From an uncultured Acidimicrobiales bacterium (GTDB lineage Bacteria > Actinomycetota > Acidimicrobiia > Acidimicrobiales > UBA8190): 64,000 bases of DNA. How positions within the stretch are numbered: the first letter of the stretch is position 1; each line of letters begins with the position of its first letter. The DNA lies in the NCBI GenBank assembly GCA_963811775.1, contig CAWESO010000019.1:122819-186818 (forward strand). The letters run 5' to 3'. This document shows, one piece after another, positions 1-64,000 of this stretch. The position numbers and the translations under genes were made by a program. The notes beneath the pieces are model-generated. The model had not been told where the DNA came from. It was given only the letters and a program-made list of their open reading frames with translations, and made no database searches.

Positions 1-521
1 GCCCGCATGGCGAGGCCCCACGGAGAGAAGCGGATGAACGCGGCCAGACCGAGAGCGACGACGGGCGCCACGACGAGCGTGACGACCTCTCCGGGCGGGA
101 AGAGGAACGTCCCGATGTGGAAGGACCAGTCGACGGGCACGGGAAAGGCCCGGAAGAGCTTCTTCGGGCGGATGAAGGGGAAGAGGGTGAAGAGGAACAG
201 CACCTGCGACAGGCCGATGGTGGCCACCATCACCATGACGCGCGGCCGGTTGAAGAGGCGGCGCAGGAGCAGCTCCGACAGCGCCCCGACCGCGGCGGCC
301 AACAGCAGGGCGGCGGCCAGCGCGGCCCAGTAGTTGATGCCGTAGTCGTAGTAGAGCTTGACCAGGAATACCGCGGCGACCACGCCCAGCTGGCCCTGGG
401 CGAAGTTGATCACCCGGTTGGTGCGGTAGATGAGGACGAGGCCCGTGGCCAAAAGGCCGTAGTTGAGGCCGAGGATGGCGCCCTCGATGACCACCGACGA
501 CGGGATCGACACCGCGATCAC
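1..521 (-). CDS. HAAT/LIV-type ABC transporter permease, LivH-like. Only the 5' part is present; the gene runs off the left window edge.
   Basis: Not in the ORF track because there is no stop in the window. My translation of the minus strand from GTG 521-519 reads VIAVSIPSSVVIEGAILGLNYGLLATGLVLIYRTNRVINFAQGQLGVVAAVFLVKLYYDYG... It has hydrophobic helices and the INFAQG motif typical of LivH/LivM permeases. The GTG overlaps the TGA (520-518) of the upstream ATPase (GTGA). Confidence 0.7.
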   Translation of the reverse strand, partial: MIAVSIPSSVVIEGAILGLNYGLLATGLVLIYRTNRVINFAQGQLGVVAAVFLVKLYYDYGINYWAALAAALLLAAAVGALSELLLRRLFNRPRVMVMVATIGLSQVLFLFTLFPFIRPKKLFRAFPVPVDWSFHIGTFLFPPGEVVTLVVAPVVALGLAAFIRFSPWGLAMR

Positions 522-1717
522 GCCGTTCCCCCGTCCTTTCCGTCTCCGTCCGCGGCCCTCGGGCTCTGTTCGTTCCCGCCGTTCCCGCCGTTCCCGCCGT
601 TCCCGCCCCCGCCCGGTCCGGCCACCCACAGGCCCTCGGCATGCGACGCCGGGGTGGTCGCAGGAGGGTCAGCGGCGCCGGAGGGTCTGGCCGCGGTGGT
701 CGGGCCCGGTGCCGCGCCGTCCGTCCCGCCCGGACCGCCCGTGCCGTCCGTCCCGCCCGGACCGCCCGTGCCGTCCGGACCGCCAGGACCGCCCGTGTCG
801 GCCGGTCCTGGGCCCGGGGCGTCGGGGTTGCCGGCGGTGGGTCGTGCGCGCGGCCCTCCTGGCGCCGGGGGCGTCGGCAAGACGAGGCCGGAGGCTCGCA
901 CCGTGGCACCGCCCGCCCCGGCCCCGTTGGCCCGGGTGGCGGCGGTAGCGCCGGTGGCGCCCGTGGACGAAGGATCGGCACCGGCCGCGGCGGTATGGGT
1001 GGCATCGGTGCCGAGCGCCGCGCCCACGCTGGCCAGGAACACGGGGCGAAGCAGGTCGTCGCGCGCCAGGAGATCGGTGATCGAACCATCGAAGCGAACC
1101 TCGCCGCGCTCGAGGAAGAAGGCGTGCTCGGCCAAGGTCATGGCGCGGTTCACGCTCTGCTCGACGAGGATCACGGTGGCCCCATCGGCGTTGACGCGCT
1201 TGACGATGTCCATGAGGCGCTCGACGGTCATGGGGGCGAGGCCGAACGCGAGCTCGTCGATCATGAGGAGGCGGGGTTTGCTCATCATGACGCGCGCCAG
1301 CGCCAGCATCTGCTGCTCGCCGCCCGACAACGTGCCCGCGGGCTGGTCGAGGCGGGGCTGCAACTCGGGGAACAGGCTGATGGCGTCGTCGAAGGCCGCC
1401 TTCGAGCGTGGCATCTCACGCCGGAACGAGTGGCCGCCGATGCGGAAGTTCTCCCGCACGCTCAGGCCGGGGAACGTCATCTTCCCCCCGACGAGCAGTG
1501 CCGCCCCGAGGTCGATGATCTGCTCGGGCTCGAGATAGGTGCAGTTGGCCCCGAAGATGCGGATGACCCCCCGGTGGGGGTGGTCCAGCCCGGCGACAGC
1601 CCGCAGCAGCGTGCTCTTGCCGGCCCCGTTCGTGCCCAGGAGCGCCACGATGTCGCCTTCGGGAACCTCGAGGTTGATGTCGAAGAGCACCTGCTGGTTG
1701 CCATAGTAGAAGTCCAT
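518..1717 (-). CDS. ABC transporter ATP-binding protein, LivF-like, with a ~165-aa Gly/Pro/Thr-rich C-terminal tail
   Basis: ORF track, 399 aa. Walker A GTNGAGKST, signature LSGGEQQML, Walker B LLMIDE. The NBD ends near RPVFLASVG and the rest is low complexity. The first beta-strand (..PALQIHN) lies upstream of the ATG in the same frame, so the true 5' end is probably further upstream (see finding at 1744-1750). Confidence 0.85.
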   Translation of the reverse strand: MDFYYGNQQVLFDINLEVPEGDIVALLGTNGAGKSTLLRAVAGLDHPHRGVIRIFGANCTYLEPEQIIDLGAALLVGGKMTFPGLSVRENFRIGGHSFRREMPRSKAAFDDAISLFPELQPRLDQPAGTLSGGEQQMLALARVMMSKPRLLMIDELAFGLAPMTVERLMDIVKRVNADGATVILVEQSVNRAMTLAEHAFFLERGEVRFDGSITDLLARDDLLRPVFLASVGAALGTDATHTAAAGADPSSTGATGATAATRANGAGAGGATVRASGLVLPTPPAPGGPRARPTAGNPDAPGPGPADTGGPGGPDGTGGPGGTDGTGGPGGTDGAAPGPTTAARPSGAADPPATTPASHAEGLWVAGPGGGGNGGNGGNGGNEQSPRAADGDGKDGGTA

Positions 1718-3234
1718 GTTGTGGATCTGCAGGGCCGGGATCTCCCCCCCGCCTTGCGGCGCTTCCCCTCGGCGTAGCGCTCGAGGACGTCCTCGATCAC
1801 GAGCGTGATGTCACCGCGCACGAAGCGCGAGCCCACGAGCAGGAGCACGCCGCCCACGGCGCATACCGGTCCGATCAAGGTGAGCGCGGTCGTGACGTTC
1901 GAGGCGTCGCTGATGGCGCCGAGCAGGATCCCGCCGGCGAAGCCGCCGAAGACCAAGGCGTAGACGCCGAAGAGCCCGAAGCAGATGGCCCGCATCTCCG
2001 GTGGGGCCGTCGCCGCCAGGGTCTGGAAGATGCAGATGGACAGCGGCGCCACCGCCGATTGCGCCAGGAATTGCAGGACGACCACCATCCACAGATGGGG
2101 CATGTACAGCGACAGGCTGTAGAGGCTGCCGAACACGGCGATGCAGACGCCGGCGACGACGAGGGGCTTCTCGGGGGCGCGCCGGAAGAGCTTGTCGCCC
2201 ACGACGAAGACCACCGGCAGCCCGAGGAACGACGACAGGCCGATGATCGAGAACACGTCGGCGCGGTGCGCCACCCCGAGGTGCCAGTGGCGCTGGAAGT
2301 ACAGCGAGCCGAACAGCGGGATGCCCGTGCCGGCGAACCCGAGGATGGCGACCGCCACGAGCTCGTAGTAGAGGGAGCGGATGCGCAGCAGGCGGGTGAC
2401 GGCCGAGCCCAGGAGGACCTTGGGGGCGTGCTCCTGCTCGGTCCCGATGTCCATCCCCGCGGCCTTCAGGATGTGACTCGACTCGTTGGCCCCCTTCTCC
2501 GGCTCCCGGATGAAGAAGATGGCCAGCGCCACGGGGACCCCGAGGACCGCCAGGGCCAGGGCCCAGCGCCAGTTGTGGGTCGCGGCGGCGATGTAGCCCA
2601 CGAGCAGGATCCCGATGGTCTGGGACACGGGGTCGTTCATGTTGTGCCAGGTGAAGACGCGCGCCCGGCCGTGGGTGGGATAGGCATCGGCCAGATAGGC
2701 GTTGTGCACCGTGTCGCTCGACCCCAGGCCGATGGCGGCGACCAGGTACAAGAACACGAACGGCCACACGTTGTGCACGAGGGCCATGAGCGGGACCGTG
2801 GCCGAGAAGATGAGCAGGGTGATGGCGGCCACGTTCTTGCGGCTGCCCCGGTCGGCGAACACCGCCACCGGCATCCCCCAGGCGATCTGGGCCACCGCGC
2901 CGACGAAGATCACCGCCCCCAGTCCGGCGTCGCTCAGGTGGAACGCGCTCTTGATCTCCGGGCCCAGGATGCCGATGCCGTTGACGACGGTGTCGGTGAC
3001 CATCGCCGCCACCGTGAGCAGGACCAGGGGTGCGAACCCGTGCTCGCGCAGGATGCCGATCAGCGGGGGAGGCTTGCCCTCGCCGGTGCCGGGCATGAGG
3101 GCCACATCGGCGACCGCCGCCTTGTCCCGGCTCTTGCTGACCGCGGCGGCGAGCAGCTCATCGGGGACCACGAAGTTGAACATGGGCTGTTCCCCATCGA
3201 ACATCGCCTGTTCCCCCACAAGCGGGTCGCCCAT
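1477..3234 (-). CDS. MFS transporter. About 495 aa are genuine. The last ~90 codons are out-of-frame read-through across the ATPase gene start.
   Basis: ORF track, 585 aa. About 12 hydrophobic helices and an MFS_1-like loop (ADRGSRKN). After ...VIEDVLERYAEGKRRKAGG the sequence becomes Arg/Ser/Thr-rich nonsense and overlaps 518..1717 in another frame. Confidence 0.8.
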   Translation of the reverse strand: MGDPLVGEQAMFDGEQPMFNFVVPDELLAAAVSKSRDKAAVADVALMPGTGEGKPPPLIGILREHGFAPLVLLTVAAMVTDTVVNGIGILGPEIKSAFHLSDAGLGAVIFVGAVAQIAWGMPVAVFADRGSRKNVAAITLLIFSATVPLMALVHNVWPFVFLYLVAAIGLGSSDTVHNAYLADAYPTHGRARVFTWHNMNDPVSQTIGILLVGYIAAATHNWRWALALAVLGVPVALAIFFIREPEKGANESSHILKAAGMDIGTEQEHAPKVLLGSAVTRLLRIRSLYYELVAVAILGFAGTGIPLFGSLYFQRHWHLGVAHRADVFSIIGLSSFLGLPVVFVVGDKLFRRAPEKPLVVAGVCIAVFGSLYSLSLYMPHLWMVVVLQFLAQSAVAPLSICIFQTLAATAPPEMRAICFGLFGVYALVFGGFAGGILLGAISDASNVTTALTLIGPVCAVGGVLLLVGSRFVRGDITLVIEDVLERYAEGKRRKAGGRSRPCRSTTWTSTMATSRCSSTSTSRFPKATSWRSWARTGPARARCCGLSPGWTTPTGGSSASSGPTAPISSPSRSSTSGRHCSSGGR

Positions 3235-3352
3235 AGCTGCGACACGCTAATCCCTGACGCAATCGTCAGAGACTTCGCGAGGGTCGAGCCGTCCGTCGGC
3301 CTTCGCCGGCGCAGGGCCGACGGTCCACCGGTCCTCGTCGACGCCGGACCGA

Positions 3353-4747
3353 TCAGGCCCGGTCCGGCTCCCCGGTCGCGGACGCGACCGTGAGCGGGCC
3401 GTAGGGGAGCACACCGAGCCGGGCGCCGCCGCCCGTGGCATCGAGAGCCTCAGCGACCGCATCCGTCACGTCTGCCACAGGCCGCAGGAAGGCGCCCCGG
3501 ACGTCGTCGTCGGTGAGGCCTTGGGTGTGAAGCCAGACGTCGGCCCGGCGCAGGACCCGGCCGAGGACCTGGGTCTGCCAGCGGTCCGTTTCCGACGGGC
3601 CCGTCGTCGCGTCGAGCGCGTCGGGGCCCGCGGCGCCGGCGAGCAGCCGCGCGAACGCGCCCCCGGCGGGCGTGCCGTCGGCGCACTCGGCCGCCATCAC
3701 GATGGTCCCGCCGGCGCGGACCACGCGCTCGGCCGCGGCCATGCCCTTCACGGCCTGGTACAGGTTGCGGTCGAGCGGATAGCCGCCGTTCGTGCTCAGC
3801 ACGACGTCGAAGGGCGCCCCCACCGTCTGCACCGACGTGCGCTCGACGAACCGGCACGCCGCGGCGTGCCCGGCCGGCAGCGGCCCGGCGAAGACCGCCG
3901 TCAGCTGGCGGCGCTGGTTGATGGCCACGTCGAGAGACAGCGCCGGCGGGGCCAGGGCCACCGCGGCGCGCACGAAGTCGTGGACGGGGTTGCCCTCGGT
4001 GACGAGCCAGGTGGCGTGCGGGTCCACGATGCGCCGGGGACTGTGCGCTTCGAGGATCGTCTCGAGTGCGGCCAGGCCCGGGCACGCCCCCTTGGGACCC
4101 CCGCTGAAGCCCGCGAAGAAATGGGGCTCGACGAAGCCGGTCAGGATTCGAAGGTCCGCTTCGACGTAGCGGCGGTCGATCCGTATGGGAACGCCGTCCA
4201 CCTCGCCGACCTCGACGTGGTCGGCCTCGGGCCCGTCGGCCTGGTGTTGACGCACGGTGTAGCGCCGTGCGATGTCCGGGCCCACGAGCTCGAGGACCTC
4301 CTCCGCCGTGGCGGCGCGATGGGTGCCGGTGGCGCACAGCAGGTCGACGCGGTCGGGACCGGCTCCCACCTGCTCGAGCTCGGCGAGCAGTGGGGGCAGG
4401 ACGGTGCGGTTGGGCATCGGTCTCGTGATGTCGGGGAACACCACCGCCACCCGCGGGCTTGGGCCCGCACCGTGACGCGCCACGGCGCGGGCGGCGTCCC
4501 GGACGAGTCGGGAGAGCGGCGGCCCCTCCACCGGCGCGCGCAGCGACTCGAGCACGGCGGCGGCCTCGTCGGGGAGGCCGGGCAATTCGGTGGCGGTGAC
4601 GACGACGGCGTCGTCGGGCACCGTGGCCACGATCCCGTCCCGGCCATAGGCCAATCGCACCTGTTTCACGTCGTGGCCCGCCCAGTCCGCATGGCCCGCC
4701 CAGTCCGCATGGCCCGCCCAGTCCGCATGGCCCGCCCGTTTCGCCAT
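3353..4747 (-). CDS. LarA-family nickel-pincer-cofactor-dependent 2-hydroxyacid racemase/epimerase (DUF2088). An alternative GTG start at 4669 is likely.
   Basis: This is the C-terminal 464 aa of the 601-aa ORF 3353..5158; the upstream part overlaps the kinase gene and is nonsense. VKQVRLAYGRDGIVATVPDD matches the usual LarA N-terminus. FVEPHFFAGFSGGPKG carries the Lys that tethers the NPN cofactor in L. plantarum LarA, with a His 16 residues later (ILEAHS). Confidence 0.8.
   Translation of the reverse strand: MAKRAGHADWAGHADWAGHADWAGHDVKQVRLAYGRDGIVATVPDDAVVVTATELPGLPDEAAAVLESLRAPVEGPPLSRLVRDAARAVARHGAGPSPRVAVVFPDITRPMPNRTVLPPLLAELEQVGAGPDRVDLLCATGTHRAATAEEVLELVGPDIARRYTVRQHQADGPEADHVEVGEVDGVPIRIDRRYVEADLRILTGFVEPHFFAGFSGGPKGACPGLAALETILEAHSPRRIVDPHATWLVTEGNPVHDFVRAAVALAPPALSLDVAINQRRQLTAVFAGPLPAGHAAACRFVERTSVQTVGAPFDVVLSTNGGYPLDRNLYQAVKGMAAAERVVRAGGTIVMAAECADGTPAGGAFARLLAGAAGPDALDATTGPSETDRWQTQVLGRVLRRADVWLHTQGLTDDDVRGAFLRPVADVTDAVAEALDATGGGARLGVLPYGPLTVASATGEPDRA
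4676..4729. repeat. 18-bp x3 perfect tandem repeat (gcccgcccagtccgcatg), plus a partial 4th copy reaching ~4737
   Basis: Read directly. On the minus strand it encodes (GHADWA)x3 if the ATG at 4747 is used. It is 5' UTR if the GTG at 4669 is used. Confidence 0.9.
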
Positions 4748-4808
4748 TTCATCGTTGCCATTGTCGCCGTTGTCGTCATCGCCGTCGTCGCCCTCTCGGT
4801 GTCTCGGG

Positions 4809-6362
4809 TCATGGAGCAAGGCCGATGACCGCGGCGGCCGCAGCATCGGCGCCGGGACGCAACGTCCGGTAGAGCGCCACCATCGCTGCCTCGGGCGTGA
4901 TCTCGGCGTCGACCGGGTCGAGACGGTCGAGATCGAGATGGTCGGGATCGAGGCCGCCTCTCTCGTCACCGATGGCGTGGGACACGAGCAGGGCGGCCCC
5001 AGCCGACGCCGCCTGGCCCGAACGGCGGTGCCGGGCCGGCAGCCCGGTGACGGCGGTGAGGACCTCGGTCCACAGCGGCATCGAGGCACCACCACCGCCG
5101 AGCATGAGGCCCACCGGGGCGACGGCACCTTTCCCTTGCGACCCCGCGGCTGCCTCAAGGCACCGGGTCACGTCCCACGCCACCGACTCCACGACGGCCC
5201 GCGTCATGTCCCCGACGTCGTGGGCGAGAGAAAGACCGACGAGGGCGCCACGTGCGGAGTCCCGCCACCACGGCGCCCGTGCCCCTCCGAACCAGGGGAG
5301 GACGACCGCTCCTTTGGCCCCCGGGGGGCTGGAGCGTGCCCGGTGCATGAGGGACTCGGCGTCGACTCCCGCCACGCCGGCCAGCCAACCGACGAGGGAC
5401 CCTGCCGCCGACAGGCCACCTTCGAGCAGCCATCCCTGGCGCGCGCCCCGGGTGACGATGAGGGCGTCGGGCACGCCATGGCCGAGGTCCGGCACGGGAA
5501 TCGACACGTTGGCGGTGGTCCCCCACGACACCATGGGCCACGACCCCGATGCGTCCGTGCCGAGGACCTCGCAGGAGCGGTCGCCGGCACCGATCACGAC
5601 GGGGATCCCGGCTCGCAGACCGAGCTCGCCCGCGGGGCCCTCGAGAAGCCCGCCCAACACCGTTTCCGAGGGTCGGGCCGACGGGAGAAGGTCGGCGACG
5701 GAGTCGACGAGCCCCGGGACGAGCGCGTCGGAATCCACCGCGGACCCCTGCGCGCCGTCGCTGCCGGCCAGCTCGGACAGCTCGGACAGCTCGGACAGCT
5801 CGAACAGTCCCGTGGCGGAGGCCAGTGTGTTGTCGGTGGCGACCTCTCCGGTGAGACGCCAGGCCAGAAGGTCCCGAGGGCCGAGCAACCACCGGGCGTC
5901 GGTGATCCTCTGTGGCTCGTGGCGCTCGAGCCATGTCACCTTGGCCGCCATCGAGCCGGCGTCGAGCGCCACACCGGTGCGTCGACGCACCGTCCGGGCG
6001 CCGTCGTCCCCGAAGGAGCGCGCGATGTCCTCGGCCTCTGTCCCCGCTCGCCGGTCGGACCACAACAGCGCGGGCCCGAGCGCCAGCCCTCCGGCGCTGA
6101 CGGGGACAAAGGTCTGGCGCGCCGCGGCGAAGCCGAGCGCCTCAACCGCCGCCAGCACCGCATCGGCCTGGCCACCGAGTGCGGAGCGGGCCGCGCCCAT
6201 GGCGGCCACCACCGAGTCCCACCACGAGGTCGGGTCCTGTTCGGCGCGGTTGTCGGGTCCGTAGTGGCAGTCGAGCGCGCTCCGGCCCGTGGCCACGGGG
6301 CCCTCGTCCCCCCACACCACCACCTTCGTGACGCTGGTCCCGAGATCGATGGTGAGGATCAC
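4809..6362 (-). CDS. FGGY-family carbohydrate kinase (xylulokinase-like)
   Basis: ORF track, 517 aa. N-terminal ILTIDLGTSVTKV (actin-fold phosphate-1 motif) and C-terminal MLGGGGASMPLW. The GTG start overlaps the aldolase-like stop... see next entry; more precisely, this gene's GTG start (6362-6360) overlaps the TGA of the upstream gene (GTGA). Confidence 0.85.
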   Translation of the reverse strand: MILTIDLGTSVTKVVVWGDEGPVATGRSALDCHYGPDNRAEQDPTSWWDSVVAAMGAARSALGGQADAVLAAVEALGFAAARQTFVPVSAGGLALGPALLWSDRRAGTEAEDIARSFGDDGARTVRRRTGVALDAGSMAAKVTWLERHEPQRITDARWLLGPRDLLAWRLTGEVATDNTLASATGLFELSELSELSELAGSDGAQGSAVDSDALVPGLVDSVADLLPSARPSETVLGGLLEGPAGELGLRAGIPVVIGAGDRSCEVLGTDASGSWPMVSWGTTANVSIPVPDLGHGVPDALIVTRGARQGWLLEGGLSAAGSLVGWLAGVAGVDAESLMHRARSSPPGAKGAVVLPWFGGARAPWWRDSARGALVGLSLAHDVGDMTRAVVESVAWDVTRCLEAAAGSQGKGAVAPVGLMLGGGGASMPLWTEVLTAVTGLPARHRRSGQAASAGAALLVSHAIGDERGGLDPDHLDLDRLDPVDAEITPEAAMVALYRTLRPGADAAAAAVIGLAP

Positions 6363-7276
6363 GCCGAGACGGAGCCCGCCGTGCCCGCGTCCGCGCCGGT
6401 GCCGGCGCGCACCGCGCCGGCGACGAGGCGCGCCATGGTGGCGGGCTCGGGGTCCTGGAAGACGACTCTCCCCACGGCCAGGCCGGCGGCCCCTCCAGCC
6501 ATGGCATCGCGGATCTCGTCCAGGACGAGCTCCCGCGATTCGCCCGCACCACCAGCACCACCCGCACCGCCCGCGCCGTCACCCGAAGCGGCGCGACGGG
6601 GACCACCGAGGAAGAGCACCGGAACCCCCACGCTGCCCACGATGCGCGCCACAGCGTCAATGCGTGCCGCGCCCGGCGCCACGTCGGGGACGGGCACCTT
6701 CAGGACCGGCGCGCCGAGGTCGTGGGCGACGACGGCGGCGAACACGATCGAGTCGGTGTCGCGCGCCACCTTGCCCGCGGTCCACGACAGGGGCTCGATG
6801 AGCGCGTCGAGACCCGACGACCGTGCCGATTCGAGCACCTTTCCCAACAGCTCCAGGGCGGGCGCGGTCAGGGGGTCGGCCATGTCGATGCGTGTCATGT
6901 GCTTGATGCCGGTCCAACCATCGGTCGAAGCCTGTTCGACGCTCGCCACGAGACGGTCGTCGAGCTCGAACGCGCTCCCCGCCAACCCGGTGCGGTTGAG
7001 GGAGAGATAAGTGCGGTGCCGGGCCTCGACCGCACCCGACGCGCGCAGGTCACGCAGGGGCTGGGTGGTGGCGAGGATGCCGTCGCAGAACTCGAGCGCG
7101 GCCGACAGCGACTGCAGGTACGGCGCGTAGGCCTCCACCGTGATCATGCCCCGGGCCCGGTGGTCGGCCGCCAGGATCACCGCCGGTGCGGCCAGGGGAC
7201 CGACGGGCCCGCGTCCCGCCCCGGGCCTCGGTGACGACGACGGCGACGACGACGGCGGCGGTGGCACCGACCTCAC
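6359..7276 (-). CDS. Class-I aldolase-like (beta/alpha)8 protein (DeoC/LacD/Cgl0159-like)
   Basis: ORF track, 305 aa. Contains VILAADHRARG and LKVPVP (candidate Schiff-base Lys strand), plus a Gly/Ala-rich insert. There are GTGA overlaps at both ends (7276/7273 and 6362/6359). Confidence 0.65.
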   Translation of the reverse strand: MRSVPPPPSSSPSSSPRPGAGRGPVGPLAAPAVILAADHRARGMITVEAYAPYLQSLSAALEFCDGILATTQPLRDLRASGAVEARHRTYLSLNRTGLAGSAFELDDRLVASVEQASTDGWTGIKHMTRIDMADPLTAPALELLGKVLESARSSGLDALIEPLSWTAGKVARDTDSIVFAAVVAHDLGAPVLKVPVPDVAPGAARIDAVARIVGSVGVPVLFLGGPRRAASGDGAGGAGGAGGAGESRELVLDEIRDAMAGGAAGLAVGRVVFQDPEPATMARLVAGAVRAGTGADAGTAGSVSA

Positions 7277-8169
7277 TCCGGCCCGGTCACTCCGGCCAGG
7301 TGGAGCACCACCTTGGCCAGCGCCGAGAAGTCCTCTCGCCCGTACCCCGCGGTCGACGCCGCCGTGAGGACTTGGCGGGAGGTGGCCGTGGTCGTCATGG
7401 GGACACCGGCGCGCGCCGCGTACGACAACGCCAGGTCGAGGTCCTTCGCCATGAGGTCGGTCATGAATCCTGGCTGCCAGCCGTTCGAGGCGGGACTGTC
7501 GGCGATGACGCCGGGAACGGGCAGCCGGGTGCGCACCGCGGTGCAGTCACCGGTCGAGTGCACGAGCACCTCGAGCAGCTTGGCCATGTCCACACCCGAG
7601 CGCACGGCCAGCGCGGTGGCCTCGGCCGTGGCCACCATCTGGGCTGCGTAGATGAGGTTGTTGCAGAGCTTCACGACCTGACCCATCCCCGGCCCGCCCA
7701 CGTGCACGATGAGGCCGGCCATGGGGTCGAGCGCGGCGCGGGCGTCCACGAGGGTGGTCGCGTCGCCGCCCACCATCAACGTGAGGGTTCCCTTGTTGGC
7801 CCCCACCGTGCCCCCTGACACGGGGGCGTCGAGGTAACGGGCGCCGGTCGCGGTGACCCGCGCGTGCTGGGCCCGCTCGACGTCGGGGTCGATGGTGGAG
7901 CAGTCCACGACGATCATGCCCGGCCCGAGCGCGGGGACCACGGCGTCGAGGACCTGCACGACGTCGGGGGAATTGGGGACACAGAGGATGAGGACCTCGC
8001 TGGCCCTGGCCACGTCGGTGACGGTGCCTCCGTCGATGGCGCCGAACGCCATCGCCTGGTCCACCGGTGGTCTGCTGCGCGACGCCACCGTGACCTGATG
8101 GCCTGCCGCCACGAGATTGCGGGTCATGGGCAGTCCCATGGCTCCGAGGCCGATGAAACCGAGCTTCAC
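7273..8169 (-). CDS. NAD(P)-dependent beta-hydroxyacid dehydrogenase (3-hydroxyisobutyrate / tartronate-semialdehyde reductase family)
   Basis: ORF track, 298 aa. Rossmann motif GFIGLGAMGLPM, plus DAPVSGG and KLCNN family motifs. Confidence 0.85.
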   Translation of the reverse strand: MKLGFIGLGAMGLPMTRNLVAAGHQVTVASRSRPPVDQAMAFGAIDGGTVTDVARASEVLILCVPNSPDVVQVLDAVVPALGPGMIVVDCSTIDPDVERAQHARVTATGARYLDAPVSGGTVGANKGTLTLMVGGDATTLVDARAALDPMAGLIVHVGGPGMGQVVKLCNNLIYAAQMVATAEATALAVRSGVDMAKLLEVLVHSTGDCTAVRTRLPVPGVIADSPASNGWQPGFMTDLMAKDLDLALSYAARAGVPMTTTATSRQVLTAASTAGYGREDFSALAKVVLHLAGVTGPE

Positions 8170-8264
8170 GAGGACCTCCGTTGTGATTGTCGGTCAGCGG
8201 TCATGCCGATCGAGGAGCAGGCGCATCGTCGATCGGCACGATCGTCGCTGGGCACGCGCGTCGA

Positions 8265-10921
<2,657 letters not shown>

Positions 10922-10997
10922 ACTGGGCGGTTCGCCCCTCGACGACGGCCGGTCCCCCACCGCAGCGGCGGCTCGGATACGCGGACATGATGAGGGG

Positions 10998-13289
10998 ATG
11001 ACCACCCCGACGAGCAGGATTCGCAGCATGGCTCGGCGTGCCCGTTCGGGCGTGTCGTCACGACGACCGGTGGCGCCACAGGGGTCTGTCGCCGTTCTCA
11101 CGTGCGCGGCGCTGTTCGCCGGCGCGAGCGCCGTCACGGTGGGCGCCCTGTCGGGTCCCGCCGCCGCGGCACGTGCCTCGACTTCGCTCCCGGTGGCCCA
11201 CACCGTGTTCGGAACGAGCTGGCCGGTCTACCACCACGACGCCCTCGGCGGTGGCGCCGATCCCACCGGCACCGACCTCAGCCCGGCATCGGCGGCGTGG
11301 ACGTCGGCTGCCCTCGACGGCGAGATCTACGGGGAGCCGCTCGTGGCATCCGGGCGCGTGGTCGTCGCCACCGAGAACGACACCATGTACGAGCTGGCCG
11401 CCGACACCGGGGCCCTGCTGTGGTCGACCCACGTCGGCACCGCGGTTGCTTCGGGAAACCTGCCCTGTGGGGACATCTCGCCGACGGTCGGCATCACCGG
11501 GACGCCCGTGATCGACCCGGCGCGCGGCGAGGTGTTCGCCGTCACCGACGAGGCCGCGGGCGCCTCCGCCCAGCACTTCCTGGTGGGCCTCGACCTCTAC
11601 ACCGGCGCCGTGCTCTTGCACCAGCCCATCACCCTGCCGGGCTCGGACCAGCTCGCCGAGCTCCAGCGGACGGGATTGGCCATCGACGGCGGGAACGTCG
11701 TGGCGGGCTTCGGCGGGAACGACGGGGACTGCGGCAACTATCACGGCTGGTTGGTCGGCATTCCCGAAGGAGGCGGGCCGGAGTCCACCTTCGAGGTGGC
11801 CTCGGCCGCCGGTGACAGTCAGGGTGCCATCTGGATGGGCGGCGCCGCACCTGTCGTGGACGGTCAAGGGAACATCTGGGTGACCACGGGCAACAGCGCC
11901 TTCGAATCGGCCAGCGACTCCTACGACGACAGTGACGGCGTCATCGAGTTGTCTCCGTCGCTGCACGTCGAGAAGTTCTTCGCCCCGACGACGTGGTACA
12001 GCGACAACGCCAGCGACTTCGACTTCTCCACCTCACCGGCTCTGGTGTCGTCCAACGGGCTCGCCTTCGCGGCGGGCAAGTCGCATCTCGGGTACCTGCT
12101 CTCGCAGTCGAACCCCGGTGGTATCGGGGGTCAGCTGCAGACCGTGTCGTCGTTCTGCGGTGGAGACGTGGACGGGGGGACGGCGGTGTCGGGGGCCACG
12201 GTGTACGAGCCCTGCCAGTCGGGGATCGCGGCCGTCGCCACCGCCGCGCCCAACACCGCCAGCGTGCTGTGGCATACCAATACCGGTGCCGGCGGGCCCC
12301 CCATCGTGGCCGGGGGGCTCGTGTGGTCCATCGACACCGGGAACGACGTGCTCTACGGACTGGACCCCGCCACGGGGAACGAGGTCCAGCAGCTCGCGCT
12401 CGGCTCGGAGGCCAACCATTTCCCCACGCCGACGGTCGCCGACGGGCTGTTGCTGGCGGCGTCCTCGACGCAGGTGCACGCCTTCGCCGGCCCGGCCGGG
12501 CTCCCGCCTGCGCCGCCACCGCCTCCGGCGCGGTCGGGGTACTGGACCACGGCCTCGGACGGGGGCGTGTTCAGTTTCGGCGGTGCCGGGTTCTCGGGTT
12601 CCATGGGCGGCCGGCATCTGCAGGCGCCGGTGGTGGGGATCACCGCCACCGCCGACGGCGGCGGCTACTGGCTGGTGGCGAAGGACGGCGGGGTCTTCGC
12701 CTTCGGTGACGCCGGCTACTTCGGTTCAATGGGCGGCCGGGCTCTGGCCAAGCCCATGGTGGGACTGGCGGCCGCTCCGAACGGGGACGGCTACTGGACC
12801 GTGGCCTCGGACGGTGGGGTGTTCAGTTTCGGGGGTGCCCGCTATTTCGGCTCGATGGGGGGAAGGCCCCTCGCCCGGCCCGTGGTCGGTATGGCGTCGA
12901 CGGCCGACGGCGGCGGCTACTGGCTGGTCGCCTCGGACGGGGGGGTGTTCGCCTTCGGTGACGCCCGCTTCCAGGGGTCGATGGGTGGTCGGCGCCTGGC
13001 GCAGCCCGTGGTGGCCATGGCGGCGGCCCCGGGCGGCGGCTACTGGTTGGCCGCCTCCGACGGCGGCATCTTCAGCTTTGGCGGGGCCGGCTTCTTCGGG
13101 TCGATGGGCGGCCGGCGCCTCAGCCGGCCCGTGGTGGGCATGACCCCGACCTCGACGGGCCAGGGCTATTGGGAGGTGGCCTCCGACGGCGGGATCTTTG
13201 CGTTCGGCGACGCGCCCTTCGAGGGGTCCGAGGCAGGGGCGCGGTTGGCCGCGCCGATGGTGGCCATGGCTGCGCCACCGCTGATCTGA
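10998..13289 (+). CDS. Secreted PQQ-like (BamB-type) beta-propeller protein with six C-terminal ~41-aa GYW..ASDGG.F.FG repeats
   Basis: ORF track, 763 aa. The N-terminus is basic, followed by the hydrophobic AVLTCAALFAGASAVTVGA (signal peptide). The central part has PQQ-like propeller repeats (GRVVVATENDTMYELAADTGALLWS...). The Pro-rich linker PPAPPPPPA precedes the six repeats. Confidence 0.75.
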   Translation: MTTPTSRIRSMARRARSGVSSRRPVAPQGSVAVLTCAALFAGASAVTVGALSGPAAAARASTSLPVAHTVFGTSWPVYHHDALGGGADPTGTDLSPASAAWTSAALDGEIYGEPLVASGRVVVATENDTMYELAADTGALLWSTHVGTAVASGNLPCGDISPTVGITGTPVIDPARGEVFAVTDEAAGASAQHFLVGLDLYTGAVLLHQPITLPGSDQLAELQRTGLAIDGGNVVAGFGGNDGDCGNYHGWLVGIPEGGGPESTFEVASAAGDSQGAIWMGGAAPVVDGQGNIWVTTGNSAFESASDSYDDSDGVIELSPSLHVEKFFAPTTWYSDNASDFDFSTSPALVSSNGLAFAAGKSHLGYLLSQSNPGGIGGQLQTVSSFCGGDVDGGTAVSGATVYEPCQSGIAAVATAAPNTASVLWHTNTGAGGPPIVAGGLVWSIDTGNDVLYGLDPATGNEVQQLALGSEANHFPTPTVADGLLLAASSTQVHAFAGPAGLPPAPPPPPARSGYWTTASDGGVFSFGGAGFSGSMGGRHLQAPVVGITATADGGGYWLVAKDGGVFAFGDAGYFGSMGGRALAKPMVGLAAAPNGDGYWTVASDGGVFSFGGARYFGSMGGRPLARPVVGMASTADGGGYWLVASDGGVFAFGDARFQGSMGGRRLAQPVVAMAAAPGGGYWLAASDGGIFSFGGAGFFGSMGGRRLSRPVVGMTPTSTGQGYWEVASDGGIFAFGDAPFEGSEAGARLAAPMVAMAAPPLI
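12534..13286 (+). repeat. Six tandem coding repeats of ~123 bp (41-42 aa each)
   Basis: The repeats begin SGYWTTASDGGVFSFGGAGFSGSMGGRHLQAPVVGITATADG / GGYWLVAKDGGVFAFGDAGYFGSMGGRALAKPMVGLAAAPNG / DGYWTVASDGG... / GGYWLVASDGG... / GGYWLAASDGG... / QGYWEVASDGG... Confidence 0.9.
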
Positions 13290-13300
13290 GCCAGCCCGCG

Positions 13301-14077
13301 TCAGGCCCCGTTTCGGCCGGTGGTGTCGTCCGGCGCAGGGCTCGACGGGCCTGAGGCGCGCCGGCGGCGGCGCGTCAGCTCGTGGAGCTGTGCCGCCTTG
13401 CGGGTGTTCGTCTTGTCGAGCGCCACGAATTCGCCCTCGGCCTCGACGCACACCACGCCGTCCTGGACGAGACGCCCCCGGCTCGTGACGCGACGGCCGT
13501 CGTTGGCCACGACCTCGGCTTCGAAGCGGGCCTCGACGCCCACCAGCGTCGGTCGGCGGAAGCGGATCGTGAGCCACACCGTCGGTCCCGCGGCACCGCT
13601 CAGGTAGTTGGCGGCCGTGAGGATGATGTCGAACGTGGCGGCCAGATGGGCTCCGTGAACCCAGCCGGGACCCCCCTCGTAGGGCGTCGTGAACACCGCC
13701 GTGCCGATGGCGAGAGGGGGCTGGAACGTGATCTCCACCGGGAGCGCGAGGGGGTTGAACCGCCCCACGATGGGGTCATAGGGCATCGATCGGTCCATCC
13801 ACGCACCCGGGGTCTCGGCCACCAGCGCCTTGGGGGGCTCCATGAAACGCGGCACGGGATCGGTCGGGACGTGTCGTGCCAGCGTGTCGGCGGCGGACCG
13901 GAGGTCCGACACCACCGAATCGAGCACGTCCGGGGGTGCCGTGTTCGTGACCACCAGGTCCACGAGATGGCGGACGGTGTCGGCGAGCTCGCCCAGGGAC
14001 CCTTCACGACCGGCGATGGCGGGGTGGAAACTCCCGGGGACCTCGTCGCTCACTGTCACCGTCTTTCCCCGTCCCAC
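13301..14077 (-). CDS. PaaI/4HBT-type hotdog-fold thioesterase with an N-terminal helical extension
   Basis: ORF track, 258 aa. Contains [23 protein letters not shown] (hotdog central-helix motif). It is a paralogue of 15247..16011. Confidence 0.7.
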
Positions 14078-14233
14078 GTCCGTCGAGTGCTGTCCACGTC
14101 GGCCGCAGGCCGCCCGGGACTGTCTACCTCGGGAACGTCAGGGCGATCACATCGACGCACGGCGATCCCGAGGCACCCGGTCAGCCGTTTGAGCCTGATC
14201 CTGATGACTCCTGACGACGGAGTACGAGCCCAT

Positions 14234-14300
14234 TGCCGCAGACGGAGTTCGAGTCCCGTGCCGCAGGCGGAGTTCCGGTGCCGCAGGCGCAGTGCACCCG
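14234..14300. repeat. Three imperfect direct repeats TGCCGCAGRCG.. (starting at 14234, 14259 and 14279) in a divergent promoter region
   Basis: Read directly in the 370-nt gap between 13301..14077 (-) and 14447..15247 (+). Confidence 0.6.
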
Positions 14301-14446
14301 AGGGCAGGTGGTCGGCGGGGACGGCCAGGTCGGATGGGGAAGGAACTGGAATTCGTTCTAATGTCAGGGGACCCGTCGCCAGCGGGGGAGGAGCTGCCCG
14401 GCGCCCCTCCAGCACAGGCGGCGAGCCGAGACCTGAAGGAGAGGCC

Positions 14447-15247
14447 ATGGCCACCCCCGGCACCGAGAATCTGACGTTCGAGCGACACGGCGCCACCGCC
14501 GTCGTCACGATGAACCGCCCCGAAGCCAAGAACGCGCTGAGCCTGCCCATGCTCGTCGGCATGGCCGACGCCTGGGAGGAGATCGACGACAACGACGAGA
14601 TCCGGTGCGCCGTCCTCACCGGCGCAGGCGGGACCTTCTGCTCCGGGATGGACCTGAAGGCGATGTCGGCCCCCGAAGCCGAGCAGTACCGGCACCGTCA
14701 GGAGGCCGACCCCGACCTGCACTGGAAGGCCCTGCTCCGTCACTACCAACTGCGCAAGCCCCTCATCGCCGCGGTCGAGGGATGGGCGGTGGCCGGAGGG
14801 ACCGAGATCCTCCAAGCCACCGACATCCGGGTCGCGGGCGAGAGCGCCAAGTTCGGGGTGTTCGAGGCGCGCCGTGGACTGTTCCCCTTGGGTGGTTCGA
14901 CCGTGCGCCTCCGGCGGCAGATCCCGTTCACGGTGGCCATGGACCTCCTGCTCACGGCTCGGGAGGTGAGCGCCCAGGAGGCCAAGGAGATCGGTCTGAT
15001 CGGTCGTGTCGTCCCCGACGGGGAGGCGCTCGACGAGGCCTTGCGCATCGCCGAGGTGATCTGCGCCAACGGGCCGTTGGCCGTCGAGGCCATAAAGCGG
15101 TCGGTCCGCGAGACCGAGGGCATACCCGAGGTCGAGGCGCTCAAGATCGAGCTCGAGATCGGCTGGCCCATTTTCACCACGGAGGATGCCAAGGAGGGCC
15201 AGAAGGCCTTCGCCGAGAAGCGCACTCCCGAGTACAAGCGGCGCTGA
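14447..15247 (+). CDS. Enoyl-CoA hydratase/isomerase (crotonase family)
   Basis: This is the 3' part of ORF 13382..15247. Start at ATG 14447 ([31 protein letters not shown]), preceded by GAAGGAGAGG. Oxyanion-hole motif [12 protein letters not shown]. Confidence 0.9.
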
Positions 15248-16011
15248 TGGCCGAACGAGAGCTGGGCGTTTCAGACTTCGGCATCTCGCCCGGCGGTGAG
15301 GTCCAAGACGCGGGAGCACCGCGGGAGACCGTGGAAGACGCCCGGTTCGAACTGGCGAACCAGGTTCGGCGGATCATGAGTGCCATGGTGGGCCTTCCCA
15401 TCGCGGACGACGCGATCCACGACGCCTCGGCCGCGCTCAAGGAGGTGGCCGACGGGCTCGAACGAGTGGCCGACCCCGGTCGCCGGTTGCGGGCCCAACC
15501 CGACCCGGTCGGGCATCCCCAGGAGTTCTTCCCGACCAGCCCGGTCATCGGCTTCGCCAACCCTGTGGCTCCGCCGGTGGTGGTCGAGGCGGTCGACGGT
15601 GAGCTGCGGGGCACCGCGACCTTCGACTACCAGTACGAGGGGCCGCCGACCTGCGTGCACGGTGGGGTCATCGCCATGGTCTTCGACGAGATGCTGGGCG
15701 CCGCCAACATCATGGCGGGGAGCCCGGGCATGACCGGGACCCTCACCATCAAGTACCGCAAGCCGACGCCGCTCCGTACCCCGCTTCGTCTCGAAGCTCG
15801 TTTCATGGAGCGAGACGGTCGCAAGATCCGTACCTACGGCGCCATGTACAACGGGGACACCCTGACCGCCGAGGCCGAGGGCATCTTCATCGAGCTCGTG
15901 CCCCAACGCTTTCTGGAGTACGTGACCGAGAATTCCGACTCGCCCGAGGCGGTCGAGCAGGTCCGTGCGGACGCCCGGCGACTCGGGTTCATCGACGGCG
16001 CGCCGAGCTGA
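15247..16011 (+). CDS. PaaI/4HBT-type hotdog-fold thioesterase (second paralogue)
   Basis: In-frame 3' part of ORF 14605..16011. The ATG at 15247 overlaps the crotonase TGA (TGATG). Contains PPTCVHGGVIAMVFDEMLGAAN. Confidence 0.75.
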   Translation: MAERELGVSDFGISPGGEVQDAGAPRETVEDARFELANQVRRIMSAMVGLPIADDAIHDASAALKEVADGLERVADPGRRLRAQPDPVGHPQEFFPTSPVIGFANPVAPPVVVEAVDGELRGTATFDYQYEGPPTCVHGGVIAMVFDEMLGAANIMAGSPGMTGTLTIKYRKPTPLRTPLRLEARFMERDGRKIRTYGAMYNGDTLTAEAEGIFIELVPQRFLEYVTENSDSPEAVEQVRADARRLGFIDGAPS

Positions 16012-16170
16012 CAGCTGGGCCTGGCCGGGTCGCGCCGTTGTGCCCGGGGACACGGAGAGGTCGGATCGAGGGTGCGCCAGACATGCTCCGGATGATCCGA
16101 GTCGGTCACCTCTGGGGACTGGTCGAGGTCCACCACGGGTAGGCGGCCGGCGGATCGAGCCGTCGAGAGC

Positions 16171-16222
16171 CCTCGAGGTAGCGGCCGAGGACCCCTCGAG
16201 GTAGCGGCCGAGGACCCCTCGG
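16171..16222. repeat. 23-bp tandem repeat x2.3 (cctcgaggtagcggccgaggacc) in non-coding DNA
   Basis: Read directly. Each unit starts with the palindrome CCTCGAGG and can pair CCTCG..CGAGG. Confidence 0.85.
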
Positions 16223-16343
16223 ACCCGGCTCTTTGCCCCTTCGCCAGGTGATCCCACCTCTCTTCGTCACCCCGATCGGCTCCTGGCCACCGTGCGTGGC
16301 TGGTGTCTCAACAGGAGACCGCCTCGCGCCGATACCCCAGTAG

Positions 16344-18764
16344 GTGGCCGGCCCGTCGGGCCTGCCCGACGCGAGGACGGCTGGGTTGAGCGAAAGAGGA
16401 CGCCAGGGCAGCGCCGCGTCGTCGCAGCCCGCGGCGAGGATGGCGACGGTCGATCCCGCCGCGTCCCGGGAGCCGGCCCCCCCGACACCGAGAGCCTTGG
16501 ACGACGACGACCTGGCCGTGTTCCTCGAGATGTCCAACGAGATCTTCGGCGTGTTCGACCGGGCTCAGGGTCTCGTCTGGAACAACGGTGCCGCCGCCGC
16601 GCTCCTCGGGTACGACGAGGAGGAGCTGACCACGATGTCGCTGGTTGATCTCATCCACCCCGACGACCTCGCGCCGACGCTGGCGCTCTTCGATCCGGCC
16701 ACGGGTGACGTGGAGCCGTCGGGGGTGGTGTCGCGGTATCGGTGCAAGGACGGCAGCTGGCGGCGCCTCGAATGGACGGCTCGCGTGGAGCCCGAGACCG
16801 GGCTCGTCTACGGGGCGGCCCGCGACGTCACCGACTCCCACACCGCGCACAGCGCCCTCGGGGAGAACGAGGCATGGCTGCAGGCCATCCTCGACCACTC
16901 GACGGCGGCGATCTTCATGAAAGACCTCGCCGGCCGCTACGTCGTGGTCAACGAGCTCTTCCTGCGTTCGCTCGGTCTTCGCAACGAAGACGTCGTGGGC
17001 CGGACCGCGGCCGAGATCTGGCCTGATGCCGACATCGACGACGACGACCGACGCGTGCTCGACCGTGGTGAGGCCTTCACCCGGGACGACGTCGTGATAC
17101 TGGCCGACGGGCCCCACACGCTGATGACGGCGAGGTTCCCCTTGCTCGATGCCGCCGGCGACGTCACGGGGATGGCGGCCATCGCCACCGACATCACCGA
17201 ATGGACCCAGGTCCAGACGGCCCTCGCCGAGCGCCAAAACCTGCTCGACACGGTCATCCGGGCCTGTCCCGACATCGTCACCGTGCTCGACGCCGACGGC
17301 CAGGTGAGAGAGATCAGCGAAGCCTCGGCCCGGATCCTCGGGTACGACCTCAGTGACCCTCGCCACGTGGAGATCCAGTCCCTCGTCCATCCCGACGACG
17401 TCGAGCGGGTGTGTGAGGAGTCGGCCAAGGTCTTCTCGATGCCCGAAGGGCAGCTGAACGTCCAGTACCGGGTTCGCCATGCCGACGGGAGGTGGATCGA
17501 CCTCGACACCCGCGGGCAGGCGATGGTGGGGGACGACGGTCGGCCCGTCGGGGCTGTCGTGGTGTCGCGCGACGTGACCGACGAGCTCGAGGTCCAAGCC
17601 GAGATGCACGTGGCCGTGGACGTGGCCGAACAGGCCAGCAAGGCCAAGAGCGATTTCCTGTCGCGCATGAGCCACGAGCTGCGAACCCCGCTCAACTCGG
17701 TACTGGGCTTCTCCCAGCTCATCGAGATGGACGACCTCTCCGACAACCACGGTGAGGCCGTCGGGCACATCATGCGGGCCGGGCGCCATCTGCTGAACCT
17801 GATCGACGAGGTGCTCGACATCGCCCGGATCGAATCGGGCAACCTGGAGCTCCTCCTCGAGCCGGTGCCCGTGCGTCAGGTCCTCGGTGACGCCATGGAC
17901 CTCGCCCGGCCTCTGGCGGAAACCCGCCGCATCACGATCGCAGCTGACCTGAAGAGCTGTCCCGGCACTTGCCATGTCCTGTCGGATCGTCAGCGCCTCC
18001 TCCAGGTCTTGTTGAACCTCCTGTCGAACGCGGTGAAGTACAACCGCATCGGCGGGAGTGTCGCCGTCTCGGTCGTGCCCCAGTCGTCGGGCGTCGTCCG
18101 GATCATGGTGACCGACACCGGCAACGGGATAAACGAGGGCGACCTCGACCGAGTGTTCGAGCCCTTCGACCGGTTGGGCGCCGAGACCAGTGGGATCGAA
18201 GGCACGGGTGTCGGGCTCACCCTGTCGAAGTATCTGGTCGAGCGGATGGGAGGCACCATCTCGGTGCGTTCCCAGCCCCAGGAAGGCACCACCTTCACCG
18301 TCGAGCTCCCCACCGCCGACGCGCCCGCCGTGCCGGCGCGTGGCCCGGATTCACCACTCGACGACGTGCCGAACGTCGCCACGCTCCGCGTCCTGCACAT
18401 CGAGGACAACCTGGCGAACCTGGAGCTCGTCGAGCAGGTCCTCACTCGTTCGGGTGTCGTCGAGATCCTGGCGGCCATGTCGGGGAGCCTGGGGTTGGAG
18501 CTGGCGCGCGAGCACCGTCCTCATCTCGTCCTGTTGGACCTCCGCCTCCCCGACATGCCCGGGACGGCGTTGCTCGACGCTCTTCGCGACGACCCCAGGA
18601 CGACGGGGATCCCCGTGGTGGTCGTCACCGCCGATGCCACGCCGTCGCAGATCCAACGTCTGCGCGACGTCGGCGTGGCCGCGTACCTCACGAAGCCGAT
18701 CGACATCAGAGAGCTCCTGCGGGTCGTCGAGTCCATGTCCACCCGGACCGAGGATCTCCGGTGA
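16344..18764 (+). CDS. Hybrid sensor histidine kinase (PAS x3 - HisKA - HATPase_c - REC)
   Basis: ORF track, 806 aa. H-box SHELRTPLNSVLGF, G-boxes DTGNGI and GTGVGL, receiver domain with LVLLDLRLPDMPG. The start is uncertain (16344 or ATG 16440). Confidence 0.9.
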   Translation: MAGPSGLPDARTAGLSERGRQGSAASSQPAARMATVDPAASREPAPPTPRALDDDDLAVFLEMSNEIFGVFDRAQGLVWNNGAAAALLGYDEEELTTMSLVDLIHPDDLAPTLALFDPATGDVEPSGVVSRYRCKDGSWRRLEWTARVEPETGLVYGAARDVTDSHTAHSALGENEAWLQAILDHSTAAIFMKDLAGRYVVVNELFLRSLGLRNEDVVGRTAAEIWPDADIDDDDRRVLDRGEAFTRDDVVILADGPHTLMTARFPLLDAAGDVTGMAAIATDITEWTQVQTALAERQNLLDTVIRACPDIVTVLDADGQVREISEASARILGYDLSDPRHVEIQSLVHPDDVERVCEESAKVFSMPEGQLNVQYRVRHADGRWIDLDTRGQAMVGDDGRPVGAVVVSRDVTDELEVQAEMHVAVDVAEQASKAKSDFLSRMSHELRTPLNSVLGFSQLIEMDDLSDNHGEAVGHIMRAGRHLLNLIDEVLDIARIESGNLELLLEPVPVRQVLGDAMDLARPLAETRRITIAADLKSCPGTCHVLSDRQRLLQVLLNLLSNAVKYNRIGGSVAVSVVPQSSGVVRIMVTDTGNGINEGDLDRVFEPFDRLGAETSGIEGTGVGLTLSKYLVERMGGTISVRSQPQEGTTFTVELPTADAPAVPARGPDSPLDDVPNVATLRVLHIEDNLANLELVEQVLTRSGVVEILAAMSGSLGLELAREHRPHLVLLDLRLPDMPGTALLDALRDDPRTTGIPVVVVTADATPSQIQRLRDVGVAAYLTKPIDIRELLRVVESMSTRTEDLR

Positions 18765-21583
18765 CCCCCCGGGTGACGCCGGTCGACGTGCAGCCGTCCC
18801 GGGCGGCCCCCCCGCACATGGCCGCGGCCGTCGAGACGACCGCTGATCCCGACAGCCCTTCTCTCGAGTCCCCGGTAGCGGGGCCCGGGGCACGCGTTGT
18901 CCACGAGCCCGCGCCGCGGGAACCTGGCTCTGTCGTCACCGGGGACACGTCACCGGACTCCGGGGTCGAGCTGGCCACGTTCTTGGACCTCTCGGCTCAG
19001 ATGTTCTGCGTCATCGATTTCACGAGCGCCCTGGTGTGGTGGAACGCGGCGTTCGAGCGGACGCTCGGCTACGGGCCCGACGAGCTGCTCCACGTGCGCC
19101 TCGACGACCTCGTGCATCCCGACGACCGGGAGACGTACCAAGCCACCGAGGCGACGTTGGCCGAGAACGGCGAGGCCGGCTTCGCCCAGGTCCGGTTCCT
19201 CACCCGGCATGGAGAGTGGCGCTGGCTCGAGTGGACCACGCGGGTCGACTTCGAGCGCCAGCGCGCCTACGGAGCCGCACGCGACATCACCGGCCGACGT
19301 CAGGACGAGATCGCGCTGCAAAAGAGCGAGGCGCGCCTGCGTGCCATCCTGCAGTACTCGTCGGCGGTGGTCTTCGTGAAGGACCTCGACGGGCGGTACC
19401 TCCTCGTCAACGACGAGTTCGCCCGCGCCACGGGGGTCCCGGTCGAACGCGCCGTGGGAATGACTGCGGCAGAGTGCTGGTCCGAGGACCTCGCCGTCGC
19501 CACCGAGCGCGACGCCCAGGTGCTGCGGGACGGGGACTCCTTCGTCAGCAGCGAGTTGATGCACACGGTCGACGGTGTGCGGGAGTTCATGGTGAGCAGG
19601 TTCCTGCTCCGCGACGGGGACGGGTCTCCGTACGCCATCGGGGGGATCGCCGCCGACATCACCGAGCGTCGCGGGGCCGAGAAGGCCTTGGCCGAACGGG
19701 ACCAGTTGCTCGGCTCGGTCATCGGGGCCAGCCCCGACATGATCACCCTGCTGGACCGCGCCGGGAAGATCCATCAGATCAGCGAGGCCCGGAACGCCCT
19801 GTTCGGCCATCGCCACGAGGTCTTCACCCGCTCCGAGGTGTTCGACTTCGTGCACCCCGACGACCGCGACGACTTCGCCTCGCTCTTCGTCCGCATGGTG
19901 ACCGGCGCGGTGTCACACCTGGACCTCCGATACCGGGCTCGCCATGCGGACGGTCATTGGGTCACGGTCGACTCCCGGGCACAGGCCGTCCTCGATGGCG
20001 AGGGCCACTTCGCCGGGGCAGTGGTCGTGTCGCGTGACATCACGGACAAGCTGGAGTCCGAGCAACGGCTGCAGGTGACCCGTGATGCGGCCGAAAAGGC
20101 CAGCAAGGCCAAGAGTGACTTCCTGTCGCGCATGAGCCACGAACTGCGCACGCCCCTCAACTCGATCCTCGGGTTCGCCCAGCTCCTGCAGATGGACGAC
20201 ATTCCCGCCCAGCAGGCTGACGCCGTCGACCACATTCTCCGAGCCGGTCGTCACCTTCTCGACCTCATCGACGAAGTGCTCGACATCGCGCGTATCGAGT
20301 CCGGTTATCTCGAGCTGACGCTGACTCCGGTGCGCGTGGACGAGATCGTCGCGGAGGCGCTGGAGCTCACGAATCCCATGGCGGCACGAGCCGAGGTGGT
20401 CATGCGCTCGTCGGTGGACCCCCGGCATGGGCAGGTCGTCGTCGCCGACCGGCAGCGCCTGATGCAGGTCCTGCTCAACTTGTTGTCGAACGCCGTGAAG
20501 TACAACCGACCGGGCGGACGGGTGGACGTGGCCTGCGATGCGGGACCGCGGGGGCGGCTCCACCTCGCTGTGGCCGACACCGGCCGCGGCATCCGGTTCG
20601 AGGATCTCGACCGGGTGTTCGTGCCGTTCGACCGCCTCGGCATGGAGCAGACCGGTATCGAGGGGACCGGGGTGGGGTTGGCGCTCTCGCAGCACCTGTG
20701 TGAGCGCATGGGTGGGGAGCTCACCGTGGAGTCGGTTGCCGAGGTGGGGAGCACCTTCGTCGTCGAGCTTCCCGAGGCCGGTCCGGTCGTGACCGAGGTC
20801 GACACCACCGGGATGGCCCCGGGAACGCTCGTCTCCGGGGCGGGTCCCGGGCAAGGTCTCGCTTCAGGCCCAGGGCAGGGTGCCGATGCCCGGTCCGGTC
20901 CGGGCTCTGAAGTCGTTTCGGCCCCGACCCGGCACGACGTCTCCGCAGACCGCGACGCACGAGAGACGGAGGGTGGGGCAGGCGCGCCTGGTGCTGAGCC
21001 GGGGCCGGCGCAGGCGCCGGTGCTGGCGTCGGTATGGGCGTCGGAGGAGGCGCCCGACGAGGCGCCGACGCCGGACCTGGAGCAGGGACGTGGACAGAAC
21101 CAGGGGCGCGAGGACGAGCCCGACGGACAGCGGGCGCTGACGCCGCCGCCGTCACCTGTACGCGGTCCAGGGTCCGACACCGCGGGGTCGTCGGGGCCGA
21201 GTCGTGCCTTCCGGGTGCTTCTGGTCGAGAACAACCTCACCACGCTCGACCTCGTCGAGCGTGTGCTCTCGCGCCGGCCGGGAACAGACGTCCTGGCCGC
21301 GATGCAGGGCGGGCTCGGGGTGGACCTCGCCCGGGAACATGTCCCCGATGTGATCCTGCTCGATCTCTCTCTGCCCGACATGACCGGGAACATCGTTCTC
21401 GACCGCCTGTCGGAGGAACCGGCGACAGCCGACATCCCCGTGGCCGTGATCGGGGCCGACGTCCCGCCCCAGCAGGTGCGTCAGCTGCTCGGGCGCGGTG
21501 TCATCGGCTTCCTGGCCAAGCCGCTCGACGTCCGCGGCCTGCTGGCACTCGTCGATGCCGTGCGCGCCGCCCGCGGGTCCTGA
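18761..21583 (+). CDS. Hybrid sensor histidine kinase, tandem paralogue (PAS x3 - HisKA - HATPase_c - ~150-aa disordered linker - REC)
   Basis: 3' part of ORF 17969..21583. The GTG at 18761 overlaps the TGA of the upstream kinase (GTGA); an alternative ATG lies at 18818. H-box SHELRTPLNSILGF; REC with VILLDLSLPDMTG. Confidence 0.9.
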   Translation: MTPRVTPVDVQPSRAAPPHMAAAVETTADPDSPSLESPVAGPGARVVHEPAPREPGSVVTGDTSPDSGVELATFLDLSAQMFCVIDFTSALVWWNAAFERTLGYGPDELLHVRLDDLVHPDDRETYQATEATLAENGEAGFAQVRFLTRHGEWRWLEWTTRVDFERQRAYGAARDITGRRQDEIALQKSEARLRAILQYSSAVVFVKDLDGRYLLVNDEFARATGVPVERAVGMTAAECWSEDLAVATERDAQVLRDGDSFVSSELMHTVDGVREFMVSRFLLRDGDGSPYAIGGIAADITERRGAEKALAERDQLLGSVIGASPDMITLLDRAGKIHQISEARNALFGHRHEVFTRSEVFDFVHPDDRDDFASLFVRMVTGAVSHLDLRYRARHADGHWVTVDSRAQAVLDGEGHFAGAVVVSRDITDKLESEQRLQVTRDAAEKASKAKSDFLSRMSHELRTPLNSILGFAQLLQMDDIPAQQADAVDHILRAGRHLLDLIDEVLDIARIESGYLELTLTPVRVDEIVAEALELTNPMAARAEVVMRSSVDPRHGQVVVADRQRLMQVLLNLLSNAVKYNRPGGRVDVACDAGPRGRLHLAVADTGRGIRFEDLDRVFVPFDRLGMEQTGIEGTGVGLALSQHLCERMGGELTVESVAEVGSTFVVELPEAGPVVTEVDTTGMAPGTLVSGAGPGQGLASGPGQGADARSGPGSEVVSAPTRHDVSADRDARETEGGAGAPGAEPGPAQAPVLASVWASEEAPDEAPTPDLEQGRGQNQGREDEPDGQRALTPPPSPVRGPGSDTAGSSGPSRAFRVLLVENNLTTLDLVERVLSRRPGTDVLAAMQGGLGVDLAREHVPDVILLDLSLPDMTGNIVLDRLSEEPATADIPVAVIGADVPPQQVRQLLGRGVIGFLAKPLDVRGLLALVDAVRAARGS

Positions 21584-21688
21584 GCCTCGCCGGCTGAGCC
21601 ACACCGGCTGACCCTGACTGCCTGACCCACGTCTGAGCCTGCTCCTGCGCATGGCGCCCCGGCGCCGTGCCGGATCCAAAGGGGCGGA

Positions 21689-23239
21689 TCAGATGGCCCG
21701 CTCCTGTCCTTCCCAGTACGGGTCCCGCAGCTTGCGCTTGTAGAGCTTGCCGTTGGGGTCGCGGGGCATGTCGCCGGTGAAGTCGATCGTCTTCGGCGTC
21801 TTGAACTTGGCCAGCCGGCCTTCGCACCAGCCCAGGATCTCGGCCTCGAGCTCCGGCGAGCCGACCACGCCGTCGACGGGCTGGATGACCGCCTTCACCT
21901 CCTCGCCCCAGTCGTCGTGGGGGATGCCGAACACCGCCGCGTCGACCACCTTTGGATGCCCGAGCAGGACGCTCTCGATCTCGGCAGGGTAGATGTTGGC
22001 CCCTCCGGAGATGATCATGTCCGTCTTGCGGTCACGCAGGAAGAGGAACCCGTCGTCGTCGACGTAGCCGACGTCGCCGACGGTGAAGAACTTGCCGATC
22101 CGGTTCTTCTGGGTCTTGTCCTTGTCCCCGTGGTACTCGAAGTCCGCCGACCCCATGGCCATGTACACGGTCCCGATCTGGTTGGCCTCGAGCCGGTTCT
22201 CCTCGTCGTCGAAGATGGCGATCTCCGAGATCGGCCACGGCTTGCCCACCGTCCCGGGCTTGGTCAGCCATTCCTCGGTGGTGACGATGGTGCCGCCGCC
22301 CTCGGATGCGGCGTAGTACTCGTCGATGACCGGGCCCCACCACTCGATCATGGCGTACTTGGTGTCGACCGGGCACGGAGCCGCGGCGTGGATCATGTGC
22401 CGCAGCGACGACAGGTCGTACTTGTGGCGGACATCGTCGGGGAGCGCCAGGAGCCGGTGGAACTGGGTGGGCACCATGTGCGAATGGGTGACCCGGTAGC
22501 GCTCGATGAGCTCGAGCATGCCCTCGGCGCTCCACTTGTCCATGAGCACCACGGTGTGGCCCATGTGGATGGCCGCGCCCGAGAAGCGCAGCACCGCCGT
22601 GTGATAGAGCGGCGAGCCTACGATGTGGACGTTGTCGTCGCGGGGGTTGATGCCGAAGAGCAACAGGATCCCGGCCAGGGCGATGGCCATCTCGTCGGGG
22701 TCGGCGCCCGACAGGGTGCGGCGCACGCCCTTGGGGTTCCCGGTCGTGCCCGAGGTGTAGTTCATCGTGTCGCCCAGGCTGCGGTCGTCGGGCCGGTCCG
22801 TCTTCTGGTTGTCGCGCAGCTGGGCGTACGACGCGAAGCCCGGGATGTCGCCGACGGCCAGGCAGCGTGACGCGGGGATCTCGGCCTCTTCGGCCGCATC
22901 GCCACAGATGTCCGCGAAGCGCTCGTGGCCGATGAAGACCTGGGCACCCGAGTCCTTCAGGATGTAGGCGATCTCGGGCGCCACCAGGTGGTGGTTGATG
23001 GGCACGATGTACCACCCCGCCTGCATGGCGGCGAGGTAGATCTCGAACACCTCCGCGCTATTGGGCAGCACGAAGGCGATGGTGTCTCCCTTTCTGAGTC
23101 CAAGCATGCGCATGGCGTGCACGACCTGGTTGGCGCGACCCAGAAGCTCGCCGGCCTTGAGCTCGGTGCCGTCGGGGGCCACCAGGGCCAGGTGCCCGGG
23201 TTCCTCCTCCGCCATGGCCCAGAATCCGAAGTCGGTCAT
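21689..23239 (-). CDS. AMP-dependent acyl-CoA synthetase/ligase
   Basis: ORF track, 516 aa. Contains YTSGTTGNPKGV, YYAASEGGG, GDVGYVDDDGFLFLRDRKTDMIISGGANIYPAEIE and NGKLYKRKL. Confidence 0.9.
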   Translation of the reverse strand: MTDFGFWAMAEEEPGHLALVAPDGTELKAGELLGRANQVVHAMRMLGLRKGDTIAFVLPNSAEVFEIYLAAMQAGWYIVPINHHLVAPEIAYILKDSGAQVFIGHERFADICGDAAEEAEIPASRCLAVGDIPGFASYAQLRDNQKTDRPDDRSLGDTMNYTSGTTGNPKGVRRTLSGADPDEMAIALAGILLLFGINPRDDNVHIVGSPLYHTAVLRFSGAAIHMGHTVVLMDKWSAEGMLELIERYRVTHSHMVPTQFHRLLALPDDVRHKYDLSSLRHMIHAAAPCPVDTKYAMIEWWGPVIDEYYAASEGGGTIVTTEEWLTKPGTVGKPWPISEIAIFDDEENRLEANQIGTVYMAMGSADFEYHGDKDKTQKNRIGKFFTVGDVGYVDDDGFLFLRDRKTDMIISGGANIYPAEIESVLLGHPKVVDAAVFGIPHDDWGEEVKAVIQPVDGVVGSPELEAEILGWCEGRLAKFKTPKTIDFTGDMPRDPNGKLYKRKLRDPYWEGQERAI

Positions 23240-23385
23240 CCTCGCTCCTCGCTCGGTGCCCCGGTGACCACGAACCGGCGATCAGCCTCCCGGAACGGGG
23301 CCGGCGACCAACCGATGCGCGACCTGGAGCGTGTGCTGTGCCCTGCCGCAGAGCCCGACGTCACGGACGTGGGCCCGCCGCGAGA

Positions 23386-25122
23386 CTAGAACGTGTTCTC
23401 GCCTCGGGCAAGCCGCTCGGTGGCCAGCTTCCGCAGCTCGTCGGCCCGGATCTTGGCGTTCCCGGTCAGGGTGAGCTCCTCCTCGTCGAAGAACAGGACC
23501 CGGCGCGGCAGCTTGTACGACGCCAGTTTGCCGCGCAGGAACTCACGCACGCCGTCCTCGTCGAGGTGCGCGCCGGGCTGGGCCACGGCACACACCACCA
23601 CGATCTCGCCCAGGGTGGGATGCGCCACTCCCACCGCCACCGCGCTGTGCAGGCCCGGATGACGCAACAGCTCGTTGTCGATCTCGACGGGCGAGACGTT
23701 GGCGCCCCCCGTCTTGATCATGTCCGAGCTGCGCCCCACCCAGTGCAGGCGCCCCTCGGCGTCGACGAAGCCCGCGTCGCCGGTGGCGAAGAACCCGTCC
23801 TCGTCGAACACGTCCTCGGGGGCGACCTTGACGTACCCCCTCATGAGGGTGGGCCCCTTGACGCGGATCTCGCCGGGGGAGCCGGCCTCCTGTTCCCGGC
23901 CCGTCTCGGGGTCGACGATGCGGACGACGTTGCCGGGGAGGATCATCCCTTCGTGGCCCTCTCGTAACGCGGCGGGGGTGTCGGCGGGCATGGAGCTGAT
24001 AATGGTGAAGGTCTCGGTGAGCCCGTAGGCGGCGCGCGGGCTGAAGCAGTCGGCGGCGTTGACAGAGGGGTGCCGGCCGATGGTCGTGAACGAGTCGACC
24101 TGGGTCACCGCGGAGAGATCGCGCCGGGCGTAGTCGGGGTGGCTCTCCAACGCGGCGAGCTGATGCGGCCATGCATGGGGGGTCGTCACCCGTTCGGCCT
24201 CGAGCAGCGCCAAGGCGTCGCCCGCCTCGAACAGCTCCTGGAGCACCAGGCAGGCCCCGGCCGCCAGGGTGCCCCCCATCACCATGCAGTAGCCGGCCGT
24301 CCAGAAGAAGGGGAAGGCGCTCCACACCCGGCGAGTGGGGTCGACCCGCAGGTGCTCCACGAAGCGCCAGCTCTGCATGGCGGCGGCCCGCTGCGCGTGA
24401 AGGACGCCCTTGGGCTTTCCCGTCGACCCCGACGTGTAGACGACGAGCGCGTCGTCGTGGGGCGACACCTCGGCGGCGCGCTCGCGGGCCACGCCCTCGT
24501 CGAAGGTCTCGCCGGCGGCCAGGAAGGCGTCGTAGGAGTCCGTTCCCAGGCACGCCCGCGTCGTGAGGTAGGGAAGGCGGTCGCGCATCGACCGAACCTG
24601 CTCGGCGTAGTGGTGGTGCGCCAGGCGCTCTTGGTAGATGAGCACCGACGCGTCCGAGTGGCGCAGGACGTACTCGATCTCGGGCGGCTCGAACAGCGTG
24701 TTCACCGGGACGAGCACCCCGCCCGCCAGGGCGACGCCGAAGGCGGCCTCCACCCACTCGGGACGGTTCCCCATGAGCAGCGCCACCCGGGTGCCCTTGC
24801 CCACGCCGGCCGCGGCCAGGGCCCGGGCGAACCGTCGGGCGCGCCCGCCGAGCTCGGCATAGCTCCACCGCACCACGTCACTGTCCGAGGAGCCAGGACC
24901 GCTGTCGCCGGGACCGCCGTCGGCGGGGCTGCTGTTGCCAGGACCGCCTTCGCCAGGACCGCCGTCGCCGGTGTCTTTCGTGGGAGAGCCGCTGCCGCCG
25001 GGGTGGAAGCACAGCGCCTCGCGCCGGGCGTGCCGCTCGACGGTCTCGATCAGGAGCCCGCCCATGGTGAGCGTGCCGATGCCGGGCTCGGTGTCCGCGG
25101 GCGGTCCTCGGAACAGAGCCAC
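23386..25122 (-). CDS. AMP-dependent acyl-CoA synthetase/ligase with a ~45-aa Gly/Pro/Ser/Asp low-complexity insert near the N-terminus
   Basis: ORF track, 578 aa. Contains YTSGSTGKPKGV, AYGLTETF and GDAGFVDAEGRLHWVGRSSDMIKTGGANVSP. The insert reads GGSGSPTKDTGDGGPGEGGPGNSSPADGGPGDSGPGSSDSD. Confidence 0.9.
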   Translation of the reverse strand: MALFRGPPADTEPGIGTLTMGGLLIETVERHARREALCFHPGGSGSPTKDTGDGGPGEGGPGNSSPADGGPGDSGPGSSDSDVVRWSYAELGGRARRFARALAAAGVGKGTRVALLMGNRPEWVEAAFGVALAGGVLVPVNTLFEPPEIEYVLRHSDASVLIYQERLAHHHYAEQVRSMRDRLPYLTTRACLGTDSYDAFLAAGETFDEGVARERAAEVSPHDDALVVYTSGSTGKPKGVLHAQRAAAMQSWRFVEHLRVDPTRRVWSAFPFFWTAGYCMVMGGTLAAGACLVLQELFEAGDALALLEAERVTTPHAWPHQLAALESHPDYARRDLSAVTQVDSFTTIGRHPSVNAADCFSPRAAYGLTETFTIISSMPADTPAALREGHEGMILPGNVVRIVDPETGREQEAGSPGEIRVKGPTLMRGYVKVAPEDVFDEDGFFATGDAGFVDAEGRLHWVGRSSDMIKTGGANVSPVEIDNELLRHPGLHSAVAVGVAHPTLGEIVVVCAVAQPGAHLDEDGVREFLRGKLASYKLPRRVLFFDEEELTLTGNAKIRADELRKLATERLARGENTF

Positions 25123-25164
25123 AGAAGGTGTCCGGTGCCTGGTGTCCGGCGTTGTCGCCGCGGC

Positions 25165-26331
25165 CTACGCCGGCAGCTCGACCTCCACCGGGCCCTTCGC
25201 CATCACCGACCCGTCCTGGTTGGTCATGGTTACCTCCAAGGTCACGACACCGGCCCCGAGCATCTTGTCGTAGCGGGCATCGGTCACCTCGGCATCGAGG
25301 AGGGTGAGGTCGCCGTCGAAGGCGGGGAAGCGGTACTGCACGGCCGAGTGCCGCACCAGGCCCCGGTCGCCCGCCCACGCCGCCACGTAGTCGAGGACCC
25401 AGGCCCCCATGGACGCGCCGTAGCCGTAGCCGCGCGGCATGCCGATGAGGCGGGCGTGCTCCTCGTCGGTGTGCCCACGCGACGGACCGTGGTAGAGGCC
25501 GTCGGCGAGCTCGGGGTCCTCCTGGGCGCCCTCGAGGTCGCGGTCCATCTCGTCGAGCCAGCCCGCCTCGCTCAGGTGGTCGGCCCCCTCGTGGTACGTC
25601 GAGCCCCACACGGTGAACGTGTAGCCGCGCCACTCCGAGGCCAGGCTCGGGAGCGAGTGCGGCCCGATGGGCCGCGTGAGCAGGCTCTGTCCCACCTCGA
25701 CCGACTCGAGCGTGGGGCTGTCGGCCCCGGCCCGGCTGCGGATCCACTCCCGGCGCTGCGCTTCGATCGCCGCGAGGCGCGCCTCGGTCCACGTCGGCAC
25801 GGGCGCGGCCTGCTCGAAGAAGCCCCGGTCGCGCGCCACGTCGGCTCGGTAGCGCACCGCCGTCGACCACTGCTTGGCCACCCGCTCGCCGCGCTGGTTG
25901 GTGTAGACGGTCTCGCCCCGGCTGAACATGGTCGGCCCGGCGAACTTGGTCTCCGACACCTTGTAGTCGACGAACCGTCTCTTCATGCGCAACAGGTCGC
26001 CGGGGTAGATGCGCGGCCCCGCGAACCACCACTCGTCCCCGCCGAAGATCATGTGGGTGCCGGGGATGTTCCCGACGATGGCCGGTCCCGCCCCGTGCCC
26101 GACGTCGCAGCAGATGGTGAAGGACTGCGGCGCCACGATCCGGCCGAAGGCGCTGGCCGCGGCCACCTCGTCCTCGTAGTGCAGGGGGTTGGGGTACTGC
26201 ATGGCCTGGACCCAGCGGCGGATGTCGGTCACCGTCACCGGCTCTTTCAATTGCCCTCCGCCCACGGGCTTGCCGACATGGCGGTCGACGTCGGAGGTGT
26301 CGAACTCGATGTGCTCGTTGACCTGGGTCAT
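25165..26331 (-). CDS. MaoC-like / FAS1-like double-hotdog (R)-specific enoyl-CoA hydratase
   Basis: ORF 25165..26436, with the start moved to ATG 26331 (MTQVNEHIEFD), which follows AGGAGGG. The N-terminal half shows YPNPLHYEDEVAAASAFGRIVAPQSF. The C-terminal half is a second hotdog fold. Confidence 0.7.
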   Translation of the reverse strand: MTQVNEHIEFDTSDVDRHVGKPVGGGQLKEPVTVTDIRRWVQAMQYPNPLHYEDEVAAASAFGRIVAPQSFTICCDVGHGAGPAIVGNIPGTHMIFGGDEWWFAGPRIYPGDLLRMKRRFVDYKVSETKFAGPTMFSRGETVYTNQRGERVAKQWSTAVRYRADVARDRGFFEQAAPVPTWTEARLAAIEAQRREWIRSRAGADSPTLESVEVGQSLLTRPIGPHSLPSLASEWRGYTFTVWGSTYHEGADHLSEAGWLDEMDRDLEGAQEDPELADGLYHGPSRGHTDEEHARLIGMPRGYGYGASMGAWVLDYVAAWAGDRGLVRHSAVQYRFPAFDGDLTLLDAEVTDARYDKMLGAGVVTLEVTMTNQDGSVMAKGPVEVELPA

Positions 26332-26468
26332 CGTGCCCTCCTGCTCGGCCGAAATTGTGACACAGGCGTCAGGCGGGCGCTCGGCGCCGGCTGGGGTGGG
26401 CTCGGCCCCGCCGACTAACGTCCCGTCAGATTTCACGGTGGCGCCGCCCGAAATCCCAAAAGACAGGC

Positions 26469-27419
26469 ATGAGCGCCACGACAGGCAGGACCGACGAGAC
26501 AGGAGCAGCAGGGCACGTGGCTGGATACCTCGACAACAAGGTGGTCGTGATCACAGGGGCGGGCGGCGGCATCGGCCGGGCCTGCGCCCTGGCGTGCGCA
26601 GCCGAGGGCGCCAAGGTCGTGGTGGCCGACATCGGCGTGGGCCTGGCGGGCGAGGACCCCACCAGCGCCGTCGCCGACGCGGTGGTGAAGGAGATCGAGG
26701 ACGCCGGCGGCGAAGCCGTCGCCGTCGCCCAGGACGTGAGCACGATGGCCGGCGGCGAGCGCATCGTCGACACCGCGGTGGAGCGGTGGGGCCGGATCGA
26801 CGGCGTGGTGGCGGTGGCCGGCATCCTGCGCGAGCGCATGCTGTTCAACATGTCCGAGGACGAGTGGGACGCCGTGATCGCCACCCACCTGAAGGGCCAC
26901 TTCACCGTCTTCCGGCATGCCGCCGCCATCATGCGCAAGCAGGAGTCGGGGTCGCTCATCGGCTTCACGTCGGGCGCGTATGCCGGCAGCGTGGCCCAGG
27001 CCAACTACTCCGCGGCCAAGGGTGGGATCGTGTCCCTCGTGCGCTCGGCCGCGGTCGGCCTCTACCGCTACGGCGTGCGGGCCAACGCCGTGGCTCCGGT
27101 GGCCCGCACCCGCATGTCGGCCAACGTCCCGGTGGAGCTGGCCGAGATGGGCGAGCCCGAGGACGTCGCACCCTTGGTCGTCTACCTGCTGTCGGACGCG
27201 TCCAAAGACGTGACCGGCCAGGTCTACACGGCCGTCGGCGGGCGCATCGCGGTGTGGAACCAGCCCGTGGAGGTGCGGCACATGAGCACCGAGGGCCGCT
27301 GGACGCCGCAGCAGATCGCCGAGCGGTTCGACGAGGTGGGCCAGGAGCGCATGGGCGGCATCGACCGCCTCGAGAAGCTCCGCCAGGCCGCCGCCTCGGG
27401 CGAGAAGCCCAACGCCTGA
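26469..27419 (+). CDS. Short-chain dehydrogenase/reductase (SDR)
   Basis: ORF track, 316 aa. TGAGGGIGRA cofactor motif and YSAAK catalytic motif. Confidence 0.9.
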   Translation: MSATTGRTDETGAAGHVAGYLDNKVVVITGAGGGIGRACALACAAEGAKVVVADIGVGLAGEDPTSAVADAVVKEIEDAGGEAVAVAQDVSTMAGGERIVDTAVERWGRIDGVVAVAGILRERMLFNMSEDEWDAVIATHLKGHFTVFRHAAAIMRKQESGSLIGFTSGAYAGSVAQANYSAAKGGIVSLVRSAAVGLYRYGVRANAVAPVARTRMSANVPVELAEMGEPEDVAPLVVYLLSDASKDVTGQVYTAVGGRIAVWNQPVEVRHMSTEGRWTPQQIAERFDEVGQERMGGIDRLEKLRQAAASGEKPNA

Positions 27420-27543
27420 GCGGCGCAGCCCCACCGGCTCAGTCCCACCGGCGCCCAGACCACCAGTTCGACCTCGCCGGGTCGACAGCACCAGGTCCAC
27501 ACCGACAGATCCACCCGTCACCGACACAGGAGAACGAGGTCCC

Positions 27544-28422
27544 ATGCGGTTCAGCTACGCCGAGTCCATGACCGACCCCGCGTTCTACGCCCCCCTGGCG
27601 CGCGCCGCCGAGGACGCGGGCTACGACACCTTCGTCGTCCCCGACAGCATCGCCTACCCCTTCGAGTCCGACACGACCTACCCGTTCAACCCCGACGGGT
27701 CGCGCCAGTTCCTGGAGGACAAGCCCTTCATCGAGCCCTTCAGCCTCATCCCCGCCCTGGGGGCGGTGACCACCACCTTGCGGTTCGTCACCTTCGTGGT
27801 GAAGCTCCCGATCCGCCATCCGGTCATGGTGGCCAAGCAGGCGGCGTCGGTGGCGGTGCTGACGGGGAACCGCTTCCTCTTCGGCGTGGGGACGAGCCCG
27901 TGGCCCGAGGACTATGAGCTGCTCGATGTCCCCTGGGAGCGCCGGGGCAGGCGCATGGACGAGTGCATCGACGTCATCCGGGGGCTCACCGCGGGCGGGT
28001 TCTTCGAGTACCACGGCTCGGTCTTCGACATCCCGTCGGTGAAGATGGCGCCGGCCCCGTCGGCTCCCGTCCCGATCCTGATCGGGGGGCACGGCGAGGC
28101 CGCCCTGCGCCGCGCCGCGTTCAGGGGGGACGGCTGGATGCACGGCGGGGGCGACCCGGCCGACCTGCCGGGCCTGCTGGCCCGCCTGGGTGAGCTGCGG
28201 GCCGAAGCGGGGCGCGAGGACGACGCTTTCGAGACGCACGTGATCTCCATGGACGCCTTCAGCGTCGACGGCGTGCGCCGCCTCGAGGAGCAGGGCGTGA
28301 CCGACGTCGTGGTGGGATTCCGCTGGCCCTATGTGGTGGGGCCCGACGTCGAGCCCCTGGCCACCAAGATCGACAGCCTGCGGCGCTTCGCCGACACCGT
28401 CATCGCCAAGGTGAAGGCGTAG
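27544..28422 (+). CDS. Luciferase-like (LLM class) flavin/F420-dependent oxidoreductase
   Basis: ORF track, 292 aa. TIM-barrel LLM pattern (DAGYDTFVVPDS..., RFLFGVGTSPWPEDYE, PILIGGHGEAALRRAA). Confidence 0.75.
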   Translation: MRFSYAESMTDPAFYAPLARAAEDAGYDTFVVPDSIAYPFESDTTYPFNPDGSRQFLEDKPFIEPFSLIPALGAVTTTLRFVTFVVKLPIRHPVMVAKQAASVAVLTGNRFLFGVGTSPWPEDYELLDVPWERRGRRMDECIDVIRGLTAGGFFEYHGSVFDIPSVKMAPAPSAPVPILIGGHGEAALRRAAFRGDGWMHGGGDPADLPGLLARLGELRAEAGREDDAFETHVISMDAFSVDGVRRLEEQGVTDVVVGFRWPYVVGPDVEPLATKIDSLRRFADTVIAKVKA

Positions 28423-28475
28423 GTTCTGTTCTCTTCGGGTCCCTTTCGGGACCGCGCGCACGGTTCCGCTCGGTC

Positions 28476-28913
28476 GTGCACACGACCACCAGCACAGGGG
28501 AGGCGACGGCAATGGGCAGGGCACTCGACATGGGCAGGAAGTCGATGGAGATGGCCGAGGCGAAGGACCGCGACGGGTGGCTCGGATTGTTCGCCGACGA
28601 CGCCGTGGTCGAGGACCCGGTCGGGCCGTCGGGTTTCGACCCCGACGGCGCCGGCCAACGGGGCAAGGCGGCTATCACCGCCTTCTACGACAACGTGATC
28701 TCGCAGAGCGAGAGCATCAAGTTCTCGATCCGCCAGTCCATCGAGTGCGGCGACGAGGTGGCCAACATCGGCGAGCTCCTCATCACCCTGCCCGGCAACC
28801 AGGTCGCCACGGTCCAGCTCGTCAACATCTACAAGGTCAATGCCGAGGGGAAGCTGGCGTCGCTGCGCTCCTTCTGGGAAGAGGGCAAGCTCAGTTTCAG
28901 CGACGGCGGCTGA
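28476..28913 (+). CDS. SnoaL-like / NTF2-fold protein (ketosteroid-isomerase-like)
   Basis: ORF track, 145 aa. Contains DGWLGLFADDAVVEDPVG and the size typical of the SnoaL family. Confidence 0.65.
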   Translation: MHTTTSTGEATAMGRALDMGRKSMEMAEAKDRDGWLGLFADDAVVEDPVGPSGFDPDGAGQRGKAAITAFYDNVISQSESIKFSIRQSIECGDEVANIGELLITLPGNQVATVQLVNIYKVNAEGKLASLRSFWEEGKLSFSDGG

Positions 28914-28942
28914 CCGCCACCGGACCGCCTCCGGACCGGTCG

Positions 28943-29608
28943 TCAGGACTCCAGGTACCGGAGCACGGCCAGGACCCGGCGGTGGTCGGACTGCGACACC
29001 GGCAGGTCGAGCTTGGTGAAGATGCTGGCGACGTGCTTCTCGACCGCACCCTCGGAGACCACGAGGGCGCCGGCGATGGCCGCGTTGGAGCGCCCCTCGG
29101 CCATGAGCGACAGCACCTCACGCTCGCGGGCGCTCAGCACCGAGATCGACCCGGTGCGCCGGGACGCCCCCATGAGCTGGGTCACGACCTCGGGGTCAAG
29201 GGCGGTCCCCCCCGACGCCACCCGCACGAGGGCTTCCACGAAGTCGCTCACGTCGGCGACGCGGTCCTTGAGCAGATAGCCCACGCCGGTGGCGTCGTCG
29301 GCCAGCAGCTGGGCGGCGTAGCGCGTCTCGATGTACTGCGAGAACATGAGGATCCCCAGTCCGGGGTGCTCCTTGCGCAATTCGATGGCGACCCGCAGTC
29401 CCTCGTCGGTGAACGTCGGTGGCATGCGGATGTCGACCACGGCGACGTCGGGGCGCTGGCGCTCGACCGATCGGCGCAGGGCGTCGGCGTCGCCCACGGC
29501 GTCGGTGATGACGAACCCCCGGTCCACCAGGAGCTGGACGAGACCGTCGCGCAGGATGGCCGAGTCCTCGGCCAGGGCGATGCGCAGAGGGTGGATGGAC
29601 TGGTTCAT
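28943..29608 (-). CDS. LuxR/NarL-family two-component response regulator
   Basis: ORF track, 221 aa. REC domain (VAVVDIRMPPTFTDEG) plus a C-terminal HTH_LuxR domain (LSAREREVLSLMAEGRSNAAIAGALVVSEGAVEKHV). Confidence 0.95.
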   Translation of the reverse strand: MNQSIHPLRIALAEDSAILRDGLVQLLVDRGFVITDAVGDADALRRSVERQRPDVAVVDIRMPPTFTDEGLRVAIELRKEHPGLGILMFSQYIETRYAAQLLADDATGVGYLLKDRVADVSDFVEALVRVASGGTALDPEVVTQLMGASRRTGSISVLSAREREVLSLMAEGRSNAAIAGALVVSEGAVEKHVASIFTKLDLPVSQSDHRRVLAVLRYLES

Positions 29609-29656
29609 CTCGTCGTCGATCTCGTCGTCTATCGCGTCGTCGATCTCGTCGTCGAT
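29609..29656. repeat. 12-bp x4 tandem repeat that exactly fills the gap between the kinase stop and the regulator start
   Basis: ctcgtcgtcgat / ctcgtcgtctat / cgcgtcgtcgat / ctcgtcgtcgat. On the minus strand this reads IDDE IDDA IDDE IDDE, in frame with both the TAG (29659-29657) and the ATG (29608). Confidence 0.9.
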
Positions 29657-31063
29657 CTAGGCGTGCAGGGGGAGGTCCACGGTCACGACGGTGGGCCCCC
29701 CGACCGGGCTCGTGATGCTGAGGCGTCCGTCGACGGCGTGCACGCGGTCGGTCAGGCCCGACAGCCCGCTCGACGAGGACCCGAGCTTCGAGAGCTGGGC
29801 CCCGCCCTTGCCGTCGTCGCGCACCACCAGCCGCAGCCACTGGGCGTACTGGGCGCACGAGATGGTGGCCCGCGACGCCTCGGCGTGCTGGGCCACGTTG
29901 GCCAGGAGCTCGGCCACACAGAAGTAGGCGATGGCCTCGATGGCGGGCGTGGGCCGGTCGACGAGGGCCAGGGTGATCTCGGCGGGGACGGTGGAGCGCG
30001 CCGCCAACGTCGACAGCGCGCCCTCGAGGCCGACGTCGAGAGCGGGAGGGTGGATGCCCCGGGCCAGGTCGCGCAGCTCGACCAACGCCTCCTTCACGCC
30101 CCGGTGGGCGTCGTCGACCAGGGCCCGCACCTGGTGCAGGTACACGCCGTCGTCGTCGGCCAGCTTCTCCTTGGCCATCCCCAACCGCATGGCCAGCGCC
30201 ACCAGCTGGGCTTGCGTGCCGTCGTGGAGGTCGCGCTCGATGCGGCGCAGGGTGGCGGCCGACGCGTCGACGGTCTGCGCCCGGGCGTGCTCGAGCGAGC
30301 GCACCCGCATCGTGATGGAGTCCGGCGCCAGCAGGGCGCGCATGAGGCGACGGTCGAGGTAGACGGCGACCCGCACGGCCCACGGCGCGGCGAAGAGCAG
30401 GACGACGCCGGTGACGAAGATCCCGATCCCGTGGAAGAAGCCCGACGTGCCGACCGACAGGTACCCGGGGGGAAAGAGGTTGCGCACCAGGCCGAACTCC
30501 GGCGGCTGTGCCCCTCCACCGTTGCCTCCTTTCCACAAGGGCCAGGTGAGACAGCTGAACGCGTCCCACCACACGCTGAAGGCGACGTAGATGCTGACGA
30601 ACGCCAACGGGACCTTGACGACGATGTAGGCCATGGCCCGCCACCCGGTCCGGTCACGCAACGCGGCTTGCAGCCATCCCAGGAACCCCGGGCGCGCCGC
30701 GAAGGCGTCGGGCTCCTCGATGTCCTCGTCAATCAGGCCGCGGGCCAGGCCCCGGTGCAGCCCGCCGATCCCCCGGGAGCCGCGCACCGACGCCGCCATG
30801 ACCACGATGCCGATGAAGGTGACGGCGAGGAACGCGCCAGCGGCCATGGTCCCGACGACGAAGGCCAGGCCCAGCGCGGCGAGGGGCGCCCCCGTGACGA
30901 GGAACAACAGCTCCGACCAGCTGCGCCGGGTGAAGGGCTCGCGCCAGATGGTGTGGGCGAGCTCCTTGGCCTGCTCGGCGCGCTCCTCGGAGACGGCGAT
31001 CACGAGGTCACGGCCCCACACCCGCATGTGCACCCCGGAGTCACTCATCTCACCCTGCATCAT
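29657..31063 (-). CDS. Sensor histidine kinase (N-terminal multi-TM 'putative sensor' domain, HisKA_3, HATPase_c)
   Basis: ORF track, 468 aa. H-box RRIERDLHDGTQAQLVAL. The ATGA overlaps the permease gene (31063/31060). Confidence 0.9.
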   Translation of the reverse strand: MMQGEMSDSGVHMRVWGRDLVIAVSEERAEQAKELAHTIWREPFTRRSWSELLFLVTGAPLAALGLAFVVGTMAAGAFLAVTFIGIVVMAASVRGSRGIGGLHRGLARGLIDEDIEEPDAFAARPGFLGWLQAALRDRTGWRAMAYIVVKVPLAFVSIYVAFSVWWDAFSCLTWPLWKGGNGGGAQPPEFGLVRNLFPPGYLSVGTSGFFHGIGIFVTGVVLLFAAPWAVRVAVYLDRRLMRALLAPDSITMRVRSLEHARAQTVDASAATLRRIERDLHDGTQAQLVALAMRLGMAKEKLADDDGVYLHQVRALVDDAHRGVKEALVELRDLARGIHPPALDVGLEGALSTLAARSTVPAEITLALVDRPTPAIEAIAYFCVAELLANVAQHAEASRATISCAQYAQWLRLVVRDDGKGGAQLSKLGSSSSGLSGLTDRVHAVDGRLSITSPVGGPTVVTVDLPLHA

Positions 31064-31902
31064 GCGTCACGGCGCACGAGCACCGCCCTCCCCACGCCGA
31101 GGACGACGGCGGTGTACAGGGCCATCACGAGGAAGCCGGTCGTGGCCGAGAGCTGGCCCGGCTGTGGCACGACGGCGGCGACGGAGTTGGCCAGGATCGA
31201 CTCGGGGGCGAATCGGGAAGGATTGTCCGGCAGGGACTGGAGCAGGATGGGCAGGAGCAAGGTGCATCCCACGAAGGTGGCGATGGCCCCCGAGGTGTGG
31301 CGGATGATCAGGCCCAACCCGAGGCCGAACAACGCCAGCAGGGCCAGGTAGGCCCCGGTCAGCACCACGGCGCGCAGCACGCCGGGCTGGCCGATCGTCG
31401 CCGACGGCGCCTTGCCCGACAGGATGCCCTGCCCGGTGAAGAAGCACGTGAAGGTCAGCACCTCCCCGACGACGAGGCAGATGGCGCCGACGACGGCGAC
31501 CTTGGCCCCGAGCAGCAACGACCGACGCGGGGTGGCCGACAGCGACGAGCGGATCGTCCCCGTGGCGTACTCCCCGGTGACGGCGAGCGCGCCGATCACG
31601 CCCACGATCAGCGACGCCAAGGCGATGCCGGACAGGGCGTTGTTGGTGGGGTCGAAGCCCCCGAAGTCGCGGTTGTTGCGGCCGGCCGTGTGGGAGGTGA
31701 CGAGCACGGTGACGACCACGGCGCCGATCACCATGGCGGCCAGCATCAGCGAGGTCGACCGCAGCGAGCGGAGCTTGGTCAGCTCGGCCCGCATGGCCTG
31801 CACGGCGCCGTAGCGCCCGGCGCCGGGGGCGACCCCGGGTCTCTCCGCCGGGGCCCGGGAGTCGTCCGGTCTGTCTCCGGCGGTGGTGCCCATGTCGATC
31901 AC
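31060..31902 (-). CDS. ABC-2 type exporter permease
   Basis: ORF track, 280 aa. Six hydrophobic helices. It lies directly downstream of the DrrA-like ATPase. Confidence 0.8.
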   Translation of the reverse strand: MIDMGTTAGDRPDDSRAPAERPGVAPGAGRYGAVQAMRAELTKLRSLRSTSLMLAAMVIGAVVVTVLVTSHTAGRNNRDFGGFDPTNNALSGIALASLIVGVIGALAVTGEYATGTIRSSLSATPRRSLLLGAKVAVVGAICLVVGEVLTFTCFFTGQGILSGKAPSATIGQPGVLRAVVLTGAYLALLALFGLGLGLIIRHTSGAIATFVGCTLLLPILLQSLPDNPSRFAPESILANSVAAVVPQPGQLSATTGFLVMALYTAVVLGVGRAVLVRRDA

Positions 31903-31934
31903 GGCGGGTCCTTTCTCCCTGCGTCTCGTGTGTT

Positions 31935-32936
31935 TCAGCGCGACGGTCTCGACGTGCTGCCGGCACCTGCGCCCACCCCGGCACCCACTCCGGCACCCAC
32001 CCCTGCGCCCGCGCCGGCACCTGCGCCCACCCCGACGGTGCTCTGGAACTCCACGGCGTCCTGCGTGAGCTCCATGAATGCGTCTTCGAGCGAGGCCTTC
32101 TGGGGCGAGAGCTCGTGCATGGTGAGGACGCGCTGGGCGGCGAGCTCGCCGATCTCGGCGGAGGTCATGCCCGACGCCCGGATCGAGCCGTCGTCGTCCA
32201 TCGTCACCTGGGCTCCTGCGTGGAGCAGGGCCGAGACGAAGGGCTCGGCCATGGGGCTGACGATGCGCACGGTGTCGTGCGCGCTCTGGGACGTGAACTC
32301 GCTCACGCCCGTCTCGGCGATCAGCCGGCCACGGCCGATCACGACCAGTCGCTCGGCGGTGAGCGACATCTCGTTGATCAGGTGGCTCGAGACGAGCACC
32401 GTCCGGCCCTCGGCGGCGAGGTCGCGCAGCAGGTAGCGGGCCCAGCGGATCCCCTCGGGATCGAGCCCGTTGATGGGCTCGTCGAACAGGAGCACCCCGG
32501 GGTCACCCAACAGGGCGCTGGCGATCCCGAGGCGTTGGCCCATGCCGAGCGAGTACCGGCCGGCGCGCTGATGGGCGACGGCGGTTAGGCCCACGATGTC
32601 GAGGACCTCGTCGATGCGGGACCGGGGGATGTCGTTGGTCTGGGCCAGAAAGAGAAGGTGGTTGTAGGCGCTGCGAGCGGGATGGAAGGCTTTGGCGTCG
32701 AGCAGGGCGCCGGCTTCTCGCTGTGGCCATCGCAGTTCGGCGAACCGTTTGCCGTTGATCAGGGCGGTCCCCGACGTCGGGTTGTCGAGGCTCATGATCA
32801 TGCGCATGGTGGTCGACTTCCCCGACCCGTTCGGGCCCAGGAACCCGGTCACCACCCCCGGGGTCACCTCGAAGCTGAGGTCGTCGACGGCCAGTGTGCG
32901 CCGGTATCGCTTCGTCAGGGCTCGAGCAACGATCAC
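31935..32936 (-). CDS. ABC transporter ATP-binding protein (DrrA/ABC-2 type) with a (GAGV)n C-terminal tail
   Basis: ORF track, 333 aa. Walker A GPNGSGKST, signature YSLGMGQRL, Walker B VLLFDEP. The tail reads VGVGAGAGAGAGVGAGVGAGVGAGAG. Confidence 0.9.
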   Translation of the reverse strand: MIVARALTKRYRRTLAVDDLSFEVTPGVVTGFLGPNGSGKSTTMRMIMSLDNPTSGTALINGKRFAELRWPQREAGALLDAKAFHPARSAYNHLLFLAQTNDIPRSRIDEVLDIVGLTAVAHQRAGRYSLGMGQRLGIASALLGDPGVLLFDEPINGLDPEGIRWARYLLRDLAAEGRTVLVSSHLINEMSLTAERLVVIGRGRLIAETGVSEFTSQSAHDTVRIVSPMAEPFVSALLHAGAQVTMDDDGSIRASGMTSAEIGELAAQRVLTMHELSPQKASLEDAFMELTQDAVEFQSTVGVGAGAGAGAGVGAGVGAGVGAGAGSTSRPSR

Positions 32937-32948
32937 GGGGTGACTCCT

Positions 32949-33020
32949 CTGTCTCGGTTGTCCCGGCTGGTTCGCCTGTCTCGGCTGGTTCGCGTGTCTC
33001 GGCTCGTTCGCCTGTCACGG
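32949..33020. repeat. 18-bp direct repeat x3.5 immediately upstream of the ABC operon start
   Basis: Units ctggttcgcctgtctcgg (32967-84), ctggttcgcgtgtctcgg (32985-33002) and ctcgttcgcctgtcacgg (33003-20), plus a partial unit 5' of them. The repeat lies 13-84 nt upstream of GTG 32936 on the minus strand. Confidence 0.85.
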
Positions 33021-33276
33021 GCGCCGCGCTTCAGCCGACCTCTTCAACCTAAGGAATCCGTCTCCCGGTGAACATCCTGCTAGCGGGCATCATTGGTTGG
33101 GGCTAGCCCCCCTTGCGCGGCTTGGAGGTGACCCCCTTCGTTGGCTTGGTCGGTGCCGTCGCCGCGGCGCTTCCGTGGTGCTTCTCTGGCGCTTCCGGGG
33201 TGCACCGGGGTCTGCGGAACGCGGGCTTTTCCGCCCGTCGGTGCAAGCGATCGGGGCAGCCGTGCGTGATAAGGAC

Positions 33277-33960
33277 ATGCAGGCCGATGTCGCCCCGCTG
33301 TGGGTTCAGGACCCCGCGCCGGGGGAGATCGGCACGGACGTCGGGGGACAGGTGGCGGCTGCGGATGGACGGCCGGACGGAGCGGGAGCCCCGGACGGGC
33401 TTGCCGGCGACGGTGCCGGCGTCGCCGCGCCCGCCGGAGCCTTCGGTGTGGACGCCGTGGGGGCGGCGGGCGACGCGGCTGTGACCGGGCGCGCCGGGGA
33501 CAGGAACTTCGACGACTTCTACCGGGCCCACTACGAGTCGCTCGTCCGGCTCGGCTACCTCCTGACGCTGTCGGAGGACGTCGCCCGCGATCTCGTCCAT
33601 GACGTGTTCGTCCGCGTCTACGGGAGATTCGACGGGCTCGAGGACCCCCTTCCCTATGTGCGTCGCTGCGTGGTCAACGCCAGCCGGTCGTGGCACCGGC
33701 GCCGCCAGCTGGAGTGGTCCAGGTCCCGCAGCGCCGAGCCGGCCCCCGACGTGGCCTTCGAAGCCGACGAGCTGTTCGACGTGCTGGCCCGGCTCCCGAG
33801 CCGCCAGCGTGCCGCCATCGTGCTGCGCTTCTACGAGCAGATGAGCGACAACGAGATCGCCGCGCTGCTGCACTGCCGGCCGGGGACCGTCGCCTCGCTC
33901 GTGCACCGCGGCTGTGCCCGCCTGCGCGGCGCCATGGCCGAACCCGGGGAGGAACGATGA
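33277..33960 (+). CDS. ECF-type RNA polymerase sigma-70 family factor
   Basis: 3' part of ORF 33097..33960. Region 2: FYRAHYESLVRLGYLLTLSEDVARDLVHDVF. Region 4: LPSRQRAAIVLRFYEQMSDNEIAALLHCRPGTVASLVHRG. The start is uncertain: ATG 33277 or GTG 33448/33481. The N-terminal stretch is low complexity. Confidence 0.8.
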   Translation: MQADVAPLWVQDPAPGEIGTDVGGQVAAADGRPDGAGAPDGLAGDGAGVAAPAGAFGVDAVGAAGDAAVTGRAGDRNFDDFYRAHYESLVRLGYLLTLSEDVARDLVHDVFVRVYGRFDGLEDPLPYVRRCVVNASRSWHRRRQLEWSRSRSAEPAPDVAFEADELFDVLARLPSRQRAAIVLRFYEQMSDNEIAALLHCRPGTVASLVHRGCARLRGAMAEPGEER

Positions 33961-36527
33961 ACGTCGGCCCACGTGACGGTTTCGAGGAGCGCCTCCGAGG
34001 CGCGCTGGCAAGGCGGGCGGCCGCGGTGTCGGCGCCGGCCGATGCAACCGCGCCGGGCGCCGTGGCGGCACGGGCCCGGTCCCGTCGCACCCGACGCCGA
34101 TGGGAAGCCGCCACCCTGGCCCTCGTGGTGGTGATGGCAGCCGGCGTCGGCGTGGCGGTCACGACGACCGGCGGCTCCCCCCGCCAGACCGCCGCCGGCC
34201 CCCACCTCGCGCCGGGGCAGCGGCTCGACCGTCACGACGGAGTCCTCGTCCTGCCGTTGTCGGGCACGGTGACCGAGGCCGCGCGCCGTGACTCGCTGCG
34301 CGGTGGGCCCGGGGGCCGTTCGTTCAAGGCGGTGAACGGGGCTGCGCCCGGCGTTTCGGGCGACGCTGAGGCGCCGGGTGCCGTGGCGGCGACGGGCATT
34401 CCCAGCCCCGCCAGCACGGTCCCCTCCGCCACGACACCGCCGACGGTCGGACCGATCGACGTGGCGCCCTCCGCTTCGGCGTCGCTCCAACGCCTCTTCG
34501 CCCACACCTCACCCGACGGGGTGCAGGCCACCGCCTTCGATCAACCCGGTGGCAGTGGTGACAGTGGTGACAGTGGTGACGGCGACGGCGTCTCGACCGT
34601 ACCCACCCCGCCACCCACCGTCGTGGGACCCGCCGAGACCGTCCCGGCTTCGGGGCCCGGCTCCCCGCCGGCCATCGTCTCCCCGCCGGCCATCGTCTCC
34701 CCGCCAGCCAACGTCGCCCCGACGGGTTCGGGCGCGGCGTCGGGTTCGGGCGGCGCGTCGGGTTTGGGCGCCTCGGGTTCGAGTGGCGCGTCGAGCTCGA
34801 GCGGGCCCGCCGTCCCGGTGACGCCCGTCGATCCCGTCAACCCGGGCTCACCGGGGTGTCTCACGACGACCCAGCTCACCGTGGAGATCTCCGACACGGC
34901 CGCGGTCGGCACGGTCACCGAGCCGCTGTTCAGCGGGGCCACGGGAGCGCTGGTGCAGGTGCAGGTGGGGGAGATCGGCAACGCCGAGGGCGCCCCGGCC
35001 ACATGGGTCATGGCCCAGGTCGGGACGGGCGCGGCCACAGTCGAGGTGCAGTTCGCGGACGGGACCATCGACCATGCCGCCGTGCCGGCCTCGGGTGTCG
35101 TGGTGCTCGGGCACAAGGGCGCCCCCGCCGACGCGCTCGGGAACGGGTCGGTGGCGGCCATCGACGTGCTCGACGCCAACAGCACGGTGCTGGCCGGCTA
35201 CGGCCTCGGCACCACGACCTCGGCCCCGTCGGACGGGAGCGCTCCGAGCAACCTGCCGGCCCCGGGGTCGGTGCAGCCCGCCGACCCCGCCGCGGCCGCC
35301 GCCGCGGTCAGTCGCGCCGTGGAAACGGCGCTCGGATGCCGCGCCTCGCCCCTGCAGCGGTTGCAGGCCGTGGCCGGTGGCGATCCCATCGAGGTCGTGC
35401 CGAGTTTCGGGGGCAGCGCGGTGGTCGACGTCGACAAGGTCGTGTTCACCTCGGCCACGACTGCGGTCGCGCAGTACCGCCTGGAGGCAGATGAGGGTCA
35501 GCAGAAGACCGGCCCCCAGTACGCGGCGGCTACGTTGCACGGCTCGACCTGGCAGCTGTCGCTCGCCTCGGTGGCCCCGGGGATCCAGGTCACCCCGGCC
35601 AACCAGGTGGGCAACGTGACCGTCGCCCCCGGCGGCCCGTTGTTCGTGCACAGCTGGCCCGGCGGGACCGCGGTGGCGGTGTACAAGGCGCTTCCCGGCT
35701 CGCAGTCGTCCCCGGGCTACGGCACCGGCGAGGCGGCGTGCACCCCCGCCGGGGGCATCGTGGAGGAGGTCACGACGCCCGATGCGGTCGGCGTCCTGAC
35801 CTCGGCGCTGTTCCCGACCTACAACACCCCGCTGATCTCCGCCGCGGTGTCGACGGTCGGTGGTGCCGAAGGGTCACCGGCCACCGTCGTCGACGTGGAG
35901 GTCGGTCCCCAAGCGTCGTCGGTGTCGGTCACGAGATCGGGGGGCACGGTGGCCGAGACGCCTGTCGACGGGGAGGCCGTGATCGTCCTCGCCGGCGCCC
36001 CGGCGGCAACGCTGGGCGGAGCGCAGTCTCAACTTCAGGTGAGCGACAGCACGGGCGCCGCCCTCGCCACCGTGTCGCTCCAGGTCGACGCGAACGCCCC
36101 GGCCGGCCCCGCGGCACTGCCGCCGTCGCTGCCCGCGGCGCCCCCGGCCCCGGGCCAGGCGCCCGCCGATCCCCAAGCGGCCACCGCCGCGATCACGGCG
36201 GCCTTCTCGTCGGTGTTCGACTGCAGCACGCCGCCCATCGCGCGGGTCGAGCAGATCCAGGACGGCAGCTTGGTGGCCGGCGCCCTCGAACAGCTCGACA
36301 CTGGCCCGTACGAAGCGCTGGCGTCGTCGACCTACATCGACGTCACCGGGATCGTGTTCGAGAGCCCCACGCTGGCCGATGTGTCGTACACATTGCTCTT
36401 CCACTCCGACGCTGGGCTCACGTTTCCGATGACCGGCCAGGCCATCGTGGTCGCCGGCAACTGGCGTGTGAGTTACGGCACCATCTGCGCGGCGATCCAG
36501 CTGGGACTGGGCAACTGCCAGACCTAG
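33957..36527 (+). CDS. Single-pass membrane protein co-transcribed with the ECF sigma factor (anti-sigma-like position). The large extracytoplasmic part carries an A-B-A-B domain duplication.
   Basis: 3' part of ORF 33690..36527. The ATG at 33957 overlaps the sigma stop (ATGA). The N-terminus reads MNVGPRDGFEERLRGALARRAA..., followed by the TM segment ATLALVVVMAAGVGVAVTT and Pro/Ser/Gly-rich linkers. Confidence 0.6.
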   Translation: MNVGPRDGFEERLRGALARRAAAVSAPADATAPGAVAARARSRRTRRRWEAATLALVVVMAAGVGVAVTTTGGSPRQTAAGPHLAPGQRLDRHDGVLVLPLSGTVTEAARRDSLRGGPGGRSFKAVNGAAPGVSGDAEAPGAVAATGIPSPASTVPSATTPPTVGPIDVAPSASASLQRLFAHTSPDGVQATAFDQPGGSGDSGDSGDGDGVSTVPTPPPTVVGPAETVPASGPGSPPAIVSPPAIVSPPANVAPTGSGAASGSGGASGLGASGSSGASSSSGPAVPVTPVDPVNPGSPGCLTTTQLTVEISDTAAVGTVTEPLFSGATGALVQVQVGEIGNAEGAPATWVMAQVGTGAATVEVQFADGTIDHAAVPASGVVVLGHKGAPADALGNGSVAAIDVLDANSTVLAGYGLGTTTSAPSDGSAPSNLPAPGSVQPADPAAAAAAVSRAVETALGCRASPLQRLQAVAGGDPIEVVPSFGGSAVVDVDKVVFTSATTAVAQYRLEADEGQQKTGPQYAAATLHGSTWQLSLASVAPGIQVTPANQVGNVTVAPGGPLFVHSWPGGTAVAVYKALPGSQSSPGYGTGEAACTPAGGIVEEVTTPDAVGVLTSALFPTYNTPLISAAVSTVGGAEGSPATVVDVEVGPQASSVSVTRSGGTVAETPVDGEAVIVLAGAPAATLGGAQSQLQVSDSTGAALATVSLQVDANAPAGPAALPPSLPAAPPAPGQAPADPQAATAAITAAFSSVFDCSTPPIARVEQIQDGSLVAGALEQLDTGPYEALASSTYIDVTGIVFESPTLADVSYTLLFHSDAGLTFPMTGQAIVVAGNWRVSYGTICAAIQLGLGNCQT

Positions 36528-36611
36528 TGGTGTGTCGCGAATTGGTGATCCGATCGAGGGTGGCTTGTCCGCGGGCGACCTTGTCGAAGATCTCGGCGGT
36601 AGTCTCGCGAA

Positions 36612-37160
<549 letters not shown>

Positions 37161-37486
37161 CCATCGGGCTTGCTGGCCCGAGCTGACCGCATCATGGAGC
37201 CCAGGTTCGGGGCCCTTGCGCCCCCCGCCGCAGCGGTTCCCTCCGCGGCGGCCTACAACAACGCCTTGCCTGGCGCACCTCCCGAGCCGGCGCGGTGTGC
37301 GGACGAGCAGCCCGCTCCAGCTCAGCTCACTGTCCACCCGTCATGTCAATAGCACCAGCCGCAGCCACCACCCCAGCCCCAGCCACCACCCACCTGCGCT
37401 ACGACAGACCACCGTTGAAGCGACACACCGCCAGGGATCGCCGAGGGCCTGGACTTGAGTCGGCCCGTGTCGTCGATGGTGCGGGC

Positions 37487-38155
37487 TCAGCTGCTCTGGT
37501 CGTTGTCGGCCTTGAACTGGTCCAGCGCCTCGGTCAGCGAGCTGTCCGCGTCCACGGTCGGGAAATCCTCCCTGGTGTTGAGGTGCGGGAAGGGCTCGTC
37601 GGGCACCGCCACCCCGAGGGCGTCGCACAGGGGCTTCCAGCCGTCACCGGCCTGCCAGTCGACGAGGTGCGACGCCGGCACCGAGGCCCGCACCTCGTCG
37701 TTGTGCCGCTCGTAGGCGGCCAGCGCCGAGTCCTTGTCCGTCCAGTCGGCGGTGAAGCGGGCCGAGGCCACGGCCCGCCACATCTCGAACCAGTCGGCCA
37801 TCTCGGGCGGGAGGTTCTCCCCGTCGATGGCGAAGATGGTCGAGCTGGCGCTCTCCCACCACGCCTCGCCGCTGCGCCGCGTCGACAGCACGACCACGGC
37901 GTCGGGGTTGGCCTCGCGCAGCTCGCGCCAGAACAGGCACGCCGGGAAGTCCGAGGTTGAGCCGTAGTCGCCGAGCACGACATCCCAGTCGACCTGTCCG
38001 CCCTCGCCCCCCCGGCGCCACTGCGCGATGTGCTCGGGATGGGAGAGGGTCTCGAGCATGTGGTAGCAGGGCTGCCCGGTCAGCTGCTCCAGTGCGGTCT
38101 TCAGAGACAGCGTGCCCGTCCGGCCGACGCCCGCGCCGATGACTTTCAACTCCAT
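37487..38155 (-). CDS. Sulfotransferase-family protein (Sulfotransfer_4-like)
   Basis: ORF track, 222 aa. N-terminal P-loop-like GAGVGRTGTLSLKTALEQL and the conserved ST..DFPA..FWRELREANPDAVVVLSTR pattern. Confidence 0.7.
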   Translation of the reverse strand: MELKVIGAGVGRTGTLSLKTALEQLTGQPCYHMLETLSHPEHIAQWRRGGEGGQVDWDVVLGDYGSTSDFPACLFWRELREANPDAVVVLSTRRSGEAWWESASSTIFAIDGENLPPEMADWFEMWRAVASARFTADWTDKDSALAAYERHNDEVRASVPASHLVDWQAGDGWKPLCDALGVAVPDEPFPHLNTREDFPTVDADSSLTEALDQFKADNDQSS

Positions 38156-38308
38156 GGTTTCCCGCCCCCAGTCACGGTCGGTCCCCCGACCGACGTGCGG
38201 GACAGGCTAACTGTCGTCGCTCGCTCCCGCGTGGGTGCCGCGTCATGGCTGGATCGCTCTGAACCGCTCCGTTGTGCGGGCCCAGTCCGCCTCGGCCCCG
38301 CGCCGGAT

Positions 38309-38644
38309 TCAGGTGTCGCCGAGGTCCTTGAGCAGCTTCTTGGGCGCCTTCAGGGCCCATGCGTCGGTGAGCAGCTCCTGCACCAGCACCTCTGTGGCCC
38401 GGTCCAGATCGACCACCACGCAGGCCAGCCGCCTTCCCCAGTAGTACTCGGCGCACGACTCGGGATTGGCGGCGACGGCGGCCCGGATCTCGACTTCGTC
38501 GACCATCACGCGCAGATGGGTGTCGTCGGGAACGGTGGCGAAGATCTTGCCGCGCACCCGAAACGAGCCCAGGTCATGGTGGTCCTGCTCGGTCGCCTCG
38601 GGAAGCGCCAGGGCGAGGTCGCGGGCCCGACCGAGCGAGATCAC
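38309..38644 (-). CDS. MmcQ/YjbR-family protein
   Basis: ORF track, 111 aa. Contains LPEATEQDHHDLGSFRVRGKIFATV. Confidence 0.7.
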   Translation of the reverse strand: MISLGRARDLALALPEATEQDHHDLGSFRVRGKIFATVPDDTHLRVMVDEVEIRAAVAANPESCAEYYWGRRLACVVVDLDRATEVLVQELLTDAWALKAPKKLLKDLGDT

Positions 38645-38650
38645 CGTCGG

Positions 38651-39415
38651 CTACTCGCCGTCTTCGTCGTCGGGAGGTGCGTTCTGGATGATCATGGGCC
38701 CGTCGTTGCGCGGGCTGTTCACGGCCTTGTCGACGGGATGCCGGACGAGCGTGCCCTTGGGCGCGGGGAGCAGCAGCTTGGCGAGCGCCTCGGTGTCGTG
38801 CTGGTCGGGGTCGAGCCACCGGTCGAAGTCGGGACGCTCGATGATCACGGGCATCCGGTCGTGGACGTCGACCATGTCGGCGCCGGCATTGGTGGTGATG
38901 ATGGTGCAGGTGCGGAGCATCGTCTCGGGGTCCGGCTCCGCCGAGCGCGTCTTGTCCCACCACGTCTCGTATAAACCGGCGAAGGTAAGAGGCTGGCCGT
39001 CGGCCCGGCGGAAATAGAAGGGGACCTTGCGCTTGGGGCTGTCGGGATCAGGGACCTGCCACTCGAAGAACCCGTCCACCACGACCAGGCAACGGTGGTT
39101 GGCGAAGGCCGAGCGGTAGGCGGGCTTCGTGGTCACGGTCTCGGCCCGGGCGTTGATCATCTTGTAGCCCGTCCGGGGGTCCTTGGCCCAATGGGGGACG
39201 AGGCCCCACCGCAGGACGTCCAAAACCCTTTCGTGGACTTCGGTTCTCTCCCCCGACTCAGTGCGCTGATGGTGCTCGGTGATTGCGGGAACCCCCCGCG
39301 CCGGCGGCACGTTCCAGCTCGGCCTGCCGTCGGGGTTAACTCCAGCCGCGAGTTGGACCTCGAGCATCCGCGCCAACTGCGACGGGGGAGTGTGAATGTC
39401 GACGCGCCCGCACAC
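38651..39415 (-). CDS. SOS-response-associated peptidase (SRAP/YedK family, abasic-site DNA-protein crosslinking)
   Basis: Hidden in the 473-aa ORF 38651..40072. The GTG at 39415-39413 is followed directly by TGC, giving fM-CGRVDIH..., the invariant N-terminal Cys2 of SRAP proteins. Also contains WGLVPHWAKD, MINARAETV, DGFFEW and DRMPVI. Confidence 0.85.
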   Translation of the reverse strand: MCGRVDIHTPPSQLARMLEVQLAAGVNPDGRPSWNVPPARGVPAITEHHQRTESGERTEVHERVLDVLRWGLVPHWAKDPRTGYKMINARAETVTTKPAYRSAFANHRCLVVVDGFFEWQVPDPDSPKRKVPFYFRRADGQPLTFAGLYETWWDKTRSAEPDPETMLRTCTIITTNAGADMVDVHDRMPVIIERPDFDRWLDPDQHDTEALAKLLLPAPKGTLVRHPVDKAVNSPRNDGPMIIQNAPPDDEDGE

Positions 39416-39497
39416 GCCTCGAGCATATGGTTTGTCCGCTGGGCCGCGGATCGGGGGTAGTGGGGCCAGTTTGAGGGTTCCTTGAGCTAGGTGAAGC

Positions 39498-40442
39498 TCA
39501 CCAGACACGCAGGCTGCCCTCCGGGCTCCAACCTTCGAGAATCTCGCGGCCTCGGGCCTTGTCCAGGGCCAGGTCGAACGCCACCACGACTGCGGTAGCG
39601 ACGGGGAAACCGCCACGAGAAGCGGCCGGCGCCAGGGACAGGGCGTAGCGGGACGGGCAGACGGCGATCTCTGCCGCCGTCCAACCACCCGACGCTCCGT
39701 AGGCAGATGCGATGGCTGCGACGTCGGCGTCGTCGGCGACATAGAGCTGCGGCCAGTTCGTGCCCGCTGCAATCGGAGCCCCGAGTGCCAGCGTCCCCGC
39801 CGTTCCCGACAGTCGGTAGCGGTCGCCTGGTTCGGGCATCGGCTCAGTAGAGAGCGGTATCCAACGCGGCCTCCATCTGTCGGCGGCGTCCCAGAACAGC
39901 TCGGGCACGACTGGGCGGTTCCCGCGCTCCACCAGACCTTCACGACGAAGGGCGGTGAGAATCTCCGACACCCTGCCCGGTGATCGACCGATCTTCCGAG
40001 CCAGTTCGTTGACCCCGATGGATGTATCCGGAGACGTGAGGAGCGCGACGCAGACGTCGAAGCCCGTGCCACTCAAGATGTCAGCAACTCGAGGTGGAGG
40101 GGGTGCCGCGGTCCTCGGTCCGTCGGCGTTCACATACAGGCCAGGCGCCCTGATCCATAAGTGGCCTCGCCGGTCCAGCCAGGCGACGTCAGCGTCACTC
40201 AGACGTTGCCTTGCGACCGCCGAGATTCGATCGGCGACAACCAGCATCGGCGCCACGCCGGATCGCTGCTGGCCCTCGGCGATGAGGGCCGCATCGCCCT
40301 CGCGGACAACGCTCGTCTCCTTCACGACCAGGTCCGCACCACCGACACGAACCCCACCGACTCGTGATCGCTCGAAGTCGACGCCGGCCGCGACCAAGGC
40401 CCGCTCCAGATCATCATTCTCTACTCGTGGATCCACGGACAT
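39498..40442 (-). CDS. Hypothetical protein with a central winged-HTH (MarR/IclR-like), divergent from the Fic gene
   Basis: ORF track, 314 aa. wHTH stretch IGVNELARKIGRSPGRVSEILTALRREGLVER. I cannot assign the N- and C-terminal domains. Confidence 0.5.
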   Translation of the reverse strand: MSVDPRVENDDLERALVAAGVDFERSRVGGVRVGGADLVVKETSVVREGDAALIAEGQQRSGVAPMLVVADRISAVARQRLSDADVAWLDRRGHLWIRAPGLYVNADGPRTAAPPPPRVADILSGTGFDVCVALLTSPDTSIGVNELARKIGRSPGRVSEILTALRREGLVERGNRPVVPELFWDAADRWRPRWIPLSTEPMPEPGDRYRLSGTAGTLALGAPIAAGTNWPQLYVADDADVAAIASAYGASGGWTAAEIAVCPSRYALSLAPAASRGGFPVATAVVVAFDLALDKARGREILEGWSPEGSLRVW

Positions 40443-40491
40443 AGGGTTAGGCAGTTATCAACCAACTTGGTATTTGTTATTATACGACTCA
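40443..40491. promoter_or_regulatory. AT-rich divergent intergenic region (probable promoters of 39498..40442 and the Fic gene)
   Basis: atagggttaggcagttatcaaccaacttggtatttgttattatacgactcaatg is by far the most AT-rich 50 nt in the window. It contains TTGGTA..N..TATTATAC-like elements. Confidence 0.45.
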
Positions 40492-41685
40492 ATGATGGAA
40501 ACAAACCGAAAATCAACCGTGTTGTTTCAAACCCCGGAGGCCGACGAAATCGAGCTTCAGGTCCTAACCCAGATCGAGGATCTGAAGAAGAAGCTCCGCT
40601 GGCAGCTCAGCGAGCCGCGCCGCTGGTTCGGCTCATTGCGGCGTATGCAGTTCGCCAAAGCGGTTCAGGGCTCGAACAGCATCGAGGGGTTTGACGCCAC
40701 CCTCGATGATGCTGCCGCCATCGATCTCGGCGAGGAGCCCCTTGATGCCGATGAAGAGACTCACCTTGCCGTGAAGGGGTATCGGGACGCAATGACCTAC
40801 GTCGTTCAGTTGGCTGGTGAGCCCGACTTCACATACTCAGAGCAGCTTCTGAAGAGTTTGCATTTCATGATGACCAGCTATGACCTGAAGCTGCGCCCCG
40901 GGCTTTGGCGAGCCGGGTCCATCTACGTCCGAAGAGACGAATCAGAAGAGATCGTCTACGAAGGTCCGGACGTTGACCTAGTGCCCGACCTCATGAGTAA
41001 GCTCGTTGATAGTCTCAACGTGTCCGACGAGGCTCCCCCGATGGTGCGTGCCGCTATGGCCCACCTCGATCTGGTCATGGTGCATCCATTCAGGGATGGC
41101 AACGGACGAATGGGTCGGGCTTTGCAGACCCTCGTGCTGGCCCGAGAAGGGATTCTCTCCCCTGTCTTTTGCAGTATTGAGGAGTATTTGGGACGCAACA
41201 CCGAGGAGTACTACGAGGTTTTGGGCAGAGTAGGAGCGGGGTCATGGCATCCCAGCCGAGATGCCCGGCCGTGGGTGCGATTCAATTTCTCAGCTCATCT
41301 CCGCCAAGCCAAGACCCTCCTGCGGCGTGTCAAAGAGAGCGAACAGCTCTGGGACAGATTGGAAAGGGCGATCACACCCTCCTCTGTGCCTGATCGAACG
41401 ATCCCTGTCCTATGGGACGCAGCCATGGGATATCGAGTTCGGAACGCGACGTACAGAGCGATCTTTGAGGAGATCGGGGAGCCCATTAGTGAGGCAGTCG
41501 CTGGCAGGGATTTGCGCCAGCTCGTGGAGGCCGGACTTCTCATTCCGAAGGGCGAGCGCCGCGGTCGGCATTACCTCCGTAGTCCCGAGTTGCGGAGCTA
41601 TCGCGAGGCCATCGTTCAGGCGCGAGATCCCCGGGATGATTCCGACCCCTTTGCTGCGCGGTCTGACCGCCGCGCTTCCACCTAA
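40492..41685 (+). CDS. Fic-family protein (AMPylase-type), class II with an N-terminal inhibitory helix and a C-terminal wHTH-like domain
   Basis: 3' part of ORF 39955..41685; start at ATG 40492 (MMETNRK). Fic core motif HPFRDGNGRMGR. Inhibitory motif (S/T)xxxE(G/N) present as SNSIEG upstream of the core. Confidence 0.9.
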   Translation: MMETNRKSTVLFQTPEADEIELQVLTQIEDLKKKLRWQLSEPRRWFGSLRRMQFAKAVQGSNSIEGFDATLDDAAAIDLGEEPLDADEETHLAVKGYRDAMTYVVQLAGEPDFTYSEQLLKSLHFMMTSYDLKLRPGLWRAGSIYVRRDESEEIVYEGPDVDLVPDLMSKLVDSLNVSDEAPPMVRAAMAHLDLVMVHPFRDGNGRMGRALQTLVLAREGILSPVFCSIEEYLGRNTEEYYEVLGRVGAGSWHPSRDARPWVRFNFSAHLRQAKTLLRRVKESEQLWDRLERAITPSSVPDRTIPVLWDAAMGYRVRNATYRAIFEEIGEPISEAVAGRDLRQLVEAGLLIPKGERRGRHYLRSPELRSYREAIVQARDPRDDSDPFAARSDRRAST

Positions 41686-41922
41686 CCTCCGCGGCCTTCC
41701 GGGCAGAATCGGACCGCTCTTCGGTTGTCATGCCTGCGGTTCTCGCCTTGCCACCCTTCTGGCCTCCCTTGCGCCCCAATTCCCTCCCTTGCGGTCCAAT
41801 TCGACCGCGACCGGGTCCTTCGCTTCATAGGGATGGGCTTCAGGCTCATGGGTCGTGGTCTGCACGACAACGGCCGCGGCCATCGAGTTCAGATCGCGGG
41901 GCATGCTTGCCCGCTTGATCAT
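41540..41922 (-). pseudogene. Small KGG-motif protein gene (..DPVAVELGRKGGQKGGKARTAGMTTEERSDSARKAAEVRW..) disrupted by an imperfect 20-bp tandem duplication
   Basis: ORF 41728..41922 ends ...DPVAVELDRKGG and then turns to nonsense. ORF 41540..41779 (TTG start) begins GRKGGQKGGKAR... in another frame. The units at 41761-41780 and 41781-41800 match at 16/20 positions. Removing one unit restores a 120-codon frame. Confidence 0.4.
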
Positions 41923-41994
41923 TCGACCGGCCTACGTTTCAGGCCCCCGGCGTCAACGCCTCGGCCGATTCAAACTTACCCACTACCGGTCGGG

Positions 41995-42132
41995 TTAACG
42001 ACAGTGTTCGGTTCCGATCGTGTGCTGTCCGTTTATTACGCAGAAAACGGATTTGGCCGGTCGATCGGCGTCAGCAAGGTCGTCGGCGAGGTTCTCAGCA
42101 AACTCTGCGCGACACAATTTTCGAGTGTTCAT
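41995..42132 (-). CDS. Hypothetical 45-aa protein
   Basis: This is the internal ATG of ORF 41995..42255, preceded by GGAGGA at a 9-nt spacing. Product: MNTRKLCRAEFAENLADDLADADRPAKSVFCVINGQHTIGTEHCR. No family recognised. Confidence 0.3.
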   Translation of the reverse strand: MNTRKLCRAEFAENLADDLADADRPAKSVFCVINGQHTIGTEHCR

Positions 42133-42271
42133 TGCTACGAGTCCTCCGCTCCATGTCCGCACTTCGCTCGCTGCCGTGATGCCGGCGCCAGGCCTGAACG
42201 AAGGAGCGGCGGTGGCGGTGCGCTCTGGTTCAGTGAGAAACCCGAGTTGCCACATGACGTCACTCCTCGTA

Positions 42272-42340
42272 GTCTCCCCACGTTAAGTGGGGAGACCATC
42301 TCCAAGAGAAGACTGATCCGGGGGGGGTTTTGATGGTCTC
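42272..42340. other. Nested inverted repeats. One is a perfect 10-bp stem (GTCTCCCCAC gttaa GTGGGGAGAC, 42272-42296). The other is a 9-bp pair, GAGACCATC (42292-42300) with GATGGTCTC (42332-42340), flanking a G8T4 tract.
   Basis: Read directly. The element lies in non-coding, lower-GC DNA between the small minus-strand ORFs and the first Tad-associated gene. Confidence 0.7.
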
Positions 42341-42474
42341 AAGCCGAGCGAGTACGTTACGTGGTCACAGAACCGTAACGCGCGCGCAAACAAACAGTCG
42401 TATCGGAGTCGACCCCCACGGCGTGGTCTCCAAATGGATCGGCATTCCGTTCATTCGGACGAACGGGACGTCCG

Positions 42475-43377
42475 ATGGCTGACAGGCACAGCGCGCTCAG
42501 GTCCCGGTCCCGGAGGATGTGGATCGGGATCGCCTTGGTGGTCTTTGTCGCCTCGCAGGGGGCATTCGCGGCGTGGGCAGCAACGACGTCGAGCTCGGCT
42601 TCCGACGGTGGAGGCACCGTCAGGGTCGGTGCGGCCAGTCAAAGCTCGACACCCGGTCGGACGGCACGTCGAGGCCCCATCAGGAGCGCGAGCTCTGGCT
42701 TGGCCTGTACGTACGTTCCACTCCCCGCGAAGGATGCCGCGACGATTGGACCGGGCGGTCCGACGCCTGGGAGCTGGTTTTTTGTCAAATGTCCCGGCAG
42801 GACCCTGACGATCTACAACGGCGCCATTTCATGGTTCCCGTCGGCGCCTGCAACCGCGCCGTCGACAGCGGTTTCGCCCAGCGCACTGGCCACGCGAGCA
42901 GCGGATTCCCTGACCCTTCCGCCGCCCGCCGCGAGCGTGAACCCGACCGCGTTCAGCATCGTGAATTTGGCGACATGGCTCTGGATCGATCCTCAGATCT
43001 GGCACCCGTTCAGAGCATCGGCGACGGCAGGAGGAGTGACCGCGACGGCCGTAGCCGTGCCGGACACCGTGTCGTGGTCGATGGGAGACGGGCACATCGT
43101 CACATGCGACGGTCCCGGGTCTCCGTATCAGCCGACGATCCCGCCCGACGCTCAATCGACTGACTGTTCGTATACCTACCGCACGTCGTCTGCCGGCCAG
43201 CCCAGCAGTGACGGCGATCCGAACGACGACGCTTTCACGGTCACAGCGACGATCACGTGGACAGTGAGCTGGACCTCCACTGGGTCCACAGGTGGCGGGG
43301 TCCTGCCGCCCCTTCAAACCAGTTCGACGATTCCGATACGCGTCGAACAGGTCGAATCCATCGGAACCGCGGGCTAA
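42475..43377 (+). CDS. Secreted or membrane-anchored hypothetical protein, first gene of the Tad cluster
   Basis: ORF track, 300 aa. N-terminal RSRSRRMWIGIALVVFVASQGAFAAWA (signal or anchor). The C-terminal domain has conserved-looking Trp and Cys residues (NLATWLWIDPQIW, VSWSMGDGHIVTCDGPGSPY, STDCSYTY). It ends 23 nt before cpaB. Confidence 0.55.
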   Translation: MADRHSALRSRSRRMWIGIALVVFVASQGAFAAWAATTSSSASDGGGTVRVGAASQSSTPGRTARRGPIRSASSGLACTYVPLPAKDAATIGPGGPTPGSWFFVKCPGRTLTIYNGAISWFPSAPATAPSTAVSPSALATRAADSLTLPPPAASVNPTAFSIVNLATWLWIDPQIWHPFRASATAGGVTATAVAVPDTVSWSMGDGHIVTCDGPGSPYQPTIPPDAQSTDCSYTYRTSSAGQPSSDGDPNDDAFTVTATITWTVSWTSTGSTGGGVLPPLQTSSTIPIRVEQVESIGTAG

Positions 43378-43400
43378 CCGCAAAACGCGCCGCCATCGTC

Positions 43401-44123
43401 ATGTCCACGATCATCAACCGCCAAGCCGCGAACCAGCAGACGTCAGACCCTCCTCGATTCCTCGGGACCGGCTATCGCCGTCGGCCGATCCTCGCGGTCG
43501 CGTCCGTGGTCCTGATGACATCCTGTGTTGCGGTATTCACCAGCGTCTACCTGCATGCTGGGAAGAAAGTCGCCGTCCTGGCCTTGGCTCGTGACGTCCC
43601 AGAGGGACAGCCGATCACAAGAAACGATCTCTCGGTGGTGGGCGTCGCGTTCTCCCGAGGCTTGACTCCGATCCTGGCCCAAGACGCGAGCCGTGTCGTC
43701 GGCCAAACGGCGGCCGTCTCGCTGGTGCGAGGGACGCTGGTCACGCAAGCCGAACTCGCTGACCGCGGAGAACCATCCAATGGTTCCGCGATTGTGGGGG
43801 TGGCGACAAAGGTTGGTCAGCTCCCGGCGGGTGGAGTGGCCGATGGTGACACGGTGGATGTCGTCCTCACAGGATCCCTGAGCACGCTCACGGATGGATC
43901 ACCTGATGGTGGATCGTCGGATGCGTCATCGCCCGCTGGGGCAGTAGAGATCGGTGGCATTTTGGCTCAGGGAGCCACGGTCACTGATGTGGCCCAGCCC
44001 ACGTCTTCAGATCCGGACACGGTTGTCGTGTCCGTTTCGATCCGGTCCTCGTTAGCCCCACTTGTCGCAAGCGCCTCCGCGGCTGGACAGGCCGCTCTCG
44101 TGCTGGTCGCGCCCAACGCATGA
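43401..44123 (+). CDS. cpaB: Flp pilus assembly protein CpaB/RcpC-like (SAF domain)
   Basis: 3' part of ORF 43257..44123; start at ATG 43401. N-terminal TM segment ILAVASVVLMTSCVAVFTSVYL, followed by a SAF-like region ALARDVPEGQPITRNDL. Confidence 0.75.
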   Translation: MSTIINRQAANQQTSDPPRFLGTGYRRRPILAVASVVLMTSCVAVFTSVYLHAGKKVAVLALARDVPEGQPITRNDLSVVGVAFSRGLTPILAQDASRVVGQTAAVSLVRGTLVTQAELADRGEPSNGSAIVGVATKVGQLPAGGVADGDTVDVVLTGSLSTLTDGSPDGGSSDASSPAGAVEIGGILAQGATVTDVAQPTSSDPDTVVVSVSIRSSLAPLVASASAAGQAALVLVAPNA

Positions 44124-44953
44124 CGTTGATTGCATTCTGCTCGGGCAAGGGTTCACCTGGAGTCTCGACATTGGCATGCGTGGCCGGGGCTGTATGGCCC
44201 TCGAACAGGCCCATCGTGCTGGCCGAATGTGATCCCTCGGGCAATGATCTCGCGGCGCGCTTCGGGCTATCTCCCCGGATCGGCATGACGAGCCTGGTCC
44301 TCGCCCATCGACACCGCGAGCACGCTGAACCAACGTTCGACGCCCACTTGCAGTCTCTGCCGGGGGGTCTTGAAGTGCTGGTTGGCCCGGTGAACCCGGA
44401 CGCATCGGGCAGCCTGGACACGGAGTTGAGCACAGTGGGAGTGGCCATCTTCCCGAAGGCAGTCGACATCCTTGTCGATTGCGGGAGAGTCCTGGGCGGC
44501 ACGGCCGGTCAGTTAGCGATCTTGCAGTCAGCTGATCGTGTCGTGGTCGTGAGCCGGCCAGATATCTCCGACCTTGCGCATGCCCTATGGACGCTTGATC
44601 TTGTTCGGGATCTGGCCCCTAATGCCGAGGCCTCATTCGTACTCGTCGGGTCGGGTCGATTCGGATTCGCCGAGATCGAGCAGGCACTTGGAGTTGCGCC
44701 TCTCGGGGTGATCCCCCTCGACGCGAAATCGGCCGCGATGGTGTGCGGGCTACCGGGCAGAGCCAAACGATTCGCCCGGAGTGCCCTTGTGGATGCCGCA
44801 CGACAGCTGGTGGACCGGCTGATCCCTCCCACCACTCGAGACGCCGTCAACTCCGAGATTGAGGAGACAAGCCAGCACCCAAAGTCGATGACCCTTCCCG
44901 TGTTGAGCCACAGCCTGGAGTCTTCGGCTTGCTCCAAAGGTGATCCCCCGTGA
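44120..44953 (+). CDS. ParA/MinD-fold TadZ/CpaE (Ssd)-like pilus localisation ATPase with a deviant Walker A
   Basis: ORF track, 277 aa. Contains IAFCSGKGSPGVSTLA (deviant P-loop) and VLVDCG (Walker B-like). The ATGA overlaps cpaB. Confidence 0.7.
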   Translation: MTLIAFCSGKGSPGVSTLACVAGAVWPSNRPIVLAECDPSGNDLAARFGLSPRIGMTSLVLAHRHREHAEPTFDAHLQSLPGGLEVLVGPVNPDASGSLDTELSTVGVAIFPKAVDILVDCGRVLGGTAGQLAILQSADRVVVVSRPDISDLAHALWTLDLVRDLAPNAEASFVLVGSGRFGFAEIEQALGVAPLGVIPLDAKSAAMVCGLPGRAKRFARSALVDAARQLVDRLIPPTTRDAVNSEIEETSQHPKSMTLPVLSHSLESSACSKGDPP

Positions 44954-46347
44954 TGTCGACCGATCACCTGACGTCGTTGGTGGGGAGGCTTCGCGTCGAG
45001 GTTGCCGATGACCTGTCTGCAGTCACCGGACACGAGTTGGGGATCGATGATCGTCGCGAGCTCGCTCGAACACTGACTTTGGCTCGCCTCGAACGCCTGG
45101 CGGCGGAGACGGTCGGAGCAGGTGACAAACCGCTCGGAGTGGCAGAGGAGCAGCGTGTCGCCCGAGCCGTGCTGGACGCCCTGTTCGGCCTGGGACGCCT
45201 GCAATCACTCATCGATCAGCAAGACATCGAGAACATCGACGTGAACGGATGCGACTGTGTGTGGGTCACCTACGCGGACGGGATGAAGGAACGTGTCGAT
45301 CCCGCAGCCGACTCGGATGCCGAGTTGGCCGAGATCATCCGGTCGGCGGCAGCCCGCTTCGGTCTCTCAGAACGACGATTTGACGTCTCTCACCCGGAGT
45401 TGGACCTGCGCCTCCCTGACGGAAGTCGCCTCTCGGCACTGATGTCGGTCGTCGGTCGGCCTGTTGTGTCGATCCGACGTCACCGGTACGTCGATCTCAC
45501 GCTGGAGGATCTTGTGGAGATGGGCGGGCTCGACCCGACTCTGTCGAGCTTCCTGGCCGCTGCCGTTCGAGCCCGGAAGAACATCGTCATCGGTGGCGCG
45601 ATGAACTCTGGCAAGACCACGTTGGTACGGGCGTTGGCTTCTGCCATCCCTCCCCGAGAACGAGTCGTGACAATCGAACAGGCCTTCGAGCTTGGGCTCG
45701 ATTCGATTCCAGATCGACATCCCGACCTCGTCGCCCTCGAGGCTCGACCCGCGAACGCGGAAGGAGAGGGGCAGATTTCTATGGCGCGGCTTGTGCGAAG
45801 AGCGCTACGAATGAATGCCGACCGGGTGATCGTGGGCGAGGTGCTTGGTGACGAAGTCCTTCCCATGCTCAACGCCATGAGCCAGGGTCGCTCAGGGTCG
45901 ATGTGCACCATTCATGCCGACTCATCGCTTGGGATCTTCCGTCGATTGGCTTCCTATGCGATTCAAGCGCCAGAGCACCTTCCCGTGGAGTCCACCAATC
46001 TGCTCATTGCAGGGGCAATCCATTTTGCCGTCTTCGTCGAGGTCGCCGACATCGACACACCTTCGGTCGATATGCGCTACCTGAGCGGCTGGCAAAAGGA
46101 TGTACTCACTCAGGGGCGTGAATCTGGTCGCGTTCGATTCGAGGCTCTGAAGAGACGCCGTTTAGTCTCCTCCGTCCAAGAAGTTGTTGGGTCAGAAGGT
46201 CTGAACGTGATTTCGAACGAGGTCTATCGCGCCAACTCCGACGGCTCGATATCTCAGGTCGCACCACTGCGGACTGCAACTCTGGAGGAGCTGGTCAGAC
46301 ACGGATTCGAACCGTCCTTGCGAAGTTCAGAGGTCGCATCGTGGTGA
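44950..46347 (+). CDS. tadA: CpaF/TadA-family type II/IV secretion ATPase
   Basis: ORF track, 465 aa. Walker A GGAMNSGKTT, Asp-box and Walker B RVIVGEV, His-box GSMCTIHA. Confidence 0.95.
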   Translation: MMSTDHLTSLVGRLRVEVADDLSAVTGHELGIDDRRELARTLTLARLERLAAETVGAGDKPLGVAEEQRVARAVLDALFGLGRLQSLIDQQDIENIDVNGCDCVWVTYADGMKERVDPAADSDAELAEIIRSAAARFGLSERRFDVSHPELDLRLPDGSRLSALMSVVGRPVVSIRRHRYVDLTLEDLVEMGGLDPTLSSFLAAAVRARKNIVIGGAMNSGKTTLVRALASAIPPRERVVTIEQAFELGLDSIPDRHPDLVALEARPANAEGEGQISMARLVRRALRMNADRVIVGEVLGDEVLPMLNAMSQGRSGSMCTIHADSSLGIFRRLASYAIQAPEHLPVESTNLLIAGAIHFAVFVEVADIDTPSVDMRYLSGWQKDVLTQGRESGRVRFEALKRRRLVSSVQEVVGSEGLNVISNEVYRANSDGSISQVAPLRTATLEELVRHGFEPSLRSSEVASW

Positions 46348-47219
46348 TGACTCCGGTTGTGGCGATGCTAGGGCTCGGCACAGGCATAGGGATGGTCGGG
46401 ATTGCCGGCGTCTTGTTACCGATGTCGAGCCCGGACCTGTCTAGGGGGGTCTCCCATCCCCTGGAGTCCTCTGTGCGGGGACGAGGCTTCAGCTCGGCCG
46501 TGGTGGCGTCGATGCGTCGAGCCGCCGTCCCGATCGGCGTTGGACTGCTTTGTGTTCTTGTGACCCGATGGCTCGTGGCCGGCCTGTTGGGTGGGCTTGC
46601 TGCGGCCACATTGCCGAGCAGCCTCCACAAGGCACAGCCTGGTGCAACGTCGAAGACGGCCGAGGCGGTGGCTACATGGACCGAGTTGATCCGAGACTCC
46701 TTGGCGGCATCAGCAGGCCTGGCGCAGGCGATCGTTGTCACAGCTTCGTCGGCGCCCGTACCGATTCGACCGCAAGTCGACGCCTTGGCGACGCGGCTGG
46801 CCAACGGCATCCCCCTCGAGGCCGGATTGCGCTCTTTTGCCCTCGAGGTCGATGACGCGTCTGCCGAATTCCTTGTCTGCGCTCTGCTCCTTGCCGCCAC
46901 AGCGAGGTCCCAGCGGCTGGTAGAGGTTCTCAGCGCTCTCGCGGAGTCCGTCCGGGAAGACGTCTCGATGAATCTCCGAGTCGACGCAAGCCGCACGTCG
47001 GCGCGAAGCAGTGTCCGAACCATCGTGATCTTCTCGCTGGTGTTCGCGTCCGCATTGGCGCTTCTCGCCCATTCGTATCTCAGCCCCTTCGGGACCGCGG
47101 TCGGGCAACTCGTTCTGGGAGCCGTGGGGTTGCTCTATGCCCTCGGAATATCGCTCATGATCCGACTCGTTCGCCCAGCGGGTTCACCCAGGTTGCTGGA
47201 AGCGGAGGCAATCGAATGA
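46341..47219 (+). CDS. tadB: TadB-like type II secretion system F-family membrane protein
   Basis: ORF track, 292 aa. Polytopic, in the T2SSF position after tadA, and overlaps the tadA stop. Confidence 0.8.
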   Translation: MVMTPVVAMLGLGTGIGMVGIAGVLLPMSSPDLSRGVSHPLESSVRGRGFSSAVVASMRRAAVPIGVGLLCVLVTRWLVAGLLGGLAAATLPSSLHKAQPGATSKTAEAVATWTELIRDSLAASAGLAQAIVVTASSAPVPIRPQVDALATRLANGIPLEAGLRSFALEVDDASAEFLVCALLLAATARSQRLVEVLSALAESVREDVSMNLRVDASRTSARSSVRTIVIFSLVFASALALLAHSYLSPFGTAVGQLVLGAVGLLYALGISLMIRLVRPAGSPRLLEAEAIE

Positions 47220-48124
47220 CGGTGGTCGTGTTGGCTGCCCTCGGCGTCGGAGCAGGCCTCGTAGGCATCGTGATCGGGTGTCGCGCCCAGAGGACGTCGT
47301 TGCGCGGTGCCCTCACCAACCTGACAGTCGAACAAGTGGCCGTGCCTCGATCAACGGTGCCGGTGTCACCATCGAACCATGGGCGACTGGATCACCGGGT
47401 GGCAATCCACATTGCCGACTCGGTGCAAGGGCGCAATCTTGTCAATCGCGAATTCCACCAGCGGCTCGCCCTCGCCAACACCTCACTCGTGGACGTGTGC
47501 GCCCGGTGCCTCGTGTGCATCTTCGTCGGCGGTTCTCTTCCCATTGTGATGTGGTTGATCGTGAGCGCAGGGGGCCTGCATGTTCCAGGCCTCGTCTTTC
47601 TCATCGGAGCGTTGATCCTCGGGGCCGGTGGAGGAGTCGTGCCGATCGCCGAGTTGAATGCCGAGGCCAAGCGCAACCTGCGTCAGGCAAAAAGAGTCAT
47701 TTGCTCCTTTCTCGACCTGGTCGTCCTTGGTTTGGCTGGTGGCATGGGCATCGAGAGCGCTCTTCTCACCGCGGCCCAACTAGGCGAAAACCCCGTGTCC
47801 CGCCGCATGTTCACCGCCCTCACCCTCAGCCGAGATACGGGCGAACCCCCTTGGGATGCCCTGGCCCGTCTAGGGGAATCACTCGGAATCGACGAGCTGC
47901 GCGACCTGGCGGCCGCGGCCGGGCTGGCAGGCACGGAAGGGGCCAGGGTTCGAGCGACTCTGGCCGCACGGGCAGCGACCATTCGTCGCCACGAACTCGC
48001 CAATGCGGAAGCCGAGGCGAACGCCCTGACAGAGAAACTGTTCGTCCCCGGCGTGTTCCTCCTGATCGGGTTTCTCATCTTCATCGGGTACCCGGCCTTT
48101 ACTCGGATCGCGCTGGGCTTCTGA
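47216..48124 (+). CDS. tadC: TadC-like type II secretion system F-family membrane protein
   Basis: ORF track, 302 aa. Polytopic. The ATGA overlaps tadB. Confidence 0.8.
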   Translation: MTVVVLAALGVGAGLVGIVIGCRAQRTSLRGALTNLTVEQVAVPRSTVPVSPSNHGRLDHRVAIHIADSVQGRNLVNREFHQRLALANTSLVDVCARCLVCIFVGGSLPIVMWLIVSAGGLHVPGLVFLIGALILGAGGGVVPIAELNAEAKRNLRQAKRVICSFLDLVVLGLAGGMGIESALLTAAQLGENPVSRRMFTALTLSRDTGEPPWDALARLGESLGIDELRDLAAAAGLAGTEGARVRATLAARAATIRRHELANAEAEANALTEKLFVPGVFLLIGFLIFIGYPAFTRIALGF

Positions 48125-48203
48125 TAGATGACGAACGGGGTGTCGGGGGATGGGTTGGAGTGCAACAGAACAGAGAAAACGGAGAGGAAGGGAAGGGCTA
48201 GCC

Positions 48204-48392
48204 ATGTTCGTTCAGCTCAGAGGCCTGTGGGCCTATGCGTCGGCCAGATGGATGGTGACGACACGCGGAGAGGAGGGAAGCGTCGTCGAAAAGGTCATCC
48301 TCACCGCTGTGTTCGCCGCTCTTGCCATCGCCGTGGGTGCGATCATCGTCGCCAAGGTGATGGACAAGGCGAACTCGATCAACCTGAACTAG
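48204..48392 (+). CDS. flp: Flp/Fap-family pilin precursor
   Basis: Internal ATG of ORF 48150..48392, preceded by the purine-rich GGAGAGGAAGGGAAGG. Product: MFVQLRGLWAYASARWMVTTRGEEG|SVVEKVILTAVFAALAIAVGAIIVAKVMDKANSINLN (leader, Gly, Glu-containing motif, hydrophobic helix). Confidence 0.8.
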   Translation: MFVQLRGLWAYASARWMVTTRGEEGSVVEKVILTAVFAALAIAVGAIIVAKVMDKANSINLN

Positions 48393-48820
48393 TGCCGATC
48401 GATCCGGTGATCGTTTGGGAGACCGGCACCGTCAGGCATCGCTGTCGAATCGACGAGAGCGGCTCCGTGGTGGAAGCCGCGATCGCGATTCCCGCGGCAA
48501 TGTTGGTGATCTTGTTGTCGGTACAGGTCTGTCTCTGGGCCCACGCGTCAACACTCGTTCAAGCCGCAGCGACTCGAGGTGAGCAGGCGGCGTGCGTCGA
48601 GAATGGCACGTTGGCCTCGGGGATGTCTGCCGCACAGTCGGCTCTGGCAGAGACGGCCAATCATGTCGTCCTTGACGCGTCGGTTCGGGCGTCGAGCATT
48701 CCCGACGATGAGGTGGAAATGCGGGTGACGGGAACGACCGAATCGATCATCCCCGGACTACATCTTCCCGTGTCTGCGACCCGGATCGCTGTGAGGCAGG
48801 AGTTTCGTGTCGATGGATGA
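48392..48820 (+). CDS. TadE-like pseudopilin
   Basis: 3' part of ORF 48128..48820. The GTG at 48392 overlaps the flp TAG. N-terminal motif ESGSVVEAAIAIPAAMLVILLSVQV. Confidence 0.75.
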   Translation: MPIDPVIVWETGTVRHRCRIDESGSVVEAAIAIPAAMLVILLSVQVCLWAHASTLVQAAATRGEQAACVENGTLASGMSAAQSALAETANHVVLDASVRASSIPDDEVEMRVTGTTESIIPGLHLPVSATRIAVRQEFRVDG

Positions 48821-49259
48821 CTCCGCGTGTCGCGTGTCGGGCAGGTCGATTCGGGACCGATCACGCGGCAGTCTGACCGTCGAGCTCGTCGTGTTGACGC
48901 CCGTGATCGTCGTATTTCTGCTCGTCGCGCTGGCATTCGGAAGGTATGCATTGGCGAAGGAGCAGCTGGTCGGAGGTGCGCGGGCGGCGGCCGATGCGGT
49001 CGCCGTCGCTGGGTCGGCACTGCAGGCGCAACAGGCTGGCAGTGCAGCGGCCATGCCGGTGCTCCAATCCGATCACACGTGTACGAATCCGACGGTCTCG
49101 GTTGCATCGTCCTCATTTGTGGCGGGGGGACAGGTGCGGGTGTCGGTGTCGTGCCAAGTGGCGCTCTCTGACCTTCTGATCCCAGGGTTCCCCGGAACTG
49201 TGACCGTTCAGGCTGATCAGGTCGCGACGATCGACCCTTATCGGGCCGTGCAGCCATGA
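48807..49259 (+). CDS. TadE-like pseudopilin (second copy)
   Basis: ORF track, 150 aa. Motif SRGSLTVELVVLTPVIVVFLLVA. Confidence 0.75.
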   Translation: MSMDDSACRVSGRSIRDRSRGSLTVELVVLTPVIVVFLLVALAFGRYALAKEQLVGGARAAADAVAVAGSALQAQQAGSAAAMPVLQSDHTCTNPTVSVASSSFVAGGQVRVSVSCQVALSDLLIPGFPGTVTVQADQVATIDPYRAVQP

Positions 49260-49720
49260 CCACACGAAATCGATGCGGATGCCCCCAACTATCGAGTGAC
49301 CCGTGTCATGCGTGTGAGTCCTGGGACGAAGGGTCCTTTACGGTGTTCCTTGCCGTGCTTGCCGTCGCCCTGTTTGCCCTCGTGGGGCTCGTTATCGATG
49401 GTGGCCGAGCCGTTGCCGCACAGAGCGCTGCGACTGGGGATGCCGAGCAGGCGGCGCGACTTGGTGCTGACCAGATCTCGGTCGAAGCGGTTCGTTCCGG
49501 GATCGTTTCCATCGATCCAGTGGCCGCTGCCAGAGCGGCTGACGATTATTTACACGCGGTCGGGAGTCCAGGTCACGTCACTGTCTCGGGACAAACGGTG
49601 ACCGTGCGAATCAAGACCTCCGAGCCAACGGTGATCCTGGGGATGATCGGATTGAGCCAAATCGGGGTCTCGGCATCCGCCAGTGCGACAAATGTGCACG
49701 GTGTGACTCGGGAGGATTGA
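49256..49720 (+). CDS. TadG-related (Tad_N, TadE/G-like) pilus assembly protein
   Basis: ORF track, 154 aa. Contains DEGSFTVFLAVLAVALFALVGLVIDGGRA. The ATGA overlaps the previous gene. Confidence 0.7.
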   Translation: MTTRNRCGCPQLSSDPCHACESWDEGSFTVFLAVLAVALFALVGLVIDGGRAVAAQSAATGDAEQAARLGADQISVEAVRSGIVSIDPVAAARAADDYLHAVGSPGHVTVSGQTVTVRIKTSEPTVILGMIGLSQIGVSASASATNVHGVTRED

Positions 49721-52626
49721 TGAGATTCGCCTCCAGGCCCAACCATGTAACACGACATCGGGGTATGGCAGTCCGAGGTGTCACGACGTTGGGAGTCATC
49801 GGCCTGGTGCTGGGAGTTCCTCTTGCCATGATGGCAATTCACGCACTCCCACCTTTGGAACAGATTCGTAACATCGCAGGGCACCCAGATGATCTGCGCC
49901 GGGTGTTCGACGAGCGCGTCAGTGATCAGACGATCACAGGGGTGGTGGCTGCCATCGCTTGGCTGGTGTGGGCGTGGTTCGTCGTCTGCGTCATTGCAGA
50001 ATTGGTGGGACGTGTGCGTGGTCGTTCTCCTAGCAAGGTGCCCGGGAGCCGACACCTTCAATCACTCGTCGCAGGCCTTCTCGGCGCCTCACTCGCATTC
50101 GGTGTTTCCAGTCGGCAGGCATCGCCACTGAGACTGCGCGTCGCCGCTATGTCGGTGTCCACTCCATACACCGAACCTCCCACCAAACTGCCGAAGCATC
50201 TGAAAAGGCCTGAGACACCGAATTTCGTCATGACCGACACCGAGACTCCTGAGCCGGCCGATTCGACGGCTCCGGTGTCCCCCGAGCGGATTTACGTGGT
50301 CAAGCCACGAGACACACTCTGGTCGATAGCCGAGGCGGAGCTTGGCTCCCCCTTGCAATGGCGGAGGATCGCAGAGGCTAACTACGGCCGACGTCAGCCT
50401 GACGGTGGCGAGTTCACTGATGATCATTGGATTCGACCTGGTTGGCTTTTGGTCATTCCGGTGCCAGGCATCAGTCAGGTCGAAACGCCTCGGGCATTCC
50501 CCGTCGCAACCGTCGATCCGCCACCCGGTGGGGCGGCGCCGGTGGTCGATGGTTCCCCGGCACCGGCATATGCCACGAGCGGGCCCCCCTCAGAGTCCGT
50601 GACGTCATCTTCCGTGAAGAGCGTCCCAGATCCGTCGTCGGCGACAAACGGCCACAAAGAGACGGCCCCTTCCTCTTCGCCGGGTTCGTCAGCGCATCCT
50701 GGAAAGGTTGGAGTGCCAGGACCGCACATTCCGGTCACGCCGATCGGATACGGACTTCTCGGGGCAGGGGTCGTCTCGTTGCTCGACCGAATGCGCCGAG
50801 CCCAGCAGAGAAAACGACCCGCCGGACTCCGGATCGCCCTTCCCGACGGTGATCTGATCGAGTTGGAGCGTGGGTTGCGGATCGCAGCTGATCCCGGAGC
50901 GGTCGACTGGGTCGACCTCAGCCTTCGACTTCTTGCCGTGGCGGTCCGGCGGAATCATCGGGACACGCCACTGGTCTCCGCCGTGTGCCTCCGTGAGGAC
51001 GTTGTCGAGATCATGTTCGACCCCTCGAGCGAGCCATCCCTCCCGCCACCACCCTTCGAGCCTGGACCGCTGGTCTCGAGCTGGGTACTGGGGAAGACGG
51101 GTCAACGCATCGAGTCTTTGCGCAATGACCCAGAGGTAGTGGGAGTGGATGCCCCACTGCCATCGCTCGTCACCCTGGGTCGGAATGCGGTCGGGATCGT
51201 TCTGCTCAATATCGAGCGAGCGGGATCTGTGGCCGTCTCCGGGCCTGATGCCGACCTTCTGGTCGAGGCCATGGCGGTCGAGCTCGCCACGACCAAATGG
51301 GGCGATCAGATCGACCTGGTGCTCGTGGGGTTCGGCGGAGACATCTCAGGTCTCGAGCGTGTCAGTCACGCCGGATCACTCCAATCCGTTCGCACCAAGA
51401 TGAAGCGGCGCACTCGCGAGCGTGCCGCATTGCTCACCCTCGCCCAGCGAACCACCAACAGTGATACCCGGTGGCAGGACGGGGGAGACGCCTGGGATGT
51501 CTGTGTCGTCGTCTGCACATCCAAGGTGTGCAGGGACGAGGCTTCAGCTCTCGAAGAGCTCATCGAGATCGCAGGGGACGGGTCGCTGGGCGTCGCTGTC
51601 ATCTGTGGCGACGACGCCCAATCGGTACGGTGGCGCGTTCGAGCTGAAGACGGTCGAGTGTCCGTCGACGACTGGCGGATGGAATGGGCGTCCCTTGCTC
51701 GCCAGCCAGTTCCATCGAATCTCGTGACTCGTATCGCCGAGCTTGTTTCGGTTGCCGCCCAGACTGAGGGAGTCGTTCCTGACGCTGAGGCCTGTGAACG
51801 ACCGTCGCTCCAGGCGGCGGAATGGGAGCCGCCCGGGATGAGGCAGACCAACGTCGGCGGTCAGGACGCGGCAGGCACCATCGTGGATTCGGATCGTCCG
51901 AATGTGCTCGTGAGTGTTTTGGGCCAGGTGGCAATCACGGGAGCAGCTCGGCAGTTCTCCCGAGCGTGGGCCGTCGAGCTGGTTGTTTATCTGGCCCTTC
52001 ACCCGGGCGGCGCAAGCAACGAGCAGTGGGCAACGGCCCTCTGGCCCGACAAGGTGATGGCTCCGGCGAGCCTCCACTCAACAGCGTCGGCCGCGCGTCG
52101 GTGTCTCGGCACCTCCGATACCGGGGACGACCACCTCCCTCGATCACGAGGTCGGTTGGCACTGGGGCCTGGTGTTCAGACCGATTGGGACAGATTCGTG
52201 CAGCTGTCGCGGTCGCCGGCTGCCGAAGACTGGCGCCAAGCAATCCGACTGATCCGGGGCCGACCCTTCGAAGGGCTCCGCTCTCCCGACTGGGTCGTGC
52301 TCGAGGGCATCCAGGCTGCCGTCGAGGCCGGTGTCGTGGATTTGGCGCACCGCTATTGTCACCACTGCCTCGAGGTTCTCGATGCAGCCGGCGCCGAGTG
52401 GGCTGCGCGTCAGGGGTTGCGTGTCAGCCCATATGACGAACGCCTCTATCGCGTTCTCATGAGCGCTTCGGACGTTGCCGGCAACCCTGCGGGAGTCGAA
52501 TCCGTAATGGCCGAACTCGTCCATCTCGTCGCCGACGACATCGAGCCTTTCGATGCGGTGCATCCCGAAACGCTCGCTTTGTACCGCACCCTTTCGCGAC
52601 GCTCAGCCGTATCACGAAGCCGGTGA
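49720..52626 (+). CDS. Polytopic membrane protein with an extracytoplasmic LysM domain and a cytoplasmic SARP-type module (OmpR-like wHTH plus BTAD)
   Basis: ORF 49717..52626 (TTG 49717 or ATG 49720, overlapping the TadG stop). By eye there are four TM segments at aa ~22-44, 72-96, 114-131 and 340-357. LysM at aa ~192-248 (IYVVKPRDTLWSIAEAELGSPLQWRRIAEAN...GWLLVIP). wHTH at aa ~729-800 (VLVSVLGQVAITG...AVELVVYLALHPGGASNEQWATALWPD). BTAD at aa ~820-960 (WDRFVQL...PYDERLYRVLMSA). Confidence 0.75.
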   Translation: MRFASRPNHVTRHRGMAVRGVTTLGVIGLVLGVPLAMMAIHALPPLEQIRNIAGHPDDLRRVFDERVSDQTITGVVAAIAWLVWAWFVVCVIAELVGRVRGRSPSKVPGSRHLQSLVAGLLGASLAFGVSSRQASPLRLRVAAMSVSTPYTEPPTKLPKHLKRPETPNFVMTDTETPEPADSTAPVSPERIYVVKPRDTLWSIAEAELGSPLQWRRIAEANYGRRQPDGGEFTDDHWIRPGWLLVIPVPGISQVETPRAFPVATVDPPPGGAAPVVDGSPAPAYATSGPPSESVTSSSVKSVPDPSSATNGHKETAPSSSPGSSAHPGKVGVPGPHIPVTPIGYGLLGAGVVSLLDRMRRAQQRKRPAGLRIALPDGDLIELERGLRIAADPGAVDWVDLSLRLLAVAVRRNHRDTPLVSAVCLREDVVEIMFDPSSEPSLPPPPFEPGPLVSSWVLGKTGQRIESLRNDPEVVGVDAPLPSLVTLGRNAVGIVLLNIERAGSVAVSGPDADLLVEAMAVELATTKWGDQIDLVLVGFGGDISGLERVSHAGSLQSVRTKMKRRTRERAALLTLAQRTTNSDTRWQDGGDAWDVCVVVCTSKVCRDEASALEELIEIAGDGSLGVAVICGDDAQSVRWRVRAEDGRVSVDDWRMEWASLARQPVPSNLVTRIAELVSVAAQTEGVVPDAEACERPSLQAAEWEPPGMRQTNVGGQDAAGTIVDSDRPNVLVSVLGQVAITGAARQFSRAWAVELVVYLALHPGGASNEQWATALWPDKVMAPASLHSTASAARRCLGTSDTGDDHLPRSRGRLALGPGVQTDWDRFVQLSRSPAAEDWRQAIRLIRGRPFEGLRSPDWVVLEGIQAAVEAGVVDLAHRYCHHCLEVLDAAGAEWAARQGLRVSPYDERLYRVLMSASDVAGNPAGVESVMAELVHLVADDIEPFDAVHPETLALYRTLSRRSAVSRSR

Positions 52627-52806
52627 AGCATGGTGCGCTCATCTCGGCTATGGGGCGCAGGAAAACATCAGGGAGGCCGGGGAATCCGGGGAATGTCTCC
52701 GAGCAGGGCTCCGGTGAGCTTGCTGGAGAGGTCTTGTGCAAGGTCAATGCTCGAGCATGACGCTCGCCGCCAGAGGGTGAGCGACAGATGAGGAGAGCAT
52801 GGACCG

Positions 52807-53238
52807 ATGAGCAATACGACGACGCTGTCAGGCAACCTGACCCGGGATCCGGAGATTCGATACACGCGGGACGGCCAGGCCAATGCGACGTTCGGCTTGG
52901 CCGTCAACCGCCGGTGGCAACCACGGGGATCCGATGAATGGGAAGAAGCTACGTCGTTCTTCGACGTCGTTTGCTGGAGAGATCTCGCCGAGAATGTCGC
53001 GCTCAGTTTGGTGAAAGGCAGTCGGGTTATCGTGACCGGTCGCCTCGAACAACAATCGTGGGAGACCGAGAACGGCGAACGCCGCAGTCGAGTGGAGGTG
53101 ACAGCGGAGGAGGTCGGCCCGTCTCTTCGGTTCGCCACAGCAGAGATCTCTCGCAACGAGCGTCGCGGTCCTGAGCAAGCCGGGCAAGGGGGAAACTCCG
53201 GGGTGGGCGACTCCGAGGTTGTCGGCATCGACGCCTGA
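52807..53238 (+). CDS. ssb: Single-stranded DNA-binding protein (OB fold) lacking the canonical acidic C-terminal tip
   Basis: ORF track, 143 aa. Contains LSGNLTRDPEIRYTRDGQANATFGLAVNRRW...FFDVVCWRDLAENVALSLVKGSRVIVTGRLEQQSWETENGERRSRVEVTAEEVGPSLRFA. The C-terminus is ...GVGDSEVVGIDA. Confidence 0.9.
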   Translation: MSNTTTLSGNLTRDPEIRYTRDGQANATFGLAVNRRWQPRGSDEWEEATSFFDVVCWRDLAENVALSLVKGSRVIVTGRLEQQSWETENGERRSRVEVTAEEVGPSLRFATAEISRNERRGPEQAGQGGNSGVGDSEVVGIDA

Positions 53239-53248
53239 TCGACTCGAG

Positions 53249-53285
53249 CCGGACCGGTGACAGTCCGCGCCTGTCATCGGTCCGG
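53249..53285 (+). terminator. GC-rich hairpin 11 nt after the ssb stop
   Basis: CCGGACCGGTGACAG tccgcgc CTGTCATCGGTCCGG: a 15-bp stem with one mismatch and a 7-nt loop. There is no U-tract, which is common in high-GC actinobacteria. Confidence 0.55.
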
Positions 53286-53454
53286 TGAGTCGCGTGAATG
53301 GCGGGGACACGAAAGGTCCGAGATTCGGATCCCGGTTCCTCTGCTGCAATGCCGTTGACCACCTTGCGCGGGTGTGCTCTTGGCCGCGCCACAGGAACCT
53401 CGTGACGCTCGTGAATCCTTCGGTTGTCCATGTTCCGGAGATGCAGAAATAACG

Positions 53455-53649
53455 ATGACTTTGTTGCCGGTGTCAAAAGGAGAACGAGTGCGTGTCTCGA
53501 CCGCCGTGGTGCTCAACAAGCGTGAGGCATTCGAAGCTTGTGAGGCGTGTGCTGAAGCAGAACGGGCCCTTCTCCGCGCCGGGCGGGCCTCCGAAGCAGC
53601 TCGGATGGCGGCTCTCTTCGAACTCATCGAGGGCCGCCTGATGACATGA
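53455..53649 (+). CDS. Hypothetical 64-aa protein (weak call)
   Basis: Internal ATG of ORF 53374..53649. Product: MTLLPVSKGERVRVSTAVVLNKREAFEACEACAEAERALLRAGRASEAARMAALFELIEGRLMT. No clear RBS and no family recognised. Confidence 0.25.
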   Translation: MTLLPVSKGERVRVSTAVVLNKREAFEACEACAEAERALLRAGRASEAARMAALFELIEGRLMT

Positions 53650-53714
53650 GAACCCTGGGCGCCCCGCCGCGGACGTGGTTTGCGGCCGGTGGCGGCAGAA
53701 GGCGTCGGCTTTGC

Positions 53715-54134
53715 TTACCCCTCTGCACCAGGTTCGAACTCCAGAGACAGCGAGTTGATGCAGTACCGCTGTCCTGTGGGGGCGGGGCCGTCGGGGAAGA
53801 CATGGCCGAGATGCCCACCACAGCGTGCGCAGGTGACCTCGGTCCGGCGCATGCCGCGGCTGCGATCCTCGTGCTCGTTGATGACGCCATCGGCGACGGC
53901 CTTGGTGAAGCTCGGCCACCCTGATCCGGAGTCGAACTTGTCGTCGGAGCGGAACAGCTCGGCTCCGCAGGCGGCGCAGCGGAACAGCCCTGGGTCGTGT
54001 ACGTCGAGGAGCGTGCCGGTCCATGCCGGCTCGGTGCCCTTCTCACGCAGCACGTGGAAGCGGTCGGGGTCGAGCTCGGCCTTCCACTCGTCCTCGGTCT
54101 TCACGATTTCGGGCTTCACGGTGTCAGAGCTCAT
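53715..54134 (-). CDS. msrB: Peptide-methionine (R)-S-oxide reductase
   Basis: This is the last 139 aa of the 624-aa ORF 53715..55589; the rest is antisense to the acyl-CoA dehydrogenase. Two CxxC pairs ([21 protein letters not shown]) and the catalytic RYCINS. Confidence 0.95.
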
Positions 54135-54365
54135 CGATCCCTCCTTCGGGGGTCGGGCGGACTTGGCGAGAACCTTCTGTAGTAATCCCATGCCCGGGTA
54201 ACGCCGTCCCAGAGGGAACTGTTCCACGACCGCGCCAAGAATCCACATCGTCGACACGCGGCGCCCCGAAACACCCCGGGGCGGCCCCGGGAGGCCTCGG
54301 CCCCCTTTGCTAACGTCAGCCCGGAAACGCTCCTGGCCAGGGAGCATGGACCCGACACCCACCTC

Positions 54366-55586
54366 ATGGACCTCCACGACAGCCCCGAGGACGCCGCCTT
54401 CCGGGCCGAGGCGCGGGGCTGGCTCGAGGCCAACCTGACCGGCGATTTCGCCGGGGCCCGGGGCCTGGGCCGGGCCGGGCTCCAGCACGAGGGTCGCGAC
54501 CTCCGCCTGGCGTGGGAGCGCAAGCTCGGCGCCGACGGGTGGACGTGCGTGGGTTGGCCCGTCGAGTACGGCGGGCGTGCTGCGCCCATGTCGCAACAAG
54601 TCATCTGGAACGAGGAGTACGTCCGGGCCGACGCCCCGGCCCGCGTCAACGTCATGGGGGAGGGCCTGCTCGGGCCCACCTTGATCGCCTACGGCACCGA
54701 CGCGCAGAAGAAGCGCTTTCTCAACCCCATCCGATGGGGCACGGAGCTGTGGTGCCAGGGCTACTCCGAGCCCAACGCCGGCTCGGACCTCGCCAACGTG
54801 CAGACCAAAGCGGTGCGCGACGGCGACGAGTGGGTCATCACCGGCCAGAAGGTGTGGACCTCGTACGCCCAGTGGAGCGACTGGTGCTTCGTGGTGTGCC
54901 GCACCGACCCCGAGGCCCCGCGCCACCGGGGACTGTCGTACCTGCTCGTCCCCATGGACCAGCCCGGCATCGAGATCCGCCCCATCAGGCAGATGACGGG
55001 CACGTCGGAGTTCAACGAGGTGTTCTTCGACGGGGCCCGCACCGACGAGGACCTCGTGGTGGGTGAGGTCAACGACGGGTGGCGCGTCGCCCTCGCCACG
55101 TTGTCCTTCGAGCGAGGCGTGGGCCTGCTCGGTGAGATCGTCGGGTTCCGCAAGGAGCTCGACCATCTGCTCGAGCTGGCTGCCAAGCGCGGGTGCACCG
55201 CCGATGTGATCTACCGCCAGCGCCTGGCCGAGGTGTGGATCCGCCTGTACATCCTGCGGCTCAACACCTTGCGGTCGCTCACCGGCGTCGACGGGCCTGT
55301 CGCCCCTCCGCAGGCGTCGATCTCGAAGCTGTTCTGGGCCACGTGGCACCGCGACCTCGGCGAACTGGCCATGGACGTCCTCGGCTCCGACGCCCTGGTG
55401 GCCGACGCGGCGCCGTACGAGCTCAGCGACCTGCAGCGAATCTTCCTGTTCAGCCGGGCCGACACCATCTATGGCGGGTCGAACGAGATCCAGCGCAACA
55501 TCATCGGTGAGCGCGTGCTCGGGCTCCCCCCCGAGCCCAAGGTCGCCGCAACCACTACCACCAAGAATGGAGCCCCGTCCCCGTGA
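54366..55586 (+). CDS. Acyl-CoA dehydrogenase (FadE-like)
   Basis: ORF track, 406 aa. Contains [30 protein letters not shown] and [13 protein letters not shown]. Confidence 0.9.
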
Positions 55587-56395
55587 CATCAGCCACGCCC
55601 GATCCGCCGGCCCCGGGCCCGGTCGCCCCCCGGCCCCCGTCGCCCCACGCCCTGCTCGAGGGGAAGGTCGTCGTCGTGACCGCCGCGGCGGGGACGGGAA
55701 TCGGCTTCTCGGCGGCCAAACGGTGCGCCGAGGAAGGCGCGGTGGTCGTCGTCTCCGACGCCCACGAGCGGCGCCTCGGAGAGGCCGCCGACGCGCTGGC
55801 CGAGGTGACCGGGACGAGACCGTTGGCCGTGCCGTGCAACGTGACCGTCGAGGCCCAGGTGCAGCGTCTCTATGACACCGCCATGGCCGAGCACGGTCGC
55901 ATCGACGTCGCCATCAACAACGCCGGGCTCGGCGGCAACGCCCCCATCGTGGACATGACCGACGAGCAGTGGTCGACGGTCCTCGACATCACCCTCACCG
56001 GGACCTTCCGCTGCATGCGCGCCGAGCTGAGCCACATGTACGAGCAGGGGAGCGGCGTCGTCGTCAACAACTCATCGGTGCTCGGGTGGCGGGCCCAGGC
56101 CGACCAGGCGCACTACGCCGCGGCCAAGGCCGGCGTCATGGCGCTCACCCGCTGCGCCGCGGTGGAGGCGGCCGCGCACGGAGTCCGTGTGAACGCCGTG
56201 GCCCCCAGTCTGGCCCTGCACCCGTTCCTCAACCGGGTGTTCCCCGACGACGAGCTCGAGCGCCTGCGCCAGGCCGAGCTGTTCGGTCGGTCGGCCGAGA
56301 CGTGGGAGGTCGCCAACGTCATGGTCTTCCTGGCCAGCGACTACTCGTCGTACATGAGCGGGGAGATCGTGTCGGTCTCGAGCCAGCACCCCTGA
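55583..56395 (+). CDS. Short-chain dehydrogenase/reductase (SDR)
   Basis: ORF track, 270 aa. Contains [18 protein letters not shown] and YAAAK. The GTGA overlaps the upstream gene. Confidence 0.9.
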
Positions 56396-56502
56396 GCCCA
56401 ACCCGAACCCCCGTCTTCACCGCGTCACGGCCGACGGCGCCCCGGGGGACGTGAATCGGGCCGCGAATCGGGGACGCGAAACGCGGCACGCGCCCTGGGC
56501 GG

Positions 56503-57114
56503 TCAGGTGATGATGAACCCCGCCACCGTCGCGTAGCCGTTGTTGGTGACGACACTGATAGGGCCACTCGTGGCCCCGGGGGGGACGACGGCCCTGATCT
56601 TGGTGGAGGTGTTGGAGCTGATCACGGCCTTGAGGCCGTCGAAGGTGACGGCGACGGCGTGCTGCAAGCGCTTCCCCACGATGATCACGGTTCCTCCGAC
56701 GGGGCTCGAGAGCGGTCGGAATTTGGCGATCACGGGCGAGACGTGTCGCCGCCGGACGCGCCCGGTCTTGGTGACGACGAATTTCGGCTCGGTCACGGTC
56801 GTCACCGACGGCGCCGTCGCACCGGCCGCCGTCGTCGTGGTCGAGGTGCCTTTGGACGTGACGCCCGGCACCGCGCCCCCTCCGGGCAGGGTGACGGCGC
56901 TCCCCGTATTGCCGGTGACCGACGACCCGTTGGTGTAGGTGCCGGGGATATAGCCCAGCGGCTTCTTGGCCTTCTTCGGCGTGACGGCCGGGTGGGCCGC
57001 GGTGGTCGTCGTCGTCTTCTTCACCGCGGCAGGCGAAGACGAGCACGCCGCGCCGAGGAGGGCCGTGCACACCATGACCGCCGCCAGCCGACAGGTACGG
57101 CGGCGGGTCACCAC
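56503..57114 (-). CDS. Lipoprotein with a Thr/Gly-rich linker and a C-terminal IPT/TIG domain
   Basis: ORF track, 203 aa. Lipobox LLGAAC. The C-terminus is IPT/TIG-like: PVIAKFRPLSSPVGGTVIIVGKRLQHAVAVTFDGLKA...PPGATSGPISVVTNNG. Confidence 0.7.
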   Translation of the reverse strand: MVTRRRTCRLAAVMVCTALLGAACSSSPAAVKKTTTTTAAHPAVTPKKAKKPLGYIPGTYTNGSSVTGNTGSAVTLPGGGAVPGVTSKGTSTTTTAAGATAPSVTTVTEPKFVVTKTGRVRRRHVSPVIAKFRPLSSPVGGTVIIVGKRLQHAVAVTFDGLKAVISSNTSTKIRAVVPPGATSGPISVVTNNGYATVAGFIIT

Positions 57115-57302
57115 GCCTTCACCTGTGACCGAGCGACCGTCCGACGCGTCCCCACGACGCCATCAGCCTTGCCCTCACGACCCACGCAGCACACCCCCCA
57201 CAACCCGTCCCTCCATTATCGCACCCCGGTCGTTCTTCGGCCCCCTCGGGTCGGCGTGACTCCCGTGGGGGACGGGCGACCCGGTTTCGGTAGCCTGACG
57301 GC

Positions 57303-59027
57303 GTGTCAGATCGAACCCAGGGCCAGGTGACGGGGCCGGGCGCCCCGGCCGGCCCCGAGGACCCCCGCGGCGATCTGCGCTGGGGATCGATCCCGGGCCT
57401 GGTGGCCGACGCCGCGGCCCGTTTCGGCGAGGCCGAGGCGGTGGCCGACGGCGACGTGCGGCTGAGCTTCGCCCAGCTCGAGCGCGACGCGTTGCGGGTG
57501 ACGGGCGCGGCCATCGCCGCGGGCATCCATCCCGGGGACCGGGTGGCGATGTGGGCGCCGAACATGGCGGAGTGGATCGTCGCCGCCCTGGGCCTCGTCG
57601 GGGCGGGGGCCGCCCTGGTGCCGCTCAACACCCGGTTCAAAGGGCCCGAGGCCGCGTACGTGCTCACCCGCTCGCGCGCCCGCGCCCTGTTCACCGTGCG
57701 CGGTTTCCTCGGCATCGACTACCCGGCCATGCTCGAAGAAGAGGACGTGCCCCATCTGGAGCGCATCGTGCTGCTGCGTGACGACGATGGCACCACGAGC
57801 GAGGTGACCCGAACCGACGAGGTCCCCATCTTCGGGTGGCACGAATTCCTGGCCGGGGCCGACGGCGTGGTCGAGTGCGACGAAGGCGTGGTGGGTGCGC
57901 CCGTAGACGTGAGCGCCGAGCGGGCACGCTGGCAGAGTGTGACCGGCGACGACCTCTCCGACGTCATCTTCACGTCGGGCACGACGGGCCGTCCCAAGGG
58001 GGCCATGACGACACACACCCAGACGCTGCGCACCTTCGCCACGTGGTCGTCGATCGTGGGCCTGGCCCAGGGTGACCGTTATCTCGTCGTCAACCCGTTC
58101 TTCCATACCTTCGGGTACAAGGCCGGCATCATCGCCTGTCTCATGCAGGGGGCCACCATCGTCCCCGAGCCCGTCTTCGACGTGGACAAGGTGTTGGCCA
58201 CGGTGGCGGCGGAGCGCATCACGGTGCTGCCCGGCCCGCCCACGCTCTACCAGTCGATCCTGGACCATCCCCGGCGCGCCGAGTACGACCTCTCCAGCCT
58301 CCGCCTGGCCGTGACCGGGGCTGCGGTCGTGCCCGTCGTGCTCGTCAACCGCATGCGCTCCGAGCTGACGTTCTCCACCGTCCTCACCGCCTACGGGCTG
58401 ACCGAGTCGAGCGGCACGGTGACCATGTGCCGCCAGGGCGACGCCCCCGAGACCATCGCCGAGACCTCGGGACGGGCCATCCCCGGTCTCGAGGTGCGCG
58501 TCGTCGGCGACGACGGCGTGGAGCGGCCCCGGGGCGAGCCCGGAGAGATCGTGGTCCGGGGGTACACCGTGGTGTCGGGTTATTTCGAAGACCCCGAGGC
58601 CACGGCTGAGGCCATCGACGCCGACGGGTGGTTGCACACCGGCGACGTGGGGGTCATGGACGACGCCGGCAACGTGCGCATCACGGATCGCAAGAAGGAC
58701 ATGTTCATCGTGGGGGGCTTCAACGCCTACCCGGCCGAGATCGAGGGGACGTTGTTGCGTCACCCCGCCGTGGCCCAGGCGGCGGTGATCGGCGTGGCCG
58801 ACGACCGCATGGGCGAAGTGGGCTGTGCCTACGTCGTGCCCCGGCCCGGGGCGGCGGGGGACGACCTCGGCGCCGAGATCGTGGCGTGGAGCCGCGACCA
58901 GATGGCCAATTACAAGGTGCCTCGCTACGTCGAGGTGCTCGAGGCCTTGCCCACCAACGCCAGTGGCAAGGTGCTGAAGACCGAGCTGCGCGAGCGTTTC
59001 GCGCAGCAACCTGTGAAGGGAGCCTGA
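57303..59027 (+). CDS. AMP-dependent acyl-CoA synthetase (FadD3-like)
   Basis: ORF track, 574 aa. Contains FTSGTTGRPKG, AYGLTES, WLHTGDVGVMDDAGNVRITDRKKDMFIVGGFNAYPAEIE and SGKVLK. Confidence 0.9.
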   Translation: MSDRTQGQVTGPGAPAGPEDPRGDLRWGSIPGLVADAAARFGEAEAVADGDVRLSFAQLERDALRVTGAAIAAGIHPGDRVAMWAPNMAEWIVAALGLVGAGAALVPLNTRFKGPEAAYVLTRSRARALFTVRGFLGIDYPAMLEEEDVPHLERIVLLRDDDGTTSEVTRTDEVPIFGWHEFLAGADGVVECDEGVVGAPVDVSAERARWQSVTGDDLSDVIFTSGTTGRPKGAMTTHTQTLRTFATWSSIVGLAQGDRYLVVNPFFHTFGYKAGIIACLMQGATIVPEPVFDVDKVLATVAAERITVLPGPPTLYQSILDHPRRAEYDLSSLRLAVTGAAVVPVVLVNRMRSELTFSTVLTAYGLTESSGTVTMCRQGDAPETIAETSGRAIPGLEVRVVGDDGVERPRGEPGEIVVRGYTVVSGYFEDPEATAEAIDADGWLHTGDVGVMDDAGNVRITDRKKDMFIVGGFNAYPAEIEGTLLRHPAVAQAAVIGVADDRMGEVGCAYVVPRPGAAGDDLGAEIVAWSRDQMANYKVPRYVEVLEALPTNASGKVLKTELRERFAQQPVKGA

Positions 59028-60130
59028 TGCGAGGGATCGTCTACACCGGGGATGACGCCGAGGTCACCGACAAACTCGAGGTCACCGAGCCCGGCCCGAC
59101 CGAGGTCAAGGTGAAGATCGTCGCCGCCGGGGTGTGCCACTCGGACCTGTCGGTGCTCGACGGCACCATCCCGTGGAAGGCGCCGTCGGTCCTCGGCCAC
59201 GAGGGCGCGGGAATCGTCGAAGCCGTGGGCTCGTCGGTGCGTTCGGTCAAGCCCGGGGACCACATCGTGGTGGCCACCCTGGCGAGCTGCGGGACGTGCC
59301 GAGCCTGCAACACCGGGCACCCGACGATGTGCATCCACAGCCTCGGCAACGTCTCGACCCCGTTCACCTTCAACGGCGAGCCCGCGTCGAACTTCGCGGC
59401 GGCATCGGTGTTCGCCGAGTACACCATCGTCCAGGAGGTCCAGGCCGTCGCCATCTCCAAGGACGTGCCCTTCACCTCGGCGTGCCTCATCGGCTGTGGC
59501 GTGCTCACGGGCGTGGGGTCGGTGCTCAACCGGGCCAAGGTCGCCCCGGGCGAGACCGCGGCGGTGTTCGGCGTCGGGGGAGTGGGGCTCAACGTCATCC
59601 AGGCCCTGCGCCTGTCCGCCGCCAGCCGCATCGTGGCCGTCGACACCATGGCGTCGAAAGAGGACCTCGCCATGCAGTTCGGGGCTACCCACTTCATCGA
59701 CGCGTCCAAGGCCGACGCCGTCGAGGAGATCAAGAAGATCGTCCCTCACGGGCCCAAGTCCGTGGCGCGCGCCCTGGGCCCCGGCGGTGTCACGTGGGCC
59801 TTCGACTGCGTGGGCCATCCCGCCGTGCTGCGCAACGCCATCGACGCTCTCGACTGGGGCGGCACGGCCGTCGCCATCGGCGTCCCGCCGCGCGGCAGCG
59901 AGGTGAGCGTGGACATCAACAACCTGGCCTACGTCGACCGCGGGCTCATGGGGTGCCGCTACGGGGCCAGCCGCCCCCATCACGACATCCCCCTCATGGT
60001 GGAGCTCTATCTCGGCGGCAAGCTGATGCTCGACGAGCTCGTGACCGAGGTCCTCCCGCTCGAGGGGTTCCGCGAGATCGTCCAGGACATGCACGACGGC
60101 AAGCTGGCCCGCGGGGTGCTCACGCTCTGA
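59027..60130 (+). CDS. Zn-dependent alcohol dehydrogenase (MDR family)
   Basis: 3' part of ORF 58628..60130. The ATG at 59027 overlaps the upstream TGA (TGATG). Contains GVCHSDLS, GHEGAGIVEAVG, structural-Zn CGTCRACNTGHPTMC and GVGGVGLN. Confidence 0.9.
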   Translation: MRGIVYTGDDAEVTDKLEVTEPGPTEVKVKIVAAGVCHSDLSVLDGTIPWKAPSVLGHEGAGIVEAVGSSVRSVKPGDHIVVATLASCGTCRACNTGHPTMCIHSLGNVSTPFTFNGEPASNFAAASVFAEYTIVQEVQAVAISKDVPFTSACLIGCGVLTGVGSVLNRAKVAPGETAAVFGVGGVGLNVIQALRLSAASRIVAVDTMASKEDLAMQFGATHFIDASKADAVEEIKKIVPHGPKSVARALGPGGVTWAFDCVGHPAVLRNAIDALDWGGTAVAIGVPPRGSEVSVDINNLAYVDRGLMGCRYGASRPHHDIPLMVELYLGGKLMLDELVTEVLPLEGFREIVQDMHDGKLARGVLTL

Positions 60131-60146
60131 TCGGGACAGGCCGGCG

Positions 60147-61055
60147 TCAGGCGGGCGTCTTGAGCGGCCCGCCGGGGCGCGAGCCCAGGAACGTCGTGAT
60201 GCCCGCGGCGATGGCGCGGGCAGCCTGCTGTTGCCACGCCGGCGAGACCAGCAGGGCGGCATCGATCGCGTTGCGCATGTTGCCGCACTCGATGAGGATC
60301 TTGGGGACAGTCGAGAGGTTCAACCCGCCCAGGTCGTCCCGGTCGGCCACGCCGTCGGTTCCGTCGTAGGAGCTGACTGGCATCGCCGTGCCCGAGAGGA
60401 ACGCAGCGCGAACGTCGGCGCCGAGCGCCTGTGACGGCCCGATCACGGCGTCGTTCACCCCGTCGGCCACGGGCTCGAGGATGGCGAAGCCCCGACCCTC
60501 GGGCGGACCGCCGTCGGCGTGGATCGAGATGGCGGCGTCGGAGTCAGCGGCGTTGCCGATGGCGGCGCGCTGCGTGACGCACGGGCCCACCCCGGTGTTG
60601 GTCGTCCGCGTCTCGACCACGGATGCGCCTTCGCCTTCGAGGTCCGCGGTGAGGTACTGCGCCACGTTGAAGTTGAATTGCGCCTCGGTGTAGCCGCCGT
60701 CGGTCTCGGTGCCGGTGGTATCGCAGGCTTCTTCCTCGCGCCCGTTCCAGATCGGTGTGTCGATGGCCTTTGGATCCGTGAAGTTGTCGCCGTTGTGGCC
60801 GGGATCGATGGTGACGACGTCACCTCGAAGCGATGTGGACCTGCCCGACGGGGCCTCGGTCGTCGATGTCGTCGTCGGTGTCGCCGGCCGCCCCGACAGG
60901 GACGTCGTGGGCGTGTCGGTCAACGTGCCCGGACGTGCGGGCTGGATCGCGCGCGACGCGGTGGCGCCGCAGCCCGTGAGTGCGGCCGCGCTGACCACGA
61001 CGGCCGCCAGCAGCGCTGCACGAGCGAGGCCCGCGTCCATAAAGCCGGAGTGCAT
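60147..61055 (-). CDS. N-acetylmuramoyl-L-alanine amidase (Amidase_3), lipoprotein
   Basis: The last 302 aa of ORF 60147..61640. Start at ATG 61055 (or 61040). Lipobox AALTGC. Contains TIDPGHNG, SIHADG and ECGNM. Confidence 0.85.
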   Translation of the reverse strand: MHSGFMDAGLARAALLAAVVVSAAALTGCGATASRAIQPARPGTLTDTPTTSLSGRPATPTTTSTTEAPSGRSTSLRGDVVTIDPGHNGDNFTDPKAIDTPIWNGREEEACDTTGTETDGGYTEAQFNFNVAQYLTADLEGEGASVVETRTTNTGVGPCVTQRAAIGNAADSDAAISIHADGGPPEGRGFAILEPVADGVNDAVIGPSQALGADVRAAFLSGTAMPVSSYDGTDGVADRDDLGGLNLSTVPKILIECGNMRNAIDAALLVSPAWQQQAARAIAAGITTFLGSRPGGPLKTPA

Positions 61056-61237
61056 GACAGGGGCGTGGCCCCCGGATCGCTCAGCGTCCCGTGCACGCGC
61101 CCGATTTATTGCCACTGCAAAAGACTGTAGGAGGTCGCCATGTGCTCGAAGAGCCGCACGACGCTGTGCAGGGGCTTCCCCCAGGATCTGATGGCAGTGG
61201 GTTAGTCTCGCCCCGCACGTGCAAACAGAGGAGCGCC

Positions 61238-62170
61238 ATGAACTACTGCTCGCAGTGCGGCCGTCAACTGCAACCGGGTGACACGCTATGCGCGGGGTGT
61301 GGCACGGCCACGTCGGCCGGTGCGGCGCCCCTGTCGACCGGCGTTCCTCCCATGCCCCCGCCCGCGCCGGGCACGGCCATGGGAACCGGAACCCCCAATT
61401 CCATTCCAGGGGGAGGCTACGGATCTCCCGGGTCGATCCCCACCCCGCCCATGCCGCCCCCGCCCATGCCGCCCACGCCCATGCCGCCCGCGCCCATGCC
61501 GCCCGCGCCCATGCCGCCCGCGCCGATGCGGATGGAGAGCGGCTACCCTCCGCCGCCCGGTGGGTATCCGCCTCCGGGAGGTGGGTCGCCCCCGCCATCC
61601 TCCGGTGGCTATCCCCCGCCCCCGCCGCCGAGTTACCCACCGTCCGGTGGCTATCCGCCCGGCCCGCCGAGCGGCGCCTATCCCCCCGGTGGAGCGTTCC
61701 CGCCCGGAGGCGGCTACCCGCCCGCCCCCGGTGGATACGCGCCCCAGGGCGTGCTGGCCGACTGGGGGGTGCGGGCGCTGGGTTATCTCATCGACGTCGG
61801 GGTCATCGCCGTGGTCCTCGTTCCCCTCTACATCCTGGGATACGCGGTGAGCTACGCCTTCGTGCTCCTCGGATGGCTGGCCGCCATCGGGCTCGGCATC
61901 TTCATGGCGGTCCAGGTCGGCCAAGGGGGGCAGTCCCCCGGGATGCGCACGGTCGGGATCAAGTGCATCCACCAGCAGACCGGGCAGACGATCGGGGCCG
62001 GTCTGGCCATCGTGCGCACCATCGCCCACTTCGTCGACAGCCTGATCTGCTACGTGGGTTGGCTCTTCCCCCTGTGGGACCGGAACCGCCAGACCCTGGC
62101 GGACAAGATCATGAGCACGGTCGTCGTCCGTGTCCCTCCGCAGAAGTTCAGCCTGACGCCTCCGACGTGA
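61238..62170 (+). CDS. Zinc-ribbon / Pro-rich / RDD-domain membrane protein
   Basis: 3' part of ORF 61091..62170. Start at ATG 61238 (MNYCSQCGRQLQPGDTLCAGCG). There is a ~170-aa Pro/Gly/Tyr linker with (PMPPx)n and (GGYPP)n repeats. The C-terminal RDD domain shows ADWGVRALGYLID...RNRQTLADKI. Confidence 0.8.
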   Translation: MNYCSQCGRQLQPGDTLCAGCGTATSAGAAPLSTGVPPMPPPAPGTAMGTGTPNSIPGGGYGSPGSIPTPPMPPPPMPPTPMPPAPMPPAPMPPAPMRMESGYPPPPGGYPPPGGGSPPPSSGGYPPPPPPSYPPSGGYPPGPPSGAYPPGGAFPPGGGYPPAPGGYAPQGVLADWGVRALGYLIDVGVIAVVLVPLYILGYAVSYAFVLLGWLAAIGLGIFMAVQVGQGGQSPGMRTVGIKCIHQQTGQTIGAGLAIVRTIAHFVDSLICYVGWLFPLWDRNRQTLADKIMSTVVVRVPPQKFSLTPPT

Positions 62171-62544
62171 TCGCGCTCGCCGCTGGCGCGCTCGACATAC
62201 GGCGGTTGCAGAAACCGGCCGCGGTCTTCCTCGCCGGAGGCCTGGTCCTGGCGCATCTGCCGCAGGGGTGGGGCCTCCCGTGCCCACTGCGATCCCTGAC
62301 CGGGGTGCCGTGCCCGTTCTGCGGCGTGACGACGTCCGTGCGAGACACCCTCGGCGGACACCTGCGCGCCGGGTTCGGGGCCGCACCGCTCGGGCTGGCG
62401 CTGATCGCCCTGGCCGTGGTGCTGGTGCTGCGACTGGGCCCAGCGCGTGTCCCGGTCCTCACCACGCGCTGGCTCCGCCCGGTCGTCGTGCTCGGGGTGG
62501 CGGCCGAATGGTGCTTCGAGCTCCATCGCTTCCACATCATCTGA
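62167..62544 (+). CDS. DUF2752-family membrane protein
   Basis: 3' part of ORF 61288..62544. The GTG at 62167 overlaps the upstream TGA. Contains CPLRSLTGVPCPFCGVTTS. Confidence 0.65.
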   Translation: MIALAAGALDIRRLQKPAAVFLAGGLVLAHLPQGWGLPCPLRSLTGVPCPFCGVTTSVRDTLGGHLRAGFGAAPLGLALIALAVVLVLRLGPARVPVLTTRWLRPVVVLGVAAEWCFELHRFHII

Positions 62545-62575
62545 GTCCGACCGACGCGGGGGAACGCCGGCGCGC

Positions 62576-63151
62576 CTACAAGGTCCGGCCGCAGGACTGA
62601 CAGACGTTGTTGGCGATCGGATTCGGCTCCCCGCAGGTGGCGCAGCGCATCGAACCGCGCAGGCGCGGTGCGACGAAGGGGCGAGGTGACGCCGGCACGG
62701 AGGGGCTGAACACGCGAGCGCCCGGTCCCGCGTGTTGCGAGGTGGGCCCCCGTCGCGGTGCGAGCGCGCCGGCCAGGGCCACGGCGGCGGCAACGATGCT
62801 CACAAAGGCGCCGACGTCCCAGTGCACGCCGGCCTCCTTCTTGGCGAAGCACACCGCCGTGAGCAGCAGGTCGGCGCCGGTGACGGCCACCAGGACGAGT
62901 CGACGGAGCACGGGCGCTCGAAGATCGCGTCCCGCCGTGATGACGAGGTACACCACGGTGGCGAGCGCCCCGACGAAGGGGAGGTACATCCACGACCGCA
63001 GGGACGTGGCGCTGAAGCTGAAGTATCCGGTGCCCGGGGAGCCGAAGTCGAACCACGGGAGGTGGATGCCGAGCATGAGCGTGGCACTGGCCCCTCCCAC
63101 GATCATGTCTGCGACGTGCAGGCGTTTGCTGTCGGTGCGGGTGTGTGGCAT
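62576..63151 (-). CDS. Polytopic membrane protein with a C-terminal zinc ribbon
   Basis: ORF track, 191 aa. Four hydrophobic segments, then CATCGEPNPIANNVCQSCG. Confidence 0.6.
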   Translation of the reverse strand: MPHTRTDSKRLHVADMIVGGASATLMLGIHLPWFDFGSPGTGYFSFSATSLRSWMYLPFVGALATVVYLVITAGRDLRAPVLRRLVLVAVTGADLLLTAVCFAKKEAGVHWDVGAFVSIVAAAVALAGALAPRRGPTSQHAGPGARVFSPSVPASPRPFVAPRLRGSMRCATCGEPNPIANNVCQSCGRTL

Positions 63152-63214
63152 CGGTGGAGACGTTCCCCGTCCTCGATCCGGTGGCCTACGAGGTCTGGGC
63201 CGACACGGTCGCCG

Positions 63215-63863
63215 TCACCGTGGCAACGAGGTCGGCTGCCCTTGGACGGCGACCACGGCGAACAGGAGGATCACCGCCACCGCGGTGCCGATACCGACCC
63301 ATCCGAAGACGACGCCGGCGATGGCAATCCCGCGCCCGCCCTCGCTCTCGCTCTCGTGGCCTTTCTTGATCTGGCTCAGCGCGACGTGCCCGAAGATCAC
63401 CGCCAGGATCGATCCCACCCACCAGAGCCACAAGACGCCGAGGACGAGCGACGCGATGGCGAGCGGGTTCGTGCGCCGGCGCCAGGGCCGCCGGGGGGTA
63501 GTAACCGGGGTACGGCGGCTGGAAGGGCGCCTGGTAGGGGCCCCGGAACGGCCCTTGGTACGGCGCTTGGTACGGCCCGGGGACAGGGGGCGGGTAGGGA
63601 AGGCCCGGAGGAGCGCCGAGCCGGACGGGGCCGGGCGGGGGAGAGGGCACCACCGGCGGTCCCTCCGTTCCGTAGGCCGACGGCGGAAGGGGCAGCGTTG
63701 TCGACGAGGGTTGCGGGAATGTTGGGCCGGCGGTCTCAGGGTCGGCGCCGACGAGAACGGCGCCACAGCGCGCGCGATAGGCGTCGTCGGGGCTGACGCG
63801 GGTGCCGCAAGCAGGACATGCGCCCGACCCTCCGAAGGTGGCTCCGTGGTCCGCCATGGTCAT
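63215..63863 (-). pseudogene. Zinc-ribbon / Pro-rich / DUF4190 membrane protein gene split by a 1-nt frameshift near a homopolymer
   Basis: ORF 63186..63863 gives MTMADHGATFGGSGACPACGTRVSPDDAYRARCG plus a Pro/Tyr-rich linker, then Arg-rich nonsense. ORF 63215..63766, in another frame, ends with RRRTNPLAIASLVLGVLWLWWVGSILAVIFGHVALSQIKKGHE...GIAIAGVVFGWVGIG (DUF4190). The frames cross at G6 63493-63498 (C6 on the coding strand). Confidence 0.6.
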
Positions 63864-63970
63864 CGGTCGCCCTCTCCGCCCTGGCCGGAGCCTGACGGGA
63901 GACGCCCGGCCCCGTCGGGCACAGTAACCCGAGCGCGACCGCCGACACCTTGATGCACGGCCCGGTCGGC

Positions 63971-63998
63971 CCCACCCGCCGGCGACTTCGCGGGTGGG
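63971..63998. other. GC-rich hairpin at the right window edge
   Basis: CCCACCCGC cggcgacttc GCGGGTGGG: a 9-bp perfect stem. Its function and strand are unknown because the neighbouring gene lies outside the window. Confidence 0.4.
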
Positions 63999-64000
63999 AA

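Follow-up and report, generated by a model that had tools for sequence, protein, structure and literature searches.

Do the two overlapping transporter ORFs called between positions 3234 and 518 of the window (the whole 64-kb stretch of DNA that was analysed) represent two genes, or a single gene broken at a run of seven G? MFS and ABC transporters form the two largest transporter superfamilies and are the textbook cases of secondary and primary active transport, respectively. All features of the locus lie on the minus strand. The MFS ORF is called from ATG 3234 to a stop at 1477 (585 aa) and the LivF-like ATPase ORF from ATG 1717 to 518 (399 aa). A G7 tract (C7 on the plus strand) at 1744–1750, one of nine G/C runs of at least 7 nt in the 64 kb (GC content 68.8%), is the site of a 1-nt deficit. 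The high-GC3 coding signal changes frame at this tract, past which the last ~88 codons of the called MFS ORF read GGRSRPCRSTTWTSTMATSRCSS...; this out-of-frame, Arg/Ser/Thr-rich tail (88 codons plus stop, 1477–1743) is a by-product of the frameshift and is not coding in that frame. The ATPase frame is open upstream of ATG 1717 back to a stop at 1811–1813 and reads ...GGGEIPALQIHN-M.

An earlier, sequence-only reading of the same DNA had placed a C7/G7 run between the MFS frame and the LivF-like ATPase frame, had seen no start codon further upstream in the latter, and had proposed that one extra base would yield a 905-aa MFS–NBD fusion to be searched for domains. The tract was confirmed at 1744–1750, and no ATG, GTG or TTG was found in the ATPase frame between the stop at 1811–1813 and position 1717. 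The two start codons are offset by 1517 nt (3234 − 1717), which is 2 mod 3 and corresponds to a single base at the G7 tract. Insertion of one G results in a single 905-aa ORF, ...VIEDVLERYAEGKRRKAGGEIPALQIHNMDFYYG..., in which the intact reading at the tract is GCG GGG GGG GAG (G8), coding for A-G-G-E. Pfam recognized both expected domains in the repaired protein: MFS_1 at residues 74–424 (3.2e-31) and ABC_tran (PF00005) at residues 518–661 (2.6e-25).

Comparison with relatives strongly favoured one gene. All 120 top homologues (70–93% identity, 730–871 aa) read through the junction ungapped and carry both PF07690 and PF00005, and the junction itself is near-invariant among them (DITLVIEDVLERYAEGKRRxxGGxIPALQIHN). 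Relatives are encoded in at least 306 species-representative genomes, a set collected with patterns flanking the junction and based on the close-clade alignment A4. Among the best 80 loci of these 306, 78 hold one ORF from the MFS domain through Walker A. When five related loci, including L001, L002 and L009, were aligned to the window by blastn, the sole gap was 1 nt in the window, exactly at the tract. With tblastn, residues 1–497 of the L002 orthologue matched 3234–1744 in one frame (89% identity), and orthologue residues 490–742 matched at 1768–1004. The junction codons of relatives are GGC/GGA or an in-frame G7, most without any long tract, and a frame shift was needed in none of about 200 relatives examined. 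The dN/dS values against L001 were 0.083 for the MFS half and 0.058 for the NBD half, and ranged overall from 0.06 to 0.13 for both; both halves are under strong purifying selection. The fusion was also found in isolates (Ilumatobacter and Jiangella), and its architecture is already domain-annotated in public databases, RefSeq isolates included. The sequence-only reading had stated that separate genes at orthologous loci, or the lack of any contiguous homologue, would speak against a fusion; contiguous MFS and ABC_tran proteins proved to be abundant. By sequence comparison, then, positions 518–3234 are a single predicted MFS–NBD fusion gene, not two genes.

It is accordingly extremely improbable that the locus consists of two independent genes as annotated, namely an MFS transporter gene whose product ends in an odd tail and a gene for a separately translated ABC ATPase that starts at ATG 1717. 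The two called ORFs are indeed present, and NCBI/ENA have the 585-aa product on one contig of 352 kb, but the ORFs overlap by 241 nt, the tail of the MFS product is without a homologue, and the relatives read through the junction without a break. The supposed ATPase start codon (ATG, 1715–1717) is an internal Met codon, and it is not conserved: of 121 aligned sequences, 94 have Leu at this position, 25 Met and 2 Val. No Shine-Dalgarno-like sequence was found 5–12 nt 5' of it, nor any promoter-like site or terminator at the MFS/NBD junction. Homology to 1JI0, a solved LivF-like NBD, already sets in at residue 501 of the orthologue, seven residues ahead of the ATG position, and strand β1 comprises residues 502–511 in the AF2 model. 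Initiation at ATG 1717 would therefore cut off the first strand, as had been argued from the sequence alone.

If there is one gene, why does it lack a G? Given the strong purifying selection on both halves and the intact flanking genes, the break can be put down to one of two causes, an under-called homopolymer or a mutation of very recent date; five neighbouring genes, spanning 9.7 kb, were each matched by tblastn in a single frame. Among the best 80 loci of the 306, the gene was disrupted at 6 of 48 long-read MFD loci and at 0 of 32 short-read loci (one-sided hypergeometric p ~0.04). L009, a sister MAG locus, carries a frameshift of its own in this gene, distinct from that of the window, along with several other broken genes, and belongs to the same ENA accession series as L005, a Microflora Danica long-read MAG. 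Judging by its source labels, the window may stem from the long-read project that also produced these two. Breaks in this gene recur in several long-read MAGs of the clade, and for this reason an under-call is favoured as the most likely cause.

Alternatively, the G7 may be genuine, produced when a slipped-strand event very recently shortened G8 by one base and left a young pseudogene in the source population. The homopolymer is lineage-specific and mutable, the relatives having GGC/GGA or an in-frame G7 in its place. In addition, the window does not resemble a generally error-ridden assembly: only 1 of its 46 homopolymer runs of at least 6 nt, the tract at 1744–1750, sits at an unexplained same-strand frame change, and in such a clean window one true mutation is as plausible as one isolated error. 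(A C7 run at 55526–55532 had been considered as a second frameshift candidate and was rejected, since it lies 50 nt ahead of a normal GTGA junction that joins the genes for an acyl-CoA dehydrogenase and an SDR.) An in-frame stop in the same gene of MAG L054 indicates that natural gene loss may occur. On the other hand, the NBD shows no relaxation (dN/dS 0.06) and the frame beyond the shift is free of additional stops, so the event would need to be extremely recent; the gene is retained throughout the species-level genomes counted above, and the frame breaks among the best 80 loci were confined to long-read MAGs. We therefore regard a genuine deletion as possible but rather unlikely.

A functional role of the tract, either in programmed recoding (−1 ribosomal or transcriptional slippage on G7, which would allow the complete fusion to be made in small, regulated amounts) or in ON/OFF phase variation through tract length, is very unlikely. 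In the MFS frame the tract does formally read X_XXY_YYZ (gcG GGG GGG), and a −1 slip leads to ...KAGGEIPALQ..., which equals the orthologous sequence. However, while the heptamer G_GGG_GGG expected of programmed −1 frameshifting is present, a stimulatory structure and a conserved shift are absent: the predicted fold of the 94 nt beyond the tract is not more stable than that of shuffled sequences (z = 0.30), Rfam gave no match here or anywhere else in the window, and the relatives, most of them tract-free, do not need the shift. As for phase variation, the exact flanks with a variable-length tract between them were scanned for in genome and metagenome contig collections, and no conspecific sequence that might show length variation was found in them. 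With relatives that have either no long tract or an in-frame G7, and no conspecific genome found for a comparison of tract lengths, the slipped-strand ON/OFF switch proposed from the sequence alone is unsupported.

We thus favour one gene of about 905 aa, in which the change from G8 to G7 is most probably a long-read homopolymer under-call and whose product would serve as the LivF of a LIV-type importer with an accessory MFS domain. The probability of this reading as a whole is estimated at roughly 0.65.

The LivF/UrtE-like NBD occupies positions 1004–1743 (frame B; Pfam ABC_tran) and starts with strand β1, IPALQIHNM. Its Walker A (GTNGAGKST), signature (LSGGEQQ) and Walker B (LLMIDE) motifs are invariant in alignment A3. 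The best NCBIfam matches of the orthologue were UrtE (4e-53, 180 bits, cut-off 285.8) and LivF (3e-48, 164 bits, cut-off 441); with both below their cut-offs, the domain is classified by its sequence as LivF-like and not as a LivF or UrtE equivalog. Its best PDB match, again for the orthologue, was 1JI0 (5e-50). The fused NBD has VEQ in place of the H-loop His, and the LivG domain of triple fusions has IEHD, a combination of VEQ in LivF and IEHD in LivG that we take to be the E. coli pattern. The NBD is followed by a low-complexity, Gly/Pro/Thr/Ala-rich C-terminal tail (521–1003, with the stop TGA at 518–520), which contains in-frame tandem repeats (by TRF, 27 nt × 3.4 at 712–804 and 9 nt × 4.1 at 571–607). 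The variable length of this tail accounts for the spread of 730–871 aa among the homologues.

The genomic context links the fused NBD to an importer. Directly downstream, at 3–521, lie the N-terminal 173 aa of a permease that reaches the window edge (Pfam BPD_transp_2, 1.6e-13). It starts either at GTG 521, in a GTGA overlap with the stop of the fusion gene, or at GTG 512, and residues 1–170 of its L002 counterpart matched 512–3 by tblastn (81% identity). The downstream gene had been described as a LivH-type permease; a permease it is, and it can be refined to a fused LivH+LivM (LivHM), the full orthologue having two BPD_transp_2 stretches, with LivG and a binding protein next to it in relatives. 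The operon of relatives, as seen at L001, L002, L005, L006 and L008 (the window itself showing 173 aa of LivHM), consists of [MFS-LivF]-[LivHM]-[LivG with BCA_ABC_TP_C]; a Peripla_BP_6 binding protein is encoded nearby, and a second LivF is lacking. LivG, too, is part of a fusion in some lineages, joined either to LivF or to LivHM. This context shows the fused NBD to be the only LivF of a complete LIV/HAAT-type importer, a group of binding-protein-dependent ABC importers classified as TC 3.A.1.4. As the sole LivF, it is predicted to have to pair with LivG under LivHM and to hydrolyse ATP for binding-protein-dependent uptake. If the G7 were genuine after all, the importer would probably be silenced too, there being no other LivF.

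The system shares with LivFGHM-J/K of E. coli and with UrtABCDE the LivF/UrtE-like NBD, the BPD_transp_2 permeases, a LivG with BCA_ABC_TP_C and Peripla_BP_6. It differs from them in that LivF carries a 12-TM MFS domain of about 500 aa at its N-terminus, that LivH and LivM form one chain, and that the surrounding genes point to sugar/acid catabolism and not to amino acids. Immediately upstream of the fusion gene, at 3353–4669, is a LarA-like gene (Pfam Lar_N + LarA_C), and the order GH4, beta-hydroxyacid dehydrogenase, DeoC-like aldolase, FGGY kinase, LarA-like, transporter is conserved at L001, L002, L005 and L009. Judging from this catabolic cluster, the importer probably takes up a sugar-derived acid.

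The N-terminal part of the fusion (1751–3234, frame A; Pfam MFS_1) encodes a Spinster-like MFS domain with 12 TM helices and a cytoplasmic helical extension of TM12. The 12-TM fold is supported by the PF07690 match and by the AF2 monomer model (pLDDT 80.6 and pTM 0.75 for the whole), which is helical over residues 58–494 with a pLDDT mostly of 80–94; a hydropathy scan gave 11 segments in the domain. The closest solved relatives by family profile are the Spinster proteins HnSpns (6E8J, 8e-42), SPNS1 (4e-35) and SPNS2 (4e-25), and HnSpns was also the best match of the window sequence alone, at only 1.9e-5. The fold, motif A and the charge-relay Asp (D142 in HnSpns) are shared with these proteins. 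Motif A, AVFADRGSRKNV (FADRGSRK), is invariant in the clade (D128, R129 and R132 in 42 sequences), and its counterpart in the C-terminal half, GDxxFRR (346–352), is invariant or nearly so.

HnSpns works as a proton-coupled carrier on its own, with the switch residues D41, R42, R122 and E129 (PMC9440201). In contrast to HnSpns, the MFS domain of the window is fused, and all four positions are uncharged in its clade (F/I/V, G/V/S, Y/F and L/S/Y, respectively), the assignment at positions 41 and 42 varying with the alignment method; in distant fused clades, the E129 position holds K, R or Q. As the buried proton-coupling charges are absent from the window clade, the domain may not work like a standard Spinster carrier, and the missing switch residues would fit an MFS carrier without proton coupling. 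Foldseek with the whole model returned NBD matches only and no MFS relatives, and its ABC exporter matches (rmsd >19 Å) were dismissed as meaningless. Three further relatives were set aside: the stand-alone MFS P0182 lies beside a Fic protein on a 2.6-kb contig and is uninformative; the SBP-MFS fusion P0260, considered as Rosetta-stone evidence, comes from the L004 contig, which is full of fragmented genes and misses the NBD between the MFS and the permease; and the SBP-MFS fusion P0135, of the same layout and source type, is suspected of the same.

How might such a protein work? In the AF2 model, one continuous helix (454–494) is followed by a 7-residue loop and then by β1, so that the MFS domain appears to be joined rigidly to the NBD through the TM12 extension. 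The polypeptide of about 905 aa would thus consist of an MFS domain whose TM12 continues as a rigid cytoplasmic helix into the LivF-type NBD, and of a low-complexity tail. Located beside LivHM in the membrane, the MFS domain could act as an accessory permease or gate, with its conformational cycle mechanically linked to the NBD via the TM12 helix; such coupling is suggested by the monomer model together with the conservation. A true hybrid machine, in which ATP-driven closure of the LivF-LivG dimer would power or switch the MFS fold by way of the stiff TM12 helix while the same cassette runs the LivHM importer, is a speculative and rather improbable form of this idea.

Partial precedents exist. 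In the ArsB/ArsA arsenite pump, a secondary-type carrier gains ATP drive from an associated cytoplasmic ATPase, but this ATPase, ArsA, is no ABC NBD, it associates with the carrier non-covalently, and a complete ABC importer plays no part. ABCC proteins and TAP carry an extra N-terminal membrane domain, TMD0, on an ABC subunit; this is a 4–5-helix bundle on the transmembrane domain, compared with a full MFS fold on the NBD. We know of no Spinster protein fused to an NBD. An MFS joined to a cytoplasmic domain has been described in the sensor kinase-MFS fusion family TC 2.A.1.34 (PMC3924187), which, unlike MFS-LivF, has no ABC component. Literature searches on MFS-ABC and MFS-NBD fusions, on LivF or Spinster in combination with ABC fusions, and on LivHMGF cryo-EM yielded nothing relevant, which agrees with the earlier view of an architecture yet to be characterised: within the literature searched, no publication on an MFS-LivF fusion turned up.

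The rigid covalent MFS–NBD link, the purifying selection and the occurrence among abundant soil Acidimicrobiia, in at least 306 genomes at species level, together imply a functional coupling, and MFS-ABC coupling of such a kind is, as far as we found, apparently undescribed. A single homopolymer indel is enough for gene callers to output an apparently free-standing "MFS transporter" next to a shortened "ABC ATPase", and the architecture is hidden in long-read MAGs. Ilumatobacter and Jiangella are culturable hosts of the fusion, which makes the question of coupling directly testable.

The minus strand between positions 1 and 3600 read as the sequence-only reading had described, with two offset ORFs meeting at a run of seven G (GGGGGGG at 1744-1750, C7 on the plus strand). 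The MFS ORF, called from ATG 3234 to 1477 (585 aa), runs through this tract, and its terminal ~88 codons translate into an Arg/Ser/Thr-rich stretch. The ATPase ORF was called from ATG 1717 to 518 (399 aa); its frame is open upstream of the ATG, where it reads ...GGGEIPALQIHN, and no alternative start codon was found in it as far as the stop at 1811-1813. Insertion of one G into the tract gave the predicted single ORF of 905 aa, in which Pfam recognized MFS_1 (residues 74-424, 3e-31) and ABC_tran (residues 518-661, 3e-25). The window contains nine G/C runs of ≥7 and 46 runs of ≥6 of any base, and this G7 was the only one of the 46 at an unexplained same-strand switch of the GC3-defined coding frame. 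The other flagged run was rejected as a frameshift site, as it adjoins a normal GTGA gene junction.

When the repaired 905-aa protein was used as query, the search retrieved over 120 proteins, 730-871 aa in length, with 70-93% identity over 98-100% of the query, all carrying both PF07690 and PF00005; the named matches were all from Acidimicrobiales MAGs. None of 120 aligned homologues had a gap at the junction, which is among the best conserved stretches of the alignment (DITLVIEDVLERYAEGKRRxxGGxIPALQIHN[L/M]DFYYG). DNA alignments of three related loci (L001, 87% identical, L002 and L009) with the window each contained one 1-nt gap, exactly at the tract. Relatives encode the Gly-Gly pair as GGG GGA, GGC GGG or GGC GGC, and three have an in-frame G7 (GCC GGG GGG GAG/GCG/GAC); the intact window version would be GCG GGG GGG GAG, a G8. 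With the junction-flanking peptides DITLVIED and LQ[IV]HN[LM]DF as probes, 306 loci encoding relatives were located in a genome set that represents each GTDB species once. The best 80 of these were almost all labelled Acidimicrobiia MAGs, and in 78 of the 80 a single ORF spans the MFS domain, the junction and Walker A. Synteny likewise placed a fused gene, not separate MFS and ATPase genes, at orthologous loci.

Two separate genes, with an independently translated ATPase, were rejected in view of these contiguous relatives and because nothing supports independent translation. No Shine-Dalgarno-like sequence was found 5-12 nt upstream of ATG 1717, and the junction had no site resembling a promoter or a terminator. 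Homology to 1JI0, a solved LivF-like NBD, begins seven residues ahead of the Met, and in an AlphaFold2 (AF2) model strand beta1 spans residues 502-511; a start at this ATG would truncate the domain, as had been suspected. At the aligned position, 94 of 121 sequences have Leu, 25 have Met and two have Val. The comparative evidence strongly implies that MFS-LivF is one polypeptide and that the fusion is genuine. Its C-terminal tail (521-1003) comprises ~160 aa of Gly/Pro/Thr/Ala-rich low complexity, partly in-frame tandem repeats (27 nt × 3.4 at 712-804; 9 nt × 4.1 at 571-607), and tail length explains the size spread of the homologues.

Compared with L002, the fusion is the only split gene (frames -2 and -1, break at 1744-1768), and the five upstream genes (GH4, dehydrogenase, aldolase, FGGY kinase and LarA-like) each lie in one frame with their orthologue. 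dN/dS against L001 was 0.083 (MFS part) and 0.058 (NBD part), with similar values against L006 and L002, consistent with strong purifying selection on both halves relative to the nearest orthologue; no further stops were found beyond the frameshift. A genuine recent deletion in the tract is the lesser but still appreciable prospect, and it would suit a window that is otherwise clean, but such an inactivation would be very young, since low dN/dS, the lack of extra stops and the intact neighbours give no sign of decay. Programmed recoding is unlikely: although G_GGG_GGG has the form of a slippery heptamer, and slipping by -1 there would yield the orthologous protein, the 94 nt downstream of the tract fold no better than shuffles (z = 0.30), Rfam gave no match, and no relative needs the shift.

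The break is most likely an assembly artefact, with a probability of about two in three, or else a very recent loss. The 585-aa window product (P0312) is recorded from one NCBI+ENA contig of 352,135 nt. The gene of a sister protein, P0380 (ENA ERZ25039538 contig_68621), is frameshifted by another event, a +1 insertion; at its locus, L009, the FGGY kinase is split, the permease was not called and LivG is truncated, all within 11 kb, exemplifying how indel errors in such assemblies mask multi-domain architectures. Another locus in the same ENA accession series, L005 (ERZ25039540 contig_12149), is MFD05512.bin.2.134, a Microflora Danica MAG. The best 80 of the 306 loci were divided into 48 from 'MFD ... 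contig_' MAGs, which we take to be Nanopore assemblies, and 32 from short-read MAGs. The fusion gene was disrupted in 6/48 and 0/32, respectively, with clear internal breaks in L026, L054, L078 and L085 and aberrant 3' ends in L014 and L061; by our own arithmetic, the chance of all six falling in the MFD group is ~0.04. Nanopore consensus under-calls long G/C homopolymers. In L054 (MFD01872.bin.2.291), an in-frame stop at ~aa 460, just ahead of the DITLVIED linker and with the frame unchanged beyond it, is due to a substitution error or to a true nonsense mutation.

The NBD is LivF/UrtE-like, with UrtE (4e-53) and LivF (3e-48) as best NCBIfam matches, both under equivalog cut-offs, and 1JI0 as best PDB match. 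In L001, L002, L005 and L006, the order catabolic genes, [MFS-LivF], permease, LivG, binding protein is kept. The permease (680 aa) has two BPD_transp_2 stretches and is a fused LivH+LivM (LivHM); its first 173 aa lie in the window (3-521), the start overlapping the fusion stop or sitting 5 nt after it. LivG, with a BCA_ABC_TP_C motif, follows directly, and a Peripla_BP_6 binding protein is encoded a few genes further on. Since the operon contains no second LivF, the fused NBD must pair with LivG in a complete binding-protein-dependent importer, and its role as the LivF of this system is strongly implied. The system type is that of LIV/HAAT-type ABC importers, here with an unusual added MFS domain.

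Upstream of the transporter, the catabolic cluster (3353-9611; kept in L001, L002, L005 and L009) encodes, in order, a GH4 glycosidase, an NAD_binding_2/11 beta-hydroxyacid dehydrogenase, a DeoC/Cgl0159-type aldolase, an FGGY kinase and a LarA-like protein of the nickel-pincer racemase/epimerase family; relatives have additional downstream genes for TauD, a CoA-transferase and an esterase. At a guess from these neighbours, the importer probably takes up a sugar-derived acid. The short spacer separating the kinase stop (4809) from the LarA-like start (4669) contains, immediately ahead of the LarA-like gene, 3.6 perfect tandem copies of an 18-nt unit (TGGCCCGCCCAGTCCGCA, 4674-4737).

The MFS domain is Spinster-like: its family profile matched HnSpns, a bacterial Spinster homologue (6E8J, 8e-42), then SPNS1, the D-galactonate transporter DgoT and SPNS2, and the window sequence alone also matched HnSpns best (1.9e-5). 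Conservation of motif A (ADRGSRK), of its C-half counterpart and of the charge-relay Asp speaks for a domain that continues to cycle between conformational states; the domain is evidently conserved and constrained. In HnSpns, proton coupling and substrate binding depend on four buried residues, Asp41, Arg42, Arg122 and Glu129 (PMC9440201), whereas all four positions are uncharged in the window's clade, with the HMM and MAFFT alignments differing in their assignment of positions 41/42. Distant fused clades have Lys, Arg or Gln in place of Glu129. A WHNxxDP motif (W196-H197-N198..D201-P202; window ~2630-2650) is almost invariant in the window's clade; it lies in a predicted helix, TM5 by our reading, where Spinster proteins have no charged residues. 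It might serve as a clade-specific site for binding or coupling in place of the lost switch residues.

The AF2 model was made on P0004, an orthologue of 88% identity (pLDDT 80.6, pTM 0.75). TM12 runs on as one helix (454-494), and a 7-residue loop connects it to beta1 of the NBD, so the connection is predicted to be rigid and not a floppy tether. No PDB chain matched both domains together in a structure search with the model. We hypothesize that the MFS domain is placed beside LivHM in the membrane and, with TM12 continuous with the NBD, that its conformational state would be linked to the ATPase cycle. It might provide a second pathway, for example for product release or low-affinity substrate entry, or act as a gate or regulator, or as an ATP-driven carrier; a purely structural anchor, like TMD0, is also possible. 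An accessory permease or gate is favoured, with low confidence.

MFS domains with 25-35% identity to the window's are likewise fused to a LivF-type NBD, in proteins of 700-750 aa, and MFS-LivF-LivG triple fusions of 999-1020 aa occur, such as that of 1020 aa between LivHM and binding-protein genes in L008 (8001-11063). The isolate Ilumatobacter fluminis encodes a putative lipoprotein, MFS-LivF (WP_166657336.1) and, beside it, a LivHM-LivG fusion (916 aa; L003, 12118-14868). Jiangella alba, J. muralis and Jiangella sp. DSM 45060 also encode the system, which thus reaches beyond Acidimicrobiia. This association is old and takes various forms, with a tendency for all importer components to be merged into two or three polypeptides. 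Two apparent binding protein-MFS fusions, P0260 (L004, 10001-12571) and P0135, would require an odd number of TM helices if real; P0260 probably arose from a frameshift artefact that merged neighbouring genes, as its ENA long-read contig is full of fragmented genes.

Public databases already show the architecture: JGI annotations name both domains ('ABC-type branched-chain amino acid transport ATPase component / sugar phosphate permease'), NCBI labels homologues 'ATP-binding protein' or 'MFS transporter', and RefSeq holds records from isolates. A literature search found no paper describing or testing it, in line with the earlier view that it is uncharacterized. The interest lies in this conserved, unstudied fusion and not in the window's own copy.

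Elsewhere in the window, 14 kb (40000-54000) have a lower GC content (60-64% versus ~70%) and a weak GC3 frame signal. Its row of plus-strand genes includes those for a Fic-domain protein (39955-41685), a secretion ATPase of T2SSE type (44950-46347) and two T2SSF-type membrane proteins (46341-48124), as well as a 969-aa ORF (49717-52626) without a Pfam match. This region looks like a horizontally acquired Tad/Flp-pilus-like island.

Follow-up and report, generated by a model that had tools for sequence, protein, structure and literature searches.

The last gene of a Tad pilus operon in an uncultured Acidimicrobiales bacterium encodes a 968-aa protein that combines, in one chain, four predicted transmembrane (TM) helices, an extracytoplasmic LysM domain, a cytoplasmic FtsK-like pseudo-ATPase domain and a C-terminal SARP module, i.e., a winged helix-turn-helix (wHTH) followed by a BTAD. 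The gene occupies positions 49720..52626 of the stretch of 64,000 nt that was analysed (the window). A preliminary description made from the sequence had proposed this architecture, and all of its structural details were confirmed. With regard to function, I put at about even the chance that the protein is an activator of the SARP type, integrated into the membrane and dedicated to the Tad operon, a reading that takes in a combined structural and regulatory role. No paper describing the architecture and no published characterisation of the family was found in the literature, which favours the initial impression that it is not an already described regulator family.

The Operon

The Tad operon, like all features considered here, lies on the forward (+) strand. 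A promoter-like sequence, TTGCCA-17-TAGTCT (42247-42275), is followed by a two-hairpin leader that ends in a G-run/U-run and finds no match in Rfam. The element comprising both (42247..42335) is conserved among 13 close loci and stands 228 nt ahead of the operon's first gene. That gene (42475..43377) encodes a protein of 300 aa, rich in Ser/Thr and either secreted or anchored, that matches no family. It is followed by genes for a CpaB/RcpC-like SAF-domain protein (43257..44123, with the real start probably downstream of the ORF start), a TadZ/CpaE/Ssd-like MinD-type protein (44120..44953), the TadA/CpaF ATPase (T2SSE; 44950..46347), the platform proteins TadB and TadC (both T2SSF; 46341-47219 and 47216-48124), and the 62-aa Flp prepilin (48204..48392), whose processing site EEG/SVVEK, cut between G and S, gives a mature pilin of 37 aa. 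By eye, the Walker A region of the TadZ-like protein, GKGSPGVST, is missing the P-loop lysine. Three minor-pilin-like genes (48128..49720) complete the set: two encoding TadE (48128-48820, an ORF whose real start is probably after flp, and 48807-49259) and one encoding a 154-aa Tad/TadE-like (TadG-like) protein (49256-49720).

The gene under study begins where the last of these ends. The A of its ATG, at 49720, is the last base of the upstream TGA, a GGAGG lies 4 nt 5' of the ATG, and the reading frame is unbroken over 968 aa. The ORF list also permits an alternative TTG start at 49717.

Distribution of the Family

The family comprises 3,740 clusters at 50% identity. Its gene is the terminal gene of a Tad operon in 72 of the 73 informative Acidimicrobiales loci and in 8/8 distant members checked (from Streptomyces, Kitasatospora, Myceligenerans, Umezawaea, a Cutibacterium acnes plasmid and metagenomic contigs), hence in 80/81 informative loci altogether, typically following the order CpaB-TadZ-TadA-TadB-TadC-Flp-TadE-TadE-TadG. 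In the lone exception (L024), the only one of these genes left is a TadZ-like gene immediately upstream, whose product is 38% identical to the TadZ-like protein of the window. Homologues are found on 169 actinobacterial plasmids; among Streptomyces plasmids, 134 records carry TadA-like genes and 137 carry the family. The locus in the window and many others are chromosomal. The preliminary description had the gene as the last of the operon, starting on the TadG-like stop, and both the TGA/ATG overlap and the co-occurrence with tad genes elsewhere bear this out. It is well supported that the gene is, to judge from these sequences, coupled in translation to the pilus genes, which it accompanies on plasmids and throughout the phylum.

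The same facts bear on the main rival explanation, possible but less probable, that the protein is one of the stoichiometric components of the Tad machine of monoderms, anchored in peptidoglycan and without any role in transcription. LysM would anchor the machine, a pseudo-ATPase ring under the membrane would dock the TadA hexamer and TadZ, and the wHTH and the TPR-like BTAD would be re-used as a protein-protein surface, the whole functioning like FimV/HubP, TsaP or ExeA (GspA). The constant last place in a structural operon, with start and stop codons overlapping, would be more usual for a component of the machine present in fixed stoichiometry and counts against an activator. Near-obligate, co-linear position and travel with the operon on plasmids fit such a part, and the retention in L024 of only the adjacent TadZ-like gene hints at a partnership with TadZ. 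No secretin and no TadD was found at these Tad loci, and the protein may supply a wall-spanning anchor that would otherwise be missing. FimV and TsaP have LysM outside and ExeA a peptidoglycan-binding domain of a different type, joined to a membrane anchor and to a domain in the cytoplasm that is of the TPR kind in FimV and P-loop-type in ExeA; these proteins are encoded with, or required for, a type IV filament machine. They serve here as a working analogy, no homology beyond LysM having been found, and they differ in being without a wHTH, in belonging to diderm systems and in assisting a secretin or pole organisation. Against a purely structural role stands M. luteus, which makes functional Flp pili although its Tad clusters, as described, end at TadG with no such gene mentioned (PMC4322843). 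Since those clusters are apparently without the gene, the protein would not be generally required for monoderm Tad pili.

Membrane Topology and the LysM Domain

Hydropathy identifies hydrophobic segments at aa 22-42, 75-95, 113-131 and 337-357, and AlphaFold2 (AF2) places helices at aa 12-39, 69-99, 110-131 and 346-365. TM1 (49783..49845) is preceded by a basic N-terminus with 5 K/R within aa 1-22, TM2 (49942..50004) bears a conserved W81/W84 motif and leads into a basic cytoplasmic loop (aa 96-112), and TM3 (50056..50112) heads outward. TM4 and the basic juxtamembrane stretch that follows it, up to aa 377 (together 50728..50850), return the chain to the cytoplasm, the stretch being strongly conserved as LDRMRRAQQRKRPxGLRIALP. 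An excess of K/R is seen at the N-terminus, between TM2 and TM3 and behind TM4, both in the protein and on average in its relatives (sets of 25 and 40), with net charges of about +3, +4 and +5, respectively, and the TM1-TM2 loop and the flanks of the LysM loop are close to neutral. Hydropathy, AF2 helices and this family-wide charge bias agree with the four helices and positive-inside rule first read by eye, and the predicted topology, with LysM outside and SARP inside, is well supported.

The LysM domain (aa 190-250; 50287..50469) is matched by Pfam at aa 192-247 with an E-value of 4e-4; the score, 20.7 bits, narrowly misses the gathering score of 20.9. It is matched as well in 34/40 and 38/42 relatives (two sets), is modelled by AF2 as a confident beta-alpha-alpha-beta unit (pLDDT >90) and is conserved, with a family-specific insertion GRxQPDGxxLTDDHWIxPGW. 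These results, together with the charge bias, uphold its original placement in an outside loop. The domain, which the four helices place in the cell wall, sits between two long disordered linkers, the one following it being Pro/Ser-rich (aa 251-336; 50470..50727; pLDDT <50, conservation 0.23).

The Pseudo-ATPase Domain

The cytoplasmic middle of the protein (aa 378-688; 50851..51783) consists of an N-terminal subdomain and a RecA-like core (AF2 pLDDT 85, pTM 0.84; conservation of the core 0.58). Foldseek matches it to the FtsK motor, TcpA and EccC/EssC (E 4e-8 to 1e-4, probability 1.0), best to the FtsK motor and the conjugative coupling protein TcpA, with TM-scores against ATPases of the FtsK/HerA superfamily of only 0.45-0.49. 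The family profile also matches T. curvata EccC (E 1e-3), the P-loop GKS being replaced in the family. The degenerate P-loop (aa 502-514; 51223..51261; GSVAVSGPDADLL) aligns with GGPQTGKST of EccC, lysine and serine lost, and GK[ST] at this position was found in 0/245 family sequences. With the P-loop lysine missing throughout the family, the domain cannot hydrolyse ATP in the canonical way. What had been offered as speculation, an FtsK/EccC-like fold deprived of its Walker A lysine, is borne out by these results.

The domain resembles EccC/EssC (with their membrane-proximal DUF domain), the FtsK motor and TcpA in its RecA-like fold and in an FtsK-type N-terminal subdomain placed directly after a TM segment. 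It differs from them, besides the lysine, in being single rather than one of three or four in tandem, and in having no link to T7SS genes, to chromosome segregation or to a relaxase. Folds of the FtsK/EccC/TcpA kind form membrane-proximal rings, and the position after a TM segment, as in EccC, would suit a scaffold.

The order of TM segments, FtsK fold and C-terminal wHTH also recalls FtsK and Streptomyces TraB. One might suppose that the protein is a relic or receptor descended from a translocase of the FtsK/TraB/TcpA type, from which it would have its TM segments, wall binding, FtsK domain and wHTH, and that, for instance by keeping DNA at the membrane, it helps the Tad pilus to take up DNA or to transfer plasmids. 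The best structural matches point this way, as do the plasmid-borne homologues and the Replic_Relax, DUF2637 or TcpC-like genes that flank some loci. A "conjugal transfer protein" is annotated next to the tad locus of the C. acnes plasmid, for which TraB-, VirB4- and TcpC-like conjugation functions have been described (PMC5696575), and Tad pili are required for transformation of M. luteus (PMC4322843). I nevertheless consider this explanation very improbable: the tad clusters that give M. luteus its competence are, as described, without such a gene (PMC4322843), the locus in the window is one of many on chromosomes, and motor activity is excluded because the Walker A lysine is missing in 245/245 sequences. 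Furthermore, the wHTH is not of the FtsK-gamma or TraB type but of the OmpR/SARP type, fused to a BTAD, a domain that in AfsR contacts RNA polymerase (PMC10936776).

A tether of ~35 aa (aa 689-725; 51784..51894), disordered (pLDDT <50) and unconserved, connects the pseudo-ATPase domain to the SARP module. Its presence suggests a variant of the activator reading in which only the path of the signal to DNA is different: a wall signal would lead to proteolysis within the tether and so to a soluble fragment of ~245 aa, near the size of small SARPs (~300 aa; PMC10972967). This route is improbable, as no conserved protease gene was found in the operon and no conserved cleavage motif in the tether.

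The SARP Module

The OmpR-type wHTH (aa 726-830; 51895..52209), with its recognition helix at aa 782-796 (52063-52107; ASLHSTASAARRCLG), runs directly into the BTAD, a TPR-like bacterial transcriptional activation domain (aa 831-960; 52210..52599). The match of the family profile to EmbR covers the entire wHTH and BTAD (E 2e-15, positions 7-243 of 246), and that to AfsR covers positions 4-242 (E 3e-7). TM-scores to the AfsR SARP in RNAP complexes are 0.66-0.69 (Foldseek), and conservation reaches its highest values in the protein (wHTH 0.78, BTAD 0.79, compared with 0.23-0.30 in the linkers). The DNA contacts W74, T88, S91, R94 and K95 given for AfsR (PMC10936776) align in the profile alignment with W775, S787, S790, R793 and R794, all invariant in 25 Acidimicrobiales relatives. 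A complete C-terminal SARP, as first described, is borne out by these profiles and by Foldseek, although Pfam gives the BTAD (aa 833-940) only 19.2 bits against a cut-off of 22.1. It is well supported, as a modelled structure, that the module has the AfsR/EmbR fold with most of AfsR's DNA-backbone contact positions kept. Those positions and the invariant recognition helix argue against a mere scaffold, as does the completeness of the wHTH+BTAD pair in all clades, though a TPR-like domain alone would do for protein binding.

Other results count against a SARP activator. Pfam Trans_reg_C finds no match in the protein, the LysM and BTAD scores fall just under gathering, and the base-specific R92 of AfsR aligns with alanine. 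Tethering to the membrane limits access to DNA. Despite the invariant recognition helix, searches within and near the loci gave no SARP-type direct-repeat box common to the family, a result congenial to a scaffold: a CTCCCC-N5-CTCCCC repeat (7+4 spacing) is restricted to the closest clade, and the 6- and 7-mers that came out of screens at a spacing of 11 bp were either in coding sequence or specific to a clade. SARP-dependent promoters usually have a poor -35, whereas the recognisable tad promoters (TTGCCN-17-TAGTCT and TTGCGG-17-TATCGT) resemble ordinary sigma-70-type promoters with decent -35 hexamers.

With known SARPs (the AfsR SARP domain, EmbR, ActII-ORF4, RedD) the protein shares an OmpR-type wHTH with a BTAD right behind it, profile homology across the whole module, the predicted fold, and Trp, Ser/Thr and Arg/Lys at positions where the surface contacts DNA. 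It differs in the R92 substitution, in that no direct-repeat target was found, in a pilus operon as its setting instead of an antibiotic gene cluster, and in having as partners four TM helices, LysM and an FtsK-like domain instead of NB-ARC/TPR or FHA. The module is moreover C-terminal here and N-terminal in every class (small, medium, large, SARP-LAL) of a 2024 review, in which the word "membrane" does not occur and no class is given as membrane-bound (PMC10972967).

ToxR, CadC and TcpP are likewise single membrane-spanning chains with an extracytoplasmic domain and a cytoplasmic OmpR-type wHTH, which would need to find its DNA at the membrane, and there is a weak profile match to the DNA-binding domain of CadC (E 4e-3). 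ToxR and CadC have one TM helix and a wHTH N-terminal to the sensor. Here the order is inverted, the helices number four, BTAD, pseudo-ATPase and LysM ectodomain are present, and homology is limited to the wHTH.

A Possible Mode of Action

If the protein is an activator dedicated to the Tad operon, its LysM loop would bind peptidoglycan and position the protein, or sense, at the point where the pilus passes through the wall. Beneath the membrane, the pseudo-ATPase domain would serve as a module for oligomerisation and docking, similar in this to the membrane-proximal DUF domain of EccC, with the TadZ/TadA motor complex its likely partners. A change in oligomeric state could bring two SARP modules together on direct repeats and recruit RNA polymerase in the manner of AfsR, at genes transcribed near the membrane, e.g., the tad/flp operon itself or genes of surface lifestyle. 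There is a precedent in AfsR for a P-loop-fold domain regulating a SARP, NOD and TPR inhibiting it (PMC10936776).

The preliminary description had gone further than architecture and operon position, both of which stand, to a one-component link between wall or pilus status and transcription. That link I treat only as something the protein may provide, because no SARP box was found, the tad promoters that can be recognised resemble ordinary sigma-70-type ones, and operon coupling fits a structural part equally well. The protein represents, in any event, an uncharacterised family that closes Tad operons throughout Actinomycetota.

The gene at the end of the Tad operon

The open reading frame at 49720-52626 (+) translates without interruption into a protein of 968 amino acids and, as the preliminary description had it, begins on the stop codon of the TadG-like gene: its ATG, with GGAGG four bases 5' of it, overlaps by one base the TGA of the preceding 154-aa frame (49256-49720), which matches the Pfam family Tad/TadE. 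The genes of the operon are tightly packed in the window, with stop/start overlaps at most junctions, and they run in the order secreted Ser/Thr-rich protein (300 aa; 42475-43377, +), CpaB-like SAF protein, TadZ/CpaE/Ssd-like protein (44120-44953, +), TadA (T2SSE), TadB and TadC (T2SSF), Flp prepilin (62 aa; 48204-48392, +; site EEG|SVVEK, with a mature pilin of 37 aa), two TadE-like proteins and the TadG-like protein, after which comes the gene considered here. The next gene downstream, on the same strand, encodes SSB (52807-53238, +), and the 180-nt gap before it contains no detected terminator-like site.

Several features of the neighborhood are worth recording. In 29 of 80 loci the operon is followed by an SSB gene in the same orientation. 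Upstream there is a Fic-domain gene (39955-41685, +), and in its place close relatives have an SRAP (YedK-like) gene that is divergently oriented. The flp gene is concealed in another frame beneath an over-extended 230-aa "TadE" frame (48128-48820), and the true TadE start is probably 3' of flp; of 71 related loci, 67 have the pilin, with almost the same sequence. The product of the first gene (42475-43377, + in the window; also L081, 2611-3525, and L082, 1404-2315) is about 300 aa long, begins with a signal or anchor, is rich in Ser/Thr in places and has no match to a Pfam or NCBIfam family. The gene is kept in 62 of the 80 loci, genes of similar size occupy the same position in Streptomyces and Myceligenerans, and the product could be an adhesin or a pilus-associated protein.

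Distribution of the family

A word-indexed search found 105 relatives of the protein, about 70 of them full-length sequences from Acidimicrobiales MAGs, with distant relatives of 1,000-1,480 aa in Streptomyces, Kitasatospora, Embleya, Myceligenerans and Umezawaea. Sources that name them at all use generic labels ("LysM peptidoglycan-binding domain-containing protein", "BTAD domain-containing putative transcriptional regulator", "SARP family transcriptional activator"). A profile of the middle domain, searched exhaustively, matched the representatives of 3,740 clusters (50% identity) at E<=1e-3 and of 1,649 clusters at E<=1e-30. Nearly all of the best 150 are 950-1,150 aa long with the middle domain at about 350-750, and a sample of 42 from those 150 contains LysM in 38 and BTAD in 26. 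Among GTDB genomes, taken one per species, 184 Acidimicrobiales genomes encode a relative.

For the genome-wide comparison of loci I used 25 close sequences, as the 40-sequence alignment did not have enough conserved blocks. Of the 80 Acidimicrobiales loci examined, 73 had sufficient upstream sequence, and in 72 of these a full co-linear tad operon, TadG-like gene included, ends right at the start of the LysM/SARP gene. The same gene order and terminal position were found in all eight distant members examined: those of S. flaveolus, Myceligenerans xiligouense, Kitasatospora setae, Umezawaea sp., three metagenomic contigs and the Cutibacterium acnes plasmid pIMPLE-HL096PA1 (PAGK_RS11975, 1,037 aa). 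The place of the gene at the end of a Tad operon, first noticed in the window alone, is near-obligate in these loci.

The sole exception among the examined loci is L024 (8948-16764), where a 972-aa LysM/SARP paralogue occurs outside any tad operon. Directly upstream of it is only a TadZ-like gene, whose product is 38% identical to the TadZ-like protein of the window, and downstream is a gene for a 1,201-aa AAA_16/TPR protein with a C-terminal BTAD, which indicates that other large proteins encoded in these genomes also have C-terminal BTAD modules.

Actinobacterial plasmids that encode a homologue number 169, including 137 from Streptomyces, and a close TadA homologue is found on 134 Streptomyces plasmids. 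This subtype of Tad operon is often mobile (plasmid records include NC_021086.1, 37631-40744, and NZ_CP108618.1). Replic_Relax, DUF2637, TcpC-like or integrase genes flank some loci (L081, 872-1786 and 13486-15294; L085, 150-1274), the C. acnes tad locus has next to it a gene annotated as "conjugal transfer protein", and the operon of Umezawaea (L084) is interrupted by an integrase cassette.

Membrane topology and the LysM loop

A Kyte-Doolittle scan places four hydrophobic segments at aa 22-42, 75-95, 113-131 and 337-357, and these match helices in an AlphaFold2 model built from a 40-sequence alignment (mean pLDDT 78.7, pTM 0.65). Lysine and arginine are concentrated in the N-terminus, the loop between TM2 and TM3 and the 20 residues after TM4, where the mean net charges over 25 close and 40 diverse relatives are about +3, +4 and +5, respectively; over the same relatives, almost no net charge is carried by the loop between TM1 and TM2 or by the flanks of the long loop. 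The bias supports a topology in which the N-terminus is inside, the long loop outside and the remainder inside, as had been read by eye from the single sequence.

Within the long loop, the model contains a beta-alpha-alpha-beta unit (aa 190-250, pLDDT >90) flanked by two disordered, unconserved linkers. The Pfam LysM model matches aa 192-247 at E 4e-4 and 20.7 bits, just under the cut-off of 20.9, and in two samples of relatives it finds the domain in 34 of 40 and in 38 of 42, with a best E of 1e-16. In fold and motif the unit is a LysM domain, as proposed, and the four segments together with the family-wide positive-inside bias support its being extracytoplasmic.

The C-terminal SARP module

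The module of winged helix (wHTH) and BTAD occupies aa 726-960 of 968, behind the four TM helices, in a C-terminal region of 240 aa that is preceded by a disordered tether of 35 aa. It had been described as a complete SARP, but this is not evident from Pfam: BTAD reaches 19.2 bits, short of the cut-off of 22.1, and the protein has no Trans_reg_C match at E<=1. At E<=0.01, BTAD matches 18 of 40 and 26 of 42 relatives and Trans_reg_C 1 of 40. The low scores indicate that the module is divergent. Searches of PDB with phmmer, using the whole protein or the C-terminus singly, returned only a weak LysM match and designed repeat proteins, showing that profiles are needed. A family profile does match M. 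tuberculosis EmbR at E 2e-15 over positions 7-243 of 246, that is, the whole wHTH and BTAD, and S. coelicolor AfsR at E 3e-7. Foldseek likewise matches the model to the SARP of AfsR in its RNA-polymerase complexes (8k60/8hvr; TMt 0.66-0.69) and to EmbR (TM-score 0.46-0.50). The C-terminus thus has an OmpR-type wHTH followed directly by BTAD, as in the SARP family.

The contacts of AfsR with DNA, seen by cryo-EM, include W74, P79, T88, S91, R92, R94 and K95 (PMC10936776). In the profile alignment, W74, T88, S91, R92, R94 and K95 fall opposite W775, S787, S790, A791, R793 and R794. Five of these six are kept or conservatively replaced, and the base-specific R92 is lost (A791); the positions of the DNA-backbone contacts are mostly kept, then, and the base-specific arginine is not. 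W775, S787, S790, R793 and R794 are invariant in 25 relatives that are 36-73% identical. Conservation is as high in the wHTH (0.78) and BTAD (0.79) as in TM4 and its juxtamembrane segment (0.78), with LysM at 0.72, the RecA-like core lower at 0.58 and the linkers at 0.23-0.30.

The preservation of the DNA-contact pattern weighs against the chief alternative, in which the protein works as a structural anchor in the wall and a scaffold for the motor, by analogy with FimV/HubP, TsaP or ExeA, and its SARP has been re-used for protein binding. The logic of the operon and the pairing with TadZ at L024 both favor such a scaffold, which I regard as possible though somewhat doubtful.

A degenerate FtsK/EccC-type domain

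TM4 is followed by a highly conserved basic segment and then by a middle region of about 310 aa, in which the preliminary description had speculated on an FtsK/EccC-like fold lacking the Walker A lysine. Folded alone, the region gives a model of pLDDT 85 and pTM 0.84, and Foldseek, each time with probability 1.0, matches it to the FtsK motor (E 4e-8, TMq 0.47-0.49), the conjugative coupling protein TcpA (E 7e-8) and EccC of the T7SS (E 3e-6, TMq 0.45, rmsd 6 A). EssC is also among the matches, and the same three groups are found with the full model. By sequence, a profile of the region matches EccC of Thermomonospora curvata (4nh0; E 1e-3), with the family pattern ...GSxxVxGxxxxAxxL... opposite GHVGVAGGPQTGKSTML of EccC. 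At the P-loop position the window has SGPDADLL and EccC has GGPQTGKST, an alignment in which the P-loop lysine and serine are replaced. In all 245 family sequences GK[ST] is missing from this position, and hence the Walker A motif GxxxxGK[ST], possessed by the FtsK/HerA superfamily with which the domain shares its RecA-like fold, is absent here. By eye, the Walker B position appears to read VCVVVCTS. On its predicted fold and its alignments, the middle region is a pseudo-ATPase of the FtsK/EccC type, and the speculation has been borne out.

An active DNA translocase is ruled out by the family-wide absence of Walker A. Some other role in handling DNA, inherited from an ancestor like FtsK, TraB or TcpA, would fit the best structural matches (FtsK, TcpA) and the association with plasmids, but I consider it highly improbable, since the P-loop is dead and the BTAD is of the kind that contacts RNA polymerase.

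The TadZ/Ssd-like protein of the window (44120-44953, +) has, by eye, a Walker A region CSGKGSPGVST without the P-loop lysine. If so, the operon would encode two ATPase-fold proteins lacking canonical P-loops beside an active TadA.

The search for a DNA target

SARPs bind heptameric direct repeats, with a period of about 11 bp, at or near the -35 region and activate transcription. Screens in and around the tad loci found no direct repeat common to the whole family. A scan for CTCCCC-N5-CTCCCC matched in the closest clade only, a screen for exact 6-mers at 11-bp spacing returned only conserved coding sequence of downstream genes, and a screen for degenerate 7-mers upstream of the operon and of flp gave no cross-clade motif. 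There are two candidates within clades. The closest clade, and it only, has a 7+4 direct repeat, ACTCCCC-GTAG-TCTCCCC (42262-42279 in the window). A second clade has three copies of nTGCA at 11-12 bp spacing, the last in the -35 region, which may alternatively be viewed as a palindrome.

Promoters of the tad operon are recognizable in 21 of 62 loci and look like ordinary sigma-70-type promoters. In six loci of the second clade (L033, L035, L039, L051, L075 and L078), the promoter TTGCGG-17-TATCGT lies 75-160 nt upstream of the first tad gene and is preceded by the palindrome just mentioned, a conserved GTTGCA-N8-TGCAAC, which may be an operator for some regulator.

The repeat of the closest clade, ACTCCCC-N4-TCTCCCC, is contained in a strongly conserved non-coding element (42247-42335, +) that is situated upstream of the first tad gene, at a distance of 228 nt, and recurs at L001 (2517-2610), L077 (1440-1533) and 10 other close loci, with unconserved flanks. 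In order, the element comprises a promoter-like sequence (TTGCCA-17-TAGTCT), a first hairpin CCCCAC/GUGGGG, a second hairpin CCUCC/GGGGG that encloses the invariant loop AAGAGAACACUGAUUC, and a U-run. The plus strand folds at -18.2 kcal/mol and the minus strand at -13.1, and the G-U pairs are valid on the plus strand only. A leader, an attenuator and a small RNA are all candidates. Rfam has nothing at its gathering threshold or at E<=10, on which ground identity with the actinobacterial 6C RNA was rejected. The leader of a small minus-strand ORF (41995-42255) was also rejected, the ORF being unconserved and the plus strand folding better; the minus-strand neighbor in related loci is the unrelated SRAP gene, which is absent from the window.

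The spacers between TadC and flp contain locus-specific, A/C-rich tandem repeats in L043 (~1520-1660), L079 (~8300-8420), L048, L070, L072, L044 and L074. For example, L043 has about 12 copies of AACCGAACC, L079 about 10 of CCATCAG and L048 has 6 of CACAGT. The repeats may serve as unstructured leaders for translation or be phase-variable tracts. The spacer of the window (48125-48203) is free of such repeats.

Relation to known regulators

No description of a LysM/SARP protein of Tad operons was found in searches of the full-text literature outside subscription journals. A review of 2024 recognizes small, medium, large and SARP-LAL types of SARP, always with the SARP domain at the N-terminus, and does not use the word "membrane" (PMC10972967). 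Those classes are soluble proteins with an N-terminal module, whereas the module here is C-terminal and membrane-tethered. A study of the C. acnes plasmid describes its tad locus up to four TadE-like genes, with no mention of the large gene downstream (PMC5696575). In ToxR-like regulators a cytoplasmic wHTH at the N-terminus is joined through one TM helix to a periplasmic sensor at the C-terminus; the 968-aa protein has the opposite order and four TM helices, and the two have in common only the class of wHTH (a weak match to CadC). The family is a new combination of the SARP and the membrane-bound wHTH regulator with a degenerate FtsK/EccC domain and a LysM loop.

Possible function

Sequence, AlphaFold2 model and synteny agree with the preliminary description in architecture and operon position: what it observed is real. 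Its functional interpretation, a one-component link from wall or pilus status to transcription, is plausible. That the protein is a membrane-tethered SARP activator, whether or not it has a structural role as well, I put at about an even chance.

Such an activator would be a membrane protein located at the Tad machine or close to it, with a LysM loop predicted to reach the peptidoglycan on long flexible linkers. The pseudo-ATPase might serve as an oligomerization and docking module under the membrane, by analogy with the membrane-proximal domain of EccC, with TadZ and TadA as its likely partners, and its state would decide whether two tethered SARPs bind direct repeats side by side. The pair would then recruit RNA polymerase as AfsR does. 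AfsR also offers a precedent for the gating of a SARP by a P-loop-fold domain (PMC10936776). A variant in which the SARP is released by proteolysis seems to me quite unlikely.

The weakest point of the activator reading is the missing DNA target: the 7+4 repeat is limited to the closest clade, although the recognition helix is invariant throughout the family. That the recognizable tad promoters resemble ordinary sigma-70 ones is a further weakness.

A more specific and more tentative form, which I hold to be rather unlikely, combines both roles: the protein would be a fixed part of the Tad machine and also its transcriptional output. The LysM loop and a ring of pseudo-ATPases docked to TadA/TadZ would sense the state of pilus and wall, such as pilus assembly, retraction or wall contact, and the SARP would activate promoters, the conversion taking place within one polypeptide at the membrane.

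Significance

Tad pili function in adhesion and colonization and, in Micrococcus, in DNA uptake, and little is known about their anchoring and regulation in monoderm Actinomycetota. The 3,740 clusters at 50% identity define a very large uncharacterized family, which marks one subtype of actinobacterial Tad operon in Acidimicrobiia, Streptomyces, Kitasatospora, Micrococcales and the tad plasmids of the skin bacterium C. acnes, a subtype that is phylum-wide and plasmid-borne. SARPs have been studied almost only as soluble activators of antibiotic clusters, and the SARP family gains here an architecture in which the module is C-terminal and tethered to the membrane, in a protein that also has a LysM domain and a dead FtsK/EccC-type domain. 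If the protein is a regulator, it would be a compact trans-envelope signaling device; if structural, it would be the missing wall anchor of monoderm Tad machines. Cultivable hosts carry homologues in which both outcomes are open to direct test. Were the protein to be both machine part and transcriptional output, it would provide surface sensing by a single protein in monoderms, in Cutibacterium acnes and Streptomyces also in plasmid-borne form.
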